The position numbers and the translations under genes are program-made. From contig CADCCF010000006.1 of the NCBI GenBank assembly GCA_902799835.1, positions 25,803-89,802 of the forward strand: a stretch of DNA of 64,000 nucleotides. The letters run 5' to 3'. Positions 1-64,000 of this stretch are shown here, in pieces (positions within the stretch are counted from its first letter, which is position 1; each line of letters starts with the position of its first letter). The DNA is from an uncultured Pseudomonadota bacterium (lineage in GTDB: Bacteria; Pseudomonadota; Alphaproteobacteria; RF32; CAG-239). The notes beneath the pieces were generated by a model. That model made no database searches, was not told the DNA's origin, and worked only from the letters and a program-made list of their open reading frames with translations.

Positions 1-1011
1 ACGTGCCAGAGTCAATACCGCAACTGTTGAATCGCGCAGATTAATGCTATGCAGTTTATTAATGCATAGTTGCAATCTTTGGCATTCTGTTTCGAATAAT
101 TGTGGGCTTTGCGGAAAAAGTTCCTGAGATTTTTTTACCAAAAGTTTTTGTTTTGGGGTATCGTCTTTGGTTAAAAGGGTAGCACGATAGGTTGCAAAAT
201 CTTTGGTATTGATGGCATTAGACAATTGTAAGGCAGCTTCTTTGGTGTTGTCAGTTCCGGCGTCAAGGGCTTGGATTATCGTTTTTAGGGCATCATGAGG
301 CAAGCTATTCCAAAACTGTTCTTGAACAGAATGTGAAGAAAGTTCTTTGGTTAACCCAAGCGAATGTGATACATTATCAATTGCATCATCAAAATTATTA
401 AAAGAACTGAAGTAATTTTCCAACATGTTGCAGTTATCAGTAATTGAGGACATGATTTTGGGAAAAGTATATTCACTGCAAGATGATGTCAGGTAGCTTA
501 GGGCTTGGGCGACAGAAGGTGGGATATTGTTGAGAATGTCCAGTTTGATTTGGTTGAGCGTTTCTGTGGTTTCACGTTCATCCATAACTTCAAAATAAGG
601 TGAAACTTTGGCTTCAAGCGGGAAACGTTTAAGAATTTCTTGGCAAAAACTGTGAATGGTTTGAATTTTGATGCCGCCGGGTGTGTCCAATAAAAGCGCA
701 AACAAGCGGCGAGCTTGAGCAACTAATTGAGGATTTGATGGAAGATTTTGCAATTCTTGAATTAATTTTTGCTCATCCATAACGGCCCATTTTGATAATC
801 GGTCAATAATGCGATTATTCATTTCTGAGGCGGCAGCTTTGGTGTAGGTCAGGCAGAGTATGCGTGAGGGATTAGCTCCTTCAAGCAAAAGGCGCAAAAC
901 GCGATCGGAAAGCACCTTGGTTTTGCCAGTGCCGGCAGAAGCTTCTACCCATACCGATTGGCTGGGGTTAGAAGCTTTTTTCTGTTGGGATGAAGCCAAA
1001 TCGATACGCAT
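1..1011 (-). CDS. addA: AddA (UvrD/Rep-type helicase-nuclease subunit), N-terminal 337 codons. The gene runs off the left edge of the window.
   Basis: Absent from the ORF track because it has no stop in the window. My reverse-strand translation from the ATG at 1011 reads MRIDLASSQQKKASNPSQSVWVEASAGTGKTKVLSDRVLRLLLEGANPSRILCLTYTKAAASEM... It carries the UvrD-family Walker A (AGTGKT) and motif Ia (LTYTKAAA). The frame stays open to position 1. The start lies 23 nt after the addB stop. Confidence 0.85.
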   Translation of the reverse strand, partial: MRIDLASSQQKKASNPSQSVWVEASAGTGKTKVLSDRVLRLLLEGANPSRILCLTYTKAAASEMNNRIIDRLSKWAVMDEQKLIQELQNLPSNPQLVAQARRLFALLLDTPGGIKIQTIHSFCQEILKRFPLEAKVSPYFEVMDERETTETLNQIKLDILNNIPPSVAQALSYLTSSCSEYTFPKIMSSITDNCNMLENYFSSFNNFDDAIDNVSHSLGLTKELSSHSVQEQFWNSLPHDALKTIIQALDAGTDNTKEAALQLSNAINTKDFATYRATLLTKDDTPKQKLLVKKSQELFPQSPQLFETECQRLQLCINKLHSINLRDSTVAVLTLAR

Positions 1012-1034
1012 TTGTTTTTGTTGTTTGATATCAG

Positions 1035-3926
1035 TCAATTATCGTCTCCTTCATCTTTAACCGACCATTCTTTCACACGTGCTAGGTGCTCGTAATCGGA
1101 ATATTCGGGGACATGTTTAGGGTTGGGACGACTTAGATAAGTGCTATCCGGTTTGGCAAAATGTTTAATTATTTCAACCAAATGTTGTTGAGTATGATTA
1201 AGAATTTGGCTTATTTCATCATTTATGGAGATAACTTTGTCGCCTAATTTCCAATACATAAGCTGGTTTATTTCAGCTGCGGGAAGATTTGTAAAACCGC
1301 CATTACAGGCAATCAAGGCTTCAATAGGTAATTGAGGCGCATATCCGGTTTTGACCTCCTTGGCTGTGCGGGCACGTCCGGTTTTATAATCAATAATGTT
1401 ATATTTACCATCCATTGTTTGGTCGATGCGGTCAGCTTTGGCGTATATTTCAAAGCGTCCGAATTCGGGGTTTTCTAAAAACAAACTACCCCAAATTTCG
1501 CTGTGTATGCGGGATATTTCTTTGCGATATGATTGTTCTTGGGCAATTATCCAGTCGATAATTTGTTGGAATTTGGGTAACCAGAAAGCTAATTTGTCGG
1601 CTGAAAAATCAGCTTGGGCAAAAGCTTTTTCTCCCAAGGAAAGCAATATGTCGCGAGCATTTTCGGGAAATTTATTCGGATAAGCGCGAGCAAAATCTTC
1701 TAAAACTTTATGCACCAAATTGCCAAAGTCGGACTGATCAACAACTGTTTCGAGTTCATCAAGCGGTTTAAGGTGTAAAATGTATTCGGCAAACACACTA
1801 TACGGATCGCGCAAAAGCTTTTCAAATGCGCTGGCGGACAGTTTTTTCGGACGAACATCCAAAGGCGGACAAGGCGCCGGAGGAGTGAGATGTTTAATCT
1901 CAGGGGCAGATGGCTGGTCTATCTTTTTTCCCAAAGAAGGAAAATATAGGTCAATTAAATGGTCGATAGAAATATTCAGAGCTTGCAGAACCGTGGTTAA
2001 TCGCATCCACCAACGAGATTTAATGGTTTGGGCTCCATCATTCATTTGACTGCGAGTGAGATAAACGTTTTTTGCGCCTAAAAGATTGGCAAAATCAAGG
2101 GCGGTTACACCAATTTGTTGCTCCGGTTGATTGAGACCGAAATCATGTTTCATCGGGCGTGACATCCATGGATCGACTGAAGGTGTTTGCGGCCAAGTTC
2201 CTTCGTTGCAACCTCCGATAATTATGGTATCATAATGATTCAAACGGGCTTCTAGTGGTCCCAATATTTTGATGCGGGGATGAGTTTTTGCAGTGTTGCG
2301 CACCATGATATTACTCATTAATTTTTCTAAAATATCAGGATAATCGGCAGGATTAATTTCACCGATTATATCGGATTTTTCCAATAGTTCAGCTACAAAG
2401 GAAGCTCCAGCGTTACCATCATCGCCGCTCCATAACGGTAAATCGGGGGCGTCTGTTTGTGATGAACTTAAATATTCTGCCAATTTAAGGTGTTGTTGTA
2501 ACAAATCACTGAAGGCAGCAGTCGGTTGATTGATAAGTTTATTTAGCGGCTGGAATGCCACAAAAACTTTTTCTAATAATTGTTCGGCCTCGTCGTCAAC
2601 AATTTTGAGACGCCAAAGGTTTTTATCAATACGTTCAGCCAGATGACGAATGTCGGGGATTGATTGAAAATTAGCAAACAGAGAACTCTTCAGGGCTGAT
2701 AAAATTTGGTGTTTGGAAGAACAGTTGCCGGCAAAAGCAATAGTCGAACGAACAAAAATTCCCCAAGGTGTCTGGTTGAGAGGAATACCGGCGGAATCAT
2801 CTGTAGTAATATTCCAACGATTTAATTCCCCGCAAACACGGCGAGCCAAGTTGCGGTCAGGGGTTACTAATGCAATGTTTTTTTCGGATTCTTCAAGAGT
2901 ACTGCGGATAATTAATGCAATGTTTAAGGCTTCTTCGCGAGCGTTGGCAGTTTCTATTAAGTGTAAACCATTAATGGAATCGGCGGTAATGGAAGATGAT
3001 AAATCAAGCCATTTGTCGGAGCAAATTGCCGGACGCATAATTTCACTGATAAGTTGTTCGCGAGGGAGATTGTCTGGATCAATTAAATTTGCAACATTAT
3101 TGCGCGGCATTTGTAAGTAATCTAATAATTGCTTGAGTTCATATTGCGGATGGGTTTCATCGATGTTATCCCAAGCGTCATCATCCATGAGTTTATCCAA
3201 ACCGGCTAAATAAACTTCACCATTACTTAGTTTAAGAACTGTTTTAACCATTTCTTTCATCGCCGGAGAAACAGCTGTGGTGCCGGCAATAATAATTCTT
3301 TGTTGCGGTGGGTTGGTTTGCCATATTTCACATTGTTTTTGCAAAAGTTGTTCGCGGCGATCTACCGCATTAATCAAGCCACGCTCAGCCAAAATATCCG
3401 GCCAATAGCTGGTTATAATACGTAAAAATTTGAGAGTTTCTTGCCAGTGTGCGGCATAATTCTCGGGAACGATATTTTGCAGGTTGTGCCAATCGAGGTT
3501 GCGCATAGATGCGTTGTCAAAAAGATTGCCAAGCTCTTGAGCCAGACTGCAAGCCTGTGCCAATGAAACACTTTCGATACCAAATTCTTGGTGACGTACC
3601 GAGATGAGTTTGGTTAGAAGTAAAGTACGTTCCATCGGGCTGATGGCTGAAGGCACAGATAGAAAATCATTGGCATTTAGTTTATCATTGAATAATATTT
3701 CATCCTCGTCAACGTCACCGATGGCTCGCATTTGCGGCAATAAAGTAGGTTTCATGCCATGAAGTTTGACAAAAGCTTCAGCCAGAGAGCGACAGGCGCG
3801 ACGATTAGGCAGAAGGATCAAAACTTTAGCTAAATCGAGTTCGGAATTCGCATAATCATTTAACAATTTATGCGCCAGTGTTTCAACAAAACAACAAGAT
3901 GAAGAGATGTTGTATATTTTAGACAT
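1035..3926 (-). CDS. addB: AddB, double-strand break repair helicase-nuclease subunit B (alphaproteobacterial type)
   Basis: 963-aa ORF with a C-terminal RecB/PD-(D/E)XK-type nuclease signature (KADRIDQTMDGKYNIIDYKTG). It lies immediately upstream of addA. Its start overlaps the rdgB stop by 8 nt. Confidence 0.85.
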   Translation of the reverse strand: MSKIYNISSSCCFVETLAHKLLNDYANSELDLAKVLILLPNRRACRSLAEAFVKLHGMKPTLLPQMRAIGDVDEDEILFNDKLNANDFLSVPSAISPMERTLLLTKLISVRHQEFGIESVSLAQACSLAQELGNLFDNASMRNLDWHNLQNIVPENYAAHWQETLKFLRIITSYWPDILAERGLINAVDRREQLLQKQCEIWQTNPPQQRIIIAGTTAVSPAMKEMVKTVLKLSNGEVYLAGLDKLMDDDAWDNIDETHPQYELKQLLDYLQMPRNNVANLIDPDNLPREQLISEIMRPAICSDKWLDLSSSITADSINGLHLIETANAREEALNIALIIRSTLEESEKNIALVTPDRNLARRVCGELNRWNITTDDSAGIPLNQTPWGIFVRSTIAFAGNCSSKHQILSALKSSLFANFQSIPDIRHLAERIDKNLWRLKIVDDEAEQLLEKVFVAFQPLNKLINQPTAAFSDLLQQHLKLAEYLSSSQTDAPDLPLWSGDDGNAGASFVAELLEKSDIIGEINPADYPDILEKLMSNIMVRNTAKTHPRIKILGPLEARLNHYDTIIIGGCNEGTWPQTPSVDPWMSRPMKHDFGLNQPEQQIGVTALDFANLLGAKNVYLTRSQMNDGAQTIKSRWWMRLTTVLQALNISIDHLIDLYFPSLGKKIDQPSAPEIKHLTPPAPCPPLDVRPKKLSASAFEKLLRDPYSVFAEYILHLKPLDELETVVDQSDFGNLVHKVLEDFARAYPNKFPENARDILLSLGEKAFAQADFSADKLAFWLPKFQQIIDWIIAQEQSYRKEISRIHSEIWGSLFLENPEFGRFEIYAKADRIDQTMDGKYNIIDYKTGRARTAKEVKTGYAPQLPIEALIACNGGFTNLPAAEINQLMYWKLGDKVISINDEISQILNHTQQHLVEIIKHFAKPDSTYLSRPNPKHVPEYSDYEHLARVKEWSVKDEGDDN

Positions 3927-4506
3927 TAAATTCCTTGTTTAAGAAAAGTTTTACTGCGCGTCCACGGTGGGAAATATCAGCTTTTTCTTTAGCTTCCATT
4001 TCGGCAAAAGTCTTATTAAATCCTTGAGGAATAAAAATTGGATCATAACCAAAGCCGTTGTTGCCACGGCGATTTGGAGTTATGTTACCGTCAACCCGCC
4101 CTTCATAAAAACGGGTAGGTTGATGAGGAATTTTAAGAGCCAAGACACAGGAAAAATGTGCACTCCAATCAGAGGAACCACTAGATTTAAGTTCATCAAT
4201 TAATTTAGTCATGGCTAAATCAAAATTACGGTTGGGAGCATAACGAGCCGAATAAACACCGGGAGCATTGTTAAGTGTATGCACGCATAAGCCGGAATCA
4301 TCAGCCAAACAAGGCTTTTGGGTTAAGGAAGAAAGGGTTTCTGCTTTAATTTGAGCATTCTCAGCAAAAGTAGTGCCGGTTTCTTCAACATCAGGAAGGT
4401 TTAATTCAGCAGCTGAATAAACAGTGACACCTAAGGGAGAAAGCATGTTTTTGAATTCGGCGATTTTGCCTTGGTTATGTGATGCTATGACAAGTTCGGT
4501 CAGCAT
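3919..4506 (-). CDS. rdgB: Non-canonical purine NTP (dITP/XTP) pyrophosphatase, Ham1/RdgB family
   Basis: Carries the motifs ASHNQGKIAEF, ETGTTFAENAQIKA, DDSGLCV and GFGYDPIF. It shows rph-rdgB synteny and overlaps the rph stop by 7 nt. Confidence 0.9.
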   Translation of the reverse strand: MLTELVIASHNQGKIAEFKNMLSPLGVTVYSAAELNLPDVEETGTTFAENAQIKAETLSSLTQKPCLADDSGLCVHTLNNAPGVYSARYAPNRNFDLAMTKLIDELKSSGSSDWSAHFSCVLALKIPHQPTRFYEGRVDGNITPNRRGNNGFGYDPIFIPQGFNKTFAEMEAKEKADISHRGRAVKLFLNKEFNV

Positions 4507-5210
4507 TGAAGAGCCTCTTTTTGTTTGGAAATAATTTGTTTAATTCCGGATTTTCCCAATTCCAGTAATTGAGCGAATTCATCTTCAGTGAAAGGTTCGC
4601 CTTCAGCAGTTCCTTGAATTTCAACAATTTTTCCGCTTTCGGTGAGGATAAAATTCATATCAACTTGAGAGGTTGAATCTTCGGAATAATCAACATCCAA
4701 CACCGGATGCCCGTTACAGATATCACAAGAAACAGCAGCGACAAATTCGCGTATAGGGTTTTGAGAAATTATTTTATCTTTGAGTAATTTTTGAATTGCT
4801 AAATAAAGGGCGACAAATCCGCCGGATATAGAAGCAACTCGTGTTCCTCCGTCAGCTTGAAGCACATCACAGTCGATATAAATGCATACGCCTTTTATTT
4901 TTTCCAAATCAACTACGGCACGCAAAGAGCGACCGATCAGCCTTTGAATTTCTTGAGTGCGGCCAGATGGTTTTTTGCATTCACGCTGAGTGCGGGTTTG
5001 GGTAGCACGAGGTAACATGGCATATTCGGCGGTTATCCAGCCTTTTTCTTCTTCTTTGAGCCAAGACGGAACATGTTCGTCGACACTGGCTGTACAAATG
5101 ACATGAGTGTTGCCATATTTAACCAAGCAGGAACCTTCGGCATAAGGGTTGAAAGATGGAATAAATTCAATATTGCGCAGTTGATTGTTTGCGCGGTTAT
5201 TGTTACGCAT
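4500..5210 (-). CDS. rph: Ribonuclease PH
   Basis: Carries SGRTQEIQRLIGRSLRAV and IDCDVLQADGGTRVASISGG. The track start at 5222 is a TTG. The ATG at 5210 is preceded by GGAGA, so I prefer 5210. Confidence 0.93.
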   Translation of the reverse strand: MRNNNRANNQLRNIEFIPSFNPYAEGSCLVKYGNTHVICTASVDEHVPSWLKEEEKGWITAEYAMLPRATQTRTQRECKKPSGRTQEIQRLIGRSLRAVVDLEKIKGVCIYIDCDVLQADGGTRVASISGGFVALYLAIQKLLKDKIISQNPIREFVAAVSCDICNGHPVLDVDYSEDSTSQVDMNFILTESGKIVEIQGTAEGEPFTEDEFAQLLELGKSGIKQIISKQKEALQC

Positions 5211-5225
5211 TTTTTTCTCCAAAAT

Positions 5226-7259
5226 TTACAAGTGTCCGGTTTTCAACAGATTGTAATATTTCTCTAGGGAGCCTTCTTTAACATCCCAGCTGAAATCTTT
5301 GTTCATGGCATTGCGTTGCATCTCTGATATGAGATTGGGAAGTTCATAAAAAGTCAGTAGAGCATTTTCCAAAGTTTCGTTATAAGCATTAATGTTGTTC
5401 TTTAATCTGCGAGCATTAATATTGGAGCCATAGACATGACGTCCTTCACTGAAAAATACTTCGGTGCGGAATCCGTCGACATGGTCTTCAATAGTATCGA
5501 CCAACCCACCGGTTGACATTGCGATCGGCAAAGCACCTTTAGCCATAGCCTCCATTTGAGTCAATCCGCAAGGTTCAAAACGACAAGGCATCATATAAAA
5601 GTCTGAAGCTAGTTGAACTGCATAGGCAAACTGGTCTTTATAACCATGAAATACAAAAATGCGATCGGCAATTTTTTTGCTGATTTTGCTGATTTTATCT
5701 TTAAGGTCGGTGAGCATTTTAAATAGTTCGACATTACCAGCGCCACCCAGTACAAATATCGGCATCTCGAAATTATCGTCAACATATTTTTTAGTCCATG
5801 ACAGAATTGCTTGGGCGGCAACATCATAGCCTTTTTGCTCAACCAGGCGCGAAGTTGCACAAACAACCGGAACTTTTGAAGCATCTTTGACGGATGATGA
5901 TATATCAGCAAATTTGTATGTATTAATTAAAGGGATAACTTTATTTTTGTAATCTCTGTCTTTGGCTATGCGCGAAATCAATTTGATAAATTCTTGCTTA
6001 TTTTTAAGTTTGTTATTCAGCGAAGTCGAATCAAATACTTGAAATTTGGTATCACCAAAGTATTCATTTATGCAATGAATTTTGTCGGCGTTCGGAGAAA
6101 TGAGTTGTTTGTTATAGCCGTTGACAATACCGAAAAATGTGCGGTGGTCTTTACGAATTTTTAAGATGTCACGAAAATCATAGCCGAATCCCAATTCTTT
6201 AGATACTTCTTCAGAATAGTTTTTTGAAACTGTTATTACTCGATCGGCCAAATGGAAGTTACATGATGCTTGGTTATAGCAGTCGTGAACAATCAAGGTA
6301 TTGGTAGCACGGCGATTAGAGTTCTTGATGGCTTTGGCATTTTTAAAGACAAAAGCCGTGTGTTCGCCATAAAGAGAATTTAGAATGCGTGCAGTATTTT
6401 CGTAGTCCCAACCTTGATAGCCAAGGTGATGAGCGATATGAATAATTGGAATTGAACGTATCAAATCAGATTTTTGCTCATCAATAATACCTTTTTCAGC
6501 CAAAGCTACGGGCAGGTATTTAGTCAATCCGGAAATAGCTCCGCTGTGCCAATCGTTTGCAATGATGATGTTCGGGCAATCCTTTTGACCGATAAGGTTA
6601 AAAATCATGGTGTAAACAGCCTTAGAAAAGAAGGCAAAGCGCTCTACTTCGTTAACGCCGTTTTTGTTTAGGATATAGCAACCATCTTGAGCTGGAGGAT
6701 TTTTCTTGTGCGGGTCAATGCTGAAAAATTGATCGCACTTTAAGAAAATGTAGTCAGTATTGTCATGATGTCCAGTATAAATATCAACATGGTAATCGGT
6801 AAATTTTTCAGAATCTGATTGGCTGATGAAAGGAACAATAATGGTTTTATCTTTTTTTACGGTAATCTCGCAGTGCTCAGATCCATGATAAACAGAGCCA
6901 TCTAAATGGGCACTTTTTTTACCGGTATCACCGATGTACATGGGAGTAACAACTTTAAGGTTTTCCTTGTTTATGCCATATTTCAAATTAAAAATATCAG
7001 GCAATTCGGAAGCTATCATACCAAGCCCGCCGGCTTTCATAAAGGTTGCCGTTTCAGCAGACAACATCCAACCGTTAATTTTATCAAGGTTAGGCCAATC
7101 AGATTTGCCGAGGCATTGGTTTTTTCCGAGATTTTGTAATTCCAGAGCGTAAGGTGTTGAGGGGACTTGATAAGTTAGATAAAACTTCTTCTTGTTAAAT
7201 GTTTCCGGCAGAAATGTTGTGCAAGTTAAAATGTCGGAACGCACAGGAGATTTTGGCAT
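5226..7259 (-). CDS. GT5-family glycogen/starch synthase-like glycosyltransferase, unusually long at 677 aa
   Basis: Carries a K-x-G-G-L type motif (FMKAGGLGMIASELP). Also carries the C-terminal GT-B motifs SRLVEQKGYD, PCRFEPCGLTQMEAMAKGALPI and STGGLVDTI. There is an N-terminal extension of about 60 aa before the KxGGL motif. Confidence 0.7.
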   Translation of the reverse strand: MPKSPVRSDILTCTTFLPETFNKKKFYLTYQVPSTPYALELQNLGKNQCLGKSDWPNLDKINGWMLSAETATFMKAGGLGMIASELPDIFNLKYGINKENLKVVTPMYIGDTGKKSAHLDGSVYHGSEHCEITVKKDKTIIVPFISQSDSEKFTDYHVDIYTGHHDNTDYIFLKCDQFFSIDPHKKNPPAQDGCYILNKNGVNEVERFAFFSKAVYTMIFNLIGQKDCPNIIIANDWHSGAISGLTKYLPVALAEKGIIDEQKSDLIRSIPIIHIAHHLGYQGWDYENTARILNSLYGEHTAFVFKNAKAIKNSNRRATNTLIVHDCYNQASCNFHLADRVITVSKNYSEEVSKELGFGYDFRDILKIRKDHRTFFGIVNGYNKQLISPNADKIHCINEYFGDTKFQVFDSTSLNNKLKNKQEFIKLISRIAKDRDYKNKVIPLINTYKFADISSSVKDASKVPVVCATSRLVEQKGYDVAAQAILSWTKKYVDDNFEMPIFVLGGAGNVELFKMLTDLKDKISKISKKIADRIFVFHGYKDQFAYAVQLASDFYMMPCRFEPCGLTQMEAMAKGALPIAMSTGGLVDTIEDHVDGFRTEVFFSEGRHVYGSNINARRLKNNINAYNETLENALLTFYELPNLISEMQRNAMNKDFSWDVKEGSLEKYYNLLKTGHL

Positions 7260-7305
7260 GAGCTTTGGTCTTTCGTTAAACCGAAATCAAGAACGCATCT
7301 TGCTC

Positions 7306-7334
7306 TTGACTTGAGGTAATTTAGTTACTAAATA
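7306..7334 (+). promoter_or_regulatory. Candidate promoter for grpE (TTGACT, 17-nt spacer, TAAATA)
   Basis: The hexamers were read directly. The -35 is at 7306-7311 and the -10 at 7329-7334. Such matches can arise by chance in AT-rich DNA. No CIRCE inverted repeat was seen. Confidence 0.3.
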
Positions 7335-7385
7335 TTTAGTTATAAATATATATAAATGGTTTCTGAAATAATTTAAAGAGAAAAA

Positions 7386-7958
7386 GTGATGAACAACGAT
7401 AAAAAAATGTCAAATGAAGAAAATGTAGAAGATATCGAGGAAAACGAAGAGCAATTGGAAGATGCTGAAACCGAAAACGAGGAGTGTGATGAGGCGCCTG
7501 TAATCGATATCGAAAAAGTTATGGAAGAAAATAAAAAACTTAGGGATGATTTTCTGAGAGCTTATGCTGATGCAGAAAATGTCAAGAAGCGTTGTCAGCA
7601 AGAGATGGAAAAAAGTGTTAAGTTTGCGGTGGCCGATTTTGCTAAAAATCTGTTGCCGGTGGCAGATAACTTGCAACGAGCATTGGATGCCTCTGATAAA
7701 GACGAAAATGGTGAAGAAGTCAATGCCTTGCGTAAAGGAATCGAGTTGACGCAAAGTGAGTTGGTAAAAGTTTTCGATAAATTCGGCGTACATAAGATGG
7801 ATATTATGGGAAAAGTGTTTGATCCTAACTTTCATCAAGTTGTACAAGAAGTGCCAACCGAAGGTAAGGAAAGTGGTACGGTAATTGCGGAAATTCAAAC
7901 AGGATATATGATTCACGACAGAATTTTGCGCGAAGCTATGGTGGTTGTGGCAAAGTAA
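7386..7958 (+). CDS. grpE: GrpE nucleotide exchange factor
   Basis: Has an acidic N-terminus and then the typical GrpE core (LRAYADAENVKKR ... FDPNFHQVV ... GYMIHDRILREAMVVV). The start is GTG 7386 or ATG 7389. Confidence 0.93.
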   Translation: MMNNDKKMSNEENVEDIEENEEQLEDAETENEECDEAPVIDIEKVMEENKKLRDDFLRAYADAENVKKRCQQEMEKSVKFAVADFAKNLLPVADNLQRALDASDKDENGEEVNALRKGIELTQSELVKVFDKFGVHKMDIMGKVFDPNFHQVVQEVPTEGKESGTVIAEIQTGYMIHDRILREAMVVVAK

Positions 7959-7973
7959 GAATAAAGGAACTTT

Positions 7974-8651
7974 ATGCATCGAATTGCAGATAAGATAGTC
8001 GATTTTTTTAAATGGCCGATAGCGATATTTATGTTATTATCGTTACCGGCTTTGATTAAATCGCTGGATTATTTTAATTTTACAAATGTAAAATATTGGG
8101 CGTTGTTTGCCGGATTTTTATTCTTTTTTGTAGCTCGCACAATGATGGATTCCTCAGTGCGCGCTTCTATGGAAGTTTTGGCTCATGAATTAACGCATGC
8201 ATTTTTTGCGTTGCTGACTTTTCATAAAGTCAATGGGTTAAAAATTAATAGTGATGACAGCGGCGGCAATATGTCTTTTGAGGGCGAGGGTAATTGGCTG
8301 ATTATTATTGCTCCTTATTTTTTTCCGCTGTTTGGGTTGATAGCTATGATAACCATAAGCGTTTATCAATGGTTTGCACCGATGAATATTTTTATCTGCG
8401 CAGCATTTGGTTATATCATAGGGTACCATGTAGATACCGTATGTTCACAGATTCATGAAAAGCAAACGGATTTGCCCAAAGTTGGGTACCCGTTTTGTGC
8501 CATATTTTTGCCGCCGGCTAATTTGTGGATGGTCGGTTGGATGATGGCATTCAATTCTCGCGGATGGGGTGGTATATCTACATTTAACCGACTAATCTGG
8601 CATTTAGATAAGCAATATTTCAACTATGTAATCAATCTACTCGGCTTTTGA
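7974..8651 (+). CDS. Polytopic membrane protein with an HExxH motif (Peptidase_M50B-like putative zinc metalloprotease)
   Basis: Carries VLAHELTHAFFALLTFHKVNGLKINSDDSGGN embedded among hydrophobic helices. Confidence 0.5.
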   Translation: MHRIADKIVDFFKWPIAIFMLLSLPALIKSLDYFNFTNVKYWALFAGFLFFFVARTMMDSSVRASMEVLAHELTHAFFALLTFHKVNGLKINSDDSGGNMSFEGEGNWLIIIAPYFFPLFGLIAMITISVYQWFAPMNIFICAAFGYIIGYHVDTVCSQIHEKQTDLPKVGYPFCAIFLPPANLWMVGWMMAFNSRGWGGISTFNRLIWHLDKQYFNYVINLLGF

Positions 8652-10007
8652 TTGCAACTCTTTTAAGATACGGCAACTGAGGTCAAATAATGAGTTATCA
8701 TGGGCGCCCATGATAATTATCTTGTCGCCAGTGGTTGCGTGCTTTTTGATATAATCAAGTGTGTCATCGTATGATTTTGAGTAAAAAGCATTTGAGTGCC
8801 CGTTTTGACGGATAAGGTTGATAATATTTTGCGATGAAACATCAGTATCTTGCGGTGCTATTTCATAAATTTCTTGCATCAGCATAATATCGTCTGGGGC
8901 AAGCGTGCGAGCAATAACGGCGGCAGTTTCTTCACCGGTATTACGTGCTGAAAACGAGGTATGTGGTTGATACATGGCAATAATGCGACCGCCACCGGAT
9001 TTTAAAGCTAAAAGGGATGCTTCGATTTTGCTGGGGTTATGAGCAAAATCATTATAAACAGTAATACCATTGGTGGTGCCGACTTTTTCCAAACGGGTTT
9101 TTACCCCATAAAATCCTTCTAAGACTTTAGCCGAATCGTGAGCTGGTATATCAAGTTTTGAGCATACAGCGATAGCTGCTAAAGCATTGGCGACATTAAA
9201 TTTGCCAATCAATGGCAAGGTGAAATTTTTGCCTTGCAGACGATAGCTGATTGAGTCATTATTCAATACAATCTCATCTGCAAAAAAATCGGCTTGAGGG
9301 TTGATAAGAGAAAAAGTTGTTAAATGAGGATGGGTAATTTTAGCATGATTGGGAAAATCCAAGCTGATAACCAAGTTTTGGGAATGCTCGGCAAAGGTAC
9401 TAAAATAAGAAAACAACTTTTCCAGAGAGGTATGATCATGCGAAATATTAGTAATTAATCCGACATAGGGATGATATTTTTGGATTGAACCATCACTTTC
9501 ATCAGCTTCGATAACGCAAATTTCGCCATCATTGTATATGTAATTGGGAATACCGGGGCGCTCGGCATAATTGCACAAGGCACCGCCATTAATCATGCAA
9601 GGCTTTTTACCTAGGACATCTAAAATATAGCCTATCATGGCGGTTACGGTAGTTTTGCCGGCAGTGCCGCCTACAGCCACACCATAACGATAAGACGAGA
9701 GAATTTCTAACAATAAATCGGAGCGAAATTTGATAGGAATACCAAGTTTCTGTGCAGCTAAAACATCAGGATTATCTTGATTGATGGCAGCCGAAACGCA
9801 CAAATATTCAGTATCGGGAGTAATCATAGAACCATCTTGAGGAATAATTTGGATGCCGACACTTTTCAGTGCTCGTAAGCGAGAGGAATCTTTGCCGAGA
9901 TCAAAGCTCTTATCTGAGCCATAAACCTGATAGCCTAAGTGAAGCATGATTTGTTCAAGAGGACTTATGCCGTTGCCGGATGCCCCGCTAAAAGCGATTT
10001 TTTTCAT
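8637..10007 (-). CDS. Mur ligase family enzyme (MurC/Mpl-like)
   Basis: Has an N-terminal Rossmann-like GASGNGISPLEQIMLHLGYQVYGSD. Also carries the ATP-binding loop GGTAGKTTVTAMIG, plus NDFAHNPSKIEA and YQPHTSFSAR. It is not in a dcw cluster, so MurC and Mpl cannot be distinguished here. Confidence 0.7.
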   Translation of the reverse strand: MKKIAFSGASGNGISPLEQIMLHLGYQVYGSDKSFDLGKDSSRLRALKSVGIQIIPQDGSMITPDTEYLCVSAAINQDNPDVLAAQKLGIPIKFRSDLLLEILSSYRYGVAVGGTAGKTTVTAMIGYILDVLGKKPCMINGGALCNYAERPGIPNYIYNDGEICVIEADESDGSIQKYHPYVGLITNISHDHTSLEKLFSYFSTFAEHSQNLVISLDFPNHAKITHPHLTTFSLINPQADFFADEIVLNNDSISYRLQGKNFTLPLIGKFNVANALAAIAVCSKLDIPAHDSAKVLEGFYGVKTRLEKVGTTNGITVYNDFAHNPSKIEASLLALKSGGGRIIAMYQPHTSFSARNTGEETAAVIARTLAPDDIMLMQEIYEIAPQDTDVSSQNIINLIRQNGHSNAFYSKSYDDTLDYIKKHATTGDKIIIMGAHDNSLFDLSCRILKELQSKAE

Positions 10008-10022
10008 TATATCGTCCAGTTC

Positions 10023-10874
10023 TTACAGTGCGTCGATTGTTGAATTTTCCTGTTGTTTAATAACTTGCAGATTGCGATAATCTATGACTATATAGCTTTT
10101 TTTGTCACCGTCAACACTAATACTCAAAGTTACTTCAATTTTATCGTTATGATAGGTTGAAAACAAGACAGCAGTTCCATTTTCAAGTTGTGTCAAAAAT
10201 TCAGGATTACCGATAGGGGCGTCTTCTTCGGTGATAATTTCCTTGCCATGGGCATCTTTATTTTTTTTGGCGACTTTTGCCGGAATAAATTCTTGTTTCA
10301 TGTTGCCATATTTTTTATTCAGATATTCAGAGTATGTTTTGTAATAACTCAGGATTTTGTTCGCCGAGGCATCATCGTCTACGAGTTGAGAATATGCCAG
10401 TATACGATAAAGCTCATCAGTATCACCAAAGGATAAATATATGCGGTCAAAAAAGTCGACCATCTTGGGCAGGCGAGAAGCCTGGTAAGAATTAGGGTGG
10501 TCTTTCATTTCAACAAAATCCAGCAGGACGCCTTGGTTGCGGGTTGTTGCAATCGAGGCATTCCATAATAGTCCGAAAGGAGCGGGAAAAGTTTGAGCTG
10601 AATTGGTTTGGGGTAAAGTTTTTTGGATTGATTTAAAAGCCGGAATTTCTTCACTGATTAGTTTGCGAGGAGTTTGGTTTAACAAGGCTTTAGCTGAATT
10701 TACGGCTTGTTCTTCCGATTGTTTGTTTGCATCCTGAGATTGAGAAGCTGTAGTTTCGGCTCTTACTATTATATCGGAATCGTCAAACAATAAATTAGGA
10801 GAAGTATAATCATCTTCAGCAGCAGCATTGGAGATTAAAAACACACCAATTACAGCCATTATAATTTTTTTCAT
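10023..10874 (-). CDS. Secreted hypothetical protein
   Basis: Has the signal peptide MKKIIMAVIGVFLISNAAAEDD. I recognise no motifs. Confidence 0.5.
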   Translation of the reverse strand: MKKIIMAVIGVFLISNAAAEDDYTSPNLLFDDSDIIVRAETTASQSQDANKQSEEQAVNSAKALLNQTPRKLISEEIPAFKSIQKTLPQTNSAQTFPAPFGLLWNASIATTRNQGVLLDFVEMKDHPNSYQASRLPKMVDFFDRIYLSFGDTDELYRILAYSQLVDDDASANKILSYYKTYSEYLNKKYGNMKQEFIPAKVAKKNKDAHGKEIITEEDAPIGNPEFLTQLENGTAVLFSTYHNDKIEVTLSISVDGDKKSYIVIDYRNLQVIKQQENSTIDAL

Positions 10875-10993
10875 TGTTAAATATCCTTGTGTTATGTTGC
10901 AAAATTAAATTGAACCTGTTACTAATATATTTAATATAAGCATAAGTTTGTAATATTTGCAATTTTTTTATTTGAAAAGTTTGGATTGATTTT

Positions 10994-11614
10994 ATGTTTG
11001 AGACCAAAGATGAAAGATTGAAGAATTTTGTACACAACAGAATCAAAAAGACCTTGTTGGCAGTGGGACGCAAAATGGTGGCTGAAGGCGGCATAAGAGC
11101 TTTGAGTGCTCGTAAGTTGGCACTGAAATCCAATTCTTCGGTCGGTATGATTTACAGTATTTTCGGCACGATGGATAATTACATCGCCATTCAAAATGCC
11201 ATGACTTTGGAAGAACTATATGCACAGATGAAAAAAGTCAGTATGAGTAAAAATGCATTCAATAATCTTAATCGCTATGCTGATGTTTTGGCTGCTTATA
11301 TTATAGCGAATCCGAATTTGTGGAGTTTGTTATATAATCGTCATCTGTCAACGGGTGCGAGTAAAAGTACAATGGCGGAAGCGCGAATCATCAAAAAAAT
11401 TGATATGCTGATTTGTTTGCAAGCGGTGCAACTGATTGGTGACATAAGTGCCAAAGAAAAGCGTATGATGATAAAAGTTTTGGAAATGAGCTTGTTTGCT
11501 TTAAGCGGCTATTTGTTAGGATGTAAATTACGCGAAAAATCAGGTCTTAATCGGCGCAATTTGTGTAAGTTACTGATGAATACTTATGTTGCGGGACTTT
11601 ATAGTCTGAGGTGA
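10994..11614 (+). CDS. TetR/AcrR-family transcriptional regulator
   Basis: Has an N-terminal HTH pattern: GIRALSARKLALKSNSSVGMIYSIFGTMDNYI. Confidence 0.7.
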   Translation: MFETKDERLKNFVHNRIKKTLLAVGRKMVAEGGIRALSARKLALKSNSSVGMIYSIFGTMDNYIAIQNAMTLEELYAQMKKVSMSKNAFNNLNRYADVLAAYIIANPNLWSLLYNRHLSTGASKSTMAEARIIKKIDMLICLQAVQLIGDISAKEKRMMIKVLEMSLFALSGYLLGCKLREKSGLNRRNLCKLLMNTYVAGLYSLR

Positions 11615-11615
11615 T

Positions 11616-12182
11616 ATGGAAAACATTTGGCAAGAGTTTGTTGCAAAAGTTTTACAATGGTGGAATGGGGTGAATTCACCAGACTTTTTGGCTGAGTTTT
11701 TCAATAATCGTTTCTATATTATATTGTTGGTAATCTTTTTGGTGCATCTAAAACAATACAGTTATCGTTCGATATGGAGCGCGGCACTGATTAATATTCC
11801 GGGAACCCTGTTACATGAATTGATGCATTTTTTGGTGGGGTTGGTGTTGTATGCTCGCCCATGCAATTTTACGATTTGGCCAAAGCGCAACTTGGAGGGT
11901 TATGTGATGGGGAGTGTCGGATTTCGCAATGCAACTTTTTATAATGCGGTGCCGGCAGCATTGGCGCCATTGTTGCTGTTACCAATCGGGTTTTATATCA
12001 ATCGTTATTTGTTGCCGGAGATGAAACCGACTTTGGTAAATTGTATACTTTATATATTGTTGCAGACGGTAATTATTGAAAATGCCCTGCCGTCGAAAGC
12101 GGATTTTAAGGTGGCGGGAATGTATAAAAGCGGAGTGATTTTTTATGGCATAATAGCAATCGCTTTAATTTCTATGATATAA
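11616..12182 (+). CDS. Small polytopic membrane protein with an HExxH motif (putative membrane zincin)
   Basis: Carries PGTLLHELMHFLVGLVLYA flanked by hydrophobic helices. It starts 1 nt after the TetR stop. Confidence 0.5.
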   Translation: MENIWQEFVAKVLQWWNGVNSPDFLAEFFNNRFYIILLVIFLVHLKQYSYRSIWSAALINIPGTLLHELMHFLVGLVLYARPCNFTIWPKRNLEGYVMGSVGFRNATFYNAVPAALAPLLLLPIGFYINRYLLPEMKPTLVNCILYILLQTVIIENALPSKADFKVAGMYKSGVIFYGIIAIALISMI

Positions 12183-12196
12183 TTTTAAAGCAACAA

Positions 12197-12238
12197 CCCC
12201 TCTCGAGTTTTACAACAAGAGAGGGGTAAAGATTTTTT
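12197..12238. terminator. Bidirectional rho-independent terminator between convergent genes
   Basis: CCCCTCTC (12197-12204) pairs with GAGAGGGG (12219-12226). A T-run lies at 12233-12238 and an A-rich tract lies upstream. Confidence 0.75.
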
Positions 12239-12596
12239 AATAGCGGGAACTTTGGATTTTTTTGAAAGGCCAGCGCAGGGTACGCCATATAGCCAGAAAG
12301 ACACACCCGATCAGTACCAAAATATAGCCCCAAATGAAAAATAGGCTGATAAAATTCATTACAACCACAAAGTGGTTGCAAATGATTTTGGCACCAAAGT
12401 TTTTACGAGGATAGTCAATAATGTCCTCTTGGCAGACGATGAAACGCCAAAAATCCGGGTAGTTGGCTAACTCGTAGCCGTCATCGGCAATGGGACCAGC
12501 TATCAATAATAGTCCCCAAAACAACGTTGGTAACATCGCAATAACGATGAGAATCTGCCACCAATAATTGGTGATGAAATTTAAAATACTTTCCAT
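12237..12596 (-). CDS. Hypothetical small membrane protein (about 3 TM)
   Basis: 119-aa ORF with hydrophobic helices (WWQILIVIAMLPTLFWGLLLIAG and FISLFFIWGYILVLIGCVFLAIW). I recognise no family. Confidence 0.4.
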   Translation of the reverse strand: MESILNFITNYWWQILIVIAMLPTLFWGLLLIAGPIADDGYELANYPDFWRFIVCQEDIIDYPRKNFGAKIICNHFVVVMNFISLFFIWGYILVLIGCVFLAIWRTLRWPFKKIQSSRY

Positions 12597-12727
12597 AATT
12601 GAAAAAATTTTGGGTTAATAAATGCGAATAATTTTTGTTGAATGAACGATAAAGCGTTTGGTTTGTTTTTGCAAGAATTTTTTTAGCAAATTTGCTTTTT
12701 TCTAAAAAATAACCGCATAAAATTTAA

Positions 12728-12756
12728 TTGATTTTTTAGACTCTTCTGAGTATGAT
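12728..12756 (+). promoter_or_regulatory. Candidate promoter for the pyrophosphatase gene (TTGATT, 17-nt spacer, TATGAT)
   Basis: The hexamers were read directly, about 90 nt upstream of the ATG at 12848. Confidence 0.35.
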
Positions 12757-12847
12757 TTTGGTCATAATATAGCGAATCGATAAACCGTGTTTTAAAGGTG
12801 CTTCGTGCTATGTTTGTATTTGTGTTTAAACTATTAAGGAATCTAAA

Positions 12848-15268
12848 ATGATAAACTTAAAAAAAGTAAGTGCATGGGTTGGTGCCATTCTCTTGGCAAC
12901 GGCTAATGCTGCATTTGCTTCCGAGATGGATTTGAAAGTTCCATCTTTGGATGTAGCTTATAACATTTTCGGTTACTCGGTTACCGGGTCACAGATTTTG
13001 TTGTATGGCTTGGGACTTTGCGCATTCGGAATGTTGTTCGGATTGTGCGAATTTTTTGGAATTAAAAGATTGCCTGCACACGAGGCTATGTTAAAAGTTT
13101 CAAATACTATTTATGAAACTTGCAAGACTTATATGCGTCAACAAGCCAAATTGTTGGTTTTGTTGGAAGTATTTATTGCAGCTTGTATCTTTTATTACTT
13201 CTACTATTTGAATCACACACCGTTACCTAAAGTTTTGACTGTTTTAGGGTGGTCATTATTAGGTATTTTGGGGTCGTTCTCAGTTGCTTGGTTTGGTATG
13301 AGAATCAATACTTATGCAAACTCTCGCACTGCATTTATGTCACTTAAAGGTAAGCCTTATCCGGTTATGAACCTGCCTTTGCGTTCTGGTATGTCAATCG
13401 GCGTTTTGTTGGTTTGCGTTGAACTCATTATGATGATTTCAATTTTGCTCTTTGTTGATAAAGAAAATGCCGGCGCTTGCTTTATCGGATTTGCTATCGG
13501 CGAATCATTGGGCGCTTCCGCTTTGCGTATTTGCGGCGGTATTTTCACCAAGATTGCCGATATTGGCGCTGACTTGATGAAAATCATTTTCAAAATTGAT
13601 GAAGACGATGCTCGTAACCCGGGTGTAATTGCTGACTGTACCGGTGACAACGCCGGCGACTCAGTCGGACCTACCGCTGATGGTTTTGAAACATATGGTG
13701 TTACCGGTGTGGCTTTGGTTAGCTTTATCGTTTTAGGTGCCGGCATGATGTATGCCAACAACGGCGATTTGGTATTGATGGCAAATGGCGTTGATATTCA
13801 AGCTCGCTTGATTGTTTGGATTTTCACCATGCGTTTGTTGATGATTTTGACTTCAATTGTTGCCTATTGGTTGAACGGCATGGGATCAAAGCTCGTTTAC
13901 GGCAACAAAAAGTCATTCGATTTTGAGAAACCTTTGACCAGCTTGATTTGGTTGACTTCCTTGATTTCAATCGCTGTAACTTTCGGTGTTTCTTACATCA
14001 TGATTGGTGAATTGGATGCAGATCTGTGGTGGAAGCTTTCGGTTATCATTTCTTGCGGTACTTTGGCCGCAGCTTTGATTCCGGAATTTACCAAAATCTT
14101 TACATCTTCCAAGTCAAAGCATGTTGAAGAAGTTGTTAATGCTTCACGCGAGGCCGGTGCTTCGTTGAACATCATTTCCGGTATTGTCGCCGGTAACTTC
14201 TCAGCCTTCTGGCAAGGTTTGGTTATGGTTGGTTTGATGGCTGTAGCCTACTTTACCGCACGTTCCGGTTTGGATGGCTTTATGGTTTATCCGACAGTAT
14301 TTGCTTTTGGTTTGGTTGCTTTTGGTATGCTCGGTATGGGTCCGGTTACTATTGCAGTTGACAGTTATGGTCCGGTTACCGACAATGCTCAATCTGTATT
14401 TGAATTATCACAGATCGAGAATATCAAAGGTATTGAGAAAGAAATCAAGAGTGAATATGGTTTCAAACCTGATTTTGAAAAAGGTAAACATCACTTAGAA
14501 GCCAATGACTCTGCCGGTAACACCTTTAAGGCTACAGCAAAACCGGTTTTGATTGGTACTGCGGTTATCGGTGCGACAACCATGATTTTCTCAATCATTT
14601 TGTTGTTGAACCTGAAACTCAACTTGTTGGATCCGGAAGTTTTGTTCGGTATCATCTTAGGTGGTGCAGTTATCTTCTGGTTCTCGGGTGCTTCAATGCA
14701 AGCGGTTTCGACTGGTGCATATCGTGCAGTTAACTATATTAAGAAACACATTAAACTTAATACAGCTAAAGCTGCTTCGATTGAAGATTCTAAGAAAGTT
14801 GTTCAAATTTGCACATTGTATGCACAAAAAGGTATGTTTAATATCTTTATCGTAATCTTCTCGTTTACGATTGCATTTGCTTGCTTTGATGCAAATTTGT
14901 TTGCCAGCTATTTGATTTCAATCGCGGTATTTGGTTTGTTCCAAGCCTTGTATATGGCTAATGCCGGTGGTGCGTGGGATAATGCCAAGAAGGTAGTTGA
15001 AGTTGACTTAAATGAAAAAGGCACTCCATTGCATGATGCATCAGTTGTTGGTGACACCGTTGGTGATCCTTACAAAGATACTTCATCAGTGGCCTTGAAC
15101 CCAATCATTAAATTTACCACTTTGTTCGGTTTGTTGGCGGTTGAAATGGCCGTATCCGCTCCGAAGTGCGTATCTATGGGCTTGGGTATTGCCTTCTTTG
15201 TTTTGGGCTTGATCTTTGTATGGAGATCGTTCTATTGCATGCGCATAGAGCCTAAAGTCAAAGACTAA
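12848..15268 (+). CDS. hppA: Membrane-bound proton/cation-translocating pyrophosphatase (M-PPase), long divergent form
   Basis: Carries GGIFTKIADIGADL, DDARNPGVIADCTGDNAGDSVGPTADGFETY, GGAWDNAKK and GDTVGDPYKDTSSVALNPIIKF. The GNTFKATAKP motif has Lys at the position that marks K+-independent enzymes. Confidence 0.9.
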   Translation: MINLKKVSAWVGAILLATANAAFASEMDLKVPSLDVAYNIFGYSVTGSQILLYGLGLCAFGMLFGLCEFFGIKRLPAHEAMLKVSNTIYETCKTYMRQQAKLLVLLEVFIAACIFYYFYYLNHTPLPKVLTVLGWSLLGILGSFSVAWFGMRINTYANSRTAFMSLKGKPYPVMNLPLRSGMSIGVLLVCVELIMMISILLFVDKENAGACFIGFAIGESLGASALRICGGIFTKIADIGADLMKIIFKIDEDDARNPGVIADCTGDNAGDSVGPTADGFETYGVTGVALVSFIVLGAGMMYANNGDLVLMANGVDIQARLIVWIFTMRLLMILTSIVAYWLNGMGSKLVYGNKKSFDFEKPLTSLIWLTSLISIAVTFGVSYIMIGELDADLWWKLSVIISCGTLAAALIPEFTKIFTSSKSKHVEEVVNASREAGASLNIISGIVAGNFSAFWQGLVMVGLMAVAYFTARSGLDGFMVYPTVFAFGLVAFGMLGMGPVTIAVDSYGPVTDNAQSVFELSQIENIKGIEKEIKSEYGFKPDFEKGKHHLEANDSAGNTFKATAKPVLIGTAVIGATTMIFSIILLLNLKLNLLDPEVLFGIILGGAVIFWFSGASMQAVSTGAYRAVNYIKKHIKLNTAKAASIEDSKKVVQICTLYAQKGMFNIFIVIFSFTIAFACFDANLFASYLISIAVFGLFQALYMANAGGAWDNAKKVVEVDLNEKGTPLHDASVVGDTVGDPYKDTSSVALNPIIKFTTLFGLLAVEMAVSAPKCVSMGLGIAFFVLGLIFVWRSFYCMRIEPKVKD

Positions 15269-15307
15269 AATAAAACCTCGCTTAGAGGTCATCTAATACA
15301 GAAAAAT

Positions 15308-15368
15308 CTCCTTTTGTTCGGTTACGTACGCTTTTAGTACGCGCCCTTCACAAAAGGAGGTTTTTCTT
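15308..15368 (+). terminator. Rho-independent terminator of hppA with a nested hairpin
   Basis: CTCCTTTTGT (15308-15317) pairs with ACAAAAGGAG (15350-15359), followed by GTTTTTCTT. The 32-nt loop contains the CGTAC-N7-GTACG mini-hairpin. Confidence 0.7.
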
Positions 15369-15426
15369 GATTTACTGACTCACTAATCAAGGTTTTAGAT
15401 ATTAAGTCATGTACGCTTTTAGTACG
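15326..15426. repeat. Two perfect copies of the 16-mer GTACGCTTTTAGTACG, 85 nt apart
   Basis: The copies lie at 15326-15341 and 15411-15426. Each is followed by (C/T)GCC, and each is itself a small GTAC...GTAC hairpin. Confidence 0.8.
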
Positions 15427-15515
15427 TGCCTGTCGCAATTTACGAGGGCTCTTATTATTTACCACATTCTTCGGAACTTTTGCTTACTTTTTTAATAATA
15501 TTTTTGTCAAAAAAC

Positions 15516-15544
15516 TTGACTTTTGTCTCATAAAAAAGTACAAT
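15516..15544 (+). promoter_or_regulatory. Near-consensus sigma-70-type promoter (TTGACT, 17-nt spacer, TACAAT)
   Basis: The -35 is at 15516-15521 and the -10 at 15539-15544. A strong Shine-Dalgarno (GAGGAGGA) follows, just upstream of the ATG at 15582. Confidence 0.6.
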
Positions 15545-15581
15545 GGACTTAGCTACAATGATTATATGAGGAGGACGGAAA

Positions 15582-16280
15582 ATGAAGAATAAGGATGGGG
15601 TATGGGAAGATGCACAAGCTCGTAAATTTTACAGAGAGCATGCTGATATTGAGATGAGGATAGCAAGTTGGATAACAAAATGCGGAGTTCCTGGCTGTAA
15701 TGCTTTAAGAGAGGAAGAGGTGGGTCTTTTTTGCGATTATATAAGAGAATGTGGTAAAGAATCAGAGTGTTTAGTTCTGGCTGAGAAGCTGATTGATAAG
15801 ATGATTGATTGTGATTATCCTGATCGCAAAGCTGTTTTGTTGGGGCTGGGAGAGTATGGATCTTTTCCTTGTGACGACAGAGAATTACTCAATAAAATTG
15901 AAAATGTTGTGAAAAGATGCGATAAAATGGATGAAGGGGCTATTTGCGCGGGAGTGAGCGCACTGAATAATATAGCTAGAAATACTACTTCATCAGCAAC
16001 AAAAAAGATGGTCGCTGAGGTGTTTAAAAGGAATTTTCGTGATGGTGCCGCTGTTGGCGATAATGATCCCAGATATGATATAAGTTTTTTGAATGGGAGT
16101 GAAGAAGGAAGAAAATTATTACAAAGTATGAAAAGTCTTTGTGAAGGTGGAAAAGCTACAGAATCAAATAGTAATAAATCAACTCGACCCGTACTACCAG
16201 AATCACATCAGCCACCTTTATTGAAACGTATTTTTGGGGGGAGGGATAAAGGAAGTAGTAAAAATGGTTTGAGTTTATAG
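15582..16280 (+). CDS. Orphan Cys-rich cytoplasmic protein, possibly HEAT-like repeats
   Basis: 232-aa ORF with a strong promoter and RBS and no signal peptide. It carries repeat-like segments (RKAVLLGLGEYG and AICAGVSALNNIA) and a Ser/Lys/Gly-rich tail. Confidence 0.6.
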   Translation: MKNKDGVWEDAQARKFYREHADIEMRIASWITKCGVPGCNALREEEVGLFCDYIRECGKESECLVLAEKLIDKMIDCDYPDRKAVLLGLGEYGSFPCDDRELLNKIENVVKRCDKMDEGAICAGVSALNNIARNTTSSATKKMVAEVFKRNFRDGAAVGDNDPRYDISFLNGSEEGRKLLQSMKSLCEGGKATESNSNKSTRPVLPESHQPPLLKRIFGGRDKGSSKNGLSL

Positions 16281-16290
16281 AGTTTAAGGT

Positions 16291-16506
16291 TTTTTGTACA
16301 CCGCGCTAAAGAGGAAGCGAGAGTATTAGGCTTATTAAAACTTGAATTGTAAAAACTGCGTATAACAGCTCATCTAGAGCCAAAATCGCGAGGGGGGTAA
16401 AATTTATGTAGGTCTGTCTACGTAGAAATTTTATCCCCTCTTATTTTAACTCTATCTGAACCATTCTCCGCAGTTTTGGGATACAGCGCTAAAGAGGAAT
16501 AGAGAA
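16291..16506. repeat. Imperfect direct repeats flanking the palindromic element
   Basis: The 14-nt core GCGCTAAAGAGGAA occurs at 16303-16316 and 16486-16499. The flanks are similar: TTTTG..TACA upstream and GAGA downstream. Confidence 0.7.
16351..16478. repeat. 128-nt imperfect palindromic element between convergent genes
   Basis: The element is centred at about 16415. The perfectly complementary blocks are AAAACTGCG (16352-16360) with CGCAGTTTT (16469-16477), GAGGGG (16390-16395) with CCCCTC (16435-16440), and TAAAATTT (16398-16405) with AAATTTTA (16426-16433). Confidence 0.65.
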
Positions 16507-16511
16507 TGTTG

Positions 16512-17096
16512 TTATTTAACTTTGGTTAGTAAGTGGGCTAAATGGACTTCGTTTTGAGCTTGGTTGATAATCGACATCGTTTTTTGCGGACTTTGGTTGC
16601 TCAAAGCTGAAATAGCGGTAACATACTCACCTTGTTGTCCCTTAGCGGCTTCAATTTTCAATTCACCATAGTTATAAAGTGCGAATCTGCGGGTTGCCAC
16701 AGCTTTTTTGATTTTTTGTAATTCGGCATGTTTAGTTGCAGGTTTTTCCATATCAATATAAACACCTTCGCGACTATATTGCCACATTCCTCCGGTTGCT
16801 ACATCGGTCAACCAACTGGGCCAGAAGGTCAAATTAAGAATTGATGCGGTGCTTAAAGATGATTTTAAGATTTGCTGTTGGTCTTCATAACCATCTTTTT
16901 TGGCAACGGCAACAACAGTTGACGATGAGCGGTCAATCGGATAAACGCAAGGAGTTTTACAGGCTTTTACACCATTGATGTAGATAGTTACACCTTTAAC
17001 ATTGGAATCAAAACTCATATCTTGGCTGGTTCCGTTAAAAATTGTTCCGCATGCGGTCAAAGCCAAAATCGAAACTAAAGCAATTTTTTTATTCAT
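16512..17096 (-). CDS. Lipoprotein, possibly with a PEGA-like beta domain
   Basis: Has a signal peptide with the lipobox ILALTAC. It then carries GVTIYINGVKACKTPCVYPIDRSSSTVVAVAKKDGYEDQQ. Confidence 0.6.
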   Translation of the reverse strand: MNKKIALVSILALTACGTIFNGTSQDMSFDSNVKGVTIYINGVKACKTPCVYPIDRSSSTVVAVAKKDGYEDQQQILKSSLSTASILNLTFWPSWLTDVATGGMWQYSREGVYIDMEKPATKHAELQKIKKAVATRRFALYNYGELKIEAAKGQQGEYVTAISALSNQSPQKTMSIINQAQNEVHLAHLLTKVK

Positions 17097-17124
17097 TTTT
17101 CAAACTTCCTTTTTTCTAAATATT

Positions 17125-17325
17125 AAAAAAAGTCGCCTGATGAAGGCGACTGGAAGTTGACAACTATTAGTATGATATAGTGCGGTATATTGACCGCAAA
17201 GGCTTATTTTACCGCCTTCCAGTCATTTGTTTAAATAACCGTTAGGCGTGTAAAATTTAACGTCTTACACTATTTTGACGCATACTAAGAGGTTGTCACA
17301 CCCCAGAACAATCATCGGTTGTTCT
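17125..17325 (-). promoter_or_regulatory. Candidate structured 5-prime leader (attenuator or riboswitch-like) or small RNA, ending in an intrinsic terminator 29 nt upstream of the lipoprotein ATG
   Basis: Read on the minus strand. The terminator is AGTCGCC-TTCATCA-GGCGACT followed by TTTTTT (17125-17151). An 18/17-nt closing helix pairs 17281-17298 with 17158-17174. A 5-prime hairpin AGAACAA/TTGTTCT lies at 17305-17325. The alternative pairing GACTGGAAG (17216-17224) with CTTCCAGTC (17148-17156) invades the terminator stem. Confidence 0.45.
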
Positions 17326-17408
17326 ACTTTTCAGGCTAACGTGAAACTCTTAAAAACTCAAGTGAAAAAAATAAAAATTTAGACATTGGTCATAGTTTTA
17401 AAGATATG

Positions 17409-17437
17409 TTTACATAAATAGTAAAATAATGTATTAT
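17409..17437 (+). promoter_or_regulatory. Candidate promoter (TTTACA, 17-nt spacer, TATTAT)
   Basis: The -35 is at 17409-17414 and the -10 at 17432-17437. The RBS GGAAGGA lies at 17451-17457. Confidence 0.45.
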
Positions 17438-17465
17438 GTTGCAATAGGCCGGAAGGAATTTGCAA

Positions 17466-18239
17466 ATGAATAATGCGGAAAGAAAAGTTTTGGATGATTT
17501 TATGGGGCAAGCTGTCAATTGTGAGATTGTCAGCAATCTTGAATTGAATAATGAAGAAAAAAGATTGCTGAATCAGCTTAATCAATTTGCGGTTATGCAG
17601 GTGGAAGATGATGCGGAGGTTTTGCGTGATCCGCGGAAGATTTTTTATAAATCAGGCGAAGAGTTAAAAAAAGGGCTGGTCGGATTGTCATTGGCAGTTG
17701 CTTTGACCAAAAATTTTTCGCGTAAAGTATATACCAAGGAGTTTTTTGAAGATAATATAAAAATAGAACGCAACAAAAGCGGTAACATAATAATAAATTT
17801 CGGAGCTATGGGCAGAGAAGTACTAGATGGTGTTTTAAGCGAAAATTTGGTGTTTGAATGGATGTTGTACAGCGACAACAAAGGACGTGGTCTTATGGGA
17901 CTTGCCGATTACAAGGGTATTTATTTGGATGATGATATTAATTTCAGGCGTGGTGGTTCCCAAGTTTATGAGTTTGCCAGATTTCAACGTAAATGTTACC
18001 GATATTTTCGTGAAAAGACGCAGCATCAAAAAGATGATATGCAAGATGCATTTCGCAGAGTATTTGCTGAGGCAGCCGCCAAGCAGTTGACAGAGCAAAT
18101 TAATCCGGTTGAATTTACAGCCAAATTGTTTAGTAGCGATGATCCGGCAAAGGAAATTGAAAATATGTTAAAATCAATAGGGAATAGGATTGATTATCCA
18201 GAGATAGAATACAAAAATAATAAAAAAGGCTCAGATTAA
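17466..18239 (+). CDS. Orphan hypothetical protein
   Basis: The track ORF begins at TTG 17460. The ATG at 17466 is better placed after the RBS. It has no signal peptide, no TM helix and no motif I recognise. Confidence 0.55.
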   Translation: MNNAERKVLDDFMGQAVNCEIVSNLELNNEEKRLLNQLNQFAVMQVEDDAEVLRDPRKIFYKSGEELKKGLVGLSLAVALTKNFSRKVYTKEFFEDNIKIERNKSGNIIINFGAMGREVLDGVLSENLVFEWMLYSDNKGRGLMGLADYKGIYLDDDINFRRGGSQVYEFARFQRKCYRYFREKTQHQKDDMQDAFRRVFAEAAAKQLTEQINPVEFTAKLFSSDDPAKEIENMLKSIGNRIDYPEIEYKNNKKGSD

Positions 18240-18251
18240 TGAGCCTTTTTT
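18222..18251. terminator. Bidirectional rho-independent terminator
   Basis: The sequence is AAAAAAGGCTCA-gattaa-TGAGCCTTTTTT. It overlaps the stop codon of the plus-strand gene and lies 8 nt from the ackA stop. Confidence 0.7.
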
Positions 18252-18258
18252 AATAATT

Positions 18259-19443
18259 TTATGCCGTTAACTTGTAAGTATCTTCGGCAATAACCAATTC
18301 TTCATCAGTCGGGATCACCCAAACTTTAACCTTGCTGTCAGGGGTAGAAATTTCTCTGGTTTGCCCTTTCATATCATTGGCTTTTGAATCTAATTTGAGT
18401 CCCAAATATTCCAACTTTTCGCATACTTTTTGACGCAAAAGCGGCGAGTTTTCACCAATGCCTGCCGTAAATACAATAGCATCAACACCGCCCAAAACCG
18501 CAACATAAGCACCAATATATTTGATAATACTGTGAATATATACATCATAAGCCGTAATGGCTTGGGGATCACCGGCCAAGTAGCGATCCTCAACATCACG
18601 GCTGTCAGAATAACCTCCAGATAAAGCATACAGACCACACTCTTTGTTGAGCATGAGGTGGACTTCATCGGCGGTTTTGTTTTGGGACTGCATAATATAA
18701 AGCGGAACAAAACCATCAATATCACCGCATCTTGTTCCCATAGTTACTCCCGATGTGCCGGTAAATCCAAGCGATGTGTCAATGCTTTTGCCGTCTTTGA
18801 TCGCGGTGATGGAACCACCGGAGCCGAGGTGGCAAGTAATAATTTTATGCGCCGATGGCATCAACTTTTGCAGTTCGCGGGACACATAATAATGTGATGT
18901 GCCATGAAAACCATAACGGCGAATCTTGTGTTTGGTGTATTGTTCTTGAGGTAAGGCGTAAAGATAAGCTTCTTTGGGCATGGTTTGATGAAATGCCGTG
19001 TCAAAAGTGGCAACTTGCGGGATATTGGGCAACAATTTTTGCATGGCATCAATACCGAGCATAAAGGCTTTGCCATGTAAGGGCAACAGCTCTTGAGCTT
19101 CACGAATTTGCGCAATATTTTCATCAGTAATCAAAGTCGATTGTTTGAAAGTTTCGCCCCCATGACCTAAACGGTGACCGACAGCGGAAAGTTCATCAAG
19201 CGAATTCAGAACACTTCCCAAAAGCAATTTGAAAATTTCTTGTAAAGCTACTTCATGATTGGGAAGGTCTATGGAAAACTTTTGTTTATCTTGACCGCTA
19301 ACCTGAAAAGTTAGGGTAGAATCACCAATACCAATACGTTCGGCCAAACCCTTAGCCAACAAATTTGATTGATTGTTATCAAAGGCAAACAAACGATATT
19401 TTAAAGATGATGAACCGGAATTGAGAACAAGAATTTTCTTCAT
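18259..19443 (-). CDS. ackA: Acetate kinase
   Basis: Carries LVLNSGSSSLKY, FDTAFHQTMP, RYGFHGTSH, CHLGSGGSITAI, MGTRCGDID and TAGIGENS. I prefer the ATG at 19443 (MKKILVLNSG), because the longer track ORF would begin inside the predicted promoter. Confidence 0.93.
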   Translation of the reverse strand: MKKILVLNSGSSSLKYRLFAFDNNQSNLLAKGLAERIGIGDSTLTFQVSGQDKQKFSIDLPNHEVALQEIFKLLLGSVLNSLDELSAVGHRLGHGGETFKQSTLITDENIAQIREAQELLPLHGKAFMLGIDAMQKLLPNIPQVATFDTAFHQTMPKEAYLYALPQEQYTKHKIRRYGFHGTSHYYVSRELQKLMPSAHKIITCHLGSGGSITAIKDGKSIDTSLGFTGTSGVTMGTRCGDIDGFVPLYIMQSQNKTADEVHLMLNKECGLYALSGGYSDSRDVEDRYLAGDPQAITAYDVYIHSIIKYIGAYVAVLGGVDAIVFTAGIGENSPLLRQKVCEKLEYLGLKLDSKANDMKGQTREISTPDSKVKVWVIPTDEELVIAEDTYKLTA

Positions 19444-19477
19444 TGTATTATCTTTCAAAAAGGTTGATTTTGCGAGG

Positions 19478-19506
19478 ATACTAGCACAAGAGAATCTATT
19501 ATTCAA
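19478..19506 (-). promoter_or_regulatory. Candidate ackA promoter (TTGAAT, 17-nt spacer, TAGTAT on the minus strand)
   Basis: The -35 is at 19501-19506 and the -10 at 19478-19483, read on the reverse strand. Confidence 0.4.
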
Positions 19507-19549
19507 GAAAAAGTAAAGAATAAAAAAATACTGTGTCGGTCACTTCGTG

Positions 19550-19704
19550 CCAATAAAAAAACCCACACAAGGTGGAGTGGCGGGACTACTTCGCTAAAGC
19601 TTCGTTGACGGCGCTCGTTCGCTCAAGGCTCACCGGCACACTTCCGTGTGCCTCTTGCTTGTACTCGAACCCACTTTCCGTGGCTTTGAGCCCTCCACAA
19701 GGAA
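19550..19704 (-). other. tRNA-Arg-derived remnant: a second copy of the tRNA terminator hairpin plus a split copy of the tRNA T-arm
   Basis: Region 19550-19577 repeats 19705-19732 (CCAATAAAAAA.CCCACAC.AGGTGGAG). GGCGGGACT (19579-19587) and ACTCGAACCCAC (19663-19674) together equal 18 nt of the tRNA T-arm (19751-19768). They are separated by a 75-nt insert containing the hairpin GGCACAC-ttcc-GTGTGCC (19635-19652). Confidence 0.55.
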
Positions 19705-19740
19705 CCAATAAAAAACCCCACACGAGGTGGAGTTTTTTAT
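19705..19740 (-). terminator. Palindromic intrinsic terminator directly after tRNA-Arg
   Basis: The minus strand reads AATAAAAAACTCCAC-CTCGT-GTGGGGTTTTTTATTGG. U-tracts are possible in both directions. Confidence 0.65.
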
Positions 19741-19817
19741 TGGCGCCAGCGGCGGGACTCGAACCCACTACCCACAGTTTAGGAAACTGTTGCTCTATCC
19801 TGATGAGCTACGCCGGC
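19741..19817 (-). tRNA. tRNA-Arg (anticodon CCU), 77 nt with encoded CCA
   Basis: Folded by hand as GCCGGCG-TA-GCTC-ATCAGGATA-GAGC-A-ACAGT-TTCCTAA-ACTGT-GGGTA-GTGGG-TTCGAGT-CCCGC-CGCTGGC-G-CCA. All four stems pair, with one G-U each in the acceptor and T stems. Confidence 0.95.
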
Positions 19818-19842
19818 TTGATGCGCCTATTTTATAGCCGCA

Positions 19843-20955
19843 TTATTTTTTATTGCAAGCAAGATTTTGCAAAAACTGAATTTGAATTTCAGCCAATTTT
19901 TCAACTGAGGCGATATCAACATATTCGCCTGAGGCATGCATGCCTTCACCGGAGCCGGAGTGCATGATTACGGTTGAGCCGCGCACCGCAAATTCTCTAG
20001 CATCGGTAGCACCGCCTTCGTATTCAAATTTAAGTTTTTTACCCAAAATATTTTCCGCCAGTTTTTTATAAGCAACGATATGAGGATTTTTCTCATCCAT
20101 TACTACCGGAGTGCTGGAAGATACAATTTCATATTCCGCACCCTTAATCATGGCTTTATCCAAGTTTTTCTTTAAATCGGATAGTTTAGATGTTTCAACC
20201 AAGCGCACATCGCACAATGCCTCGCAATAATCCGAAATAATGTTGGCAACTTTACCACCCTCAATTTTAGCAACATGCAAAGTATCAATCCATTTGTTGC
20301 GCGGCTTCTTGCCATTCAAATCATAAGCCGGATAAAATTTACGAACATTATCCAATGTCTTAAACATCAGTTCATTAGCATCTACGCCATCCCAAGGCAG
20401 TGAACCATGAGCTTCTTTGCCGTGAGTTTTGATTTTTACAAATACGGGGTTTTTGCATTTAACAATCAATTTGGTTATATCGCCACCGACATCATTGTCT
20501 AAGACAACATTAGCTTTGATTTTAGCATATTTTTCCAAGAATGCTTTGGTGCCTTTAGAACCTTTTTCTTCATCGGATGAAAGGATTACGCCGAATTTTA
20601 AGGGTAATTTGTGCTCAATAACATATTGCATGGAGTTTAGGGCAACTGCGGCAAAAGATTTCATGTCTAATGAGCCACGACCATAAAGTTTACCCCCTTT
20701 TACAATCGGCTTAAACATTTTATCTTCAGCCGGAACTACATCAATATGACCTAAGATGAGAGCATCCAAGTCAAGAGAGTTTTTGTTGCGAATAAAAATA
20801 ACCGGAGCAGTATCTTTTTTGGTAAAAATATCAACCTTGGCACCAATCAATGTCATCATGTTTTTGATATAATTCATCGCCGCATTAATTTCTGTTGCAT
20901 TACCGGTTTCGGTGCGAAACTTCATCAGCTCTTGGGCTATTTCAATTATTTTCAT
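19843..20955 (-). CDS. M20-family metallopeptidase/deacylase (ArgE/DapE-like)
   Basis: Carries LILGHIDVVP, GRGSLDMK, SSDEEKGS and HGKEAHGS. Confidence 0.85.
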   Translation of the reverse strand: MKIIEIAQELMKFRTETGNATEINAAMNYIKNMMTLIGAKVDIFTKKDTAPVIFIRNKNSLDLDALILGHIDVVPAEDKMFKPIVKGGKLYGRGSLDMKSFAAVALNSMQYVIEHKLPLKFGVILSSDEEKGSKGTKAFLEKYAKIKANVVLDNDVGGDITKLIVKCKNPVFVKIKTHGKEAHGSLPWDGVDANELMFKTLDNVRKFYPAYDLNGKKPRNKWIDTLHVAKIEGGKVANIISDYCEALCDVRLVETSKLSDLKKNLDKAMIKGAEYEIVSSSTPVVMDEKNPHIVAYKKLAENILGKKLKFEYEGGATDAREFAVRGSTVIMHSGSGEGMHASGEYVDIASVEKLAEIQIQFLQNLACNKK

Positions 20956-21047
20956 TTTTTTGACTCCTTTTTTACCATTTATTCACATTATATTGAGATA
21001 ATAAGACTTAAAGATAAAAAAAGATATAAGAAAAAGAGGCATGTGCA

Positions 21048-21557
21048 ATGAAAAGAATTTTGCTCATTTTGATTATGTTAGTTGCTGCCGGAGTGTTGGT
21101 GGCAACCGCGAGTGAAAACAAATCAAAAAAATCGGATAGTAATTCTTTGCCGCGATTTGTATCATTGCGTTCGGATAAAGTTTATGCGCGTTTCGGTCCC
21201 GGAGTTAAATATCCGATAGAGTGGGTATATTCGCAAAAATCAGCTCCGGTCGAGGTGATTTCGGAGTATGAAGATTGGCGCCGCATCAGGGATTGGCAAG
21301 GCTCCGAAAGTTGGATTAAAGCGCAAATGTTAAATAATAAAAGGTTTGTAAAAGTGATAGCGGCCGGAGAGAATAACCTCTATGCCAAGGATAGTTATAA
21401 GTCGAAAATTATAGCTCGAGTTGAAGATGAGGTTATTGGTGAAATTAAGAAATGTCCGGCGGAAAATGGTTTTTGTTTGGTGCAATTTGCACAGTATCAG
21501 GGGTGGATGCCAAGACAAAGCCTTTTTGGTGTGTATCCTGATGAAATTATAGATTAA
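21048..21557 (+). CDS. Secreted SH3b-like domain protein (alphaproteobacterial DUF1058/COG3807 type)
   Basis: Has a signal peptide. It then carries LPRFVSLRSDKVYARFGPGVKYPIEWVY...EDWRRIRDWQGSESWI and a second SH3-like half. Confidence 0.75.
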   Translation: MKRILLILIMLVAAGVLVATASENKSKKSDSNSLPRFVSLRSDKVYARFGPGVKYPIEWVYSQKSAPVEVISEYEDWRRIRDWQGSESWIKAQMLNNKRFVKVIAAGENNLYAKDSYKSKIIARVEDEVIGEIKKCPAENGFCLVQFAQYQGWMPRQSLFGVYPDEIID

Positions 21558-21559
21558 GC

Positions 21560-23014
21560 CTAGTGAGCCAATTCAAATAAATTTAGCGGTAGGTCGTTAG
21601 TGAGGATTAGCGCGATAATCAGCCAGATGAGGGCATAAGTTTGCAGAGCGTTGCTGATAATTTTGTTTTGTAATGGTTTGATGTTTTTTTGTGCGCCATA
21701 TTTGAATAAACGATTTAGTCCGAATAACAAAAATATTAAAATTAAAAATTGAAAACCTAAACCAGTTTGAGATAAGATGTTACGTAAGGGTTGCAACATT
21801 TTATATGATAAGGTAAAAAAGGCCAGATAAACTATGAGTATTCCGCCGAAAACCAAACGCATTTTACTGTTTTGTTGGCGCATAATTTCTTTTTGTTTTT
21901 GGACTTCTTCGGTTTTCATTTGTTTAATTTCAATACCGCGCAGAGTTTCCGGTTCTTGTTTTTGTTTTTTCAACTCATCAATATTGTGGCGAAATTTGTT
22001 TTCAATCATACACAGACCGCAGCCTTTGGAAGTAAAATAAGCATGGTCGGGATTGTTGTGGCATTTTTTTAAGGAATGCATTATCTTCCAAAGATGTTCC
22101 TGCCATTCGAAAGCAGTAGGGCGTTGGCAATCTTTGCAAAAAGCGCGTTCGAATAATTCCAAGGTTTCTTTATTAAAATATTGGTGAATGCTATAGGGAT
22201 GCGGATACTGATACTCATCGGGCCAAAGACCATAGGCATAATGGTACTTGGTAATGCGTTCTTGGATGGTGAGCATGGGTGCATTTGGATTCTTCGGTGT
22301 GCCGGAAAAAGGGTGGATGCCATTGTTGAGTAAACGAAAGATTACTACAGCCAGAGCAAACAAATCTTGTTGTTCGCCCATTTCGGCACAGCTCAAATTC
22401 ATACCTTCGGGATAAATGTACTCTTCCGAGACAAATTCGGCCGGATATTTGGTGTTGTTTCCGGAAATTGAGAAACCATCACAATCAACGATTGCTACCA
22501 ACATATTTTCTTTATATACGTAAATATTGGAAGGTTTTAAATCAACGACGTAGTGTCCGCATTTGTGAAGAGCATTAATCATCAAGGCAACATTGTAAGC
22601 CGCAAAGACACGATAAGCATAATTCTCGGATAAACCCAAACGATGCCGTACAGCTTTTTGCATAAGATGGTCGAGTGAGACAGCTTTGTTCATATCAATA
22701 AGCGGCATGATATAGCCAGCACAAAATCCGCGCTCATCATCAAGCAAGGCTTCCGGCCAAGCAATTTGAATAAAATCTTGATCATTGACTTTGGTTGACA
22801 AGAAGTCGGGTTTGTTTAATAACATAGCCTGAAGTTTTTGGCGGTTGGTTGAAGATTTTTTGGTATCGTGAAATATTTTGGCGACGTAACCCGGTTTGTT
22901 TTCTATCAGATAAATTTTGCCGGAAGCTCCTCCTTTATTTATTATTTTTCCTAAGGTTATCTTGTCATAGGAGCCATCGGCATAAACTGCATTAAAGGTT
23001 TGTTTTTCTTCCAT
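21560..23014 (-). CDS. Ser/Thr protein kinase with C-terminal zinc-ribbon-like motif, coiled coil and three TM helices (kinase of a TerY-P-type triad)
   Basis: Has the Gly-loop and Lys (GGASGKIYLIENKPGYVAKIF), the catalytic loop HYVVDLKPSN, and DCDGF. After the kinase core come CHNNPDHAYFTSKGCGLC, a K/E/Q-rich stretch and three hydrophobic helices. It starts 1 nt after the PP2C stop. Confidence 0.85.
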   Translation of the reverse strand: MEEKQTFNAVYADGSYDKITLGKIINKGGASGKIYLIENKPGYVAKIFHDTKKSSTNRQKLQAMLLNKPDFLSTKVNDQDFIQIAWPEALLDDERGFCAGYIMPLIDMNKAVSLDHLMQKAVRHRLGLSENYAYRVFAAYNVALMINALHKCGHYVVDLKPSNIYVYKENMLVAIVDCDGFSISGNNTKYPAEFVSEEYIYPEGMNLSCAEMGEQQDLFALAVVIFRLLNNGIHPFSGTPKNPNAPMLTIQERITKYHYAYGLWPDEYQYPHPYSIHQYFNKETLELFERAFCKDCQRPTAFEWQEHLWKIMHSLKKCHNNPDHAYFTSKGCGLCMIENKFRHNIDELKKQKQEPETLRGIEIKQMKTEEVQKQKEIMRQQNSKMRLVFGGILIVYLAFFTLSYKMLQPLRNILSQTGLGFQFLILIFLLFGLNRLFKYGAQKNIKPLQNKIISNALQTYALIWLIIALILTNDLPLNLFELAH

Positions 23015-23015
23015 C

Positions 23016-23759
23016 TCAGGCCACCTTTATCCACACAAGAGTTTTGTCATCAGGATTGAGTTTTTGAGCGCGCGGAGTGTTGAGAGTGTTGCTTAGGGCG
23101 CGAGTTGCTTTAAGACGATTGGGTTCAGATAGTAAAAATTCGTTAATCGGAGTGATAAATTTGGTTTCAATGTTTTGAAAATCCGGTTGAAAAGCAAAAG
23201 GAGTGACACCATCAGACATTAAGAACATTACCTCGGGTTGTAAAAAACGGGTGAAACGCAAGTTGGCTTTCCAATAAGATTGTGTGAAGAAAAAAGTTTC
23301 ACAAGAAAAATTGCCATTCTCGGGACGGGAAAGACGAAACTCGTTGTTAGAGTGGAGTGACAAAGCGGCGCCGTCACCAATATGAAAGAATATACCTTTG
23401 CCTTGATGATAAACAACTCCAACCAAAGTTGCAGCAAAATCGTCAAGACCATTTTCGTTTTTGGTGAAGTTGAAGCGGTGGATTACTAACTGTTGACGTG
23501 CGGCAGATATGGCGTTTTTTATCTCGGATTCAATATGATCGAAAGCTACATTTTTAAGTATATCGCAGAGGGTTGAACATAATATTCGGGCGCCAATTTT
23601 GCCGTATTTGGCAGATCCGGCACCGTCCGACAGTACGGCAATCAAATTTTTGCCATAGGCATATTGATAGTAATCTTGACAAGGCAAGCCACAACTGCGG
23701 TGGGCGGCGCCAACAACTTTAGCGGCAATAATTTTGTAAGCACTTTTGTTATTCATCAT
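23016..23759 (-). CDS. PP2C-family protein phosphatase
   Basis: Carries CQDYYQY, AVLSDGAGSAKYG, HIGDGA and LMSDGV. I place the start at the ATGATG (23759/23756) that overlaps the vWA stop. The longer track ORF to 23867 would overlap the vWA gene by 119 nt. Confidence 0.85.
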   Translation of the reverse strand: MMNNKSAYKIIAAKVVGAAHRSCGLPCQDYYQYAYGKNLIAVLSDGAGSAKYGKIGARILCSTLCDILKNVAFDHIESEIKNAISAARQQLVIHRFNFTKNENGLDDFAATLVGVVYHQGKGIFFHIGDGAALSLHSNNEFRLSRPENGNFSCETFFFTQSYWKANLRFTRFLQPEVMFLMSDGVTPFAFQPDFQNIETKFITPINEFLLSEPNRLKATRALSNTLNTPRAQKLNPDDKTLVWIKVA

Positions 23760-24432
23760 CCCAATCGCCGGTATTGTCAAACAGTTCGGGGGCATTGGGC
23801 GCGGCGCGAGAAATGCAAGAAACGCTACGACTAAGCCATAAGAAAAATTCGGTAAAACGAAGGCCACTTAAGCGTTTTGGCGAATTGGTTGAAAACAGCG
23901 CCAGTTTGTCAAGGTTGGCTCCCTGAGTTCCAACGGCATGGATTACAACCTTTTTCTTGTTTTGGGCATCACGGCATTTGGCAGCAATAATTTCCCAATC
24001 ATAATCAGTCGGTTCACCATCACTGATAAGGAATATCCATGGACGTTTTGAAGTTATGCCACAGCTGTCATAAAGACATTTTTGGGCTTCAATTTTGGCT
24101 AAAGCCATATCCATAGCTTTGCCTAAAGGTGTTAGACCGCCGGCTTCCATGGTGGGAGCTTCAAAATTCATCGCATCAGTCCAATCGGTTGAAACGACGG
24201 CCTCGTCCTTACCAAAAGCTTTGATAATCAGCAGTTGAACACGTGATGAGGCATCGATATCCTCTTTGAGCTCTTGCTCCAAAGCTTTTAAGCCGGCATT
24301 AAGCTGTTTGATGGGTTCCCCACGCATGGAGCCGGAGCAATCCAGAACTAAAACGCAGGGAGTTCGCTCGTTGGCATTGTCAGCGAACTCAACATAAGGT
24401 ATCATTTCATTATCAGTGATATTTTCAACCAT
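23749..24432 (-). CDS. vWA-domain protein of the TerY/YegL type
   Basis: Carries the MIDAS motif CVLVLDCSGSM, plus GGLTPLGKAM, RPWIFLISDGEPTD and a C-terminal FTEFFLWLSRSVS. Confidence 0.88.
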   Translation of the reverse strand: MVENITDNEMIPYVEFADNANERTPCVLVLDCSGSMRGEPIKQLNAGLKALEQELKEDIDASSRVQLLIIKAFGKDEAVVSTDWTDAMNFEAPTMEAGGLTPLGKAMDMALAKIEAQKCLYDSCGITSKRPWIFLISDGEPTDYDWEIIAAKCRDAQNKKKVVIHAVGTQGANLDKLALFSTNSPKRLSGLRFTEFFLWLSRSVSCISRAAPNAPELFDNTGDWDDE

Positions 24433-24449
24433 GATTAATCTCGCTAAAA

Positions 24450-24575
24450 TTATTTTTCATAAGGGTATGTGTGAGGGTAGCCGCTGTCGGGATAAGGCGA
24501 CGGGCGTGCCGACTTGCCACAGGCCGATGTCAGCAGTGACAAAGACAAACAAACTAAAATAAATATTTTTTTCAT
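24450..24575 (-). CDS. Unlisted 41-aa lipoprotein ORF heading the vWA-PP2C-kinase operon
   Basis: My translation reads MKKIFILVCLSLSLLTSACGKSARPSPYPDSGYPHTYPYEK. The lipobox is LLTSAC. The RBS AAGGAA lies 7 nt upstream of the ATG. The stop lies 17 nt before the vWA start. Confidence 0.45.
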   Translation of the reverse strand: MKKIFILVCLSLSLLTSACGKSARPSPYPDSGYPHTYPYEK

Positions 24576-24645
24576 ATACAATTCCTTTACTTATTTCATA
24601 TATACTACAATTATAAAAAATAAAAGTTGATGTTAATTTTAAGTT

Positions 24646-25176
24646 ATGCAAAAGAAAATGATGAAAAAGTTTTTAGGCGGTTTGGCTTTGGTTTTTGTTT
24701 TTATGAGCATGGCTCAAGCCAGTATCAATATTTTTGCTTATTCGCGCGAAGCTCCGGTTACGAAAATTTATGATTCATACGGGAGATCGGCCAGTTTGCA
24801 AGATTTTGGTGATGATTTTATAATTGCGGTTTTTTGGTCAAAGACCTGTATTCCTTGTTTGCGGGAAATGCGAGATTTGAATGCTTTTTCCAATAAAGTT
24901 AAAGATAATGGGGTTAAGGTTATTATAATTTCGTCGGAAAAAGATTGGTATAGTCGCGAAGAGCAAGTTGAGTTGTTGCGTAAATACGGCGGCGAAGATT
25001 TGGATTTTTATGTGGATAGAAATTCGGCTTTAGCCAACGAATTCGGTATTTTTACATCGCCACATGCAGTTTTGATTGATACTCATAATATGGAAATCGG
25101 GCGAATCCGCGGCGCGGTTGATTGGGATGACAGCGATGTGGAAGAATATATATACAAGCTAAAAGCGCAAAATTAA
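24646..25176 (+). CDS. Periplasmic thioredoxin-fold thiol:disulfide oxidoreductase (TlpA/ResA-like)
   Basis: Has a signal peptide and the CxxC active site in FWSKTCIPCLREM. Confidence 0.8.
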   Translation: MQKKMMKKFLGGLALVFVFMSMAQASINIFAYSREAPVTKIYDSYGRSASLQDFGDDFIIAVFWSKTCIPCLREMRDLNAFSNKVKDNGVKVIIISSEKDWYSREEQVELLRKYGGEDLDFYVDRNSALANEFGIFTSPHAVLIDTHNMEIGRIRGAVDWDDSDVEEYIYKLKAQN

Positions 25177-25180
25177 TTTT

Positions 25181-26995
25181 TTGATAAATGGAACGATTGT
25201 TGTGGTTAATGCAAAAAAGGTAAAAAAGAAGACAACAAAACGCAGAACTAAACGCACGAAAAAGCATTTCAGTTTGTGGAAGGTGTTTTTGTTGGGGGGA
25301 CTGGTAGCGTTTTTGCTGGTGAGCGCTTATGTTGCTTGGTGCGCTTATACAATGCCGGATATCAACCAAGCAATCAATCGTACTCGCCAACCTTCGACAA
25401 CCCTGATTGCAGAAAATGGTAATGAAATCCACTCTTTCGGGGCAGTCTATTCCGAAATTGTAAAGGCGCGCGATTTGCCCAAACATGTCACAGATGCGGT
25501 TGTATATACGGAAGATAGGCGATTTTATCAGCATCATGGGTTTGATGTTATATCTTTTGCCAGAGCGATGCTGGCTAATTTGTTTGCCGGAAGATATGCT
25601 CAAGGAGGTTCGACCATAACTCAACAAGTGGCAAAGAATCTGTTTTTAACGAATCAAAAAACGGTGTCACGCAAAGTGCAAGAGTTGTTGTTGGCATTTT
25701 GGTTGGAGTATAAATTTACCAAAGAGCAAATTTTATCATTGTATCTGAACAGAGTTTATTTTGGTAACGGAGCTTATGGAATCGAGGCAGCCGCGAATCG
25801 TTATTTTCAAAAAAATTCAGGCGATTTGAACGTGTTGGAAGGAGCTATATTGGCCGGAATGTTAAAAGCCCCGTCCCGCTACAATCCGATTGCCTCCAAA
25901 GAAAGAGCCATGGAAAGAGCTAAAGTAGTTTTGGGAATTCTGCGCGATAACGGCAAACTTAATGATAAAGGTTATAATCAGGCACTCAGGTTGCCGGTCG
26001 GTCGGGAAAAACCGCCCAAGGTTAAGAACGGATTGTATTTTGCCGATGCGGCTTATGCGGAAGTTTTGGAAATTTTGGGAGAGCCGCAAAGCGATATTTA
26101 TGCAATGACAACTTTAGATCAGGAATTGCAAGAAAAAGCTTCAAGTATTTTGCAGAAGAATATTGCTGAAGCGAAAAAAAATAACGTCAATCAGGGTGCT
26201 GTTGTTATTATGGATAAAGATGGTGCAATTAAGGCGATGGTTGGAGGAGTTTCGTATAGCAAAAGCCAGTTTAACAGAGCAATTCAGGCATTACGTCAGC
26301 CGGGGTCGTCTTTTAAGACCATTGTTTATTTGACAGCGGCTGAGAATGGGATGACCGCTAAAGATATGGTTGAGGATAAGCCTATAAATATTAAAGGGTG
26401 GAAGCCGGAGAATCATGATAAAAAATATTATGGTGAAGTTACAACACGTTTTGCTTTTGCTCATTCACTGAATTTGGCGACACTTGATTTAGCGCAAAAA
26501 ACCGGAGTGGGCAAAATCAGAAAAATGGCCAAAAAGTTGGGCATAACTACGCCTATAAGCAAAGATTTGTCGATAGCTTTAGGCAGTTCGGCAGTTAAGG
26601 TGATTGATATGGCGTCAGCTTATGCGGTTATTGCCAATGGTGGCTATGCGGTTTGGCCGCACATGGTTGAAGAAATTTATTCTAATGAAGGATATCAACT
26701 TTATCAGAGAGAACCGGTCGAAAAACAGCGAATCGTCGGTGAAGAAGCAGTGATTGTCATGAAAAAGCTAATGCGAGAGGTATTTAAAACCGGCACGGGA
26801 AGATTTGCCAGAATCGATCGGGAAGCTTTTGGTAAGACCGGTACTTCACAGGATAATCGCGATGCTTGGTTTATTGGTTTTGATGATGAGTTGATTACGG
26901 CGGTTTGGGTAGGAAATGACGATAATTCTCCGATGAAGGGAGTTTATGGTTCGGGACTGCCGGCTAAGATATGGCAGCAAATTATGCGCAAATAA
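25181..26995 (+). CDS. Class A penicillin-binding protein (glycosyltransferase GT51 plus transpeptidase)
   Basis: Carries EDRRFYQHHGFD, GGSTITQQVAKN, RKVQELLLAFWLE, the SxxK motif (GSSFKT), the SxN motif (SLN) and KTGTS. The start codon is uncertain: TTG 25181 or a nearby GTG. Confidence 0.9.
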   Translation: MINGTIVVVNAKKVKKKTTKRRTKRTKKHFSLWKVFLLGGLVAFLLVSAYVAWCAYTMPDINQAINRTRQPSTTLIAENGNEIHSFGAVYSEIVKARDLPKHVTDAVVYTEDRRFYQHHGFDVISFARAMLANLFAGRYAQGGSTITQQVAKNLFLTNQKTVSRKVQELLLAFWLEYKFTKEQILSLYLNRVYFGNGAYGIEAAANRYFQKNSGDLNVLEGAILAGMLKAPSRYNPIASKERAMERAKVVLGILRDNGKLNDKGYNQALRLPVGREKPPKVKNGLYFADAAYAEVLEILGEPQSDIYAMTTLDQELQEKASSILQKNIAEAKKNNVNQGAVVIMDKDGAIKAMVGGVSYSKSQFNRAIQALRQPGSSFKTIVYLTAAENGMTAKDMVEDKPINIKGWKPENHDKKYYGEVTTRFAFAHSLNLATLDLAQKTGVGKIRKMAKKLGITTPISKDLSIALGSSAVKVIDMASAYAVIANGGYAVWPHMVEEIYSNEGYQLYQREPVEKQRIVGEEAVIVMKKLMREVFKTGTGRFARIDREAFGKTGTSQDNRDAWFIGFDDELITAVWVGNDDNSPMKGVYGSGLPAKIWQQIMRK

Positions 26996-27072
26996 GTAAA
27001 ATAGTGCTTTTTGTTTGTGAAATATTATATATAATAAGCTCAATTTTTGAAATTTAATGTAAAGAGGAAAAA

Positions 27073-28605
27073 ATGAAACAAAAACCTGTAATGTTATTGA
27101 TATTGGACGGGTGGGGTTATCGTGAAAAAATCACACTGGATAATGCAATTGAAAATGGTAATACACCAAACTGGCATAAATTACTAGAAACTTATCCGCA
27201 CGGATTTGTTGAAACATCAGGTTTAGCAGTAGGTTTGCCGGAAGGACAAATGGGTAATTCCGAAGTTGGACACACCAATTTAGGTGCCGGAAGAGTGGTT
27301 ATGCAAGATTTGCCAAAGATAGATGCCAGTATAAAAGATGGGAGTTTGGCTAAAAGAGAGGTGTTGCAAAACTTGATCGCTAAACTAAAAGCTAATGGCG
27401 GAGTTTGTCATTTGATGGGCTTGATGTCACCGGGCGGGGTGCACTCGGAGCAAAGTCATATGGTGGCATTAGCAAAAATTTTGGCGGCGTCCGGGGTGAA
27501 GGTTGCGGTTCATGCTTTTACTGACGGGCGCGATACACCGCCGGCTTCGGGAGCAGAATTCGTGGCCGAATTCGAAAAAGATGTTGCCGGATTAAAAGAG
27601 GTTAAAATCGCAACGGTTTGTGGCCGATATTATGCCATGGATCGTGATAAGCGCTGGGATAGAGTTGAAAAGGCCTACAATGCAATAGCTTTGGCGCAAG
27701 GTGAAAAATATGCCAATGCAACAGCAGCAATAAAAGCATCTTATGCGCAAGGAGTTACGGACGAATTTATAGTTCCTTGTGTGATTGGTGACTATAAAGG
27801 AATTGAAGATGGTGATGCTGTGTTGATGGCTAACTTCAGAGCTGATCGGGCACGGGAAATTTTGTATGCTTTAGGGGATAAAGATTTTAACTGTTTTGCC
27901 AGACAAAAGGTTTTGAAATTGTCATCTTGTGTCGGAATGACGGAATATTCGGTTGATCATCAGAGATTTATGCAAACAATCTTCCCGCCTGAGCAACTGA
28001 CAAATATTTTGGGCGAAGTTGTATCGCAAAACGGCTTGACCCAACTCAGAATTGCCGAAACAGAAAAATACGCCCATGTGACTTTCTTTTTCAATGGCGG
28101 TGAAGAACGTAAATTTGATGGAGAGGAGCGTATTTTGATTCCTTCACCGAAAGTTGCAACTTATGATTTGAAGCCGGAAATGAGCGTCTATGAAATTACA
28201 GAACAGTTGGTAGCAGCAATCGAAAATCAAAGATTTGATATGATAATTTGCAATTTTGCAAATGGCGATATGGTAGGACATACCGGTATTATGGAGGCAG
28301 CTTTGAAGGCAGTTGCCGCAGTTGATGATTGTTTGGGTAAAGTTGTAGCGGCAATCAAAAAAGTTGGCGGTGTTTTGTTGGTTACGGCTGACCATGGTAA
28401 TGTTGAAAAAATGGTTGATGAAAAAACCGGCCAACCCTATACAGCTCACACTGTCGGAAAAGTACAGTTGGTGCTGGTTAATGACATGAGCGGTGTTAAA
28501 AAATTACATGATGGTTGCTTGGCCGATGTAGCACCTACGATGTTGGAATTGATGGGGCTGCAACAGCCCAAAGAAATGACGGGAAAATCTTTGTTGGAAA
28601 AGTGA
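27073..28605 (+). CDS. gpmI: 2,3-bisphosphoglycerate-independent phosphoglycerate mutase
   Basis: Carries LLILDGWG, GNSEVGHTNLGAGR, FTDGRDTPP and TADHGN. Confidence 0.95.
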   Translation: MKQKPVMLLILDGWGYREKITLDNAIENGNTPNWHKLLETYPHGFVETSGLAVGLPEGQMGNSEVGHTNLGAGRVVMQDLPKIDASIKDGSLAKREVLQNLIAKLKANGGVCHLMGLMSPGGVHSEQSHMVALAKILAASGVKVAVHAFTDGRDTPPASGAEFVAEFEKDVAGLKEVKIATVCGRYYAMDRDKRWDRVEKAYNAIALAQGEKYANATAAIKASYAQGVTDEFIVPCVIGDYKGIEDGDAVLMANFRADRAREILYALGDKDFNCFARQKVLKLSSCVGMTEYSVDHQRFMQTIFPPEQLTNILGEVVSQNGLTQLRIAETEKYAHVTFFFNGGEERKFDGEERILIPSPKVATYDLKPEMSVYEITEQLVAAIENQRFDMIICNFANGDMVGHTGIMEAALKAVAAVDDCLGKVVAAIKKVGGVLLVTADHGNVEKMVDEKTGQPYTAHTVGKVQLVLVNDMSGVKKLHDGCLADVAPTMLELMGLQQPKEMTGKSLLEK

Positions 28606-28608
28606 CTT

Positions 28609-29793
28609 ATGAACTGTAAATCGGCAATTAAGACAATAGTCATGGTAATGTGCGGTGTTGTATGGTTAAGCAATACCGCTAATGCTGAGACTGTTTCAAA
28701 AGCTGATTTGCGAAAAGTTGAAGAACAGGCCAAGCAACAAAGTATAGAACACCAAAAGCTTCAGGAACAGGCCGAAATTATCGGTCAAGAACTTAACAAA
28801 GTTAATAAGGAGATGATATCGGCAGCCCGCGCTATTCAAAATAGCGAAGAAAAATTATCAAAAATGGAAAAGCAATTAGAATTATTGCAGGAAGATTTGG
28901 ATGACACTGAAGCCAAATTTAACAGAGAGGACGCTAATTTAATCAAAACCTTGTCGGCAGTGCAGAACTTGGCAATGCGCCCGACAGAATCGCTGTTGGT
29001 TCAACCGCTATCGCCGGTTGATATTATTCGTAGTGCAATTGTTTTGCGTGAGGCCGTTCCTTATTTGGAAGATAATGCACAAACTATCAGGAAACACTTT
29101 GTTGAAGTTAGTGAGAAAAAAAAGAAAATCGAAAAACAGTTGTTTGAAATTGAAAAACAAAAAAACACTATGCAAAAAGAGCATAATCGGATGAAGAAAT
29201 TGGCTAACGCCAAGGCCGCTTTGAAAAGCAGGGTGGAAGTAAAAAGTGAACAAACTCGCAAAAATATAGACAAGTTGGTTAATCAGGCAAAAGATATTAA
29301 AGATTTGTTGCAAAAGATAGAAAATCAACGAGCAAAAAGAAAATTAGAGGAAAAACAATCTGCTGACTTGATTAAATCGCCACATGATTCTATAAATAAT
29401 ATAGCTAGCGGTTTTGCCAAAGCAAAGGGAAGTTTACCGCTTCCGGTGCGTGGTAACATCATTTCGCAATATGGCGACCAACAAAACAAAGGTGTTTCCA
29501 GTAAGGGATTGACGGTAGCAACTCGTTTGGGAGCTCAGGTTATTTCACCTTTTGATGGAACGGTTGTTTTTGCCGGACCTTTTCGGAGCTATGGTGATAT
29601 GATTATTGTCGAACATGACGGTGGATATTTATCGTTGTTGGCCGGATTGGGTAGTATAGATGTTGAAGTCGGACAAATGCTGTTGGCCGGTGAACCGATA
29701 GGAAGGATGCCTGAAAGTTCTAAGGCTGAATTATATGTGGAAATTCGCAAAAATAATCAGCCGATTAATCCGGCTGCATGGTTTAAAATTTAA
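28609..29793 (+). CDS. Coiled-coil M23/LytM-domain protein, EnvC-like murein hydrolase activator
   Basis: Has a signal peptide and a long coiled coil. The C-terminal LytM fold (FDGTVVFAGPFRSYGDMIIVEHDGGYLSLLAGL ... LYVEIR) has several canonical His positions replaced. Confidence 0.8.
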   Translation: MNCKSAIKTIVMVMCGVVWLSNTANAETVSKADLRKVEEQAKQQSIEHQKLQEQAEIIGQELNKVNKEMISAARAIQNSEEKLSKMEKQLELLQEDLDDTEAKFNREDANLIKTLSAVQNLAMRPTESLLVQPLSPVDIIRSAIVLREAVPYLEDNAQTIRKHFVEVSEKKKKIEKQLFEIEKQKNTMQKEHNRMKKLANAKAALKSRVEVKSEQTRKNIDKLVNQAKDIKDLLQKIENQRAKRKLEEKQSADLIKSPHDSINNIASGFAKAKGSLPLPVRGNIISQYGDQQNKGVSSKGLTVATRLGAQVISPFDGTVVFAGPFRSYGDMIIVEHDGGYLSLLAGLGSIDVEVGQMLLAGEPIGRMPESSKAELYVEIRKNNQPINPAAWFKI

Positions 29794-29810
29794 GGTATGA
29801 GGATTTTAAA

Positions 29811-31103
29811 ATGTTGAAAAAATTTTGGTTGATTGGTGTGGTGTTTTCGATGATGTTGGTACAGAACGGAATGGCGAAAACTGAGACAAAAGAAAAGCCG
29901 GCCAATACCTATGAATTGCTGAATCTGTTTGGCGAGGTGATGGAGCGTACTAAGGCAACCTATGTCGAAGAAGTGTCTGATCAGAAATTAATAGAGGCGG
30001 CAATTAACGGGATGCTTACTTCACTTGATCCTCATTCCAGCTATTTAGATGCTAAAGATTTTAAATATATGAATGAACAAACATCAGGAAAGTTTGGCGG
30101 GTTAGGTATAGAAATAACCATGGAACAAGGTGTGGTTAAAATTGTTTCGCCGATTGATGACACGCCGGCATATCGTGCCGGTTTGAAACCGGGGGATTAT
30201 ATTACCAATATTGACGGTGAAACTATTATAGGTATGACCTTGAACGAGGCTGTTGATAAGATGCGTGGCAAACCGGGAACAAAAGTTAAATTAACTATTC
30301 GCCGAGTTAACGAAAAACCATTTGATGTTACTTTAAAGCGGGAAGAGATAAAAACTCAATCCGTTAAAAGTGAGCTGAAGGATGAAAATGTTTTGTATGT
30401 GCGTTTAGGATCGTTTTCAGAAGATGTAGATAAAGATATTGAAAAAGCCTATAACAAAGCGATGAAGGAAACTAAAAATGAATTAAAAGGTCTGGTTTTG
30501 GATGTTCGCAATAACCCCGGGGGACTGTTGGATCAGGCAGTGGCTGTATCAAGTTTGTTTTTGGATAAAGGTGAAGTTGTTTCGACAAGAGCTCGCAATG
30601 AGGAAGATACACTGCGTTATTCGGCCAAAGGCAAGGATATAACTAACGGTTTGCCGATTGTCGTCTTGATTAATAACGGTTCAGCTTCGGCATCGGAAAT
30701 TGTAGCGGGGGCGTTGCAGGATCATAAGCGTGCGGTGGTTTTAGGCGAAAAATCTTTTGGTAAAGGAAGTGTGCAAACAGTAGTGCCTTTGGGAGATTAT
30801 GGTGCTATGAGAGTTACCACGGCAAGATATTATACTCCGTCCGGAAGATCTATTCAGGCTACCGGTATTGAGCCTGATGTGGTAGTTCATCCGGCAAAAT
30901 TGGAAGAATTTTCTGATGAGTATGGGTTTAGCGAAGCTGAGTATACCAACGCATTGAAAAATGAGACCATACAAGACGAAAAAAAGAAAAATGATAAAAA
31001 AGATGACAATGAAGATGATAATAATTCTTGGCGTAGAGATTATCAGCTGTTGAGAGCGGTTGATTTGGTAAAAGCACTTAATGTTTACAAAGCTGCTAAA
31101 TAA
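29811..31103 (+). CDS. ctpA: Carboxy-terminal processing protease (S41)
   Basis: Has a PDZ region (GGLGIEI), plus DVRNNPGG, NNGSASASEIVAGALQD and GKGSVQT. Confidence 0.9.
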   Translation: MLKKFWLIGVVFSMMLVQNGMAKTETKEKPANTYELLNLFGEVMERTKATYVEEVSDQKLIEAAINGMLTSLDPHSSYLDAKDFKYMNEQTSGKFGGLGIEITMEQGVVKIVSPIDDTPAYRAGLKPGDYITNIDGETIIGMTLNEAVDKMRGKPGTKVKLTIRRVNEKPFDVTLKREEIKTQSVKSELKDENVLYVRLGSFSEDVDKDIEKAYNKAMKETKNELKGLVLDVRNNPGGLLDQAVAVSSLFLDKGEVVSTRARNEEDTLRYSAKGKDITNGLPIVVLINNGSASASEIVAGALQDHKRAVVLGEKSFGKGSVQTVVPLGDYGAMRVTTARYYTPSGRSIQATGIEPDVVVHPAKLEEFSDEYGFSEAEYTNALKNETIQDEKKKNDKKDDNEDDNNSWRRDYQLLRAVDLVKALNVYKAAK

Positions 31104-31112
31104 GGTTGGAAC

Positions 31113-32291
31113 ATGGCGAAGAATTTAGAAAGATATGATAAGCTGGTTATTGTCGGATGCCTGATTGCGGTATTGGTTTTGGGTGTTGGTTATTGGTTTG
31201 CGCAAGAAAAAAGCGAACCGGTATATCTTTCAAAAATTGACCGTTTGATGTTTGATAAGAATAATAAGTCTCCGGCTTATATTTTAACTTTACCTGACAA
31301 AATAGAAATATCTTCGCAAACGCAAGATACGGCAGATGGCACTTCTGATAAGCAGAATATTGTGAAAAATGAAGTTTCTGAAAGTGAAGGTTTTTCATTG
31401 GAAAGCTTAATAGGAAATGTTCCTAATATAGGAAAATTACCTAATAAAAGCGGATTTGTGCCGATGAAAAATGTCGGAATTTTGCCTGAGTTGGTTGAGA
31501 TTAGAGAAGATGGCACTAGTTTGCCCAAAAAAGGGAATGAGGGGCGTAGGGCTTGGATTGAATATGGTAATAATATCAATACATTGCCAAACTTTAAAAA
31601 AATTGCCGTAGTAATAGGTAACTTAGGCTTTGATAGCATGGTGGTTAATAAGGTAGCTTCGGCTTTTTCTTCGGGTTTATCAATGAGCTTTCATCCTTAT
31701 ATGACGCATGGCGTTGATAACATTTCGAGCGCCAGACAAAAAGGGCATGAAACATATATGGATGTATTGCTGGCATCAAAAGATTTTTTAAGGGAAGATA
31801 CCGGCCCGTTGGCGCTGAATTTTGATTTGAATAAAGAAGAATTGTTGACAAGATTACACAAGATTTTGTTTAAACAAGCGCCTATCGGTGGGATTATTAT
31901 TCGAGATGGCGCAATATCATCAGATAAGCAAGAATTGGTCAAATCGCTTTTAGAAGAGGTTAGAGATAGGGGGTTGTTGATGATAGACGCAACATCGTCG
32001 GATGTTATAAATACCATAAAGATCGACTCTTTACCAAGACGACGCGCTGATATCGTTATTAATAAAGATATGACGTCTGAAAGGATTGATGATGAGATAA
32101 AAAAGGCAGAAAATATTGCCTTTGATAAAGGTCAGGTTTTGATTGTTGCTGATGATAAGCCTTTAATAATTGTGAAATTGGCACAATGGATAGATACTTT
32201 TTCTCCGCAGTTGTCATATGAAGAAGCAAAAACTGTCGATATAACAAAGCCGTTTGCTTTAGTGCCGGTCTCTAATTTGGTGGTTGAGTAA
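31113..32291 (+). CDS. Divergent polysaccharide deacetylase (YibQ)-like protein
   Basis: Has an N-terminal TM helix. It follows ctpA, as in many alphaproteobacteria. It carries family-like blocks (IAVVIGNLGFD and LLMIDATSS). Several positions I remember as conserved acidic or His residues look substituted. Confidence 0.6.
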   Translation: MAKNLERYDKLVIVGCLIAVLVLGVGYWFAQEKSEPVYLSKIDRLMFDKNNKSPAYILTLPDKIEISSQTQDTADGTSDKQNIVKNEVSESEGFSLESLIGNVPNIGKLPNKSGFVPMKNVGILPELVEIREDGTSLPKKGNEGRRAWIEYGNNINTLPNFKKIAVVIGNLGFDSMVVNKVASAFSSGLSMSFHPYMTHGVDNISSARQKGHETYMDVLLASKDFLREDTGPLALNFDLNKEELLTRLHKILFKQAPIGGIIIRDGAISSDKQELVKSLLEEVRDRGLLMIDATSSDVINTIKIDSLPRRRADIVINKDMTSERIDDEIKKAENIAFDKGQVLIVADDKPLIIVKLAQWIDTFSPQLSYEEAKTVDITKPFALVPVSNLVVE

Positions 32292-32773
32292 TGGCAAAAT
32301 TTTACCGTGAAAATGTCGGAATAGTTGTCTTTAACAAGGTCGGTAAGGTTTTGTTATGTGCCAGAAGCGATCAAGAAAAAGATTGTTGGCAATTTCCTCA
32401 AGGTGGTGTTGAGAATGGCGAGGATTATAAGATGGCAGCTTTGCGTGAGCTTTATGAAGAAACCGGCATAAAATCCGTAGAATTAATTGCAAAAATTTCA
32501 GAGCCGTTGCGTTATGATTTTCCAAGCAATTTTAAGTTGCCGTTCAAGGGACAGGAACAATATTGGTTTTTGTTTTATTTTAAGGGTGATGATGCGGAAA
32601 TAAATTTTGAAATTAATCCTCGGGAAATAGAATTTAGGGATTATAAATGGGATGATATATCGGAAGCTCCAAAATTGATTGTGCAATTTAAAAAAGAAGT
32701 GTATAATAAAGTTGTTGATTATTTCGAGCCTAAGATTTGTGATTTTTTAGAAGGAAAAGCAAATGGCATATAA
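32291..32773 (+). CDS. rppH: RNA pyrophosphohydrolase (Nudix)
   Basis: Carries YRENVGIVVFN, WQFPQGG and the Nudix box GGVENGEDYKMAALRELYEETG. Its start overlaps the upstream stop (TAATG). Confidence 0.9.
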   Translation: MAKFYRENVGIVVFNKVGKVLLCARSDQEKDCWQFPQGGVENGEDYKMAALRELYEETGIKSVELIAKISEPLRYDFPSNFKLPFKGQEQYWFLFYFKGDDAEINFEINPREIEFRDYKWDDISEAPKLIVQFKKEVYNKVVDYFEPKICDFLEGKANGI

Positions 32774-33317
32774 TTTTGAAAAAGAGCGTAATGAAGTCTT
32801 ACAGGCCGCTAAGGATGGTATCAGAGGAAATCTTAAACTCAATGGAAAGCAAAAAAAATATGTAAAAAATTTATTGTTGTTTGCCTTGATGCGCGCTTCG
32901 GCTAATGGTACAGTTACTCCTAAAAATTTTTTGAAATTGGTCAATAAATTATTTAAGGAATCTCTGTTGAAGATTATTGCAGAAGGCGATGATGACGATG
33001 AAGATTGGGATGAAGCATTAAATGTCGAATTGAATAACATTATTGCCAGTGATGAAATGCTAAAGCAAATTGATTTTGATCAAATGCTAACACCGGAAAA
33101 TATTTCAATGTTTCTAAAAGGTGCCACCAATGGTGTTTCACAAACTAATTTGGTTAAAAAGTTGTTAGCTATGCGCGATGCAAAAGCTAATTATCGTGAA
33201 ACTCCAGATGAACGCAAAGAACGTATTCGTCGCCAGAAACAAAATGAAATGTTGCAGCAGCAAATTAGAGGTATGATGATGGAGCGCGGTGGTAGAGGCA
33301 GTCACGAAAGAGGCTAA
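32763..33317 (+). CDS. Hypothetical protein with an acidic stretch
   Basis: 184-aa ORF that overlaps the rppH end by 11 nt. It has an EGDDDDEDWDE tract and a basic C-terminus. Confidence 0.5.
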   Translation: MAYNFEKERNEVLQAAKDGIRGNLKLNGKQKKYVKNLLLFALMRASANGTVTPKNFLKLVNKLFKESLLKIIAEGDDDDEDWDEALNVELNNIIASDEMLKQIDFDQMLTPENISMFLKGATNGVSQTNLVKKLLAMRDAKANYRETPDERKERIRRQKQNEMLQQQIRGMMMERGGRGSHERG

Positions 33318-33318
33318 A

Positions 33319-34680
33319 TCACGCCAGTAAATCAGAAGTTTTGGCTATGTGGTTGGTTACTCGTTTAGAATTTTCATCTAAGTCCATGTTCTCAAATATG
33401 TAAAGTGCATCGTGAAAATATTCCAAGCTTTCTTCCAATAGGCTGTCATCTCGTAAGGTTTTTCCTAAACGATAATATATATTGCCAATGTTTTCTTGGA
33501 TAGTGGCCCATTGGAAAGGATCACGTTTTTCCGTAATGATTTTTTGTTGGTTTTTATAGGCAGTTATTGCCATTTCGGCAATTGCATTGTTGTTTATTTG
33601 CGAACTTAAAACGCTCATTCTTTGACCAAGCAATCCTTCGATTTCAGCCCAAAAATCCGGAAATACGGCATAAGTAAATATCTTTTCAGCTTCGTGCAAA
33701 TTGAAAACGGAATCTCTAAGGACTTGAATGTCATTAATCTGCCGCCAATAATCATAGAGCAGGTTGGATAGTTGATATGATATGAATCCGTAGTTATAAG
33801 GATAAGTATATTTTCCGATGTATTTCTGCGCCAATTGATAGTTTGCAATGGCGGCCTTGTAGTGTTTGGTAATATGATTGGAATTGGTCTTGGATGCCAA
33901 AGTGTGTAATTGTCCGAAATGACTATATATGCAACCCAAATGCATGGTATTTTTTATAAGATCTTGATGACTAATAGCTGTATTAAGAAGCTTGTTGACT
34001 ATCTTAAAGTCTTTTTCCTCAGATGAATTGCGGCAATAAGTCATATAAATTAGAGCCAAAAAGTTCATTATGTAAGGTAAGTATTCTACCGGCATGATTT
34101 TGGCTGAATTGTCGTGAGAAAGGCGGTCGATTATACGTTTTAACAAAAATTTCTGTTGAATTAATTGTTGCTTGGTATGAGCCGGAGATGCCATTATAAT
34201 AATGCCGGTTATCAACTCGATAATGGAATTGGGAAAGTTGGCGGTGTTATCAAAAATATCGGCCGGAAGGTACAGACTGTCAAGCAAGCTTAAAAATGAT
34301 GAATTGTTTTGTTCATATTGCTCAGATGTTTGGAAATTTAATCTAATTTGGTGACCTTCGCGACATCCCCAAATCAGAATATCAGAATTGGTTTTATCAA
34401 GAATCGCTTGACCTTTATCTATAAAATCAAAAAATGTACGACCTTCTAAAGATAGAAAATTTTTGTTAAAAGGCTCATTAAAATAATTTACTTCCAAATT
34501 TTTTTGAGTGCGTAACAAGGCCGTTAATATTTCTCCGGATGAACTATCTAATGTTTCAGCGAATTCAATAACTAAACAGCGATATTTTATATTGAAAGCG
34601 TCTTCATTTTCGCCGGATATTACCTCGTCGGTATCGGTGGGGGATAAAAAGGCGTTTTTGAGAAAGCTTAAAATAGACAT
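33319..34680 (-). CDS. Hypothetical soluble protein with a TPR-like C-terminal half
   Basis: Has repeated helical-pair patterns (AIANYQLAQKYIGKY and IGNIYYRLGKTLRDDSLLEESLEYFHDALYIF). It is translationally coupled (TAATG) to the upstream membrane protein gene. Confidence 0.55.
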   Translation of the reverse strand: MSILSFLKNAFLSPTDTDEVISGENEDAFNIKYRCLVIEFAETLDSSSGEILTALLRTQKNLEVNYFNEPFNKNFLSLEGRTFFDFIDKGQAILDKTNSDILIWGCREGHQIRLNFQTSEQYEQNNSSFLSLLDSLYLPADIFDNTANFPNSIIELITGIIIMASPAHTKQQLIQQKFLLKRIIDRLSHDNSAKIMPVEYLPYIMNFLALIYMTYCRNSSEEKDFKIVNKLLNTAISHQDLIKNTMHLGCIYSHFGQLHTLASKTNSNHITKHYKAAIANYQLAQKYIGKYTYPYNYGFISYQLSNLLYDYWRQINDIQVLRDSVFNLHEAEKIFTYAVFPDFWAEIEGLLGQRMSVLSSQINNNAIAEMAITAYKNQQKIITEKRDPFQWATIQENIGNIYYRLGKTLRDDSLLEESLEYFHDALYIFENMDLDENSKRVTNHIAKTSDLLA

Positions 34681-35747
34681 TATTTATCATCCTTGGGTTG
34701 ATTATCATCATTCTTTTGGAACACCGAAGCGAAAGTCGCCTTTATAGAATTGATAACTTCTTGATTGGTTTCTTTTAGTGTTTGTTTTGGGGTCCTCCAG
34801 TGAATGGTGCGATATTGTTGCCATGCGCAAAACATATATGCAAAAACAGGAAGCGAGAAGGCATTATCGCCATTAACTTGGATAACACCTAATACTATCA
34901 GCAATAAATTTGTCAGCCATATTACACTGGAAATATTTTGTTGAGGGGCTCCGTCAATATATGCTTGATACAATGTTGTATTGTAGGGAATGTTTTGATA
35001 TTTTTCTAGAGGCATAATTTTGCGGAACAGAGCAACGGATGCTTCGGCCATGTAATACATCATAAATATTACGAAACAGGGCAAAAGGTATTCACCGCAT
35101 GATATTAAACCAAACCAGCCTATTATATATCCTAAAATGATGGCACAATCTTGATTAATCGGCTGTGAAAAGCTGCGAACATAGGCAACAATTAACACAC
35201 CGAGCAATGCTGCAGCTGAAATTCCTAATGCTAAAGGAGCCATTCCTATGAAAGTCAATATTATGATGCCCAATGCCGGCGTAATTCCCTGGGACTGAGG
35301 AAAAGGGGATAAACCGGAAATACAGTAAAACCCACCGGAAAACAGCCAAAGGCAAACAGCCGTGATAAACATGTTAAGCCATGCCGGAAGTTCATTACTG
35401 AAATTGATTGCTATACCGGTGTAATACACACTGAATAAACAAGCAATAGCAGTTGAGATTAATAAATATGGTACACTACCTAACAGGACTCCTAATAAAA
35501 TTAAAAGAGAAGCTCCTAAAGGTAACAGATATTGAGTTATTGATAAATCATATACAAAATCATCAGGATTCCAAAAAAATATAGTGGTTGCTGATATGCT
35601 GATTACTGTGGAAAGGGTTATAGCGATAATTGATGATAAAAAATATTCTTCCCAATTTTTTTGTTTGGCAAAATAAAAATGGAAGCCGATTGATAAAATC
35701 ATGCCGATTGCGAAAGCGATTACTGTGTCAATGACAATGGCGCTCAT
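34680..35747 (-). CDS. Polytopic integral membrane protein (at least 9 TM), family unknown
   Basis: Hydrophobic throughout. The track start at 35813 is a TTG. ATG 35783 or ATG 35747 (MSAIVIDTV) is more likely. Confidence 0.55.
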   Translation of the reverse strand: MSAIVIDTVIAFAIGMILSIGFHFYFAKQKNWEEYFLSSIIAITLSTVISISATTIFFWNPDDFVYDLSITQYLLPLGASLLILLGVLLGSVPYLLISTAIACLFSVYYTGIAINFSNELPAWLNMFITAVCLWLFSGGFYCISGLSPFPQSQGITPALGIIILTFIGMAPLALGISAAALLGVLIVAYVRSFSQPINQDCAIILGYIIGWFGLISCGEYLLPCFVIFMMYYMAEASVALFRKIMPLEKYQNIPYNTTLYQAYIDGAPQQNISSVIWLTNLLLIVLGVIQVNGDNAFSLPVFAYMFCAWQQYRTIHWRTPKQTLKETNQEVINSIKATFASVFQKNDDNQPKDDK

Positions 35748-35842
35748 AATGTATAACACCTCGTGGAAACATAACTTAACCATCAATATAAACGAGATGT
35801 TGTTGCACTTCAAGCTTCATTAAGCGGTTATGCTAAACTATT

Positions 35843-37099
35843 TTAGCGAGATGACTGCAAACAAGCTATGAAAAATCCGTCAGCATTGCCAAATGATAAT
35901 AAGTAATGAGGTAATATGCGAATAAAGCCATGGGAATCGGCTAAATTTTTGAGCTCGTCGGGAAGTTTGGGCGCGAGGTTGACAATGTTAAAGGTCGGAT
36001 TATCTGCAAGAAAACTGAGAATTTGGTCTTCCCCTTCTTCACGACACAAAGAACAAGTGCAATAAATCAAGTAGCCATGCGGTTTTAGAACGTTGGGAAT
36101 AAGTTTAAGGATTTGTGATTGCAAGAGGCTTTGATTGATAACATCTTGAGAAGTTTTGATCTGAGCAATTTCAGGGTGGCGGCGAATGGTACCGGTGGCT
36201 GAACATGGAGCATCAAGCAAAATAATATCGTATTTTTCTTTGGTTGAATTCAGGTAATCAACAGCATCGGCGCAGATGATGTCATGAGGCGAAAGTTTAA
36301 GACGTTGCAAATTTTGTTGCAAGATCTTAAGACGAGATGCTGAAATGTCAACAGCAGTAACGATGGCTCCAGACGATAACAATTGTGCGGTTTTTCCACC
36401 GGGGGCTGCACATAAATCCAGTACATTTTTACCTTTGAGATTATCTAATAACTTTACCGGCAAAGAAGACGAAAAATCTTGTACCCACCAAACACCTTTG
36501 TCATAATCAGGGAGTTCATTTATTTTTCCTTTTGTTTTGAGGCGCAATGTTCCTAGCGGCAACAATTGTCCGAGCTCGTTAATCGGGGAGGAAGAATCCA
36601 TTATGGTTATGTCCAAAAGCGGTTCGGTTATGGATGATTTCTCAATTAAGTCTATGGTGTTTTTATCATAACTTGTTTGTAATAATTTTTTGAAGGCTTG
36701 ATTAAAAAATTGGCCTCGGTCGGCTTGTTGTAATTGAGTTTTTTGGCGGCCTATATTGCGCAGAACAGCGTTGATAAAACCTGAGGCAAAACGATTGAGT
36801 TGCTTTTTAGCAATGTTTACATAAGAATTGATAACCGCATAATCAGGGGATTGCATATATAATAATTCGCAAGCACCTAAGGTAAGGATGTTTTTTACCA
36901 AAGCTGATTTTGATTTTTTTTGCGATGACAGGCGATTGATTACTTGTTCAATGTATGGCAAATGGCGTAGTGATGTCATGACCAGCATTCTTACAAAGGC
37001 CACATCATTACCAGCAATATCGGATGGTATTTGAAAAGGTTGTTTTTGGCTCATTACATTGTCAAAAATTTGCAGAGCTAAAGCGCGCGAATCGTTCAT
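35843..37099 (-). CDS. rsmB: 16S rRNA (cytosine-C5) methyltransferase
   Basis: Has a NusB-like N-terminus and the SAM loop DLCAAPGGKT. The catalytic Cys motifs are DAPCSATGTIRRHPE and CTCSLCREE. Confidence 0.9.
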   Translation of the reverse strand: MNDSRALALQIFDNVMSQKQPFQIPSDIAGNDVAFVRMLVMTSLRHLPYIEQVINRLSSQKKSKSALVKNILTLGACELLYMQSPDYAVINSYVNIAKKQLNRFASGFINAVLRNIGRQKTQLQQADRGQFFNQAFKKLLQTSYDKNTIDLIEKSSITEPLLDITIMDSSSPINELGQLLPLGTLRLKTKGKINELPDYDKGVWWVQDFSSSLPVKLLDNLKGKNVLDLCAAPGGKTAQLLSSGAIVTAVDISASRLKILQQNLQRLKLSPHDIICADAVDYLNSTKEKYDIILLDAPCSATGTIRRHPEIAQIKTSQDVINQSLLQSQILKLIPNVLKPHGYLIYCTCSLCREEGEDQILSFLADNPTFNIVNLAPKLPDELKNLADSHGFIRILPHYLLSFGNADGFFIACLQSSR

Positions 37100-37242
37100 A
37101 TTTATACCTCATCAAAATTTAACTGTGATGATATAGAAACACGAACATAATTACAAGTTTTAAAAATCTCTCTTGTAAAATATAATAAACTGAGATATTT
37201 TGTTAGCCGATTAATAATTTTTTTATAAGATGGTTGACGAAG

Positions 37243-39702
37243 ATGAGCAAAAAATACAACGGAAAAAACACTTTTGAAGAATGGCAACAAAGTTGGAAAA
37301 TAGAGGATAGATATAATTTTAAATCTATTGAGAAAAAGTGGCAAGAAATTTGGGAAGACGAAAAAGTTTATCATGTTGAAATTGATAAAAATAAAGAAAA
37401 GTTCTATGCTTTAGTTGAGTTTCCATATCCTTCAGGAGCCGGATTGCATGTGGGACATCCTCGTTCATATACAGCATTGGATGTTATTTCGCGCAAAAAG
37501 CGCATGCAAGGTTTTAATGTGTTATATCCGATAGGATTTGACGCTTTTGGTTTACCGGCTGAGAATTATGCTATTAAGACCGGTATTCATCCGGCAATAT
37601 CCACCAAAGAAAATATCGCTAATTTTACCCGTCAACTTAAGATGATCGGTATGTCTTTTGATTGGGACAGATGCATTTCAACCTGTGATCCAGAATATTA
37701 TAAATGGACGCAGTGGATGTTTATTCAACTGTATAAAAAAGGCTTAGCCTATAAAGGAAAAATGGCTATTAACTGGTGTCCATCCTGCAAGGTAGGACTT
37801 GCCAATGAAGAGGTAGTTAACGGCTGCTGTGAAAGATGCGGATCTCCGGTAGTTCGCAAAGAAAAAGAGCAGTGGATTGTGGCAATCACCAAATATGCAG
37901 ACAGACTAATTGATGATTTAGAAGGGCTGAATTTTGTTGATAGGGTTAAGTCGCAACAGACTAATTGGATCGGGCGTTCAGAAGGCGCTGAATTGGATTT
38001 TGCTTTTGGTGATGATAAGTTAAAAGTATTTACAACTCGTCCGGATACGGCCTTTGGTGTAACTTATATGGTTTTGGCTCCGGAACATCCGTTTGTTGCA
38101 AAATACATGAACAAATTTGAAAATCAAAATGAAATTAAGGCTTATATTGAAGAAACAGCAAAGAAATCAGAGTTGCAGCGTTCTATCGGTGAGGAAAAGA
38201 CCGGCGTTGAGTTAAAGGGTATTAAGGCTCAGAACCCATTTAACGGAGAGATGATACCGGTATTTATTTCCGATTATGTTTTAACCGGATACGGTACTGG
38301 GGCAATTATGGCGGTTCCGGCGCATGATCAACGCGACTATGACTTTGCCAAAACTTTCAATTTGCCGATTGTTCAGGTTTTGGCCGGTGGCGATATATCA
38401 GAAAAGGCTTGGGAAGAAGACGGCGAGCATATAAACTCAGGTTTCTTGAACGGGTTAAATAAAGAAGATGCGATGCGCAAAGCCATTGATTATGCTGTAG
38501 AAAAAGGTTTCGGTAATTCCAAAATCAACTTTAAATTGCGTGATTGGATTTTCTCACGTCAACGCTATTGGGGCGAGCCGATACCGATGGTGTATTGTGA
38601 GCATTGCGGATGGCAACCTTTAGATGAAAAAGATTTGCCGCTTACTTTGCCTGAAGTTAAAGATTATTTGCCTAATGACGAGGGAGATTCTCCATTGGCT
38701 AAGGCCGAAGATTGGGTTAATACCACTTGTCCGAAATGTGGCGGACATGCCAGACGCGAGACCGATGTAATGCCGAACTGGGCCGGATCGTCTTGGTATT
38801 TTCTGCGTTATTGTGATCCGCATAATTCAAAAGAATTTGCCTCTAAGGAAGCGCTTGATTATTGGATGAATGTTGACTGGTATAACGGAGGAATGGAACA
38901 TACCACCTTGCACTTACTGTATTCGCGGTTTTGGCACAAGTTTTTGTATGACTGTGGTTATGTCCCGACTAAAGAACCATATAATAAGCGTACTTCGCAT
39001 GGTATGATTTTGGCCGCAAATGGCGAAAAAATGTCAAAGTCACGCGGCAATGTAGTTAACCCCGATGAAATTGTGGAGAATTATGGGGCGGACAGTTTCA
39101 GACTTTATGAAATGTTTATCGGACCTTTTGAGCAGACTGCAATGTGGTCGGAAGAAAGTCTGATGGGAGTTTATCGTTTTGTCGGTAAAATTTACAACCT
39201 ATTCAAAAAAGTTTGTAAAGATGATGAAGCTCCTTTGAATGGTGATGATTTGCGCGCCATGCACAGCTGTATTTTAGAAGTGACCGAACGTATAGATCAA
39301 ATGAAGTTTAATACGGCTGTTTCTTCATTGATGAGTTATGTTAATTATCTTTCTAACAAGGAAAAGATTAGCTGCACTTTATATGAAAACTTATTAAAAT
39401 TGCTTGCTCCGTTTACTCCGCATTTGGCTGAAGAAATGTGGGCAAGGTTGGGACATGATAGTTTGATTGTTACGGAAAGTTGGCCTAAGGGCGATGCGAA
39501 ATTAGCTGAAAACAGTGTGGTGACATATGCTGTGCAAATTTGTGGCAAAATGCGCGGAACCATCGATTTGCCCAAAGATATGCCCAAAGATGAGGTAGAA
39601 AAATCCGCCTTGAATTTGGATAATATAAAGCGCAATGTTGATGGTAAAGAGATTAAAAAGATAATTGTTGTTCCTAATAAGATTGTTAATATTGTGGTTT
39701 AG
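37243..39702 (+). CDS. leuS: Leucyl-tRNA synthetase
   Basis: Has the HIGH motif (GLHVGHPRSY) and the KMSKS motif (EKMSKSRGN), plus the CP1 and Zn-like CxxC pairs. The track start TTG 37234 is replaced by ATG 37243. Confidence 0.96.
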   Translation: MSKKYNGKNTFEEWQQSWKIEDRYNFKSIEKKWQEIWEDEKVYHVEIDKNKEKFYALVEFPYPSGAGLHVGHPRSYTALDVISRKKRMQGFNVLYPIGFDAFGLPAENYAIKTGIHPAISTKENIANFTRQLKMIGMSFDWDRCISTCDPEYYKWTQWMFIQLYKKGLAYKGKMAINWCPSCKVGLANEEVVNGCCERCGSPVVRKEKEQWIVAITKYADRLIDDLEGLNFVDRVKSQQTNWIGRSEGAELDFAFGDDKLKVFTTRPDTAFGVTYMVLAPEHPFVAKYMNKFENQNEIKAYIEETAKKSELQRSIGEEKTGVELKGIKAQNPFNGEMIPVFISDYVLTGYGTGAIMAVPAHDQRDYDFAKTFNLPIVQVLAGGDISEKAWEEDGEHINSGFLNGLNKEDAMRKAIDYAVEKGFGNSKINFKLRDWIFSRQRYWGEPIPMVYCEHCGWQPLDEKDLPLTLPEVKDYLPNDEGDSPLAKAEDWVNTTCPKCGGHARRETDVMPNWAGSSWYFLRYCDPHNSKEFASKEALDYWMNVDWYNGGMEHTTLHLLYSRFWHKFLYDCGYVPTKEPYNKRTSHGMILAANGEKMSKSRGNVVNPDEIVENYGADSFRLYEMFIGPFEQTAMWSEESLMGVYRFVGKIYNLFKKVCKDDEAPLNGDDLRAMHSCILEVTERIDQMKFNTAVSSLMSYVNYLSNKEKISCTLYENLLKLLAPFTPHLAEEMWARLGHDSLIVTESWPKGDAKLAENSVVTYAVQICGKMRGTIDLPKDMPKDEVEKSALNLDNIKRNVDGKEIKKIIVVPNKIVNIVV

Positions 39703-39713
39703 GAGAGGCGAAA

Positions 39714-40247
39714 ATGAATTTGCTTAAAATATTGGCGGTGGTATTATTGGTTAGTTCATGCGGGTTTCAGCCGTTGTATGTACAGCGCGATAATTCTTCA
39801 AATTGGTATTTTGGCGATAAATTTGATACTTCAATTGTCGAAGAATTGGCTAAGATAAAAGTTGTCGCTATAAAAGATCGTTTTGGGCAACAATTGCGCA
39901 ACCATTTATTGGATTTGTTGACACCCAAAGGAGTTCCGAATGACCCGCAATATCGTTTGGTGGTTGAGGTATTATCAAAAAGTGTAACCCAACAAGCCAT
40001 GCGTGATGACGTTACCGCGACTAACGAACGTATTAAATATGTGGTAGGTTATAAGCTATATGAAGATTCTGAGTTGTTAGTTGAAGGTGATTCAATAGCA
40101 TTTGTCAGCTATGATATTTTGTCTGATCCTTATTCTACAACCATGTCACAAAAGAAGGCAGAAGCTGACGCGGCAAAAATTGTGGCGGATGATATTACGT
40201 TGCGATTGGGTGCATATTTTCATACTCAGTTTGGCGACAATAAATGA
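39714..40247 (+). CDS. lptE: LPS-assembly lipoprotein LptE
   Basis: Has the lipobox LVSSCGFQPLY. It occupies the conserved leuS-lptE-holA position. Confidence 0.75.
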   Translation: MNLLKILAVVLLVSSCGFQPLYVQRDNSSNWYFGDKFDTSIVEELAKIKVVAIKDRFGQQLRNHLLDLLTPKGVPNDPQYRLVVEVLSKSVTQQAMRDDVTATNERIKYVVGYKLYEDSELLVEGDSIAFVSYDILSDPYSTTMSQKKAEADAAKIVADDITLRLGAYFHTQFGDNK

Positions 40248-41287
40248 TATTTAAATCAGCCCAAATCGAAGCCTATTGTAAAAAGCCGGATATGAATATC
40301 AAGGCCGTGTTGGTTTATGGGACAAATGAAGGTTTGGTTTCGGAGTATGTTCGCCGTTTTGCCAAGACGGTTGCAAATGATTTACAGGATCCTTTTGCCG
40401 TGGTTAATCTTGATTGGGGGGAAGTTAAACGTGACAGCGGACAGTTGATCGCTGAGTATAATGCGCAATCTTTAATGGCTGGTAGAAGAGTTATTTGTCT
40501 GCGAGATGGGGATAATGATTTAACTAAAGTTTTGCAGGAATTTATTGAAGATAGTAAATCGAATAACTTGCTTATTGTTTCAGGCGTTAGCAGTTTGAAT
40601 ACGCGCAGTTCATTAGTTAATTATTTTAATAATGAAAAATTTTTAATCTGTGTTGCTTGTTATGAAGATCGTGAAGCTGATATAGCTACCTCAATTAAGA
40701 AAAAGTTAGCAGAGCAACAGATTACTTATACCAAAGATGCTTTTGAGATTTTGTGTTCACGCATGTCAAACGATCGTATGGCAAACTTAAATGAAATTGA
40801 AAAGTTGATAACTTATGTTGGAGTGAGCCGCCATTTTGAAGTTGATGACGTGCGTAAGGTAGTTTTTGATGCGTCGGTATCTATGTCGGATGATTTATGT
40901 TTTTATGTCTTTTCCGGACAGAAATACAAAGCTTTGCGGGCATTGAAGAACATGCTTAATGAGGGTGTTGAAGAAATTCAGATTATTCGCAGTTTAGCCA
41001 AACATGTAAACGCATTGTTAGAAGGAAAATCTTTGACCGAAGGTGGTCTTTCAGCAAGCGAGGCGATAAAAAAAGTGTTATCTAAACGATTGTTTTATTG
41101 TTATGATGCCGGAGCGATACAAATAAGCTGTTGGTCGAAAGACAGACTTTTTGATGTTATGGATTTGTTATATAAGGCAGAAAAAGATTGCAAAACTACT
41201 AACTTTCCCACTACAGACATATTAAACTATCTTATTTTGACTTTGGTGGCTGCTGCTGCAAAGTTGGTTAAGTTGCCACGATTTTAG
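40244..41287 (+). CDS. holA: DNA polymerase III delta subunit
   Basis: The call rests on size, position after lptE (ATGA overlap) and the N-terminal VLVYGTNEGLVSEY pattern. Confidence 0.8.
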   Translation: MIFKSAQIEAYCKKPDMNIKAVLVYGTNEGLVSEYVRRFAKTVANDLQDPFAVVNLDWGEVKRDSGQLIAEYNAQSLMAGRRVICLRDGDNDLTKVLQEFIEDSKSNNLLIVSGVSSLNTRSSLVNYFNNEKFLICVACYEDREADIATSIKKKLAEQQITYTKDAFEILCSRMSNDRMANLNEIEKLITYVGVSRHFEVDDVRKVVFDASVSMSDDLCFYVFSGQKYKALRALKNMLNEGVEEIQIIRSLAKHVNALLEGKSLTEGGLSASEAIKKVLSKRLFYCYDAGAIQISCWSKDRLFDVMDLLYKAEKDCKTTNFPTTDILNYLILTLVAAAAKLVKLPRF

Positions 41288-42639
41288 TAGTGTTGATTTT
41301 GCAATAGGTTAGCAATAAGTTCAGGTATATTTTGTTGTTGATTGCTTTCTATAATTTTTAAGGCGTCAATTTCTTGCTCGGTGAAGCTATTATTGATATT
41401 TAGAGAATCGTAATATTGCTTAGCTATATTGTGCATTTTAGTGGCTTGTAATGTGTTGCCTTGTGCATACAGATAATTAGACATATTTTGGCTGGCATTA
41501 GCAAGTTCGCTGGCATTTATTTCAGAATCGGCAAAGGAATAGGCGTTTTGGTAGGCCCAAATTGCTTTGGATTCAGAATTAGCTTGACGATAAACATCGC
41601 CCAATCTGCTCCAGGCAGTTGCATTACTGGAATTAAGTTCAATTGCCATCTCATAGACCGAAGTTGCCAACATAAGATCACTGTTTTCAGCCAGTGTACC
41701 GAGACAGCAAGCATAATCGGATACTTGAGAGAAAATTTGTTGGCGCTTGTTTTCAGAAGCATTATTGCTTTTATCAATGCTTTTATCCATTAAATTTTCC
41801 AGTAGTACCAAAGCTAGAGATACATCATTGTTGATTAGATGATAAAGCGCTTGTTCCACATCGGGAAGTTCTTGATAATTCTCCAATTTATAAAATTTAT
41901 CAGATTGGCACAAACTTATAAAGTATTTTACAGCACTGATAAGCTTTAGTATGTCGTTTTCATCGCTCAAACCCTGAGTCTTATAATTGAGAGTTTGAGC
42001 GATTTTAAGGTCATCGACACCACGGCCGAACATATTAATGAGTAGTCCAATCAGGCTGTATAATTTGGAAACCTCTTGTTTGTAAGAAAGATTTGATGCA
42101 TCTATGTTATCAATTGTATTCGCCGCTTCATTTGGCGTTTGCTGTTTTTTCCAATCAAAACTTATTTCGGAATCTATTTTGTTCTTAAAAGAGTTGAGAC
42201 GTTGATAATCATTTTCCTCTTCCTGCTTTTTTTTACGTGCATTTTCTTCTTTTTCTTGATTTTGCAATAATAAATTTTGTTGTTCTTGCTCTTTTTTTTG
42301 TTCTAATTCAGCTCGTTGAGCCAAAGCTAGATCAAGTTCTTTTTGCAATTCTAATTCCAATTCCTGTTGCTCTTCTTCGCTAAAAACGGAATCGGATTCG
42401 TAACTTGATGATTTATTAGATTGTCGGGATGATGTCTTGCGAAATAAGTTGATAATGTTGCAGAATATGACAACGACAATTAATAACAGGAAAATTATCA
42501 GCGCCGATATAATTAGAGCCAAAGCAGTAATTTTTATGTTGTCAAGCTCAGATATGTTAATATTTAACCGGTTAAGCGCAAACGAAAACTGTTCAAAAGC
42601 TTTGTTGACAAACTCTGAAGATAAAAGTTTTTCCAACAT
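41284..42639 (-). CDS. Membrane-anchored coiled-coil / TPR-like hypothetical protein
   Basis: Has one N-terminal TM helix (ITALALIISALIIFLLLIVVVIF). It also has an E/Q/K-rich coiled segment and a C-terminal TPR-like region (AWSRLGDVYRQANSESKAIWAYQNAYSF). Confidence 0.55.
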   Translation of the reverse strand: MLEKLLSSEFVNKAFEQFSFALNRLNINISELDNIKITALALIISALIIFLLLIVVVIFCNIINLFRKTSSRQSNKSSSYESDSVFSEEEQQELELELQKELDLALAQRAELEQKKEQEQQNLLLQNQEKEENARKKKQEEENDYQRLNSFKNKIDSEISFDWKKQQTPNEAANTIDNIDASNLSYKQEVSKLYSLIGLLINMFGRGVDDLKIAQTLNYKTQGLSDENDILKLISAVKYFISLCQSDKFYKLENYQELPDVEQALYHLINNDVSLALVLLENLMDKSIDKSNNASENKRQQIFSQVSDYACCLGTLAENSDLMLATSVYEMAIELNSSNATAWSRLGDVYRQANSESKAIWAYQNAYSFADSEINASELANASQNMSNYLYAQGNTLQATKMHNIAKQYYDSLNINNSFTEQEIDALKIIESNQQQNIPELIANLLQNQHY

Positions 42640-42721
42640 TATTCCTAACCCATTTACAAAACTATTTTTTATTCTATACTGATTATAGAATCTGATTTAA
42701 ATTAATGCAAACAAATTAATA

Positions 42722-43441
42722 ATGGGTTACTTAAGTCAAAAAAAATATAAAGAAAGAGAAAATGTTTTTTTTGTGGTCGTTTCGATTGTAATGGCTGCTA
42801 TTGCTTTTTTGTTGTTGTTAAATCCTGAATTTACTTTCTTTAATCTTAATCTGTTTCATTTTTATTGTATTGGTTTTATAGCTTTTCTTGCTGCGGTTGT
42901 TGCCAAAAAACTTGTGCCTATTTTGGTGTTAGGTTTGTCGTTGGTAGTTATTTATGTTTTGTTGGCTATCTCAGGAAATATATTCTTTTCGGATCGAGTT
43001 AATGGCGGAGATGAAGTGGAGGTAACATTTAATAATGATTTGGAGATGCCGGCCGCTCTGTCAAAAGGGGTATTAGTTTCTGATGATAAAGTATTGGCTT
43101 CTTATGCGGTGGTTAATGAGGAAGCTCCGTTGATGGTAATAATGGTTGATTTTAGGGGGTTTGCCAAAGATAAATATAAAACGTTGCTTAAAAATCTTCG
43201 AAAATTTGTTATAAAACAAGATGTTGAAGTGGTGCTTTTGGGTAATTTCGGTATGCCAGCATGGTCAAAGCACTTTCGCAAATTTACCGAAGCTTCGGGG
43301 TTGATGGTTAAAAACAGGTTTATTTTTGATGGATTTTTTAGTGTTCCGCAGTTTTATGTGTTGGGGTATAAGGAAGTCGGGGTGAAAAGCATTACTCGAA
43401 AGGGAAATAATTGGATTGTGAAAGTTTCCTATAATCTTTGA
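42722..43441 (+). CDS. Membrane protein with a short, apparently degenerate endonuclease/exonuclease/phosphatase-like C-terminal region
   Basis: Has three N-terminal TM helices. VVLLGNFGMPAWSKHF resembles the GDFN..pWS block of membrane EEP proteins, with the Asp replaced. Confidence 0.4.
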   Translation: MGYLSQKKYKERENVFFVVVSIVMAAIAFLLLLNPEFTFFNLNLFHFYCIGFIAFLAAVVAKKLVPILVLGLSLVVIYVLLAISGNIFFSDRVNGGDEVEVTFNNDLEMPAALSKGVLVSDDKVLASYAVVNEEAPLMVIMVDFRGFAKDKYKTLLKNLRKFVIKQDVEVVLLGNFGMPAWSKHFRKFTEASGLMVKNRFIFDGFFSVPQFYVLGYKEVGVKSITRKGNNWIVKVSYNL

Positions 43442-43444
43442 TTT

Positions 43445-44518
43445 TTATAGGTTTGTTGTTGCTTTTTCGATAATTTCATTCATTACTGAATTTGAGTGCG
43501 AATCGTTGAGCGATGAATATATTTTTTTTGCTTGTTTAGCGTGATGAGTGGCTTTGCGCCATTGTTTGAGCCCCAAATAGGCTCGGGCAAGAATGTCATG
43601 ATGAAAAGCGGTAAGTTTATCATCACATTTTTTGGTATTAAGGGACATAATTTGTTTTATGGCGTTGTGATGATTGTGCATGGTTACATCAAGCAAAGCC
43701 ATATAGCAGACGGCTAAATAATGTAACTGATGATTATTCAAATGGTTAGTGTGATTAATTGAAATATCAAGAAAATGGCGAGCATCGTCCCACCTTTCTT
43801 GCGCAGCAGTCAACAGTCCCAGCTGACAAGCAGCTTTGGCCGCACCAAGGTCACATTTTAAGTGATTAAATATATTTAATGAATTGCGAAGCATTAGTTC
43901 GGATGAATCGTAAAATTTTCCGGTTTGATAAATTTGTCCGAGCAGGAAATAAGTGTCAGCTTCTTCGAATGAAAAATCTTGTTTTTTGAAGAGGCTGATT
44001 GCTTGTATGCACCAAGCTGAAGCATTGAGTAAATCACCATCATGATAGGCTAATTGTGAGTCCAAATACAATTTTAAGGCGGCAGCTATCCGAGAGCGCG
44101 GCTTTTCGTTTATTTTTTGGAGTAGCCGACGAGGCTGAGTGTAAATGCCTTGGCAGATGAGTTTTTTAGCATACAAGAGAGTTAAATATGGTTGATTAAA
44201 CTTGGGTGCGGAAGATTTTTTTGAAGTCATTAAAGACAGTTGATATTTAAGCTTGGAATCGTTTATATTCTTTAATAAATCGGCGGTATTTTCATGAAAA
44301 ATGTATTTTAGCAGTTCTTTTTTTCTGATGCGTGATTGCTTACATATATAGAAAGTCAATTGTTTGACAGTTAAGGTTGAAAAATAATCGCAGTTTATAA
44401 AAATATTGTTAAGTGATTGATGAATAATCTTTTTTTGAAAATTTTTACTGCGTAATATAAAAATTATCACAGGGGTTAATGCTAACAGTATCCATAGGAA
44501 GAAAATAAAATGTTGCAT
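43445..44518 (-). CDS. Membrane-anchored TPR-like hypothetical protein
   Basis: Has an N-terminal TM helix (FIFFLWILLALTPVIIFIL). Repeated A/L/Y-rich helical pairs then run through the C-terminus. Confidence 0.55.
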   Translation of the reverse strand: MQHFIFFLWILLALTPVIIFILRSKNFQKKIIHQSLNNIFINCDYFSTLTVKQLTFYICKQSRIRKKELLKYIFHENTADLLKNINDSKLKYQLSLMTSKKSSAPKFNQPYLTLLYAKKLICQGIYTQPRRLLQKINEKPRSRIAAALKLYLDSQLAYHDGDLLNASAWCIQAISLFKKQDFSFEEADTYFLLGQIYQTGKFYDSSELMLRNSLNIFNHLKCDLGAAKAACQLGLLTAAQERWDDARHFLDISINHTNHLNNHQLHYLAVCYMALLDVTMHNHHNAIKQIMSLNTKKCDDKLTAFHHDILARAYLGLKQWRKATHHAKQAKKIYSSLNDSHSNSVMNEIIEKATTNL

Positions 44519-44609
44519 ACGAATCGAGTTTCTTTACTTTAAATTAGTTTTTGATTGGTTATGATTGGATGATAATGGAAAAGAAATTTATTGTATAGGG
44601 GTTTTTATT

Positions 44610-47045
44610 ATGACGATAACAAAATTGAAACCGAGTCAACTTTACAAAAAATGTGATCCGCAGAAATTTTCGTTTGCCTCAACGGCAGAGTTGGAAGAGA
44701 GATTGTCATCATTGGGACAAGACAGAGCTTTGGCTGCGGTTGAGCTTGGGGTTAACATTAAATCTAAAGGTTATAACCTTTTTTGCCTTGGGCCTGAGGG
44801 AACCGGCAAAAGCTCGTTGGTAAAAAGGGTTTTAGCTCAAGAAGCCAAAAATCGCAAGACTCCGGATGACTGGGCCTATGTTTATAATTTTGAAGAGCCA
44901 TATAAACCTATTGCAGTTTCTTTTCCGGCCGGAACAGCGGTGGATTTTGCTAAAGATATTGATAAATTGATTGAGAGTTTATCTGCTTCGATTTCGGCAA
45001 TTTTTGAAAGTGATGAGTATAATGCCGGTGTTAATATTATTAAGGAAAAGTTCAAGCAGTCTAAAGAAAAATATATAAAAATGCTACAAAAAAAGGCAAA
45101 GGGCAAGAGTGTTTCGCTTTTGCATATGCCGGTTGGATTGGTGGTTGCTCCGGTTAAAAATGGTGAGGTATTGAGTCCGGAGGCTTTTGATAGTCTGCCC
45201 GAGGAAGAAAAAAAGCAACTGATTGAAGATTTGAACCAAATGCAGGCAGAGATTGAGAATTCTGCACAGGATTTGCCGGCTTGGGAAGATAAACAGCGCG
45301 ATGAGATTAATAATTTGCGCACCAAGTTTTTGAAAGAAACGGTAAAAGGCCCGATTGATGAGTTACATGAAAAGTATAAGGGACACAAACAGGCAAATGA
45401 TTTCTTAAAACAGATACAAAAATATATTTTGGATAATGGTGATGAGTTTTTACCGGCAGTGGAAAATAATACGCCTGCTGAAGGAGAAGATCCTTTGACA
45501 GCATTGTTGTCAAAAATGAAACAGCCGGAAGAAGATAAATATGCCAAATTTAAGGTCAATGTTATAGTTAAAAATGAACCGGATTCCGGAGCGCCGATTA
45601 TACATTTGGATCATCCGACGCAAGGAAATTTGGTGGGTAAAGTTGAAAGAATCCAACAATATGGTGCGTTGTTGACAGACTTTACATTGATTAAGGCCGG
45701 TGCTTTGCATAAGGCTAATGGCGGGTTTTTGCTAGTTGATGCGCGCAAATTGTTGTTGCAACCTTTTGCGTGGGATTCGCTAAAGAGAGCTATAGCTTCT
45801 AAGCAAATTAAAATTGAAGCCCCCAGTGAAGAGACATCGTTTACGACTATTTCCTTGGATCCTCAGCCAATACCTTTGGATGTGAAAGTTATTTTGACCG
45901 GTGATGCTGAATTGTACGAATTGTTAAGTGATCGCGATCCGGAATTTTTGGACTTTTTTAAGGTTGAAGCTGATTTTGATATTTTGATGGATCGCACAAA
46001 AGAAAATGAAGTTGAGTATGCTAAGTTAATCGGTTCATTGTCTCAAAAGAAGCGACTGCGCTCCTTGAACAAGCAAGCAGTTGCCAAAGTTATTGAATAT
46101 GCCTCACGTATGGCGGAAAGTTCGGAAAAGTTGACCGCACATGTGGCTTCGATTGGCGATTTGTTGCGCGAGGCTGATTATTGGGCTCGTAAATCAAAAT
46201 CAAATCATATTGGTAAAAATCATATTGATCAGGCGATAAATGCTAAATTGTATCGCAATGGTCGCATCAAGGAGATGATGTTAGAGCAGATTGATAAGGG
46301 GACAATTCTGATTGATATAAAGGGAGCCAAGGTCGGACAAATTAATGGTCTGGTCGTTTATAATTTCTCGCGTTTCAGTTTTGGAAAACCGGCAAGAATC
46401 ACGGCTCAGGTTCGTATCGGTAAGGGCGAATTTGTTAATATTGAGCGCGAAGTAGAAATGAGCGGCCCGATACATTCTAAAGGCGTGCTGATTTTAGAGA
46501 GTTTGTTGGCAAATAGATTTGCCAAGTTCTGTCCTTTGTCATTGAATGCAGCGATTGTTTTTGAACAATCATATGGTGGAGTTGACGGAGATAGCGCTTC
46601 TTCAACAGAATACTATTGTTTGGTTTCAGCGATTACGGGAATTCCAATTAAGCAAAATATTGCCGTTACCGGTTCTATTAATCAATTTGGTGAAATTCAA
46701 CCGATTGGTGGCGTAAATGAAAAAATAGAAGGTTTCTTTGATGTTTGCGAACATCAGGGGCTGGACGGTACACACGGAGTTATTATTCCGCGAACCAATG
46801 TGGCAGATTTAATGCTGCGCGAAGATGTAGTACAAGCTGTCGAGGACGGAAAGTTCAATGTTTATGCTGTTGATACGGTTGATGACGGTATAGAGATTTT
46901 GACAGGAATTAAGGCTGGAGCTATGAACAAACATGGAGTATATCCAAAGAAATCTGTCAATTATGAAGTACAGCAAAGCTTAGAGCATTTTTACAAGTGT
47001 TATGCCAAGTATGCCCGTGAAACGAAAGGTTGTTTGGGAAAATAG
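44610..47045 (+). CDS. Lon-like protease (AAA-type module with a large helical insertion plus an S16 Lon proteolytic domain; LonB/LonC-like)
   Basis: Has Walker A GPEGTGKS, a coiled insertion of about 200 aa, GGFLLVDARK in the Walker B position, and the protease block GGVDGDSASSTEY. I prefer the start at 44610 (MTITKLKP), which is preceded by AGGGG. Confidence 0.85.
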   Translation: MTITKLKPSQLYKKCDPQKFSFASTAELEERLSSLGQDRALAAVELGVNIKSKGYNLFCLGPEGTGKSSLVKRVLAQEAKNRKTPDDWAYVYNFEEPYKPIAVSFPAGTAVDFAKDIDKLIESLSASISAIFESDEYNAGVNIIKEKFKQSKEKYIKMLQKKAKGKSVSLLHMPVGLVVAPVKNGEVLSPEAFDSLPEEEKKQLIEDLNQMQAEIENSAQDLPAWEDKQRDEINNLRTKFLKETVKGPIDELHEKYKGHKQANDFLKQIQKYILDNGDEFLPAVENNTPAEGEDPLTALLSKMKQPEEDKYAKFKVNVIVKNEPDSGAPIIHLDHPTQGNLVGKVERIQQYGALLTDFTLIKAGALHKANGGFLLVDARKLLLQPFAWDSLKRAIASKQIKIEAPSEETSFTTISLDPQPIPLDVKVILTGDAELYELLSDRDPEFLDFFKVEADFDILMDRTKENEVEYAKLIGSLSQKKRLRSLNKQAVAKVIEYASRMAESSEKLTAHVASIGDLLREADYWARKSKSNHIGKNHIDQAINAKLYRNGRIKEMMLEQIDKGTILIDIKGAKVGQINGLVVYNFSRFSFGKPARITAQVRIGKGEFVNIEREVEMSGPIHSKGVLILESLLANRFAKFCPLSLNAAIVFEQSYGGVDGDSASSTEYYCLVSAITGIPIKQNIAVTGSINQFGEIQPIGGVNEKIEGFFDVCEHQGLDGTHGVIIPRTNVADLMLREDVVQAVEDGKFNVYAVDTVDDGIEILTGIKAGAMNKHGVYPKKSVNYEVQQSLEHFYKCYAKYARETKGCLGK

Positions 47046-47148
47046 TGCTAATCGCTTAAATTTTCAGGGGAAACAACGCCATTTTACTTGAAAAAATTAT
47101 TTGGTTGGTATATCTTGGATAAAATTTGCAAACAAGAGGAGTTCGCCA

Positions 47149-47583
47149 ATGGAAAATGTAGTAGTATTGCCACCGGATTATAAACCTTCTAAAAAAGAAG
47201 AGTATATGAATGAATTGCAACTTGAGTATTTCCGCCAAAAGTTGGTCAACTGGAAAAAATCGTTAATTGATCAGTCGATGGATACTTTGGATGAGTTGAA
47301 GCAAGGTGGGTTGAATCAACCCGATGAAATTGACAGGGCATCGTTGGAAACAGATAAGGCTTTGGAACTTAGAACCAGAGACAGAATTCGCAAGTTGATT
47401 TCAAAGATTGATGATGCTTTGCGTAGAATTGAAGATGGGACATACGGCTATTGTGAAGAAACAGGCGAGCCGATTGGGGTTGACAGATTGGAGGCAAGGC
47501 CGGTTACAACATTGTCTATTGAAGCTCAGGAGCGTCATGAGAGAATGGAAAAAACTTATGATGACGATGCTTTCGTAAGTTAG
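47149..47583 (+). CDS. dksA: DksA-family RNA polymerase-binding transcription factor
   Basis: Has the coiled-coil tip DEIDRAS. The C-terminal YGYCEETGEPIGVDRLEARPVTTLSIEAQE retains only one of the four zinc-finger Cys. The RBS AAGAGGAG lies upstream of the ATG at 47149. Confidence 0.9.
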   Translation: MENVVVLPPDYKPSKKEEYMNELQLEYFRQKLVNWKKSLIDQSMDTLDELKQGGLNQPDEIDRASLETDKALELRTRDRIRKLISKIDDALRRIEDGTYGYCEETGEPIGVDRLEARPVTTLSIEAQERHERMEKTYDDDAFVS

Positions 47584-47590
47584 TTGATTA

Positions 47591-47620
47591 GGGGTGGTAA
47601 ATGTTATCAGCCCCTTTTTT
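47591..47620 (+). terminator. Rho-independent terminator after dksA
   Basis: GGGGTGGTAA-atg-TTATCAGCCCC forms a 10-bp stem with one bulge, followed by TTTTTT. Confidence 0.7.
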
Positions 47621-47640
47621 ATTTTAAATGTGGAAACATA

Positions 47641-48210
47641 ATGATAAAAGATTTTATTTTGGCTTCACAATCGCCGCAGCGCAAGGCTTTGTTGAATCAG
47701 ATAGGATTTGAGCCTGTAAAAATTGTACCGGCTGACATTGATGAAACTCCTTATGATAAAGAAAAGCCCAGTCAATATGTAAAGCGCATGGCAAAAGAGA
47801 AAGCTTTGTGTGTGGCAGTTAAGAATCCTAATCAGGTTATTTTAGCGTCGGATACAATTATTGTAGTCGGGGCTCATATAATACAAAAAGCTAAGTCGGA
47901 TGACGAACAGCGCAAAGTTATGGAAATGTTGTCAGGAAAAACTCACAAAGTTTTGACTGGAGTTTGTGTCGTCGGTAAAGAAGGTAAGTTGGCTTTGCGA
48001 TTAAATGTAAACAAAATAAAAATGAAAAGGTTATCAAAAGAAGAAATAGAAGATTATGTTGCTTCAAAAGAATGGTGTGGTTGTGCCGGATATCGTATAG
48101 AGGGGTTAATGGGCGGTTTTGTGGAGCAACTTATCGGCTCATATAGCGGTGTGGTTGGTTTGCCGCTTTATGAGGCACGCAATTTGTTAATAGGGGCAGG
48201 GGTGAAATAG
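47641..48210 (+). CDS. maf: Maf-like nucleoside triphosphate pyrophosphatase
   Basis: Carries ILASQSPQRKALLNQIGF, ILASDTIIV and GAGYRIEG. I place the start at ATG 47641, after the terminator. Confidence 0.9.
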   Translation: MIKDFILASQSPQRKALLNQIGFEPVKIVPADIDETPYDKEKPSQYVKRMAKEKALCVAVKNPNQVILASDTIIVVGAHIIQKAKSDDEQRKVMEMLSGKTHKVLTGVCVVGKEGKLALRLNVNKIKMKRLSKEEIEDYVASKEWCGCAGYRIEGLMGGFVEQLIGSYSGVVGLPLYEARNLLIGAGVK

Positions 48211-48211
48211 A

Positions 48212-49366
48212 ATGCTTGATGTTATAGTAGCAGAAGAACATGAGAATATTAAGATGGTGGCCGGTTTAAACAAGGGACGGTTGTTGGAGTTGGTTGTCCA
48301 TGATGCAGCAAAAGCCAATGAAGGTGATGTTTATTTGGGTAAGATAGTTAAAAAAATAAGCACAGCTAATGGAAAAAACAGCTACTTTGTTAACATTGGT
48401 AAAAGGGACGTTTTTATTAATGCCCATGAAAATGAGTTGGAAGATTTGGATGCTCATGAAGGGCAGGATATAGTTTTACAAATTGCTCAAGAAGCTCGAG
48501 CTGAAAAAAATGCCAGGGGGTTGCGTTTTTTGCAATTAGCCGGCGATAATATAGTCTTTTGTCCTTATGGTAATGGTGTTAATATATCAAGCAAAATCGA
48601 AAATGAAGAGCTACGAAATAATTTAAGTGAGTTAGTTAGCAAAAATTTGTCGGAAGATGACGGAGGATGGATTGTACGTACACACGCGGCAGAAGTTGCC
48701 GGTGATGAAATAATATCTGAAATGAGTGAATTGCGTCAAGTGTTTGCTGATATTATGGTAAAGGCAAAAGCCGGCAAATCACCGGAGTGTTTGTATTCTA
48801 GAGATAACAGTTTGTCTGATATGATAAGTCGCAATATGTCGACGCTATGCAAGATTGTTGTTAATAACCATAATGTTGAGAATGAATTTGCGGATACGGG
48901 AATTGTTGAGTATAATGCAGATGCTTTTAGCGAATATGGGATTGATGAACAGATAGGTGATGCACTGCAAAAAGAGGTAAAGCTGAAATGTGGTGGTCGC
49001 ATCTTTATTGAAGAAACCAAAGCGTTAACGGCAATTGATGTTGATAGCGGAGGATGTTCCGGACAAGGGGGAATCAATAGGCTAAATAACGAGGCGGCTG
49101 AAGAAATTGCCAAACAGATTATTTTACGCAATTTGTCAGGAAAAATAGTTATTGATTTTGCAGGATTTACAGAATTCAAATTCTTAAAAGATGCTTTGGA
49201 TATTTTGGAACAGGGATTGCAGGATGATGTGGCAAAATCACGAGTTTTGGGCGTAACTAAGGCCGGTAATGTCGAAATATTGCGAAGCCGTCGCAGACCA
49301 TCACTAAGCGATATATTTATGAAAGAATGTGAAGTTTGTCAGGGAACGGGAAGAGTTGAAAAATGA
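48212..49366 (+). CDS. Short Rne/Rng-family ribonuclease
   Basis: Has an S1-like [13 protein letters not shown]...YFVNIG, plus [10 protein letters not shown] and [28 protein letters not shown]. It shows maf-rng-yacG synteny. Confidence 0.85.
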
Positions 49367-49557
49367 AATGTCCCATTTGCAAAAAAGAAATTGAAGATAT
49401 GAAATATCGCCCCTTTTGTTCTAAAAGATGTGCTGATATTGATTTGGGTAACTGGTTTAACGAGAAGTATTCTTTCGTTGCACAAGAGGTTGACGAAGAA
49501 GATTTGGCGCAATTAGCCAATCTTGCAGAGAACGAAAAAGAAGAACAAGATTCGTAG
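49363..49557 (+). CDS. yacG: DNA gyrase inhibitor YacG (zinc ribbon)
   Basis: Carries [30 protein letters not shown] and an acidic tail. Confidence 0.9.
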
Positions 49558-49561
49558 TTCT

Positions 49562-51814
49562 TTATTGCGCTTCGGCATTTTCAGCGTTATCTGCGGCAGT
49601 TTCATTATCGTTGTTTTCAAACTCGGCGTACTCGCTCTCGTCAGCATTGGGATCATAATCGATACCGAGTTTGGCCAACATATCGTCATTGATGTCATCG
49701 CGACGAGCCACAATCCAATCAGGAACATTCGGACAAGGAGGAATCTTGGCCAAAGCTTTCATCTTAGGATCAAGATACCAACGAGGAGCATCAGCCATAA
49801 TCGGGCGGTCGATAGAACCTTGCATCAAAACTACTTGTTTTAGCATGGGTAAACTCAAAAGCTGAGTGGCAGAAATCGCCGATACGCCTTGGAGTTGATA
49901 GCTTACGTTTTTAGCAAAAGGATTGTTTCCCTTAAACGAGATGCCTTCATTTTTGGAATAAGATGAGGTTTGAACAGTTTTGTTACCAATCATTTTAGAG
50001 AAACGCTGAGCAGTTTGCTCGTTGTTTTGTGATAAAATGACTTTGCAAGCTGTGGTAGAAATAACGGTTTCAAGGTCATCTTTTCCGTATTTACCGGAGA
50101 TTTGTCCTAAATCTTGTCCGATCAGAAGATATGATACTTTTTGACCACGTCCAACCGCCGGTCCGTCAATTACGGCTTTAAGTTTAGGCATAGTTGGAAA
50201 CTCGTCGAGCACAAACAAGGCTGAGTATGGTCCCATTTTGCCGTCGGTGGGATTGACAAAGTTAGGCGGATTGGCAATCAGATATGACGACATAAGGTCG
50301 ATAAAAATACCGGATATAACACTCAAGGCACGAGCATCAACTTGGTTAACTGACAAATATACTGAAATAGGTTTTACCTCTCCGGTAACCGGATCTTTCA
50401 TGCCGCGCAAATCCTTGAATGATAAGTCGGAAAAACTGGTGCGGGCAACCACAGCGGCGTTTTTGAAAATACCAATTCCGGCAAAAGCTGTTGACATAAC
50501 AGAACCACGCTCTTTATCAGGCATGGAGCTTAATTGGCTCAATTCTATGATGGAACGTTGCGAATAACCAAATTTACGAGCTTCTTCAATTGCTTCTTCC
50601 AACAGATCACGCATCGGATCAGCCATAGCTGCCATTTGGTCACCTTCGTCCATACGGCGTTTAATGTCTTGAGATTGTTTAATTTGCGCTTCAGTAATCC
50701 ATTCCAAAATCATGGCTATACAGGCCTCGTGGCCAATCCAACGTTCAGGAAGTAAAGCCCAAGTTCCAATCGGAACATAGTTGTCAATGGTCAGGGAATT
50801 AGTGCGCAAGTTTTGTAAGGCGCGAGCGGCTTGAGGGTCGTTCATTTCCATATAATAATCTTCCAACTTTTTCTTATCTTCTTCGTCAAGTTTGCCCTCA
50901 TAAATTTTACCGATAAAATAGTCATTAGCACGGGCTTTTTCGCACTTGCAGACGATAAAGTTAATAAAACCGGTTAAGGCGGCACGACCGGTGTTAGACC
51001 AGTGCGGATCAGCTCCGCCTTTGGGGTCTTCCACTAAAACTTTACACATGGAGTCAACATACATATCACGAGCCGGCCCCGGATCAGGAATAGCACCGGG
51101 TGATAGAGGATTCCAAGAAGGATAGTAAATTCCTTTTGAAGGATCATCTTCCATACCCCAGTTTATGATGAAAACGGGACCAACTTTGGCGCGCGCACCG
51201 GAAGTTGAAAAGCACAACTCAGGTTTGGGGTCATTAACAATGATACTAAGTTTCGGTGAATTAAAAATGGTCGGAATAACTACTCCGGCAGTTTTACCGG
51301 TACCAGGAGGCGCACAACACAAAGTGGAAAGCGTTTCTTTTAACATCAGTAATTTGCCGTTGAACTTGCCGACTACTTGGCAAAAACCATCGAATCCAAG
51401 TAAAGGCATTTTACGAATGTCTTTTTCCGTGGCAACACGTGCTGAGCCATGAACATTTGACTGAAATTTATAAGGATTCGTAATCATACCAGTAATTAAA
51501 CCTGCCGGAAGGGCAATAAATGGCAAAGTAGGTATCCACAAGCTCAAGGAAAAATTGCCATGATAGTAGAAAAGTTGTTTAGCCCAAATCCAGTAACGAT
51601 TGTAGAGAAAACCGCTGCGGTTGAATATAAGAGAAAAGAATTTTGAAATATCAGCAAAAGTTTCTTTGGAAATGCCATTACCAATCAAATAAGCTAAAGG
51701 TAATGCCGTAATGAACAATATTATGGTAATGACAACCGTTATAATCGTTGTTATACACATCCATTGAACGGCACTGTTGTATTCTTTCCATTCTTCACCC
51801 TTTTTGCTAGCCAT
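49562..51814 (-). CDS. VirD4/TraG-type type IV secretion coupling ATPase
   Basis: Has N-terminal TM helices and a Walker A context of CCAPPGTGKTAGVVIPTIFNSPKLSIIVNDPKPE. It also carries Walker B FVLDEFPTMPKL, plus GRGQKVSYLLIGQDLGQISGKYGKDDLETVISTTACKVILSQNN, and an acidic C-terminal tail. Confidence 0.85.
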   Translation of the reverse strand: MASKKGEEWKEYNSAVQWMCITTIITVVITIILFITALPLAYLIGNGISKETFADISKFFSLIFNRSGFLYNRYWIWAKQLFYYHGNFSLSLWIPTLPFIALPAGLITGMITNPYKFQSNVHGSARVATEKDIRKMPLLGFDGFCQVVGKFNGKLLMLKETLSTLCCAPPGTGKTAGVVIPTIFNSPKLSIIVNDPKPELCFSTSGARAKVGPVFIINWGMEDDPSKGIYYPSWNPLSPGAIPDPGPARDMYVDSMCKVLVEDPKGGADPHWSNTGRAALTGFINFIVCKCEKARANDYFIGKIYEGKLDEEDKKKLEDYYMEMNDPQAARALQNLRTNSLTIDNYVPIGTWALLPERWIGHEACIAMILEWITEAQIKQSQDIKRRMDEGDQMAAMADPMRDLLEEAIEEARKFGYSQRSIIELSQLSSMPDKERGSVMSTAFAGIGIFKNAAVVARTSFSDLSFKDLRGMKDPVTGEVKPISVYLSVNQVDARALSVISGIFIDLMSSYLIANPPNFVNPTDGKMGPYSALFVLDEFPTMPKLKAVIDGPAVGRGQKVSYLLIGQDLGQISGKYGKDDLETVISTTACKVILSQNNEQTAQRFSKMIGNKTVQTSSYSKNEGISFKGNNPFAKNVSYQLQGVSAISATQLLSLPMLKQVVLMQGSIDRPIMADAPRWYLDPKMKALAKIPPCPNVPDWIVARRDDINDDMLAKLGIDYDPNADESEYAEFENNDNETAADNAENAEAQ

Positions 51815-51832
51815 AACATTCCTCTTTCTATT

Positions 51833-53083
51833 TTATTCGTCGCTACGCAATAGTTTTTTTAATTTATCCAAAACGCCTTTGTCAATACCGCTGTCAGCAT
51901 CTTCTAGTTTCTTGGCAAAAAGAGGTATTTCTTTAGGCGTTCCACGATCAATACGAGTTACATTAATGTGTAAATCTTTCCATATCTCAAACATATCCTC
52001 AGCATTAATAATGTTGCCGATTTGCTCAATTACGTAAGGAATAATCTTAAATTTGAGATCGGCAGCAGCTAACTTTTCCGACAGAGCCGCTTGGGCGAGA
52101 GCTATTTTACGTACCGGAGAAATACGGTGAGAACTCTCAGAAAACCACAAAGGTTCCTCATCATTAAAACGTTCTTCATCAGCCAACCAGTCGCCGCTTT
52201 CTTTGTCATTGAGGCATAGACATAAGTGGTTTTTGGATATACCGACAAAGTCGATGAATACATCATTAAGAGTTACGCCGGAAATAATTTCATAACCTTT
52301 TTGTTTGAGCATTTCAAAGGTTGAGTTAGAATGATAGGTCTTATTCTTGGTGTCAGGAGCTGTAATATCAGCTCTTTTCTTTTTGGCGGAAGAAGTTGAT
52401 CTGTCATTTTTATGGTCACCTTCGGATTCCGATTGAGGAGTGGAAAGAGATAGAGAAGGTTTGGTTTCGGCCTTTTTGTCATCAAACAAATCAAAGTCAA
52501 AATTATCATCATCGCTAAGCTCAAACAGAGAGTGAGAAAATTCTTTGGAAGCCGGTTTGGCAGCAGGTCTAGCGGTGGTTGTTGATATAGGTTGAGGTTT
52601 ATAGGGAACTCCCATAAGCTGAGCACGTCGTTCAGGAGATAAATTGGGAGTGCTGGCAGCCATGCGGGCTTGCGGGGTTGTTGGACGTGTCTCTTTTGTG
52701 ATAGTTTTTTTCTTAATAACTTTAGTTTGAACGGAGGGAGCCATAAGTTTACGTAAAGGTAAAACAAATATTTTTCTCACTAGTTCAACTAGAAAATTCC
52801 AAATATTACTAAACAAATTTTCCCAGTTGATAATGCTCAAAGCAGCCCAAACAGTTGCCCAAGCAGGAATAGCCGTTAGAATAATAATGATAAAAGCCCA
52901 TTCTTTGGTTTCGTCAATAATCCAGCCTGAACGCCATAGATTCCATGCGTGAGTCCAGTGGGAGGTGCGAAAAATATCAAAATGCCAATTGGTTAAAAGA
53001 ATAACACGTATGCCTTCAATGAAAAGCACACTCCATATGATTCCAACTAAAGTTATTCTTAATAACACCAGAATAGGCCTCAA
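51833..53083 (-). CDS. Membrane protein with an N-terminal Trp-rich TM module, a Pro/Thr/Ser-rich linker and a C-terminal globular domain (possibly NERD/restriction-endonuclease-like)
   Basis: The N-terminus is paralogous to the 158-aa neighbour. The C-terminal pattern is GYEIISGVTLNDVFIDFVGISKNHLCLCLNDKESGDW...RISPVRKIALAQAAL. Confidence 0.55.
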   Translation of the reverse strand: MRPILVLLRITLVGIIWSVLFIEGIRVILLTNWHFDIFRTSHWTHAWNLWRSGWIIDETKEWAFIIIILTAIPAWATVWAALSIINWENLFSNIWNFLVELVRKIFVLPLRKLMAPSVQTKVIKKKTITKETRPTTPQARMAASTPNLSPERRAQLMGVPYKPQPISTTTARPAAKPASKEFSHSLFELSDDDNFDFDLFDDKKAETKPSLSLSTPQSESEGDHKNDRSTSSAKKKRADITAPDTKNKTYHSNSTFEMLKQKGYEIISGVTLNDVFIDFVGISKNHLCLCLNDKESGDWLADEERFNDEEPLWFSESSHRISPVRKIALAQAALSEKLAAADLKFKIIPYVIEQIGNIINAEDMFEIWKDLHINVTRIDRGTPKEIPLFAKKLEDADSGIDKGVLDKLKKLLRSDE

Positions 53084-53145
53084 ACCTCTTACTCCAACAA
53101 TTTTATTTCAGTATAACCGGAATTAGTTAACAAGAGCTTATTTTT

Positions 53146-53622
53146 TTATAAATCATTTGATATTTTTTCCTTAATGCTAGATCTGATACCTTGAGAGCTT
53201 TGCGCTTTTTTAGGCTTTAAGGATTCCAATTGTCCTCTTATTTCTTCAACCTTTTGTTCATTTGATTTGGTATAACGTATAGAAATTCTGTCAGTATTGC
53301 CGGATGAGCGGTTAAATAGGTTATATATAAACTTAAAGGGTGAGAATATAAGTTGTAAATATTTCGCCTTGAGGGCCCGACGCAAACCAATCAACCATAA
53401 AATGGGCAAGGCAAATAATCCCACAAACAAGAGAACATCAGAGGCTGATTTGATAATTCCGCCATTTTCCCAATATTGTTCCATGACACGCCAAGATGAC
53501 GATGACATAAAGTCAAAATTCCAAATCACAACAAACAATAAGTTGGTCAGGTAGATAAAGACATAAGTCCAACCAACTAATATGATTAAGCCGCGTAGCA
53601 AGCGAAAGATTTTTTTAATCAT
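53146..53622 (-). CDS. Small membrane protein sharing the Trp-rich TM module
   Basis: Carries W-x3-FI-x10-W-FD-x6-W-x6-W-x2-G-x-II, with spacing conserved relative to the 416-aa protein. Its start overlaps the upstream stop (ATGA). Confidence 0.5.
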   Translation of the reverse strand: MIKKIFRLLRGLIILVGWTYVFIYLTNLLFVVIWNFDFMSSSSWRVMEQYWENGGIIKSASDVLLFVGLFALPILWLIGLRRALKAKYLQLIFSPFKFIYNLFNRSSGNTDRISIRYTKSNEQKVEEIRGQLESLKPKKAQSSQGIRSSIKEKISNDL

Positions 53623-55760
53623 TTTTGTTGTCCTTGAGACTGGCCACTTCGAGATGCGGGGCGCTTTCCTTGGGGCGTAGAGCGTTGAACAATTTGTTTG
53701 ATAGCGTCATCACTTGGGATGCCATGATTTTCTTTGAATTGCTCACGAGCAGCTTTGAAAGCGGTATACTCTTCTTTGTATTTATCATCATATTTGCGCT
53801 TGCTGAATTGGTCATATAAATCAGCAAGTTTATTTTTATCAGCAGCATACACATGATCAATCTTTTCCATATATTTTGCCATATACTCTACTTGTTCCTG
53901 CTTGAATTGAGCGAGTTGGTCTTTGTCAGGCATGTAATAAGACAAGGAGTTTTTTGTTAGTGTATTTTTTTCGACATCTAGTTCCACTAGCACTTTGTTA
54001 TATCCGGCTAAAGTTGTAAAACCTTCGGAATCTTGAGATAACATACCAATAGCACACATGGCTTGCATAGTTTCATGTTCTAAAGGTTCCCATAATACTT
54101 CATTCTTTTTAATTGAAGTTGTTATCTTGTTAGAAGGAGCCCTGCTGTCAGACTGGGACTGTCGTCGGTCAGCACTGCCGTCTTCGTTACCTCTGCCCAT
54201 AAGTTTATTAATGCGTTCTATTAGTTTTCTATATTTCTGTTGTGACTGAGGGTCTCCAATGGTTGCAAGCTCAGCTGTTAGTTTTTCTTTATCTTTACGA
54301 AGCGCCGATGTAGCATTATTATCAGCTACCGCAGCATCTTTCAAGTTAAGTTGTTCTTCTTTTTTTGCCTGAGATTGCTCGAACTGTTCTTTGATGACAT
54401 CTTTGACGGGTTTGCCATCAATGGTTTGCTGACGCATAGCACTGGCCACATCTATCAAAGTTTCATTAGATGGTAAATCTTTACCAGAGATACGAGCTTT
54501 TTGAATTTGCATGAACATAGCATAAGCTTTGATATATTCTTTTATTTTTAGTTTTCCAAGAGAACCGCTAAAGCGTTTTTTGCCGAATTTCCATTTTTTA
54601 ACATTTTTGAATAACAAAGGATCGCTTTTGGCTTTGCGTTCGATTAGGAACTGCGAATAATGTTCAGCAAATAATTGGGCTTGTTTGTTGAGCAAGAGGA
54701 TTTTTAAATTATCCTGCAATTCTGCGTTTACTTGATTATAGGAAGCACGAGCGTTATCAAAAGCTTTGTCAAACTCACGATTGGGTTTGGCAATAGCTTG
54801 TCCGCTGGCTTTTTGTTCATAATAACTGCGTAGTTCAGCCATTTTTTGCGTATCATTAGCATCAATATCCAGAGCTCTTTGCATACTTACTAAGTGGATG
54901 TCGTCAGCTTTTTTTCTGATGCTGTTGTAGTCGGCTTTAGAAATATGATAATGGCTGAGATTTTGAGGAGGAGTTCGGTGGTCAACCAATCGACCATTTT
55001 CATCCATGGTGATATTACGATTACCAATGTCTTGGCGGAGTATAGCTAAGCCAGCTTTATTTGAGTCTGAAATGTTTTCAATGTCATTATTTAGTTCTTT
55101 AACTGCAGCAGTATGATCAGCGCGGAGGTCATCCAGATTGTCGTGATCAGGGTTGATGTGTTTGTTATAAACACCGGACATACCTTCAGTGACCTTGCGT
55201 CTGGTCCAGCGCCAAGTCTTTTTTAGGCCATGTCCGAGAGGACGAGCTGTTTCATAGACAGCGGCTCCGATGATACTGCCTGTTTCGTTAAGACACCAAG
55301 CTAAGCCTTCCAAAATCCAGTCCTTGAACAAGTATTCAATAATGTCACCGGTTTCCAGTTTGATTTTGTCAGTTTGGTAGTCACCGGAAGTAGTAGGATC
55401 TTTTTCTGGATCACCGAGTTCAGCATTCTTATCTTTGGGACTATCGGGTGGGAGAGGGGTTCCGGCTACGTCATCAACAGTTATAGGTTCTTCTCCGCCT
55501 GAGCCCTCTTTGCTTTCATCACTAACCTCAACAGGTTTTTCATCAGTATGCTCATCAACTATAGTTTCAGGGCGATCAGCAAGAATATCCTTCAACTGCT
55601 TTTGGCGATATTCTGCAAATCTTTCTTCGGTTATTGTGTTACGCAATTCAGCTCGTTCAGCTAAACGATCACGACCATCATGGTTTCCATCTAACCCTAA
55701 ATTAGCACGAGCTAGTCTTTTGAGTTCTATTTTGTAGGCAATATCTTCTTTTATTGACAT
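53619..55760 (-). CDS. Large hypothetical, mostly helical/coiled protein
   Basis: I prefer the start at ATG 55760, with AAGGAG 6 nt upstream. The track start is 55781. It has no Walker, relaxase or other catalytic motif that I recognise. Confidence 0.55.
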   Translation of the reverse strand: MSIKEDIAYKIELKRLARANLGLDGNHDGRDRLAERAELRNTITEERFAEYRQKQLKDILADRPETIVDEHTDEKPVEVSDESKEGSGGEEPITVDDVAGTPLPPDSPKDKNAELGDPEKDPTTSGDYQTDKIKLETGDIIEYLFKDWILEGLAWCLNETGSIIGAAVYETARPLGHGLKKTWRWTRRKVTEGMSGVYNKHINPDHDNLDDLRADHTAAVKELNNDIENISDSNKAGLAILRQDIGNRNITMDENGRLVDHRTPPQNLSHYHISKADYNSIRKKADDIHLVSMQRALDIDANDTQKMAELRSYYEQKASGQAIAKPNREFDKAFDNARASYNQVNAELQDNLKILLLNKQAQLFAEHYSQFLIERKAKSDPLLFKNVKKWKFGKKRFSGSLGKLKIKEYIKAYAMFMQIQKARISGKDLPSNETLIDVASAMRQQTIDGKPVKDVIKEQFEQSQAKKEEQLNLKDAAVADNNATSALRKDKEKLTAELATIGDPQSQQKYRKLIERINKLMGRGNEDGSADRRQSQSDSRAPSNKITTSIKKNEVLWEPLEHETMQAMCAIGMLSQDSEGFTTLAGYNKVLVELDVEKNTLTKNSLSYYMPDKDQLAQFKQEQVEYMAKYMEKIDHVYAADKNKLADLYDQFSKRKYDDKYKEEYTAFKAAREQFKENHGIPSDDAIKQIVQRSTPQGKRPASRSGQSQGQQK

Positions 55761-55846
55761 CGGTCGCTCCTTGGATTGCATTATCTTTAGATTTATTTCA
55801 TTATATCAATATTTTTGTTTTTTGTCCAGTGTTTTTTTGTCAAAAT

Positions 55847-56818
55847 TTAAGCTTTTAGGCCAGCTAAAAATTTGCCAAGCTTTTTGTTAACAGCTTTACC
55901 ATCTTCCGGCCCGGCTTTGATTAAGCCGAAGAGACGATCAGGTATTTTGTCTATTTGAATGGGAGCATAAGTTGCCGGATTTTTGGTTAGGATTTCAAAA
56001 GCTCCTTGCGGATCTTTACTGGCTGTTTTGAAAAAGTTGTTGATTAACAAGTCGGCATCAATTGGAAAATTGTGCTCGCGAACGGCTTTGGCATATAAGC
56101 GCTTTCTTTCGAGCGTGCGTTGATGTTGTTCATAAAGCTCTTTTTCGATTTTGTGTTTTTGGTATTTTACTTTGCGGATGTTGTAGGCGGTTTCGCACGC
56201 ATCAGTTTCAATCAAAGTTTCAACGTAAGAAATTAACGATAATTGCAAATTTGGAGCGGAAATTTTTTCAGCAAAATCCAAAATTTGTTCATCACTAGCG
56301 TTGTAGGGAAGTTTAGCTAAAATTGCAGCTTCATTTTGTAGCAAAACATCCCAACAAATGGCAATGTCATTTTTGAGGTTTTCAGTACGGTTGGGGCTGA
56401 AACGCGGAAGTAATTCTTCGGCGGAAAAAGAAAATTCGGGAATATCTGCCTGATGTTCTCTGGCGCAGTTAACAACTGATTTGATAAATTCGCAATAAAC
56501 GTTGTACAAACGCTTTTCTTCTTCAGCTAATTGGTATGAGGCATCACTTTCCAAATCAGCATAAATTTTACTAAGTTCGGTATCTTCTTCATATATGGGC
56601 ATTAATTCTTCTTCTGATGAATCGTGAGATTCATCAGGAGCAGCATCTATTTCAGAAGGCGTGTCATCCTCAGGGGTTAAGGAAGGTTTGTTTTCGGCGA
56701 TTTCATCTTCGTCCTCTTCCTGAAAATCTGCTAATATATCATCAGTTTCATTCAACTGTTTGTTGATGAATTCGTCGAGCAGAGCATCAAAATCTTTGGA
56801 AGAAAAATCATCAGGCAT
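55847..56818 (-). CDS. Hypothetical protein with a strongly acidic N-terminal third
   Basis: 323-aa ORF with AAGGAG 8 nt upstream of the ATG. It has no TM helix and no recognised motif. Confidence 0.55.
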   Translation of the reverse strand: MPDDFSSKDFDALLDEFINKQLNETDDILADFQEEDEDEIAENKPSLTPEDDTPSEIDAAPDESHDSSEEELMPIYEEDTELSKIYADLESDASYQLAEEEKRLYNVYCEFIKSVVNCAREHQADIPEFSFSAEELLPRFSPNRTENLKNDIAICWDVLLQNEAAILAKLPYNASDEQILDFAEKISAPNLQLSLISYVETLIETDACETAYNIRKVKYQKHKIEKELYEQHQRTLERKRLYAKAVREHNFPIDADLLINNFFKTASKDPQGAFEILTKNPATYAPIQIDKIPDRLFGLIKAGPEDGKAVNKKLGKFLAGLKA

Positions 56819-56830
56819 TGTATAAGCTCC

Positions 56831-57115
56831 TTAATTAAGGTTAATGACAGCAATGACGGAATAATCAGCAGTGCTGACAGATATAATACGATCATTTTTT
56901 CGTTCATCGCTTATTAACAAATGAATGGCGCCATCAGAGGTTTTTATGTCTGCTATGCGGCTGTTTTTGGGTTGGCCTAAATTAAGTGTAATTGCTTCAG
57001 CAGGTTTGGTGCGCTTTGTTTTTTTGTATATGGTCACACCAGCCAAAATCATACCGAAAATAATGGTTAAAGTAAGAAAAAATACCAGAGCTTTAACTAA
57101 TTTTAGCTTATCCAT
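56831..57115 (-). CDS. Small single-pass membrane protein
   Basis: I place the start at ATG 57115 (MDKLKLVK), after AGAGAGG. It has a TM helix (ALVFFLTLTIIFGMILAGVTIY) and then a short beta-rich ectodomain. Confidence 0.5.
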   Translation of the reverse strand: MDKLKLVKALVFFLTLTIIFGMILAGVTIYKKTKRTKPAEAITLNLGQPKNSRIADIKTSDGAIHLLISDERKNDRIISVSTADYSVIAVINLN

Positions 57116-57150
57116 AAAAAACCTCTCTTGCAAGTTTGCAATTTTGTTCT

Positions 57151-57179
57151 ATTATATGATGCAATATTAACATAAACAA
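57151..57179 (-). promoter_or_regulatory. Candidate promoter of the six-gene minus-strand operon (TTGTTT, 17-nt spacer, TATAAT)
   Basis: Read on the reverse strand. The -35 is at 57174-57179 and the -10 at 57151-57156. It overlaps a divergent TTGCAA, 16-nt spacer, TATTAT candidate for rluD. Confidence 0.45.
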
Positions 57180-57193
57180 CAAAAAAACAACTT

Positions 57194-58171
57194 ATGCATC
57201 AGTCAGAAGATAATTATATTACACCAATAGTTAATAAAGATTTTAAGGGTTTGAGAATTGACAAGTTCTTGAATGAGTGTTTTGCAGATATTTCAAGATC
57301 GCAAGCTCAAAAACTGATTGAAGCCGGTCGCGTGCTTTGCGATGATGTAACCATAGCCGATAATGCTTACAAAATAAAGGAAGGTGAGGCGTTTACAGTG
57401 TCATTGCCGGATCCGATTGAAGCAGTGCCGCAACCGGAAGAAATTGATTTAGATATAGTATATCAGGACGAAGATATTGTGGTTGTGAACAAGCCGGCTG
57501 GAATGGTTGTACATCCGGCAGCCGGCGCGTGGAGTGGAACTTTGGTTAATGCTTTGTTGTTTTGGTGTAGAGATTTGTCAGGAGTGGGCGGGGTAATACG
57601 CCCGGGAATTGTGCATCGTATTGATAAAGAAACTTCAGGTTTGTTAGTGGTTGCTAAAAATGACAATGCCCATAGGTTGTTATGTGAGCAATTTGCCGAA
57701 CACTCTATTGAGCGGACCTATTATGCTTTTTGTTTTGGTGTGCCTGATCCTTTGAATGGTGTAATTGAAGGAGATATAGGACGAAATCCTTATGATCGCA
57801 AAAAAATGGCTATAGTCAAGAATAATGGTAAAAGGGCAGTGACTCACTACCAGACAATTGAAAATTATGGCGGATGGGCAGCGAAAGTTAAATGTAATTT
57901 GGAAACCGGTCGGACACATCAAATCAGAGTGCATATGTCCTCTAAAGGTAATAATCTTATTGGCGATAAGGTTTATGTGAAAACGAAAAAAATCACCGAT
58001 AAAAAAGTTGATGATGAAATAAAAAAATATATTAACGAATTTCCGCGGCAAGCATTGCACGCTCAAAGTCTGGGTTTTATTCATCCGAGGAGCGGTGAAA
58101 GAATGCTGTTCGAAAGTGAGCTGCCGCAAGATTTGCAATTGTTGCATGAAACACTGCAAAAATTAAAATAA
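57194..58171 (+). CDS. rluD: 23S rRNA pseudouridine synthase, RluA family (RluD-like)
   Basis: Has an S4 domain (RIDKFLNECFADISRSQAQKLIEAGRV), the catalytic VHRIDKETSGLLVVAKN and GRTHQIRVH. Confidence 0.9.
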   Translation: MHQSEDNYITPIVNKDFKGLRIDKFLNECFADISRSQAQKLIEAGRVLCDDVTIADNAYKIKEGEAFTVSLPDPIEAVPQPEEIDLDIVYQDEDIVVVNKPAGMVVHPAAGAWSGTLVNALLFWCRDLSGVGGVIRPGIVHRIDKETSGLLVVAKNDNAHRLLCEQFAEHSIERTYYAFCFGVPDPLNGVIEGDIGRNPYDRKKMAIVKNNGKRAVTHYQTIENYGGWAAKVKCNLETGRTHQIRVHMSSKGNNLIGDKVYVKTKKITDKKVDDEIKKYINEFPRQALHAQSLGFIHPRSGERMLFESELPQDLQLLHETLQKLK

Positions 58172-58654
58172 TTATTCCTTTTCGTCGGGTAAAATATTGC
58201 TCCAGTTTTCGGCATATCGGTTGAGGCGGGCATTGATGATTTTTAGACGATGTTGTGCAGAATTTTTGAAGATAAAAGCAAACAAATCGGGCAAAATGTA
58301 GTATAACAAAGCGCCAATGGCTGCCGCAGAGAGCATAATGATAATGTCATTGATGTCTTCACGAATGGAAAAAGTTGAACCGGAGGTCAGTTGGATAAAA
58401 ATGTGGTGAAGGCAGATTATCAAACCAGACATATTAAGACAACCGATGGTAGTTATTTTGTTGATGTTTTTGGTATCAGTTACAACAGCGGTTAATGTTG
58501 GTAACAGACCAATGAAAAGGACTACGACAACCGGAAGTATGGTAAAAGCTACAACCATTAAGCCTAAGAAAATTATAAACTTTTGGAAAGAATTTAATTT
58601 TGATATGCCTACTTTGTTGTCTTTTTTAGAAGTTAAGGGTGTTGGTGCTTTCAT
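58172..58654 (-). CDS. Small polytopic membrane protein coupled to the pseudokinase gene
   Basis: I prefer ATG 58654, which overlaps the upstream TAA (TAATG). It has about 4 hydrophobic helices. Confidence 0.5.
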   Translation of the reverse strand: MKAPTPLTSKKDNKVGISKLNSFQKFIIFLGLMVVAFTILPVVVVLFIGLLPTLTAVVTDTKNINKITTIGCLNMSGLIICLHHIFIQLTSGSTFSIREDINDIIIMLSAAAIGALLYYILPDLFAFIFKNSAQHRLKIINARLNRYAENWSNILPDEKE

Positions 58655-60678
58655 TATTTCATCATCCAATAAATTAGGCTGAATATAAAAGTACTCAGCA
58701 TGGTTAAAACAGAAAGGATTGACGAGAAGCGCATAGCCAATTCGCGTGCTTCTTCATCAATTTTGGAATCTCCGCTCAAGATTTTATTTTTTTCAGTAAT
58801 TAAAAAGTTTACGGTTTTTAGGGCCTCGGTAAAATCATTATGGTCGCGTGTACGCGCCTCATCATTTTCGAGGATTTCGACCAAATCCATAATTTTGCCG
58901 CTTTTAGATACCTTAAGTAACTCCTGTTCCAAATATTTTTGATACTTGATATTGTGATAACTCTGAATCAATGGTTGAGCTGCTTTAGATAGCCACTGGG
59001 TAAGGTTGATAAGTTGGGCAGGTCCCTGCTTGTTTTGGATGTTGGCATATAATCTGATTACGGCGCCAATCTTGATGGCATCCTGATTGGAATTAATATC
59101 AACAATTATACCATCGATTTTTTTGCCCATTTTGCAACGCAGATAGGCAATTATGTTTTTATCAAAAGGAGGAGTGGCATAATTGTCATTATTGTTGAGA
59201 GCATTAAGCAGACGAGAGCTGTTATTGACAAATGATTTTCCCAAAAGCGGACTTAGGCAGGGTAAATCTTCGTCAAAATCATACATAATACGATCAAAAC
59301 CATAGCCATAGTCATTGCGGGAAAGATACATGGTAAACTCACTGGCATTGGTCGGAGCTCGCAAGGATGACTGTTCTTGATACCAAAGTTTTATGATATC
59401 GGTTGATATAAGATTTTGCAATGAAGTTAAAGATAAGTTATTTTTTTTATTGTAAAAAATGGTCTTAGCTATTCCTTCAGGGAAGATATAAGATGAACCG
59501 CACTTGAGAGGGAGGGAACTATCAAGATAAATGCAAATCTTTGATAATAAAATGCTTTTATCGGGGTTTTCTTTTTCAGCGTTTATGGCAGCCTGAAGTT
59601 TGGAATGGAGTTTTTCATTTTCAAGTCCGCTTTTTACCCATTCTAGCAATTTACCACTTTGGACTACTTCCAGACCAAAATCCGGATTGTTGAGAATAGC
59701 CAAGGCTGCACTTTTGCGTGTGTAACATTTTTCGCTGTTAATAACCAGTGCCTTATTAGAACGGTCGGTATTGTCAGGATTGAAATTGACGGTTTTACCA
59801 TCAAAGTAGTTAAAAACGGTATTGTAATCACAATGTTTATCGCTACTATCATCAAGCATTTGTTTGAGTACAGCGGCTATGCGAGTTGAAATCTTTTCGT
59901 TGTTGGAAAGAAAATTAAAAGATGAATTTTTTAATTTTTGTTTGAGCATTTCACCGGCAGACAGTTCCGATGATATATCGTGATTGAGTACTAATCCGAG
60001 TAAAACCACACCGGAGGCGTAAATATCGTGTTCAATTAGTCCGTTGCCGCGTGATTGGGATGGGCACAAAGTGTTTTCAATGGTTTCGTAAATCAAAGGT
60101 TGATGGGTGGAAGGGAAAGCCGCTAGGCAATCGCCCAACATCAATTCTTTGCGCGATGTATCGGTATAAAATAAGTTATCAAGTCTGATAGCACGGTGAG
60201 TTAATCCAAAAGTTTTTAATACTTCACAGGCAGACAATAGTGATAAGGTTAAACTGCGGAATTCTTCCATAGTCAAACCATCGCTTTTTTCAAGGAAATT
60301 GTCGGCGCGAGGACCACTCGGCATATTGTAAACTAAGGCGATAGTTTCAGAGTTTTTATATATGATATGACCATACTCAACCAATTTAAGGATATACGGA
60401 GAATCGATTGATTTCATATAGGGAAGATAAGATAGACGCGGTAAATCGGATGTGCACACGAGCGCGAAAAGCGGTCTGGTTGGATTCGTTTTATCCGTAA
60501 CCTGAAAGGCTAAAGCCCCGTTGGTATCCAATTCAGACATCGGTCGGTTAAAATTAATTTCAAAACGCTCTTTTAACAGCGCGGTGGATAATGGAACATT
60601 CTCCACAATTTCCTCTGAGGTGGAAATATCAGCCGGAGCTTCCGTTTCTTGGATTTCTTCAATATTCTCATCTGTCAT
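58654..60678 (-). CDS. Protein-kinase-fold protein predicted to be catalytically dead, with a large C-terminal extension and a C-terminal TM anchor
   Basis: The catalytic-loop region reads THRAIRLDN where HRDLKPxN is expected, so the Asp is replaced by Ala. It retains MLGDCLAAF (the DFG-equivalent Asp) and HDIYASGVVLLGLVL. There is no recognisable Gly-loop or VAIK lysine. The last 25 residues are hydrophobic. Confidence 0.65.
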   Translation of the reverse strand: MTDENIEEIQETEAPADISTSEEIVENVPLSTALLKERFEINFNRPMSELDTNGALAFQVTDKTNPTRPLFALVCTSDLPRLSYLPYMKSIDSPYILKLVEYGHIIYKNSETIALVYNMPSGPRADNFLEKSDGLTMEEFRSLTLSLLSACEVLKTFGLTHRAIRLDNLFYTDTSRKELMLGDCLAAFPSTHQPLIYETIENTLCPSQSRGNGLIEHDIYASGVVLLGLVLNHDISSELSAGEMLKQKLKNSSFNFLSNNEKISTRIAAVLKQMLDDSSDKHCDYNTVFNYFDGKTVNFNPDNTDRSNKALVINSEKCYTRKSAALAILNNPDFGLEVVQSGKLLEWVKSGLENEKLHSKLQAAINAEKENPDKSILLSKICIYLDSSLPLKCGSSYIFPEGIAKTIFYNKKNNLSLTSLQNLISTDIIKLWYQEQSSLRAPTNASEFTMYLSRNDYGYGFDRIMYDFDEDLPCLSPLLGKSFVNNSSRLLNALNNNDNYATPPFDKNIIAYLRCKMGKKIDGIIVDINSNQDAIKIGAVIRLYANIQNKQGPAQLINLTQWLSKAAQPLIQSYHNIKYQKYLEQELLKVSKSGKIMDLVEILENDEARTRDHNDFTEALKTVNFLITEKNKILSGDSKIDEEARELAMRFSSILSVLTMLSTFIFSLIYWMMK

Positions 60679-60813
60679 GTGCTAATCTTTCGATTAAATT
60701 GTATCAAATAACGTCATTCTAACAATATATTGTTAATAAAGTACAAATTTTTTGTATAAAAAAGTGAAAAATATAATTTAATATCGTTGAAAGTCAGCGA
60801 GATGGATTAAATA

Positions 60814-61899
60814 ATGGTAACAGATAAGCAAAATATGGCAAATTTGTTGGATGGTAAAGGGATTGCTAAATCGGATCAGCCTGCTGATTTGTCAATTTTG
60901 GATGAGGCTGCAAATTATAATGTTGATTTAGCGGCTTTAGAGGCCATACATAAAAAGAAATCCTCTGAAAACATTACAACGAACAGACATCAGCAGACTT
61001 CGGCAAAGAGCGAAGATTGGTTCAAATTGGATGTAAAGTTATCCGATATGATCGAATTTGTTTTTGATAAAGCTGATTTTCCGGTGTTTATTGTGCAAGA
61101 TGACAGCATAATTTATGTAAATCGTGCGGCGGGTGCTTTGTTGCAGTGCAATGGTAGTTCCGATCTGATAGGACATAAATTTTTTGAATTAGTTTATCAA
61201 GAAGATTGGAATCTTTTAGCCAACAATATTGCTGAGATGCTGACTAATCACAAAGAAATAAGCATAAGATTCAGTTACAATAATGATAAAATACAAGAAG
61301 TTAACCTAAAAGCAATTTACCTGCCGGATATTGAGCATTTTTCATTTATAATTTTTGGCGAGAAGTTGCAAAGTAAAAAGAAAATCGTTAATAATGCCCT
61401 TTATGATGATGATACGGGGTTGCCGAGTTTCTTTTTGTTTGAGGATCGCTTGCAGATGGCAGTATTGATGGCAAATTCCGTTAAAGAAGAGACTAATCGG
61501 CAGAAGATAGGCGTTTTAGCTATTAATATAGATAATATGAAAGATTTTAAGAAGCTTAATTTAGATGATGTAGTAATTAAAAAATTGGCCGATAATTTGG
61601 TGTTTAATTTGCCCAAGACAATCACTGTGGCAAAAGGGTTAAAATACCATTTTTGGATATTGTTGAGCAGTGCACATGATGATTCTGAGATTAAATCTTA
61701 TTTGAAAGTGATAAAAGAAATTTTGGATGCTGGGATTAGTGATAATTTTATGCGGCATGATTTGGTTTATTCGGTCGGGTGCAGTCTTTTTTCCAAAGAT
61801 GCATCTTCTGCCAAAGAATTAATTGAACACACGATAGAAGCTGTACGCTTAGCTCAATCAGAAAATCATAATTCATTGGTTATATATGGCGACAAATAA
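60814..61899 (+). CDS. PAS-domain protein with a degenerate GGDEF domain
   Basis: Has a PAS-like FPVFIVQDDSIIYVNRAAGALL...IGHKFFELV. The GGDEF-fold start is YDDDTGLPSFFLFEDRL. The signature position reads AKGLKYHFWILL where RxGGDEFxxLL is expected. Confidence 0.7.
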   Translation: MVTDKQNMANLLDGKGIAKSDQPADLSILDEAANYNVDLAALEAIHKKKSSENITTNRHQQTSAKSEDWFKLDVKLSDMIEFVFDKADFPVFIVQDDSIIYVNRAAGALLQCNGSSDLIGHKFFELVYQEDWNLLANNIAEMLTNHKEISIRFSYNNDKIQEVNLKAIYLPDIEHFSFIIFGEKLQSKKKIVNNALYDDDTGLPSFFLFEDRLQMAVLMANSVKEETNRQKIGVLAINIDNMKDFKKLNLDDVVIKKLADNLVFNLPKTITVAKGLKYHFWILLSSAHDDSEIKSYLKVIKEILDAGISDNFMRHDLVYSVGCSLFSKDASSAKELIEHTIEAVRLAQSENHNSLVIYGDK

Positions 61900-62002
61900 C
61901 TCAAAGTTGATAAACAAAAGATTTGTTGAATGTTAAAAAATCTGCTTGTGAAAAAGGAAGTTTTGTTATATTTTCAAGCCAGTTGGAAGGAATAGGTTTA
62001 TA

Positions 62003-63991
62003 ATGGCAGATTTGTTTGACGCAAATATCAGTGCTTCGCAGGTATATGACGCTCAGTCAATTGAAGTTTTAGAGGGGTTGGAGCCGGTAAGACATCGTCC
62101 GGGAATGTATATAGGCGGTGTTGATGAGACAGCTATGCATCATTTGGTAGCTGAAATACTGGATAATTCAATGGATGAGGCAGTCGCTGGATTTGCTAAT
62201 CGTATAGATGTTATATTGAATGCCGACAGCTCAGTGACGATTATTGATAACGGACGCGGCATTCCGGTTGATAACCATCCAAAGTATCCCAATAAATCAG
62301 CACTGGAAGTGATTTTAACTACTTTGCATTCCGGAGGAAAGTTTGGCGGAAATGCCTACAAAGTTTCGGGGGGGCTACATGGTGTCGGTTTGTCGGTGGT
62401 TAATGCTTTATCGAAGAGTTTGATTATTGAAGTTGCAAGAGATAAAAAGCTTTATCGCCAAGAATATGCAAAAGGTAAACCTTTGGGGGCTTTGGAGTTG
62501 GTTGGTCCGGTGTCAAATCGTCGCGGAACATCTATAACATTTAAGCCTGATGAAGAGATTTTTGGCGAAAACGCAAATCTTTCTCCGGTTAGAGTTTTTC
62601 GGATGGCTCGTTCAAAAGCTTTTCTTTTTAAGGGAGTAAAGATATATTGGCAATGTGCGCCGGAGCTTATCAAAGAAGGGGATTTGGTACCTGTAAGTGA
62701 AGAGTTATGTTTTCCCAACGGTTTGTTGGACTTTTTGAATTATTCGGTTGGTTCAAAGGCTATCATCAATCGCAGGCCGTTTTACGGAGAGGCTCCGCTG
62801 GATAATGATGAGGGTAAAGTAGAGTGGGCAATCACTTGGCCGGAAGATGAGAACGGATTTTGCTATTCATACTGTAATACGGTAATAACGCCATTTGGCG
62901 GGACGCATGAAGCAGGTTTTAGATCTGCTTTGCTCAGAGGTCTAAAAGAATATGGCGAAATGGTGAGCAATAAAAAGGCAGCTTCTTTGACGGCGGAAGA
63001 CTTTTTGGCTGATGCGGCCATAATGTTATCGGTATTTATTCGCGATCCGCAATTTCAAGGACAAACCAAAGATAAGCTAACATCTAATAAGGCAATTCGT
63101 TTGGTCGAGACCGCGGTTAAAGATTCATTTGATCATTGGCTGTCGTCTGATTTGGAAAATGCTTCCGCTTTATTGGAGTATGCCATAGATCGGGCCGAAT
63201 TGCGTAAAAAGAAAAAAGAAGAAAAAGAAAAAATTCGCAAAAGCCCCACCAAGCGCTTGAGGCTTCCCGGAAAACTGGCTGATTGTTCGCAAGCTGCGGC
63301 GGAAAACACCGAGATTTTTATTGTTGAGGGTGATTCAGCCGGAGGATCGGCCAAGCAAGGAAGAGATCGGCAAACTCAGGCAATTTTGCCGTTGAGAGGT
63401 AAAATTTTGAATGTGGCCAGTGCATCAATCGAAAAGATTACGCAAAATCAAGAAATTAAAGATATGATTGAGGCTCTTGGTTGTGGTACTAAAGATAATT
63501 ACAAAGAAGAAAATTTGCGTTATGAAAAAATTATTATCATGACCGATGCAGATGTTGATGGCGCGCATATTGCTTCGTTGTTAATGACTTTTTTCTATCA
63601 GCATATGCCGCAATTAATTGCCAACGGACATTTGTTTATTGCAACACCTCCGTTGTATAAAATTGCAGTTGGTGGTAAAAATTATTATGCTTTGGATGAT
63701 GAAGATAAAGACAGAATATTAGCAAAGGTTGTTAAAGGTAACCAAAAACCTGACATTAGCCGGTTTAAAGGTTTGGGGGAGATGAGTTCACAACAACTCA
63801 AAGAAACCACAATGGATAAGAAAAATCGTATGTTATTAAAGGTTATGATTCCTTCAACTGCTACTGAAGAGGGCAGGGAAGAGGATTTTGCTACCAGAAG
63901 GCAAGTTGAACGACTGATGGGGAAAGATCCGGAACAAAGATTTAAATTTATTATTGAACAGGCTAAATTTGCAGGTGATTTGGACATATAA
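62003..63991 (+). CDS. parE: DNA topoisomerase IV subunit B
   Basis: Has the GHKL ATPase motifs (HHLVAEILDNSMDEA and GGLHGVG). It also carries the Toprim motifs EGDSAGGSAKQGRDR and PLRGKILNV, plus IMTDADVDGAHI. At 662 aa it lacks the large insertion typical of proteobacterial GyrB. Confidence 0.88.
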   Translation: MADLFDANISASQVYDAQSIEVLEGLEPVRHRPGMYIGGVDETAMHHLVAEILDNSMDEAVAGFANRIDVILNADSSVTIIDNGRGIPVDNHPKYPNKSALEVILTTLHSGGKFGGNAYKVSGGLHGVGLSVVNALSKSLIIEVARDKKLYRQEYAKGKPLGALELVGPVSNRRGTSITFKPDEEIFGENANLSPVRVFRMARSKAFLFKGVKIYWQCAPELIKEGDLVPVSEELCFPNGLLDFLNYSVGSKAIINRRPFYGEAPLDNDEGKVEWAITWPEDENGFCYSYCNTVITPFGGTHEAGFRSALLRGLKEYGEMVSNKKAASLTAEDFLADAAIMLSVFIRDPQFQGQTKDKLTSNKAIRLVETAVKDSFDHWLSSDLENASALLEYAIDRAELRKKKKEEKEKIRKSPTKRLRLPGKLADCSQAAAENTEIFIVEGDSAGGSAKQGRDRQTQAILPLRGKILNVASASIEKITQNQEIKDMIEALGCGTKDNYKEENLRYEKIIIMTDADVDGAHIASLLMTFFYQHMPQLIANGHLFIATPPLYKIAVGGKNYYALDDEDKDRILAKVVKGNQKPDISRFKGLGEMSSQQLKETTMDKKNRMLLKVMIPSTATEEGREEDFATRRQVERLMGKDPEQRFKFIIEQAKFAGDLDI

Positions 63992-64000
63992 GGAAGAACT

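Follow-up and report, generated by a model that had tools for sequence, protein, structure and literature searches.

Four tightly packed, co-directional ORFs were found on the minus strand of the window, which is the whole 64,000-nt stretch of DNA analyzed here. In order, they encode a lipoprotein, a vWA protein, a PP2C phosphatase, and a Ser/Thr kinase (STK). The lipoprotein (lpp) and vWA genes are separated by 17 nt, the vWA and PP2C genes overlap by 11 nt, and a single nucleotide lies between the PP2C and kinase genes; these junctions suggest translational coupling. A first-pass annotation had already described four near-gapless, co-directional genes, and both its coordinates and the minus strand agree with the sequence. 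The same gene order and tight junctions recurred in all of the related species genomes that were fetched (80 out of 80), with a lpp-vWA spacing of −1 to 26 nt, which leaves no space for a separate promoter, and with the vWA/PP2C overlap kept in all relatives (−8 to −26 nt). Judging from the sequence, lpp-vWA-PP2C-STK forms one transcription unit, which starts upstream of the lipoprotein gene. The sole plausible promoter for this four-gene operon would lie in the 70-nt divergent intergenic region between the lipoprotein gene and a redoxin gene (positions 24576..24645), which contains a strong lipoprotein RBS (GTAAAGGAAT). When the 100 nt preceding the lipoprotein gene were aligned across related loci, a near-invariant RBS and conserved TTAAC…N17…TAT(T/A)AT-like boxes became apparent; the exact −35/−10 assignment within the window's region is uncertain, and a consensus scan for promoter-like sites gave no enrichment.

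The first gene of the operon (24450..24575, minus strand) was delimited by ORF and junction reading. It encodes a 41-aa prolipoprotein, with an ATG at 24575, a Shine-Dalgarno sequence AAAGGA 8 nt 5' of this ATG, and a stop ending at 24450. The mechanical ORF list contained a 43-aa version, starting from an upstream TTG at 24581; the 41-aa ORF of the first-pass annotation, followed 17 nt later by the vWA start, could be read directly in the sequence. Its signal peptide spans aa 1-18, the lipobox ends in Cys19 with a Gly at +2, and the mature lipopeptide, at 23 aa, is one residue longer than is commonest in relatives (22 aa); its motif is CGK-x3-P-x-P-x3-SGYPH-x-YP. Residues C19, G20, Y33, P34, Y37, and P38 are invariant among relatives and are encoded by 2-4 synonymous codons each, indicating that selection acts on the protein. 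A total of 325 homologs of 40-51 aa was found, named "hypothetical protein" wherever the source gave a name. A Pfam search returned no family match for the lipoprotein, and a faint similarity to LptM_cons/LPAM lipid-attachment regions was detected (best E=0.026). All 80 related genomes had the gene upstream of that for the vWA protein, and 8/8 outgroup triads lacked it there. On this evidence, the lipoprotein gene is a real, selected, clade-specific, and previously unnamed gene, and its earlier description as an added partner gene is borne out insofar as it is genuine, apparently co-transcribed, and conserved within the clade.

The second gene (23749..24432, minus strand) encodes a 227-aa stand-alone vWA protein of the YegL/TerY type (Pfam VWA, 1e-5), which is cytoplasmic. 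Its sequence contains DCSGS (aa 31-35), RPWIFLISDGEPTD (aa 130-143), and FFLWLSRSVS (aa 196-205; nt 23818-23847), the first and last of which had been pointed out in the first-pass annotation. The MIDAS is complete (D31, S33, S35, T101, and D138) and the FFLWLSRSVS helix/tail is invariant. The MIDAS residues and a C-terminal F-x-W-x-S-x-S are common to the window protein, E. coli YegL (44% identity), and the ter-operon TerY paralogs (27-31% identity to TerY1-3). AlphaFold2 modeled a vWA fold (pLDDT 78) with a helix at 192-205 followed by a disordered tail, and Foldseek matched the model to integrin/ANTXR vWA domains and to ArnB (8s05). Across 81 genomes, the mean pairwise identity of the vWA protein was 0.89, the highest of the 12 neighborhood families, although this figure is somewhat inflated because the 80 fetched loci are the best 80, by vWA similarity, of the 201 species genomes with a close vWA homolog. 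In the outgroup triads, the vWA protein was likewise the best-conserved member, and its WLSRS…S…AP…GW tail was kept.

The third gene (23016..23759, minus strand) encodes a 247-aa PP2C-type Ser/Thr phosphatase of the PphC/YegK type (Pfam PP2C_2, 6e-36). It starts at the ATGATG at 23759, which overlaps the vWA stop as previously described, and its stop occupies 23018-23016. A 283-aa GTG-start ORF in the mechanical list was rejected as an over-extension. The protein aligned with E. coli PphC over its full length (25% identity, E=1e-14), with D44 of its SDGAGS motif aligning with the catalytic D46 of PphC.

The fourth gene (21560..23014, minus strand), whose ATG at 23014 lies one base past the PP2C stop, encodes a 484-aa Hanks-type Ser/Thr kinase of the YegI type (Pfam Pkinase, 9e-14), with 29% identity to E. 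coli YegI over 334 aa, zinc ribbon included. Its predicted cytoplasmic kinase domain (aa ~18-312; nt 22079-22963, minus strand) contains the intact catalytic core that had been reported, with VAKIF (K46), VVDLKPSN (D158, K160, and N163), and DCDGF (D177 and D179). It is followed by a CHCC zinc ribbon (aa 318-335; nt 22010-22063, minus strand). The zinc-ribbon-like element of the first-pass annotation is present, but its ligands are C318, H324, C332, and C335 and not the adjacent "CH" of the proposed CH...CGLC. Residues K46, D158, D177, D179, C318, C332, and C335 are invariant among relatives. A helical charged linker (about aa 336-383) leads to three C-terminal TM helices (aa 384-480; nt 21575-21865, minus strand), on which the hydropathy profile (hydrophobic segments 384-407, 412-441, and 452-480) and AlphaFold2 (helices, pLDDT 86) agree with the earlier reading.

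Kinase relatives aligned over aa 5-345 only, and their C-termini vary. The zinc ribbon, a defining trait of TerY-P kinases (PMC11090510), was present in 142/142 representative relatives, and a TM-like segment followed it in 124 of these; since experiments have shown YegI itself to be a two-TM kinase of the inner membrane (10.1101/819920), membrane tethering does not single out this copy as the variant it had been taken for. Most relatives exhibited a single TM helix and then a fused extracytoplasmic domain, the extracytoplasmic or C-terminal modules being Ank, Sel1, or SH3. The window kinase has no extracytoplasmic domain, and the clade kinases are among the few relatives without one. The TM region is conserved far less than the catalytic domain, with only a few near-invariant periplasm-facing positions, which makes a specific lipoprotein-kinase contact less likely.

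Divergent from the operon, a gene on the plus strand (24646..25176) encodes a 176-aa secreted TlpA/ResA-like thioredoxin-fold protein (Pfam Redoxin, AhpC-TSA, and Thioredoxin_8) with the CxxC motif C-I-P-C. This redoxin adjoined the operon in 79/79 loci extending far enough, so that, as an invariant neighbor in the clade, it may be a functional partner; none of the three closest outgroup triads has it as a neighbor. Lipoprotein and redoxin co-appear in the clade, and the data fit a lipoprotein that works with the triad, with the redoxin, or independently of both. Among the 80 fetched loci, all that extended far enough kept the block formed by the redoxin and lpp-vWA-PP2C-STK intact, while its outer flanks were rearranged on both sides. 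The neighbors are core genes (H+-PPase, ackA, PBP1A, iPGM, and M23 and S41 peptidases), and no integrase or defense gene was found among those scanned, at about 12.8-34.7 kb of the window, a range over which the earlier description of the surroundings holds. Based on these sequence comparisons, the five-gene block behaves as a vertically inherited, stable core block and not as a mobile anti-phage island. The nearest genome to the window's host, an uncultured, Rhodospirillales-like gut/rumen alphaproteobacterium, was RUG10873.

Overall, we favor, as the somewhat better-than-even reading, a Ser/Thr phosphorylation switch of the YegL-PphC-YegI (TerY-P-like) type that is located on the chromosome and inherited vertically, most likely a housekeeping or stress-signaling element of this lineage that possibly reads an envelope cue. 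By extension from experiments on the E. coli orthologs, the kinase would be an inner-membrane protein whose catalytic domain and zinc ribbon face the cytoplasm, and would autophosphorylate via its unusual DxD loop, with the PP2C protein resetting it. Conservation and the analogy with archaeal ArnA/ArnB/ArnC suggest that the cytoplasmic vWA protein is both docking partner and phospho-substrate of the kinase; the zinc ribbon probably holds it, and its invariant Ser-rich W-L-S-R-S-V-S is the probable site of phosphorylation. Its MIDAS might then bind or release a conserved cellular target. The extreme conservation of the vWA protein argues that this target is a core component. As the clade kinase has no extracytoplasmic domain, its input is unexplained unless a partner supplies it; speculatively, the ~22-residue lipopeptide and the periplasmic TlpA-like redoxin may provide such an envelope-side input.

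A possible, if doubtful, alternative is that the triad works as other YegL-PphC-YegI modules do, without a split sensor, and that the lipoprotein and redoxin are unrelated envelope genes sharing a promoter region. Indeed, the closest outgroup triads do without both genes, the kinase shows little conservation in its TM and loop regions, the faint LptM_cons/LPAM similarity would fit an independent envelope role, and the redoxin is tightly followed by PBP1A in the window. However, the narrow lpp-vWA spacing holds in 80/80 genomes, the five-gene block has outlasted rearrangements on both sides, and simple hitch-hiking leaves the clade kinases in need of a partner for their input. The conflict-system role proposed in the first-pass annotation, in which a TerY-P-type system (Gao et al. 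2020) senses infection and the kinase fires, phosphorylating host or phage proteins so that replication is blocked or infection aborted, now appears weak, and we consider it unlikely. A system with the same domain triad was reported active against T7-like phages (PMC7699616; PMC11090510), and CoCoNuT/McrBC restriction loci (PMC11090510) as well as a genomic island of H. pylori (PMC4978471) harbor TerY-P triads. In addition, the kinase weakly matches the defense kinases PD-T4-6, MkoA, and PglW, and a related triad in a Hyphomicrobiales genome (L089) adjoins CBASS and a recombinase. Nevertheless, the PADLOC TerY model scored 12.8 bits (E=0.015), as it did for E. coli YegL, no PADLOC model matched the PP2C protein at E<=10, and the Gao-type kinase ends in an OB fold (PMC11090510), so that the locus is not of the Gao subtype. 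Moreover, the position among core genes is fixed in all 80 related species, with no integrase, other defense genes, or effector nuclease, and the vWA protein evolves more slowly than the neighboring housekeeping genes, the opposite of an arms race. Strict vertical conservation as a housekeeping module, which the first-pass annotation had regarded as speaking against its own proposal, was largely what the 80 genomes exhibited. Database matches labeled "phage" were rejected as misfiled bacterial fragments.

Post-translational control of a secretion or pilus machine, by analogy with PpkA-PppA of the Pseudomonas H1-T6SS, would be in keeping with a related triad (L088) located directly upstream of T6SS genes (VipA/B, Hcp, and TssE/F/G), with the type-IV-pilus-like organelle controlled by the ArnAB vWA switch (PMC12852372), and with a type IV pilus/T2SS-like cluster (pilins, PilT-, PilB-, and PilC-like) lying two to six genes upstream in 53 out of the 80 clade genomes. 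Yet gpt and the redoxin gene lie between this cluster and the operon, and the cluster was lost from the neighborhood in the window's own subclade and has no homolog within the window's 64 kb; no T6SS or FHA gene occurred among the scanned neighbors, and the vWA protein is here a separate cytoplasmic protein and not a periplasmic kinase domain, making this role highly improbable. We attach equally little weight to a sensor of metal or tellurite-type chemical stress, in which the MIDAS would sense metal and phosphorylation tune the response. This was the original TerY-P hypothesis, a metal-sensing phosphorylation switch (as summarized in PMC11090510), and it agrees with the intact MIDAS and with the homology to TerY of ter operons that carry their own PP2C and kinase (L083); the TlpA-like redoxin could also relate to copper or redox handling. 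However, the scanned neighbors include no TerD, TerB, TerC, TerZ, or biosynthetic ter-associated genes, and identity to TerY1-3 is only 27-31%, versus 41-44% to YegL. In addition, a MIDAS normally serves protein-ligand binding via a bound cation and is not usually a metal sensor.

Among the known systems to which a YegL-PphC-YegI-like switch can be compared, the PpkA-PppA-TagQRST system of Pseudomonas aeruginosa is the threonine-phosphorylation pathway of the H1-T6SS, with an FHA protein as its output. Here too, a Hanks kinase in the membrane is combined with a vWA domain and a PP2C phosphatase, and a lipoprotein acting upstream, TagQ, conditions PpkA activation from the envelope side. However, in PpkA the kinase and a periplasmic vWA domain form a single polypeptide, TagQ is much larger than the window lipoprotein and unrelated in sequence, and that pathway is tied to a T6SS, whose genes are not found near the window locus. 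In Sulfolobus, the cytoplasmic vWA/MIDAS protein ArnB is a phosphatase-reset substrate of the Hanks kinases ArnC/ArnD, as proposed here; a zinc-ribbon domain docks on ArnB, which is phosphorylated by a Hanks kinase at its C-terminus (PMC12852372). ArnB nevertheless has an additional beta-sandwich and a helical bundle with phospho-threonines, both missing from the window protein; the Arn ribbon is carried by a separate FHA protein, ArnA, and not by the kinase; the Arn phosphatase belongs to another family (PP2A); and beyond the vWA fold, no homology can be detected in the sequences.

The TerY-P systems of ter and CoCoNuT/McrBC loci share a TerY-like vWA protein, a PP2C, and a zinc-ribbon kinase with the window (Anantharaman, Iyer, Aravind 2012; PMC11090510). 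The ter-locus example (L083), however, has three TerY paralogs, of which one carries a TerY-C metal-binding domain, along with a soluble kinase and a PP2C of 578 aa; it occurs with TerD/TerA and biosynthetic genes on conjugative plasmids, and its identity to the window triad is only 21-31%. The window triad is a single chromosomal copy with no linkage to ter or restriction genes. The Gao et al. 2020 system (PADLOC "TerY") follows the same vWA, PP2C, and Ser/Thr kinase logic, with an OB fold fused to its kinase in place of the zinc ribbon and TM helices (PMC11090510), while the window locus has no defense-island context.

E. coli YegL-PphC-YegI corresponds to the window triad in all three proteins (44%, 25%, and 29% identity), in their order, and in their overlapping or abutting genes, which, together with the zinc ribbon and vWA hallmarks, upholds the initial assignment to a TerY-P-type triad of yegL-yegK(pphC)-yegI architecture. 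The E. coli locus has neither the upstream lipoprotein nor the adjacent redoxin of the window. YegI, at 648 aa, combines two TM helices with a long C-terminal stretch in the cytoplasm, whereas the window kinase has three TM helices and no tail, and the catalytic-loop Asn of VVDLKPSN, kept in the window kinase, is missing in YegI. Both kinases combine a Cys/His zinc ribbon with membrane helices and replace DFG by DxD (DCD in the window, DSD in YegI). YegI is an inner-membrane, Mn2+-preferring, autophosphorylating kinase that is dephosphorylated by PphC (10.1101/819920; 10.1101/303594). The yegL-pphC pair was present in 5415 of 5426 complete E. coli genomes and, like the window module, the E. 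coli module is part of the core genome.

All four genes of the operon lie on the minus strand at the coordinates assigned to them by the first-pass annotation, and every motif quoted there was found in the sequence. The lipoprotein gene (lpp, 24450-24575) opens with an ATG at 24575, preceded by a strong Shine-Dalgarno sequence (AAAGGA), and consists of a 41-codon ORF, MKKIFILVCLSLSLLTSACGKSARPSPYPDSGYPHTYPYEK, with a TAA stop. The vWA gene (23749-24432) starts 17 bases past this TAA and ends with …GAT TGG GAT GAT GAA TAA; the PP2C gene (23016-23759) starts at the embedded ATGATG, at 23759, resulting in an 11-nt overlap. Reading of the next junction placed the TGA of the phosphatase gene at 23016 and the ATG of the kinase gene (21560-23014) at 23014. 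The kinase stop (21560) is 2 nt from that of a convergent SH3_4 gene (21048-21557, plus strand), which encodes a predicted secreted protein, and the lpp ATG is 70 nt from a divergent gene for a TlpA-like redoxin (24646-25176, plus strand). Pfam searches assigned VWA, PP2C_2 (6e-36) and Pkinase (9e-14) domains to the three triad proteins. No internal terminator-like site was detected within the operon, and promoter-like sites inside it showed no excess over shuffled sequences in a consensus scan, which does not resolve the exact promoter. The four genes clearly have the layout predicted for a single, tightly coupled transcription unit. A 283-aa ORF with a GTG start (23016-23867, minus strand), an over-extension running into the vWA gene, was rejected for the phosphatase because its relatives all start at an ATG overlapping the vWA stop. 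A 191-aa ORF (25052-25627, minus strand), antisense over the junction of the redoxin and PBP1A genes, was discarded as an artefact of the mechanical ORF list.

Close relatives of the vWA protein numbered in the hundreds, each of them from an uncultured alphaproteobacterium of the gut or rumen; with every species represented by a single genome, a close homologue was detected in 201 species. The best match (99%) was found in the rumen MAG RUG10873; other genomes carrying a homologue included CAG-495 and Candidatus Scatocola, with an NCBI placement in the Rhodospirillales. Among the best 80 of these 201 genomes, ranked by vWA similarity (the clade loci), the vWA and PP2C genes were present in 80 out of 80, and the lpp and kinase genes in every locus reaching far enough. 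The genes were equally tightly packed throughout, with a spacing of -1 to 26 nt between lpp and the vWA gene, an overlap of 8-26 nt between the vWA and PP2C genes, and a spacing of -8 to +17 nt between the PP2C and kinase genes. The divergent redoxin gene was observed in all 79 clade loci reaching far enough. Two types of upstream flank were found: gpt with a type IV pilus/T2SS-like cluster (53 clade loci), and PBP1A-iPGM, in the subclade of the window. Downstream, the operon was followed either by a co-directional 462-aa FMN-oxidoreductase-like gene (54 clade loci) or, in 20 loci with the window among them, by a convergent SH3/M20-peptidase pair. Since the outer flanks vary and the block is constant, the redoxin gene and lpp-vWA-PP2C-STK constitute a five-gene block that survives rearrangement on both sides.

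Averaged over all pairs of the 81 genomes, identity was highest for the vWA protein (0.89), a value biased upward because the loci were selected on vWA similarity, followed by a PilB-like ATPase (0.83), the kinase (0.69), the M20 peptidase (0.68), the PP2C protein (0.61), the lipoprotein (0.52) and the redoxin (0.51). The ranking vWA > kinase > PP2C also held among eight more distant triads used as outgroups. The five-gene block is vertically inherited as a core element.

The neighbours of the operon in the window are core-metabolism and cell-envelope genes (H+-PPase, ackA, M20 peptidase, SH3 protein, redoxin, PBP1A, iPGM, M23 and S41 peptidases, NUDIX). As the first-pass annotation had noted, there was no integrase or defence gene among the neighbours scanned, from ~12.8 to 34.7 kb of the window. 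Its suggestion of a conflict system did not hold up as well: the core context and the stability of the block in the clade loci favour a lineage-core signalling module.

Several other features were observed around the locus. The M20 peptidase gene (19843-20955, minus strand) and the SH3 gene were always found together in related genomes, and adjoin the operon in only 20 out of 80. A tRNA-Arg gene (anticodon CCT; 19741-19817, minus strand) lies between the acetate kinase and M20 peptidase genes, and neither an integrase nor a repeat was noticed alongside it. The redoxin stop (25176) is followed 4 nt on by the TTG start (25181) of an ORF for a PBP1A-type transglycosylase/transpeptidase; given this gap, the two genes may be co-transcribed in the window's subclade. 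Further downstream, a conserved envelope cluster (27073-32291) comprises iPGM, an M23 (EnvC-like) peptidase, an S41 (CtpA-like) protease and a divergent polysaccharide deacetylase. Five ORFs of 184-453 aa near the locus were unmatched in Pfam at E<=1e-5: 15582-16280 (+), 16512-17096 (-), 17460-18239 (+), 32763-33317 (+) and 33319-34680 (-).

The lipoprotein partner proposed in the first-pass annotation proved to be real, being conserved in the clade loci and under protein-level selection. Its N-terminus in the window reads MKK-IFILVCLSLSLL-TSA-C. Using as criteria an N-terminal basic region, a hydrophobic core and a lipobox of the form [LVI][ASTVC][AGS]-C, we found the basic N-terminus and hydrophobic core to be common to 81 lpp sequences, with L/V/I at position -3 in 76 out of 81 and, in all 81, A/G/S at -1, Cys at +1 and Gly at +2; the product is thus a predicted substrate of signal peptidase II. 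The mature peptide, usually of 22 residues (23 in the window), follows the pattern CGK-x3-P-x-P-x3-(S)GYPH-x-YP. Its invariant Cys, Gly, Tyr, Pro and His residues use two to four synonymous codons among genomes, which indicates an ORF under protein-level selection and hence a real gene. The protein matched no Pfam family, and a profile search retrieved 325 proteins, all of 40-51 aa, with those named in the source called 'hypothetical protein'. An identity with LptM (YifL) was rejected: the LptM_cons profile, which covers the CG-x-KGPL-x-x-P region, was matched by 8 out of 30 members, with a best E of 0.026, and by the window sequence not at all. The weak similarity to LptM_cons/LPAM_1 (E>=0.026, in a minority of members) is regarded as fortuitous or driven by the lipobox and does not indicate membership.

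The eight outgroup triads comprised the three closest multi-TM metagenomic relatives, a T6SS-linked triad, a CBASS-linked triad from Hyphomicrobiales, one with a Sel1-kinase, and those of Azospirillum and E. coli. None of the eight had a lipobox ORF in the 400 nt ahead of its vWA gene; in the three closest, only 86-110 nt are available there, and the redoxin was absent beside these three. Both lpp and the link to the redoxin were thus acquired in the gut clade. In the literature searched, no paper mentioned TerY, lipoprotein and PP2C together.

The vWA protein shares 44% identity with YegL of E. coli K-12 (E=3e-47) and 27-31% with the proteins TerY1-3. When aligned with YegL, an Azospirillum homologue and these three TerY paralogues, which are encoded in a ter locus of Klebsiella, the MIDAS residues D31, S33, S35, T101 and D138 were invariant, as were W199, S203 and S208 and, across the same set, the C-terminal motif F-x-W-[LVMI]-S-x-S-x4-S. 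On alignment the protein falls in a YegL-like subgroup, marked by an N-terminal extension and a G-W tail at the C-terminus, and outside that of TerY1-3. The AlphaFold2 model (pLDDT 78) shows a classical Rossmann-type vWA domain whose last helix (192-205), formed by the invariant FFLWLSRSVS, leads into a disordered tail. Foldseek matched this model to integrin/anthrax-receptor vWA domains and to ArnB in the ArnA-ArnB complex (8s05); a PDB sequence search with the protein returned nothing relevant.

The PP2C protein aligns over its full length with PphC/YegK (25% identity, E=1e-14), and the kinase with YegI over 334 residues (29% identity, E=6e-31), an alignment that spans the Cys/His element; the gene order vWA-PP2C-STK is identical to that of E. 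coli. The kinase DCD (aa 177-179), in place of DFG, aligns with the DSD of YegI, which likewise replaces DFG and is experimentally essential (10.1101/819920). The predicted catalytic residues of kinase and phosphatase and the vWA MIDAS are all intact. Among the zinc-ribbon residues of the kinase, no variation was seen at C318, C332 and C335, and H324 is conserved in at least 90%. The C-terminus consists of the zinc ribbon, a linker and three TM helices predicted by hydropathy and AlphaFold2, and the protein is probably an integral membrane kinase whose catalytic domain is cytoplasmic. Its AlphaFold2 model (pLDDT 86) comprises a bilobed kinase, a pair of short beta-hairpins (316-326), a helix spanning 333-353, a flexible hinge, and helices at 368-401, 403-417, 419-442 and 451-472. 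Conservation within the clade is strong in the catalytic domain and zinc ribbon and much lower in the linker and TM helices; the few near-invariant residues of this last region are Y396, Q422, Y460 and N473, the last of them in a C-terminal NDLP motif. A PDB sequence search with the kinase found only generic eukaryotic kinases (E ~1e-3). NCBIfam gave no informative equivalog.

An exhaustive HMMER search with the kinase against 1.84 billion representatives gave 6985 matches, including 662 at E<=1e-30. Outside the clade's own cluster, relatives align over residues ~5-345 only, corresponding to the kinase and zinc ribbon. Among 142 representatives of at least 400 aa, the knuckle C-x5-7-H-x-H-F-x3-C-G-x-C was found in all 142 and was followed by at least one TM-like segment in 124; a single helix and then 37-739 more residues were observed in 103, and at least three TM-like segments in only 8. 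The C-terminal modules sampled included ankyrin, Sel1 and SH3 repeats. In the Azospirillum homologue (7501-9339 of locus L082) an SH3-like domain is fused C-terminally, and another relative (P0263) carries SH3_3. Membrane tethering, presented in the first-pass annotation as particular to this copy, is therefore the rule in the kinase family, as seen in these 124 relatives and in YegI, an experimentally verified two-TM inner-membrane protein (10.1101/819920). What is unusual in the window kinase is its predicted end in a bare three-helix bundle, without an extracytoplasmic domain.

In E. coli, YegI has been shown to autophosphorylate in a Mn2+-dependent manner and PphC to remove the phosphate (10.1101/819920; 10.1101/303594), and by extension the membrane kinase of the window would autophosphorylate and the PP2C protein would reverse this. 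In the archaeal ArnA-ArnB system, the vWA protein ArnB is bound by a zinc-ribbon domain; a Hanks-type kinase phosphorylates the C-terminal region of ArnB, and a phosphatase resets it (PMC12852372), which provides an experimentally grounded precedent for a switch made of a zinc-ribbon kinase, a phosphatase and a vWA protein. On conservation and this analogy, the vWA protein may be both docking partner and substrate of the kinase, with the zinc ribbon as docking module and the Ser-rich C-terminal motif as phospho-acceptor, and the output might be MIDAS-mediated binding to a conserved cellular target. More speculatively, the kinase, which either never possessed a sensor domain of its own or has lost it, would receive its periplasmic input from the lipopeptide, perhaps with the redoxin; lpp has a predicted signal peptide and the redoxin is predicted to be secreted. 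We tentatively propose, as a rather doubtful reading, that the ~22-residue lipopeptide (CGK…GSGYPHxYP) is the detachable extracytoplasmic sensor subunit of a 'split' receptor kinase, replacing the fused sensor of relatives and coupling an envelope redox or metal cue, handled by the redoxin, to a membrane kinase that toggles the ultra-conserved vWA/MIDAS protein on a core cellular target.

It is conceivable, though on the unlikely side, that lpp and the redoxin are unrelated envelope genes hitch-hiking beside the triad; against this, both stay with the triad as the outer flanks change. A true anti-phage TerY-P system is improbable. It is still the main reading to keep in view, because related triads sit in defence islands and one TerY-P subtype is known to defend (PMC7699616); thus, in a Hyphomicrobiales MAG (locus L089, 1703-14160), a triad with an extra 851-aa gene (sll0997_C domain) between PP2C and kinase adjoins a CBASS operon (SMODS, E2-CBASS, patatin) and a serine recombinase. 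The window triad, in contrast, has no defence genes among the neighbours scanned, no OB-fold kinase and no TerY-level match in PADLOC, where the TerY model reached a sub-threshold 12.8 bits (E=0.015), with E. coli YegL no worse, the PP2C protein matched no model at E<=10, and the kinase matched only generic defence-kinase models. A prophage or phage origin of the block was also rejected: the 'Bacteriophage sp.' entries MT836238 and MT839721 and one IMG/VR contig are a misfiled bacterial chromosomal block. These three (MT836238.1, MT839721.1 and IMGVR_UViG_3300024268_003428), which look like misclassified bacterial fragments, carry M20 peptidase, SH3, PilT-like, redoxin, lipoprotein, vWA, PP2C, kinase and FMN-oxidoreductase-like genes.

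Control over a secretion or pilus apparatus would recall one large genome contig (L088, 4506-14874), where T6SS genes (VipA, VipB, Hcp, gp25-like, TssF, TssG) immediately follow a vWA-PP2C-kinase(ankyrin) triad that has another ankyrin-kinase ahead of it, suggesting that some triads of the kinase family regulate T6SS. In most relatives of the window, the pilus cluster, ~2-6 genes upstream, includes several prepilin-like genes and PilT-, PilB/GspE- and PilC/GspF-like genes and is accompanied by gpt, and the co-directional 462-aa FMN-oxidoreductase/nitronate-monooxygenase-like gene lies directly downstream of the kinase gene (gap of 2-130 nt). The pilus-like cluster, gpt and the 462-aa gene were found nowhere in the 64-kb window, so that a link to the pilus-like cluster is unsupported there, and this reading seems very unlikely. 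Metal stress sensing, to which the ter linkage of some triads might point, is similarly hard to credit, with no ter genes among the window neighbours.

The split-receptor reading, if true, would provide the first defined input of any TerY-P/YegLKI-type triad. The co-transcribed, conserved mini-lipoprotein and the redoxin nominate a directly testable envelope-side input, the unusually constrained vWA protein points to a conserved cellular target and a candidate phospho-motif (WLSRSVS), and a kinase stripped of any sensor domain offers a handle on triads that are widespread, the kinase-plus-zinc-ribbon family alone accounting for 662 representative clusters at E<=1e-30.

In the definition of PMC11090510, which follows Anantharaman et al. 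2012, a TerY-P (TerY-phosphorylation) triad combines a TerY-like vWA protein, a PP2C protein and a kinase with a C-terminal zinc ribbon. The family assignment made in the first-pass annotation agrees with this definition in full, with a MIDAS vWA protein, an adjacent PP2C and a zinc-ribbon kinase. The same source describes frequent but non-obligatory linkage to ter, restriction/DNA-processing or WXG100/FtsK genes; no linkage to restriction/DNA-processing modules or WXG100/FtsK secretion genes was seen among the window neighbours either. The Gao 2020 kinase carries a C-terminal OB fold in place of the zinc ribbon (PMC11090510), whereas the window kinase has a zinc ribbon and TM helices, and the defence-system TerY-P belongs to a different branch from the window triad. 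A vWA-PP2C-kinase triad should thus be read with caution, as it is not always phage defence and occurs in core-genome, T6SS-linked and CBASS-linked contexts. The closest likeness is to YegL-PphC-YegI, core genes in E. coli: all three window proteins are significantly similar to their counterparts, in the same order and with a D-x-D kinase.

Follow-up and report, generated by a model that had tools for sequence, protein, structure and literature searches.

A locally orphan, chromosomally fixed VirD4/TraG-family coupling ATPase and its putative membrane partner in uncultured gut Alphaproteobacteria

Introduction

What does a VirD4/TraG-family type IV coupling ATPase (T4CP) do on a chromosome where no genes for a type IV secretion system (T4SS) lie near it? 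VirD4 is normally encoded within the T4SS locus, and relaxase-less, protein-secreting T4SSs still require a T4CP (PMC4027160). The question is raised by a 64-kb stretch of alphaproteobacterial DNA (hereafter the window), in which an earlier note, made from the sequence alone, had described an operon ending in a T4CP gene. The five upstream genes were suggested to encode a lineage-specific coupling complex for a T4SS located elsewhere; alternatively, the ATPase would have been co-opted into a different membrane-translocation module.

Organisation of the locus

Open reading frames were located for all six co-directional minus-strand genes of the block (49562-57133), with the T4CP gene in last position (Table 1). 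The spacing given in the earlier note (12, 86, -4, 62 and 18 nt) is exact once g1 is started at the ATG at 57115, which is preceded by the Shine-Dalgarno sequence AGAGAGG, and g3 at the ATG at 55760; the negative value is a 4-nt overlap of the g4 start with the g3 stop. Homology and the Pfam labels of the orthologous locus agree that the flanks are the core genes yacG and rluD. A Kyte-Doolittle scan placed one hydrophobic helix in g1 and two hydrophobic regions each in g4, g5 and g6, in line with the membrane-protein calls for g1, g4 and g5. No hydrophobic helix was detected in g2 or g3 by the same scan, and both products are therefore taken to be soluble. The G+C content of the block is ordinary, and the sole tRNA of the window lies at 19741-19817.

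Table 1. Features of the six-gene block and its flanks (positions in the window).
Feature	Coordinates	Strand	Description
yacG	49363-49557		flank; homology and Pfam labels of the orthologous locus
g6	49562-51814	minus	750 aa, VirD4/TraG-family type IV coupling ATPase (T4CP)
g5	51833-53083	minus	416 aa, TTG start, membrane protein
g4	53146-53622	minus	158 aa, membrane protein
g3	53619-55781 (ORF); 53619-55760 from second ATG	minus	713 aa (720 aa from 55781)
g2	55847-56818	minus	323 aa, soluble protein
g1	56831-57133 (ORF); 56831-57115 from ATG at 57115	minus	94 aa, single-pass membrane protein
Best sigma-70-like match	55800-55828	minus	TGGACA, 17 nt, TATAAT plus extended TG; g2-g3 gap, 11/12 positions
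Earlier promoter candidate	57151-57179	minus	TTGTTT, 17 nt, TATAAT; -35 hexamer 3/6 positions
rluD	57194-58171		flank; homology and Pfam labels of the orthologous locus

At the promoter proposed upstream of g1, the hexamers and the 17-nt spacer are present, but the site falls below the promoter-scan threshold on account of its -35 hexamer, and promoter-like sites in the region (26) are not in excess of those in shuffled sequence (23.8 ± 4.8). The call is weak because site counts are at chance level and the best match of the region lies elsewhere, in the g2-g3 gap. The latter site, itself a lead at these chance-level counts, may provide an internal start for g3-g6, consistent with three loci (L060, L062 and L076) in which g3-g6 occur without g1 and g2. 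A second start before g3 is at least as likely as one before g1.

The coupling ATPase and its inheritance

The product of g6 is a real, intact VirD4/TraG-family T4CP. It matches Pfam T4SS-DNA_transf (9e-58), TraG-D_C (4e-22) and TrwB_AAD_bind (6e-16), each time exceeding the gathering score, and the three coupling-protein motifs quoted earlier (Walker A, Walker B and LLIGQDLGQISGKYG) were found in it and are invariant or nearly so across 83 orthologues. Two N-terminal transmembrane helices (residues 20-38 and 90-108) are followed by a nucleotide-binding domain with an all-alpha insert and by an acidic C-terminal tail. The VirD4/TraG proteins of VirB-type (MPF-T) T4SSs, such as those of Erythrobacter aureus, Sphingosinicella megaplasmids, A. 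tumefaciens (VirD4) and R388 (TrwB), carry the same Pfam domains above threshold and share the two helices, the Walker motifs, the insert and the acidic tail. Unlike the plasmid T4CPs, the g6 family has a conserved N-terminal GEEWxxY peptide, and g6 scores far below the cut-offs of all NCBIfam T4CP subfamilies. The closest T4CPs outside the clade are plasmid proteins of 34-37% identity (E about 1e-100), the nearest being encoded by VirD4 genes that end complete VirB2-B11 clusters on alphaproteobacterial megaplasmids. With this outgroup, descent from a channel-coupled ATPase is the simplest history.

The block is syntenic in about 80 species-level metagenome-assembled genomes of uncultured gut and rumen Alphaproteobacteria, and the gene order and rluD flank are common to most of these species. 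Across them, T4CP identity is 73-98%, and 82 of 83 relatives have an intact gene, so that the pseudogene named earlier as a refuting outcome was not encountered. Conservation of the T4CP exceeds that of RluD in 64/64 loci and that of RNase G in 26/26, and the T4CP co-diverges with RluD (Spearman 0.73 against RluD identity). It is thus a chromosomally fixed, vertically inherited and very slowly evolving gene in this clade, in contrast to its plasmid relatives. For an accessory of secretion, conservation above RluD and RNase G is unusual; it suggests that the T4CP is close to essential to the cell.

Not all six genes belong to the conserved core. The adjacency of g5 and T4CP is kept at all clade loci and in five resolved distant contexts (50-61% T4CP identity), where these two genes alone persist and the neighbourhood differs each time, being housekeeping wherever the flank is long enough. 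g1 and g2 are missing at loci where g3-g6 sit elsewhere in the genome, and g5-like genes without an adjacent T4CP occur in three lineages. A uniform six-gene complex is therefore not what is conserved, whereas the g5-T4CP linkage is.

Search for channel, relaxase and mobile-element genes

When the six block genes were scanned against Pfam together with about 40 other large ORFs of the window, no T4SS channel, relaxase or integrase gene came to light (nine window ORFs of 184-453 aa had no Pfam match), and phmmer searches of the window with VirB2-B11 of the nearest plasmid T4SS returned no homologue, as the earlier note had claimed. VirB2-B11 homologues were likewise absent from 1.63 Mb around T4CP or g5 (the window and 89 loci) and from 31 metagenome loci. 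In total, no VirB homologue was found within 10 kb of the T4CP in about 120 loci (G+C 0.29-0.58), nor any relaxase or integrase, and the T4CP is locally orphan in the window and its relatives alike. By contrast, plasmid VirD4 genes end a virB2-virB11 operon, and replication, transfer or relaxase genes are found on the same replicons. Comparisons with Pfam, NCBIfam and plasmids identified among the block neighbours no known T4SS, Tra or Dot subunit, which would have been another refuting outcome of the earlier note, and PADLOC gave no match for any of the six proteins.

The neighbouring proteins

g5 is composed of a Trp-rich two-helix N-terminal domain, a linker that turns from basic to acidic and contains a conserved FDFDLF motif, and a C-terminal domain that looks cytoplasmic and restriction-endonuclease-like (NERD-like) in fold. 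The match to Pfam NERD (0.0027) is under the gathering score, the AF2 model (mean pLDDT 60) has the topology alpha-beta-beta-beta-alpha-beta, and its best Foldseek matches are PD-(D/E)xK nucleases (E about 0.01). The family may be catalytically dead, since the canonical (D/E)xK lysine is not conserved across it. It comprises 376 clusters at 50% identity, and the domain is also found inside TPR-Roc-COR-TIR proteins typical of conflict systems; no homologue was detected on 72,556 plasmids. g4, which lies upstream of g5 in 75 loci, has a two-helix domain paralogous to the N-terminal domain of g5 (BLASTP E 5e-7, residues 1-73). The linkage points to g5 as an inner-membrane partner of the T4CP.

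g3 is rich in charged and polar residues and hypervariable (mean column identity 13%), with one conserved motif, GDIIxYL...LAxAxWA. Its slot, an ORF of 427-730 aa ending within 60 nt of the g4 start, is occupied in 69 of 75 loci, so that position and translational coupling to g4 are kept despite fast evolution. Among 32 members scanned, no Pfam family was matched in more than one (three weak matches, E 0.002-0.007). The tail is disordered, often ends in G-G-R and is non-negative, usually basic (net charge of the last 30 residues 0 to +9, median +3, in 32/32 orthologues). On these features g3 is a candidate substrate or scaffold.

g2 has a disordered, acidic N-terminal third, as noted earlier, with a conserved N-terminal FDxLLDDFI helix. 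Its AF2 model is all helical (mean pLDDT 83, core at least 90), with no significant PDB fold match (best E 0.5). Searches yielded no PDB sequence, Pfam or NCBIfam match and no plasmid homologue; its 282 relatives are all unnamed, and it appears to be lineage-specific. Neither g2, by family and fold searches, nor g5, by Pfam and NCBIfam, has a known T4SS counterpart.

The view of g1 as an uncharacterised partner specific to the module was not borne out. The window protein matches Pfam DUF6476 at 18.3 bits, under the gathering score of 24, and 26/26 orthologues tested match this family (best E 5e-9). g1 is thus a DUF6476 member; it is separable from the core and probably not specific to the T4CP module.

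Genes downstream of the T4CP in relatives

In many relatives, though not in the window, the T4CP is followed by two further genes, HNH-like g7 and SUKH-like g8, which are its most informative neighbours. At least 20 genome loci have the pair in this position. When metagenomes were scanned with a g7 motif alone, 31 loci were recovered, and the T4CP clade was found upstream in 26/26 of those with DNA upstream of g7. In g7, the conserved features are MWEWS near the N-terminus and an HNH-like domain at the C-terminal end; its sole PDB match is to the pyocin AP41 DNase, at the HNH motif (E 0.04). g8 gave sub-threshold SUKH_5 and SMI1_KNR4 matches in two lineages and a weak match to Lin2918 (PDB 2icg). 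Together they look like a toxin and its immunity protein; the HNH and SUKH assignments, like that of NERD in g5, rest on sub-threshold scores. As the pair is patchily lost among close relatives, the window included, an accessory toxin-immunity pair fits better than an essential enzyme. The HNH-like domain of g7 is always the same, whereas polymorphic toxins typically swap their toxin domains; a constant domain would also suit a partner dedicated to DNA processing.

Beyond the T4CP, some relatives differ in gene content: certain loci have DNA methylases downstream of it, and others have insertions of Cys-rich secreted proteins.

Discussion

The reading that we tentatively prefer, at somewhat less than an even chance, is that the locus encodes a type IV coupling module, inherited vertically, which recruits substrates from its own operon for a channel whose genes lie elsewhere in the genome. 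g6 would reside in the inner membrane, joined by g5 (and in the clade by g4) via the Trp-rich two-helix domains. The complex would recruit cytoplasmic proteins of its own operon and spend ATP on handing them to an envelope-spanning channel. The likeliest cargo in the window would be g3, which is hypervariable and soluble and has the non-negative, usually basic, disordered C-terminal tail of VirB/VirD4 substrates, with g2 as a possible cytoplasmic adaptor or chaperone. The cargo of many relatives may include g7, a candidate HNH-like DNase, and g8, its SUKH-like immunity candidate. This retains from the earlier note an intact, locally orphan T4CP whose neighbours are not known T4SS subunits, and drops the uniform six-gene unit. 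Against it stand the lack of channel genes near the T4CP, the T4SS elsewhere being assumed, as well as the unusually strong conservation of the T4CP, the g5-like genes without an adjacent T4CP and the unvarying g7 domain.

Known systems offer partial parallels. In Legionella Dot/Icm, icmP/dotM is followed by icmO/dotL, so that a two-helix partner lies directly upstream of the T4CP, and soluble adaptors recognise substrates. DotL with DotM, DotN, IcmS/W and LvgA may serve as a working analogy for g5 just upstream of the T4CP. However, the cytoplasmic domain of g5 looks endonuclease-like, searches revealed no similarity in sequence or fold, and no DotM structure is among the top Foldseek matches; g6 is VirD4-type rather than DotL-type, and no Dot/Icm genes lie nearby. 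Xanthomonas, Stenotrophomonas and Lysobacter possess bacteria-killing T4SSs whose toxin effectors, recognised by VirD4, are paired with immunity proteins; the relatives likewise link a VirD4-family ATPase to a candidate nuclease toxin and immunity pair with no relaxase. In those systems virD4 is located among virB genes, and XVIPCD is the C-terminal domain of the effectors, whereas here no channel genes are linked, g7 has MWEWS and an HNH-like domain, and the pair is absent from the window. In the Rickettsiales vir homolog (rvh) T4SS, which is also alphaproteobacterial, chromosomal and vertically inherited, rvhD4 comes after rvhB8-B11; the present T4CP is unlinked to VirB genes, and g2-g5 have no rvh counterpart. 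The rvh system also occurs in extracellular basal lineages, for which the killing of other bacteria has been proposed (PMC11077975).

Less probable, though the strongest competitor, is a repurposed translocase in which T4CP, g5 and g4 form a self-contained inner-membrane machine with no T4SS partner. Its cargo, protein or nucleic acid, would be carried across the inner membrane or along it in a housekeeping or near-essential role, with the neighbours as subunits and clients. The absence of channel genes within 10 kb across loci of such varied G+C content speaks for it, as do a vertically inherited T4CP conserved above housekeeping enzymes, a g5-T4CP neighbourhood that changes with each distant lineage, and the lack of g5 homologues on plasmids and of T4SS counterparts for g5 and g2. 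On the other hand, no T4CP is known to function without a channel, a diderm cell would still need an outer-membrane route, and the nearest outgroup T4CPs are channel-coupled. Scattered T4SS genes are, moreover, known in other Alphaproteobacteria, for example in the rvh system (PMC11077975).

It is rather improbable that the locus encodes a membrane-anchored DNA-processing or DNA-translocating module, with the T4CP as a DNA pump like its FtsK-HerA-superfamily relatives, membrane-tethered g5 and, in relatives, a g7 nuclease restrained by g8, serving DNA export, uptake or the interception of incoming DNA. The ATPase is in strict linkage with two nuclease-like modules, the g5 C-terminal domain and the HNH-like motif of g7, and g7 occurs only beside the T4CP clade with a constant domain, as for a dedicated enzyme. 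The g5 domain recurs in conflict-type proteins, and pairings of an ATPase with a nuclease are established (HerA-NurA, terminase-HNH). However, g5 lacks the conserved lysine and may be inactive, g7 and g8 are dispensable, since the window and many relatives have lost them but keep a conserved T4CP, and PADLOC matches are lacking among the six proteins. Defence systems are seldom fixed, syntenic core genes, and a relaxase, an oriT-like element and other DNA-transfer genes are absent nearby.

That a conjugative or mobilisable element once integrated here and then decayed, leaving the block behind, is very improbable. T4CPs are usually found on mobile elements, some mobilisable ones carry a T4CP besides their relaxase without having a T4SS (PMC4027160), and here too the T4CP lacks a local T4SS; the region downstream of the T4CP also varies in some relatives. 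A degraded element, likewise named earlier as a refuting outcome, is nevertheless contradicted by the synteny and housekeeping flanks common to most of about 80 species, ordinary G+C, the absence of integrase, relaxase, nearby tRNA and element boundaries, and an intact T4CP that is constrained above RluD and co-diverges with it.

The T4CP always lies beside a new membrane partner and never near channel genes, and it therefore belongs either to a new substrate-recruiting module or to a repurposed translocase. Under the coupling module that we prefer, g7 and g8 as cargo would indicate antagonism between bacteria.

Gene block and surroundings

The six minus-strand reading frames claimed in the earlier note were recovered by ORF calling at their coordinates, and the gaps given for them (12, 86, -4, 62 and 18 nt) were reproduced with the start codons listed in the table for g1, a single-pass membrane protein, and g3, a hypervariable soluble protein. 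A hydrophobicity scan placed one helix in g1 and two helical regions each in the membrane proteins g4 and g5 and the coupling ATPase g6, and detected no hydrophobic helices in g3 or the soluble protein g2. The sequence of the proposed promoter (TTGTTT, 17-nt spacer, TATAAT) exists, but its -35 hexamer fits just three of six positions. In a consensus scan of the region, promoter-like sites were not above shuffles (26 versus 23.8 +/- 4.8), the top match falling in the g2-g3 gap (11 of 12 positions plus an extended TG). A terminator scan likewise gave no excess over chance, and the operon boundaries were therefore drawn from spacing and synteny alone.

The G+C content of the block is ordinary, and the sole tRNA in the window lies 30 kb away. 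Scans against Pfam, covering the block's six genes and ~40 other large ORFs, bore out that the 64 kb hold no T4SS, relaxase or integrase gene, the surroundings consisting of housekeeping genes only. The Pfam-labelled products include a PD-(D/E)XK nuclease-domain protein, RNase PH, a MurC-like ligase, H+-PPase, acetate kinase, PBP1, iPGM, CtpA, RsmB, LeuRS, LptE, HolA and a LonB/LonC-like protease; homology to the orthologous locus L081, which carries Pfam labels, identified DksA, Maf, RNase G, YacG and RluD. The protease carries AAA_32, LonB_AAA-LID, LonC_helical and Lon_C domains, a type that, going by the Pfam domain names, is known mainly from archaea and some bacteria. Three adjoining genes have the appearance of a eukaryote-like signalling set: they code for a VWA-domain protein, a PP2C phosphatase and a Ser/Thr protein kinase. 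A second kinase-like protein (weak match at 3e-7, below threshold; loop HRAIRLDN in place of HRD; membrane helix at the C-terminus) is followed by a multi-pass membrane protein, and this pair is kept upstream of rluD in ~40 related loci. Nine window ORFs of 184-453 aa had no Pfam match at E <=1e-4 (1e-3 for the one at 42722-43441).

Features of the window and of related loci (Lnnn), with median identity of orthologues to the window protein
Feature	Position	Strand	Description	Median identity
g1	start ATG 57115	-	94 aa; AGAGAGG precedes ATG	39%
g2				43%
g3	start 55760 (second ATG)	-	713 aa	
g4				32%
g5				50%
g6 (T4CP)	49562-51814	-	750 aa; T4CP domains	78%
RluD				64%
RNase G				52%
Proposed promoter	57179-57151			
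Top promoter-scan match	55828-55800			
tRNA	19741-19817			
LonB/LonC-like protease	44565-47045	+	826 aa	
Kinase-like gene and next gene	58172-60678	-	674 aa, then 165 aa	
VWA, PP2C and kinase genes	21560-24432	-	adjoining	
Pfam-less pair	33319-35813	-	453 aa and 377 aa, adjacent	
Pfam-less ORF(s)	10023-12182			
Pfam-less ORF(s)	15582-16280			
Pfam-less ORF(s)	17460-18239			
Pfam-less ORF(s)	32763-33317			
Pfam-less ORF(s)	42722-43441			
g7+g8 pair	L004:12265-13261			
g7+g8 pair	L035:12643-13675			
g7+g8 pair	L086:3826-5110			
g7+g8 pair	L092:13557-15026			
Insert between T4CP and g7	L037:12643-15000		Cys-rich proteins, 504 aa and 273 aa	

The coupling ATPase

The recognition of g6 as a type IV coupling protein (T4CP) was upheld by Pfam matches to T4SS-DNA_transf (E 9e-58, 196.6 bits), TraG-D_C (4e-22, 78.9 bits) and TrwB_AAD_bind (6e-16, 58.8 bits), with gathering cut-offs of 20.1, 22 and 20.5, respectively. 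The GTGKT (Walker A) and DE (Walker B) motifs are invariant in 83 orthologues; taken with the LLIGQDLGQISGKYG segment, Walker A and Walker B are invariant or almost so. Hydrophobic helices at residues 20-38 and 90-108 form the N-terminal membrane anchor; conservation amounts to 82-86% in the cytoplasmic domains, 57% in the membrane region and 47% in the acidic tail. Ten NCBIfam coupling-protein models (including VirD4, IncP TraG, Ti TraG, F TraD, CD1115 and MobC) all scored far under their cut-offs, the highest reaching 133.9 bits against a cut-off of 250, and a PDB sequence search with the T4CP alone returned no match at E <=0.001. From the Pfam and NCBIfam results together, g6 is classified as a clear T4CP without a named subfamily. 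It thus shares domains, motifs and membrane anchor with the VirD4/TraG family but differs from it in standing outside the named subfamilies and in having no T4SS or relaxase linkage.

Among 72,556 plasmids, the top matches were VirD4 proteins of Erythrobacter aureus, Sphingosinicella and Microvirga megaplasmids (34-37% identity, E ~1e-100). In E. aureus and Sphingosinicella, virD4 is the last gene of a virB2-virB11 operon, which is fully annotated in the former and partly annotated as hypothetical proteins in the latter. Since the nearest plasmid VirD4 genes end virB operons, the T4CP clade is, judging from these matches, descended from a channel-coupled VirD4. A strongly conserved peptide rich in Trp and acidic residues, GEEW(K/E)EY, lies at T4CP residues 4-18; the plasmid VirD4 proteins are without it. 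A peptide of like kind, MW(E/D)W(S/T), is strongly conserved at the N-terminus of g7, an HNH-like protein of relatives, and both are possible docking motifs.

Search for channel genes

VirB2-B11 proteins of the E. aureus and Sphingosinicella clusters were searched with phmmer (E <=1e-3) against every stop-to-stop ORF of the window and 89 loci (1.63 Mb), without a homologue being found; tBLASTn against 31 further metagenome loci gave no match either, and the nine Pfam-less window ORFs did not match VirB2-B11 of the nearest plasmid T4SS. No T4SS (VirB4-containing) locus or relaxase lies <=10 kb from the T4CP in the 89 genome or assembly loci and the 31 metagenome loci. The neighbours g1-g5 were also considered as divergent VirB, Trb or Dot subunits, a finding that the earlier note had named as fatal to its proposal; they show no homology to known T4SS, Tra or Dot proteins in Pfam or NCBIfam and no VirB2-B11 match by phmmer. 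Homologues of g5 and g2 were absent from plasmids (72,556 plasmids for g5). VirD4 normally belongs to a T4SS locus (PMC4027160), so the steady separation seen here is unusual. Literature searches combining RF32 with type IV secretion, and searches for orphan T4CP, VirD4 or TraG, returned no paper, and no published account of such an orphan or free-standing T4CP was found.

Distribution and inheritance

A scan of one genome per species gave 128 T4CP relatives, 80 of which were kept. All 80, with 73-98% identity, are from MAGs of uncultured bacteria of the gut or rumen, sampled from humans, roe deer, rabbits and cattle; the MAG titles nearly all name Alphaproteobacteria or proteobacteria, with a few binned under other names. 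By tBLASTn and iterated HMM searches, most loci have a divergent rluD followed by g1-g2-g3-g4-g5-T4CP. The T4CP is more similar to its window counterpart than RluD is in 64/64 loci and than RNase G in 26/26, and T4CP and RluD identities rise together (Spearman 0.73, n=64). This tracking indicates that the T4CP has been inherited vertically under strong constraint. Of 83 loci, 82 have an intact T4CP frame, which disposes of the concern that the gene is a pseudogene in relatives; the exception (L046) has an in-frame stop amid a stretch dense in mismatches and looks like a sequence error.

A degraded ICE or other decaying mobile element, which the earlier note had held out as a way for its proposal to fail, is contradicted by synteny across ~80 species, ordinary G+C content and the rates of change, and no integrase, relaxase or nearby tRNA was found in the 64-kb window.

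Conserved core and accessory genes

The order of the six genes was found in most relatives, but the unit itself proved smaller in some lineages and larger in others. Three loci (L060, L062 and L076) carry g3-g4-g5-T4CP in another neighbourhood, without g1, g2 or rluD. In distant lineages only g5 and the T4CP still adjoin, in a neighbourhood that differs each time and is of housekeeping type where the flank is sufficient. These include L086/L087 (T4CP 61%, g5 28% identity), L092 (T4CP 60%), L089 (T4CP 54%; the pair sits between lolA and rpmI-rplT-pheST) and L093 and L094 (T4CP 50-54%). Genes resembling g5 without an adjacent T4CP occur in three lineages (L084/L085, L088 and L091).

Directly 3' of the T4CP, two further genes, g7 and the SUKH-like g8, are present in at least 20 species-level loci and also in L086 and L092; in addition to the pairs tabulated, ~45 other loci have them. 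They are absent from the window, where the end of yacG (49557) comes right up to that of the T4CP stop codon (49562), and tBLASTn found no copies elsewhere in the 64 kb. The g7 proteins are usually ~185-205 aa long, those of L086 and L092 reaching 300-340 aa. An invariant MW(E/D)W marks the N-terminus, and PENYNTHxKxPxDFGG...N...L..TH..H..IH is the C-terminal motif; H136, G145, N151, H161 and H165 occur in all 19 sequences compared, and G144 and H158 in nearly all. Pfam gave no relevant match for g7 (one member hit DUF5529, E 0.035), and the sole PDB match of its profile, pyocin AP41 DNase aligned over the HNH motif, was weak (E 0.04). For g8 (~125-170 aa), members of two independent lineages matched SUKH_5 (5.5e-5 and 2.4e-4) and SMI1_KNR4 (0.0026), all below gathering scores, and the likeness to Lin2918 (PDB 2icg) was weak (E 0.15). 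In appearance, g7 is either a toxin or a dedicated nuclease, with g8 as the corresponding immunity protein or inhibitor.

A metagenome scan with the g7 motif alone recovered 31 loci (G+C 0.29-0.58). The T4CP clade (57-86% identity) lies upstream of g7 in 26/26 of those with upstream DNA, and g8 follows g7 in 29/31. From these arrangements, g5-T4CP-g7-g8 is probably the ancestral cassette. In one relative (L037), two Cys-rich proteins with hydrophobic, signal-peptide-like N-termini are inserted between T4CP and g7, a position occupied by DNA methyltransferases in L050 and L053; the T4CP 3' flank is thus a variable spot.

Neighbouring proteins

The g5 protein consists of a Trp-rich two-helix N-terminal domain, a linker, first basic and then acidic, in which FSHSLF...FDFDLF is conserved, and a C-terminal domain with the nearly invariant stretch GDWLADEERFNDEEPLWFSESSHRISPVRK; positive charge past helix 2 would place this domain in the cytoplasm. 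The Pfam NERD profile matched below its cut-off (E 0.0027, 18.6 bits against 22.1), and a PDB profile search gave nothing meaningful. In an AF2 model of modest confidence (mean pLDDT 60; ~45-88 in the domain), the domain has an alpha-beta-beta-beta-alpha-beta core, whose top Foldseek matches were the PD-(D/E)xK nucleases Nt.BspD6I, BstEII, Cdn1 and Card1 (E 0.009-0.2, TM-scores <0.3). Only W299, E303, W313, S322, P323 and N360 are invariant across 11 distant members. The lysine of a catalytic D...(D/E)xK, expected after beta-3, is not conserved among them, so the domain may serve for binding and not for cleavage. In a profile search of 1.8 billion representatives, the g5 family came to 376 clusters at 50% identity. 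The C-terminal domain was also seen in 1500-aa proteins, where it stands between TPR and Roc-COR-TIR regions (P0447, residues 617-760, 3e-31; P0467, 689-829, 5e-25), and at the N-terminus of the AAA ATPase P0509. From this occurrence in Roc-COR-TIR giants and an AAA protein, it is a mobile module used too in conflict-type multidomain proteins. The similarity of g4 to the g5 membrane domain (E 5e-7) identifies it as a paralogue of that domain.

The g3 slot holds an ORF of 427-730 aa ending <=60 nt from g4 in 69/75 loci. Mean column identity is just 13%, and no Pfam family was common to more than one of 32 members scanned; the features retained are the motif GDIIxYL...LAxAxWA and a disordered tail at the C-terminus. 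The last 30 residues carry a net charge of 0 to +9 in 32/32 orthologues and often end in G-G-R. AF2 predicts g2 confidently as an all-alpha protein (pLDDT 83), for which fold searches gave only non-significant helical-bundle matches and PDB sequence and profile searches no meaningful match. All 26 g1 orthologues match Pfam DUF6476 (best E 5e-9), the family to which g1 is assigned on these profile matches; the window copy scores 18.3 bits, under the cut-off of 24.

Proposed function and alternatives

The best-supported reading, a tentative one, is that the locus encodes a type IV coupling module. In the inner membrane, g5, and here g4 as well, would accompany an active VirD4-type ATPase, and this ATPase would take up soluble proteins encoded in the operon, the candidate in the window being g3, with g2 as a possible adaptor. 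In relatives, the HNH-like g7, shielded by g8, would be a further cargo candidate, and the recruited proteins would be passed to a channel encoded elsewhere. A fast-evolving g3 with a conserved basic tail and a patchy nuclease/immunity pair are what would be expected for cargo of interbacterial antagonism. Relaxase-less, protein-secreting T4SSs still need a T4CP (PMC4027160), and killing of other bacteria has been proposed for the Rickettsiales rvh T4SS, which is also present in extracellular basal lineages (PMC11077975).

In function only, the locus is comparable with the Legionella DotM-DotL pair and with the VirD4-effector-immunity logic of bacteria-killing T4SSs; no homology was found to either. 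Neither g5 nor g2 showed likeness to DotM, DotN, IcmS/W or LvgA in Pfam, NCBIfam or the top 50 Foldseek matches, and a DotM-like g5 is accordingly unsupported.

Three observations speak against a coupling module: no channel gene lies near the T4CP, T4CP conservation exceeds that of housekeeping enzymes, and g7 holds one domain type where polymorphic toxins usually vary. Two alternatives were kept for these reasons. The stronger, still rather unlikely, is a repurposed translocase: the T4CP would have been domesticated in this gut alphaproteobacterial clade and related lineages as a core, channel-independent inner-membrane machine working with g5 and, ancestrally, with g7/g8. The other, a membrane DNA-processing module made up of the ATPase and two nuclease-like partners, is improbable. 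A replacement of FtsK was excluded by FtsK_4TM and FtsK_SpoIIIE genes on the L089 contig that also carries the g5-T4CP pair. A known anti-phage defence system is not supported, as none of the six proteins matched PADLOC (E <=0.01).

Significance

Coupling proteins are the gatekeepers of conjugation and effector secretion and are almost always encoded with their channel. The T4CP described here is fixed in the chromosome and changes less rapidly than housekeeping enzymes; its private partners lack known homologues, and in the loci searched it never stands beside channel genes. The families of g5, g2 (a confidently predicted all-alpha fold) and g7 and g8 are newly defined here. If a T4SS is encoded elsewhere, coupling as proposed would add new adaptor, partner and substrate proteins for an uncultured, widespread gut and rumen group; it would also indicate a probable DNase toxin, paired with an immunity protein, in that group. 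If there is no such T4SS, the locus would show that T4CPs can take on a new role as autonomous machines, and this would be the first T4CP-based system to work without a type IV secretion channel.
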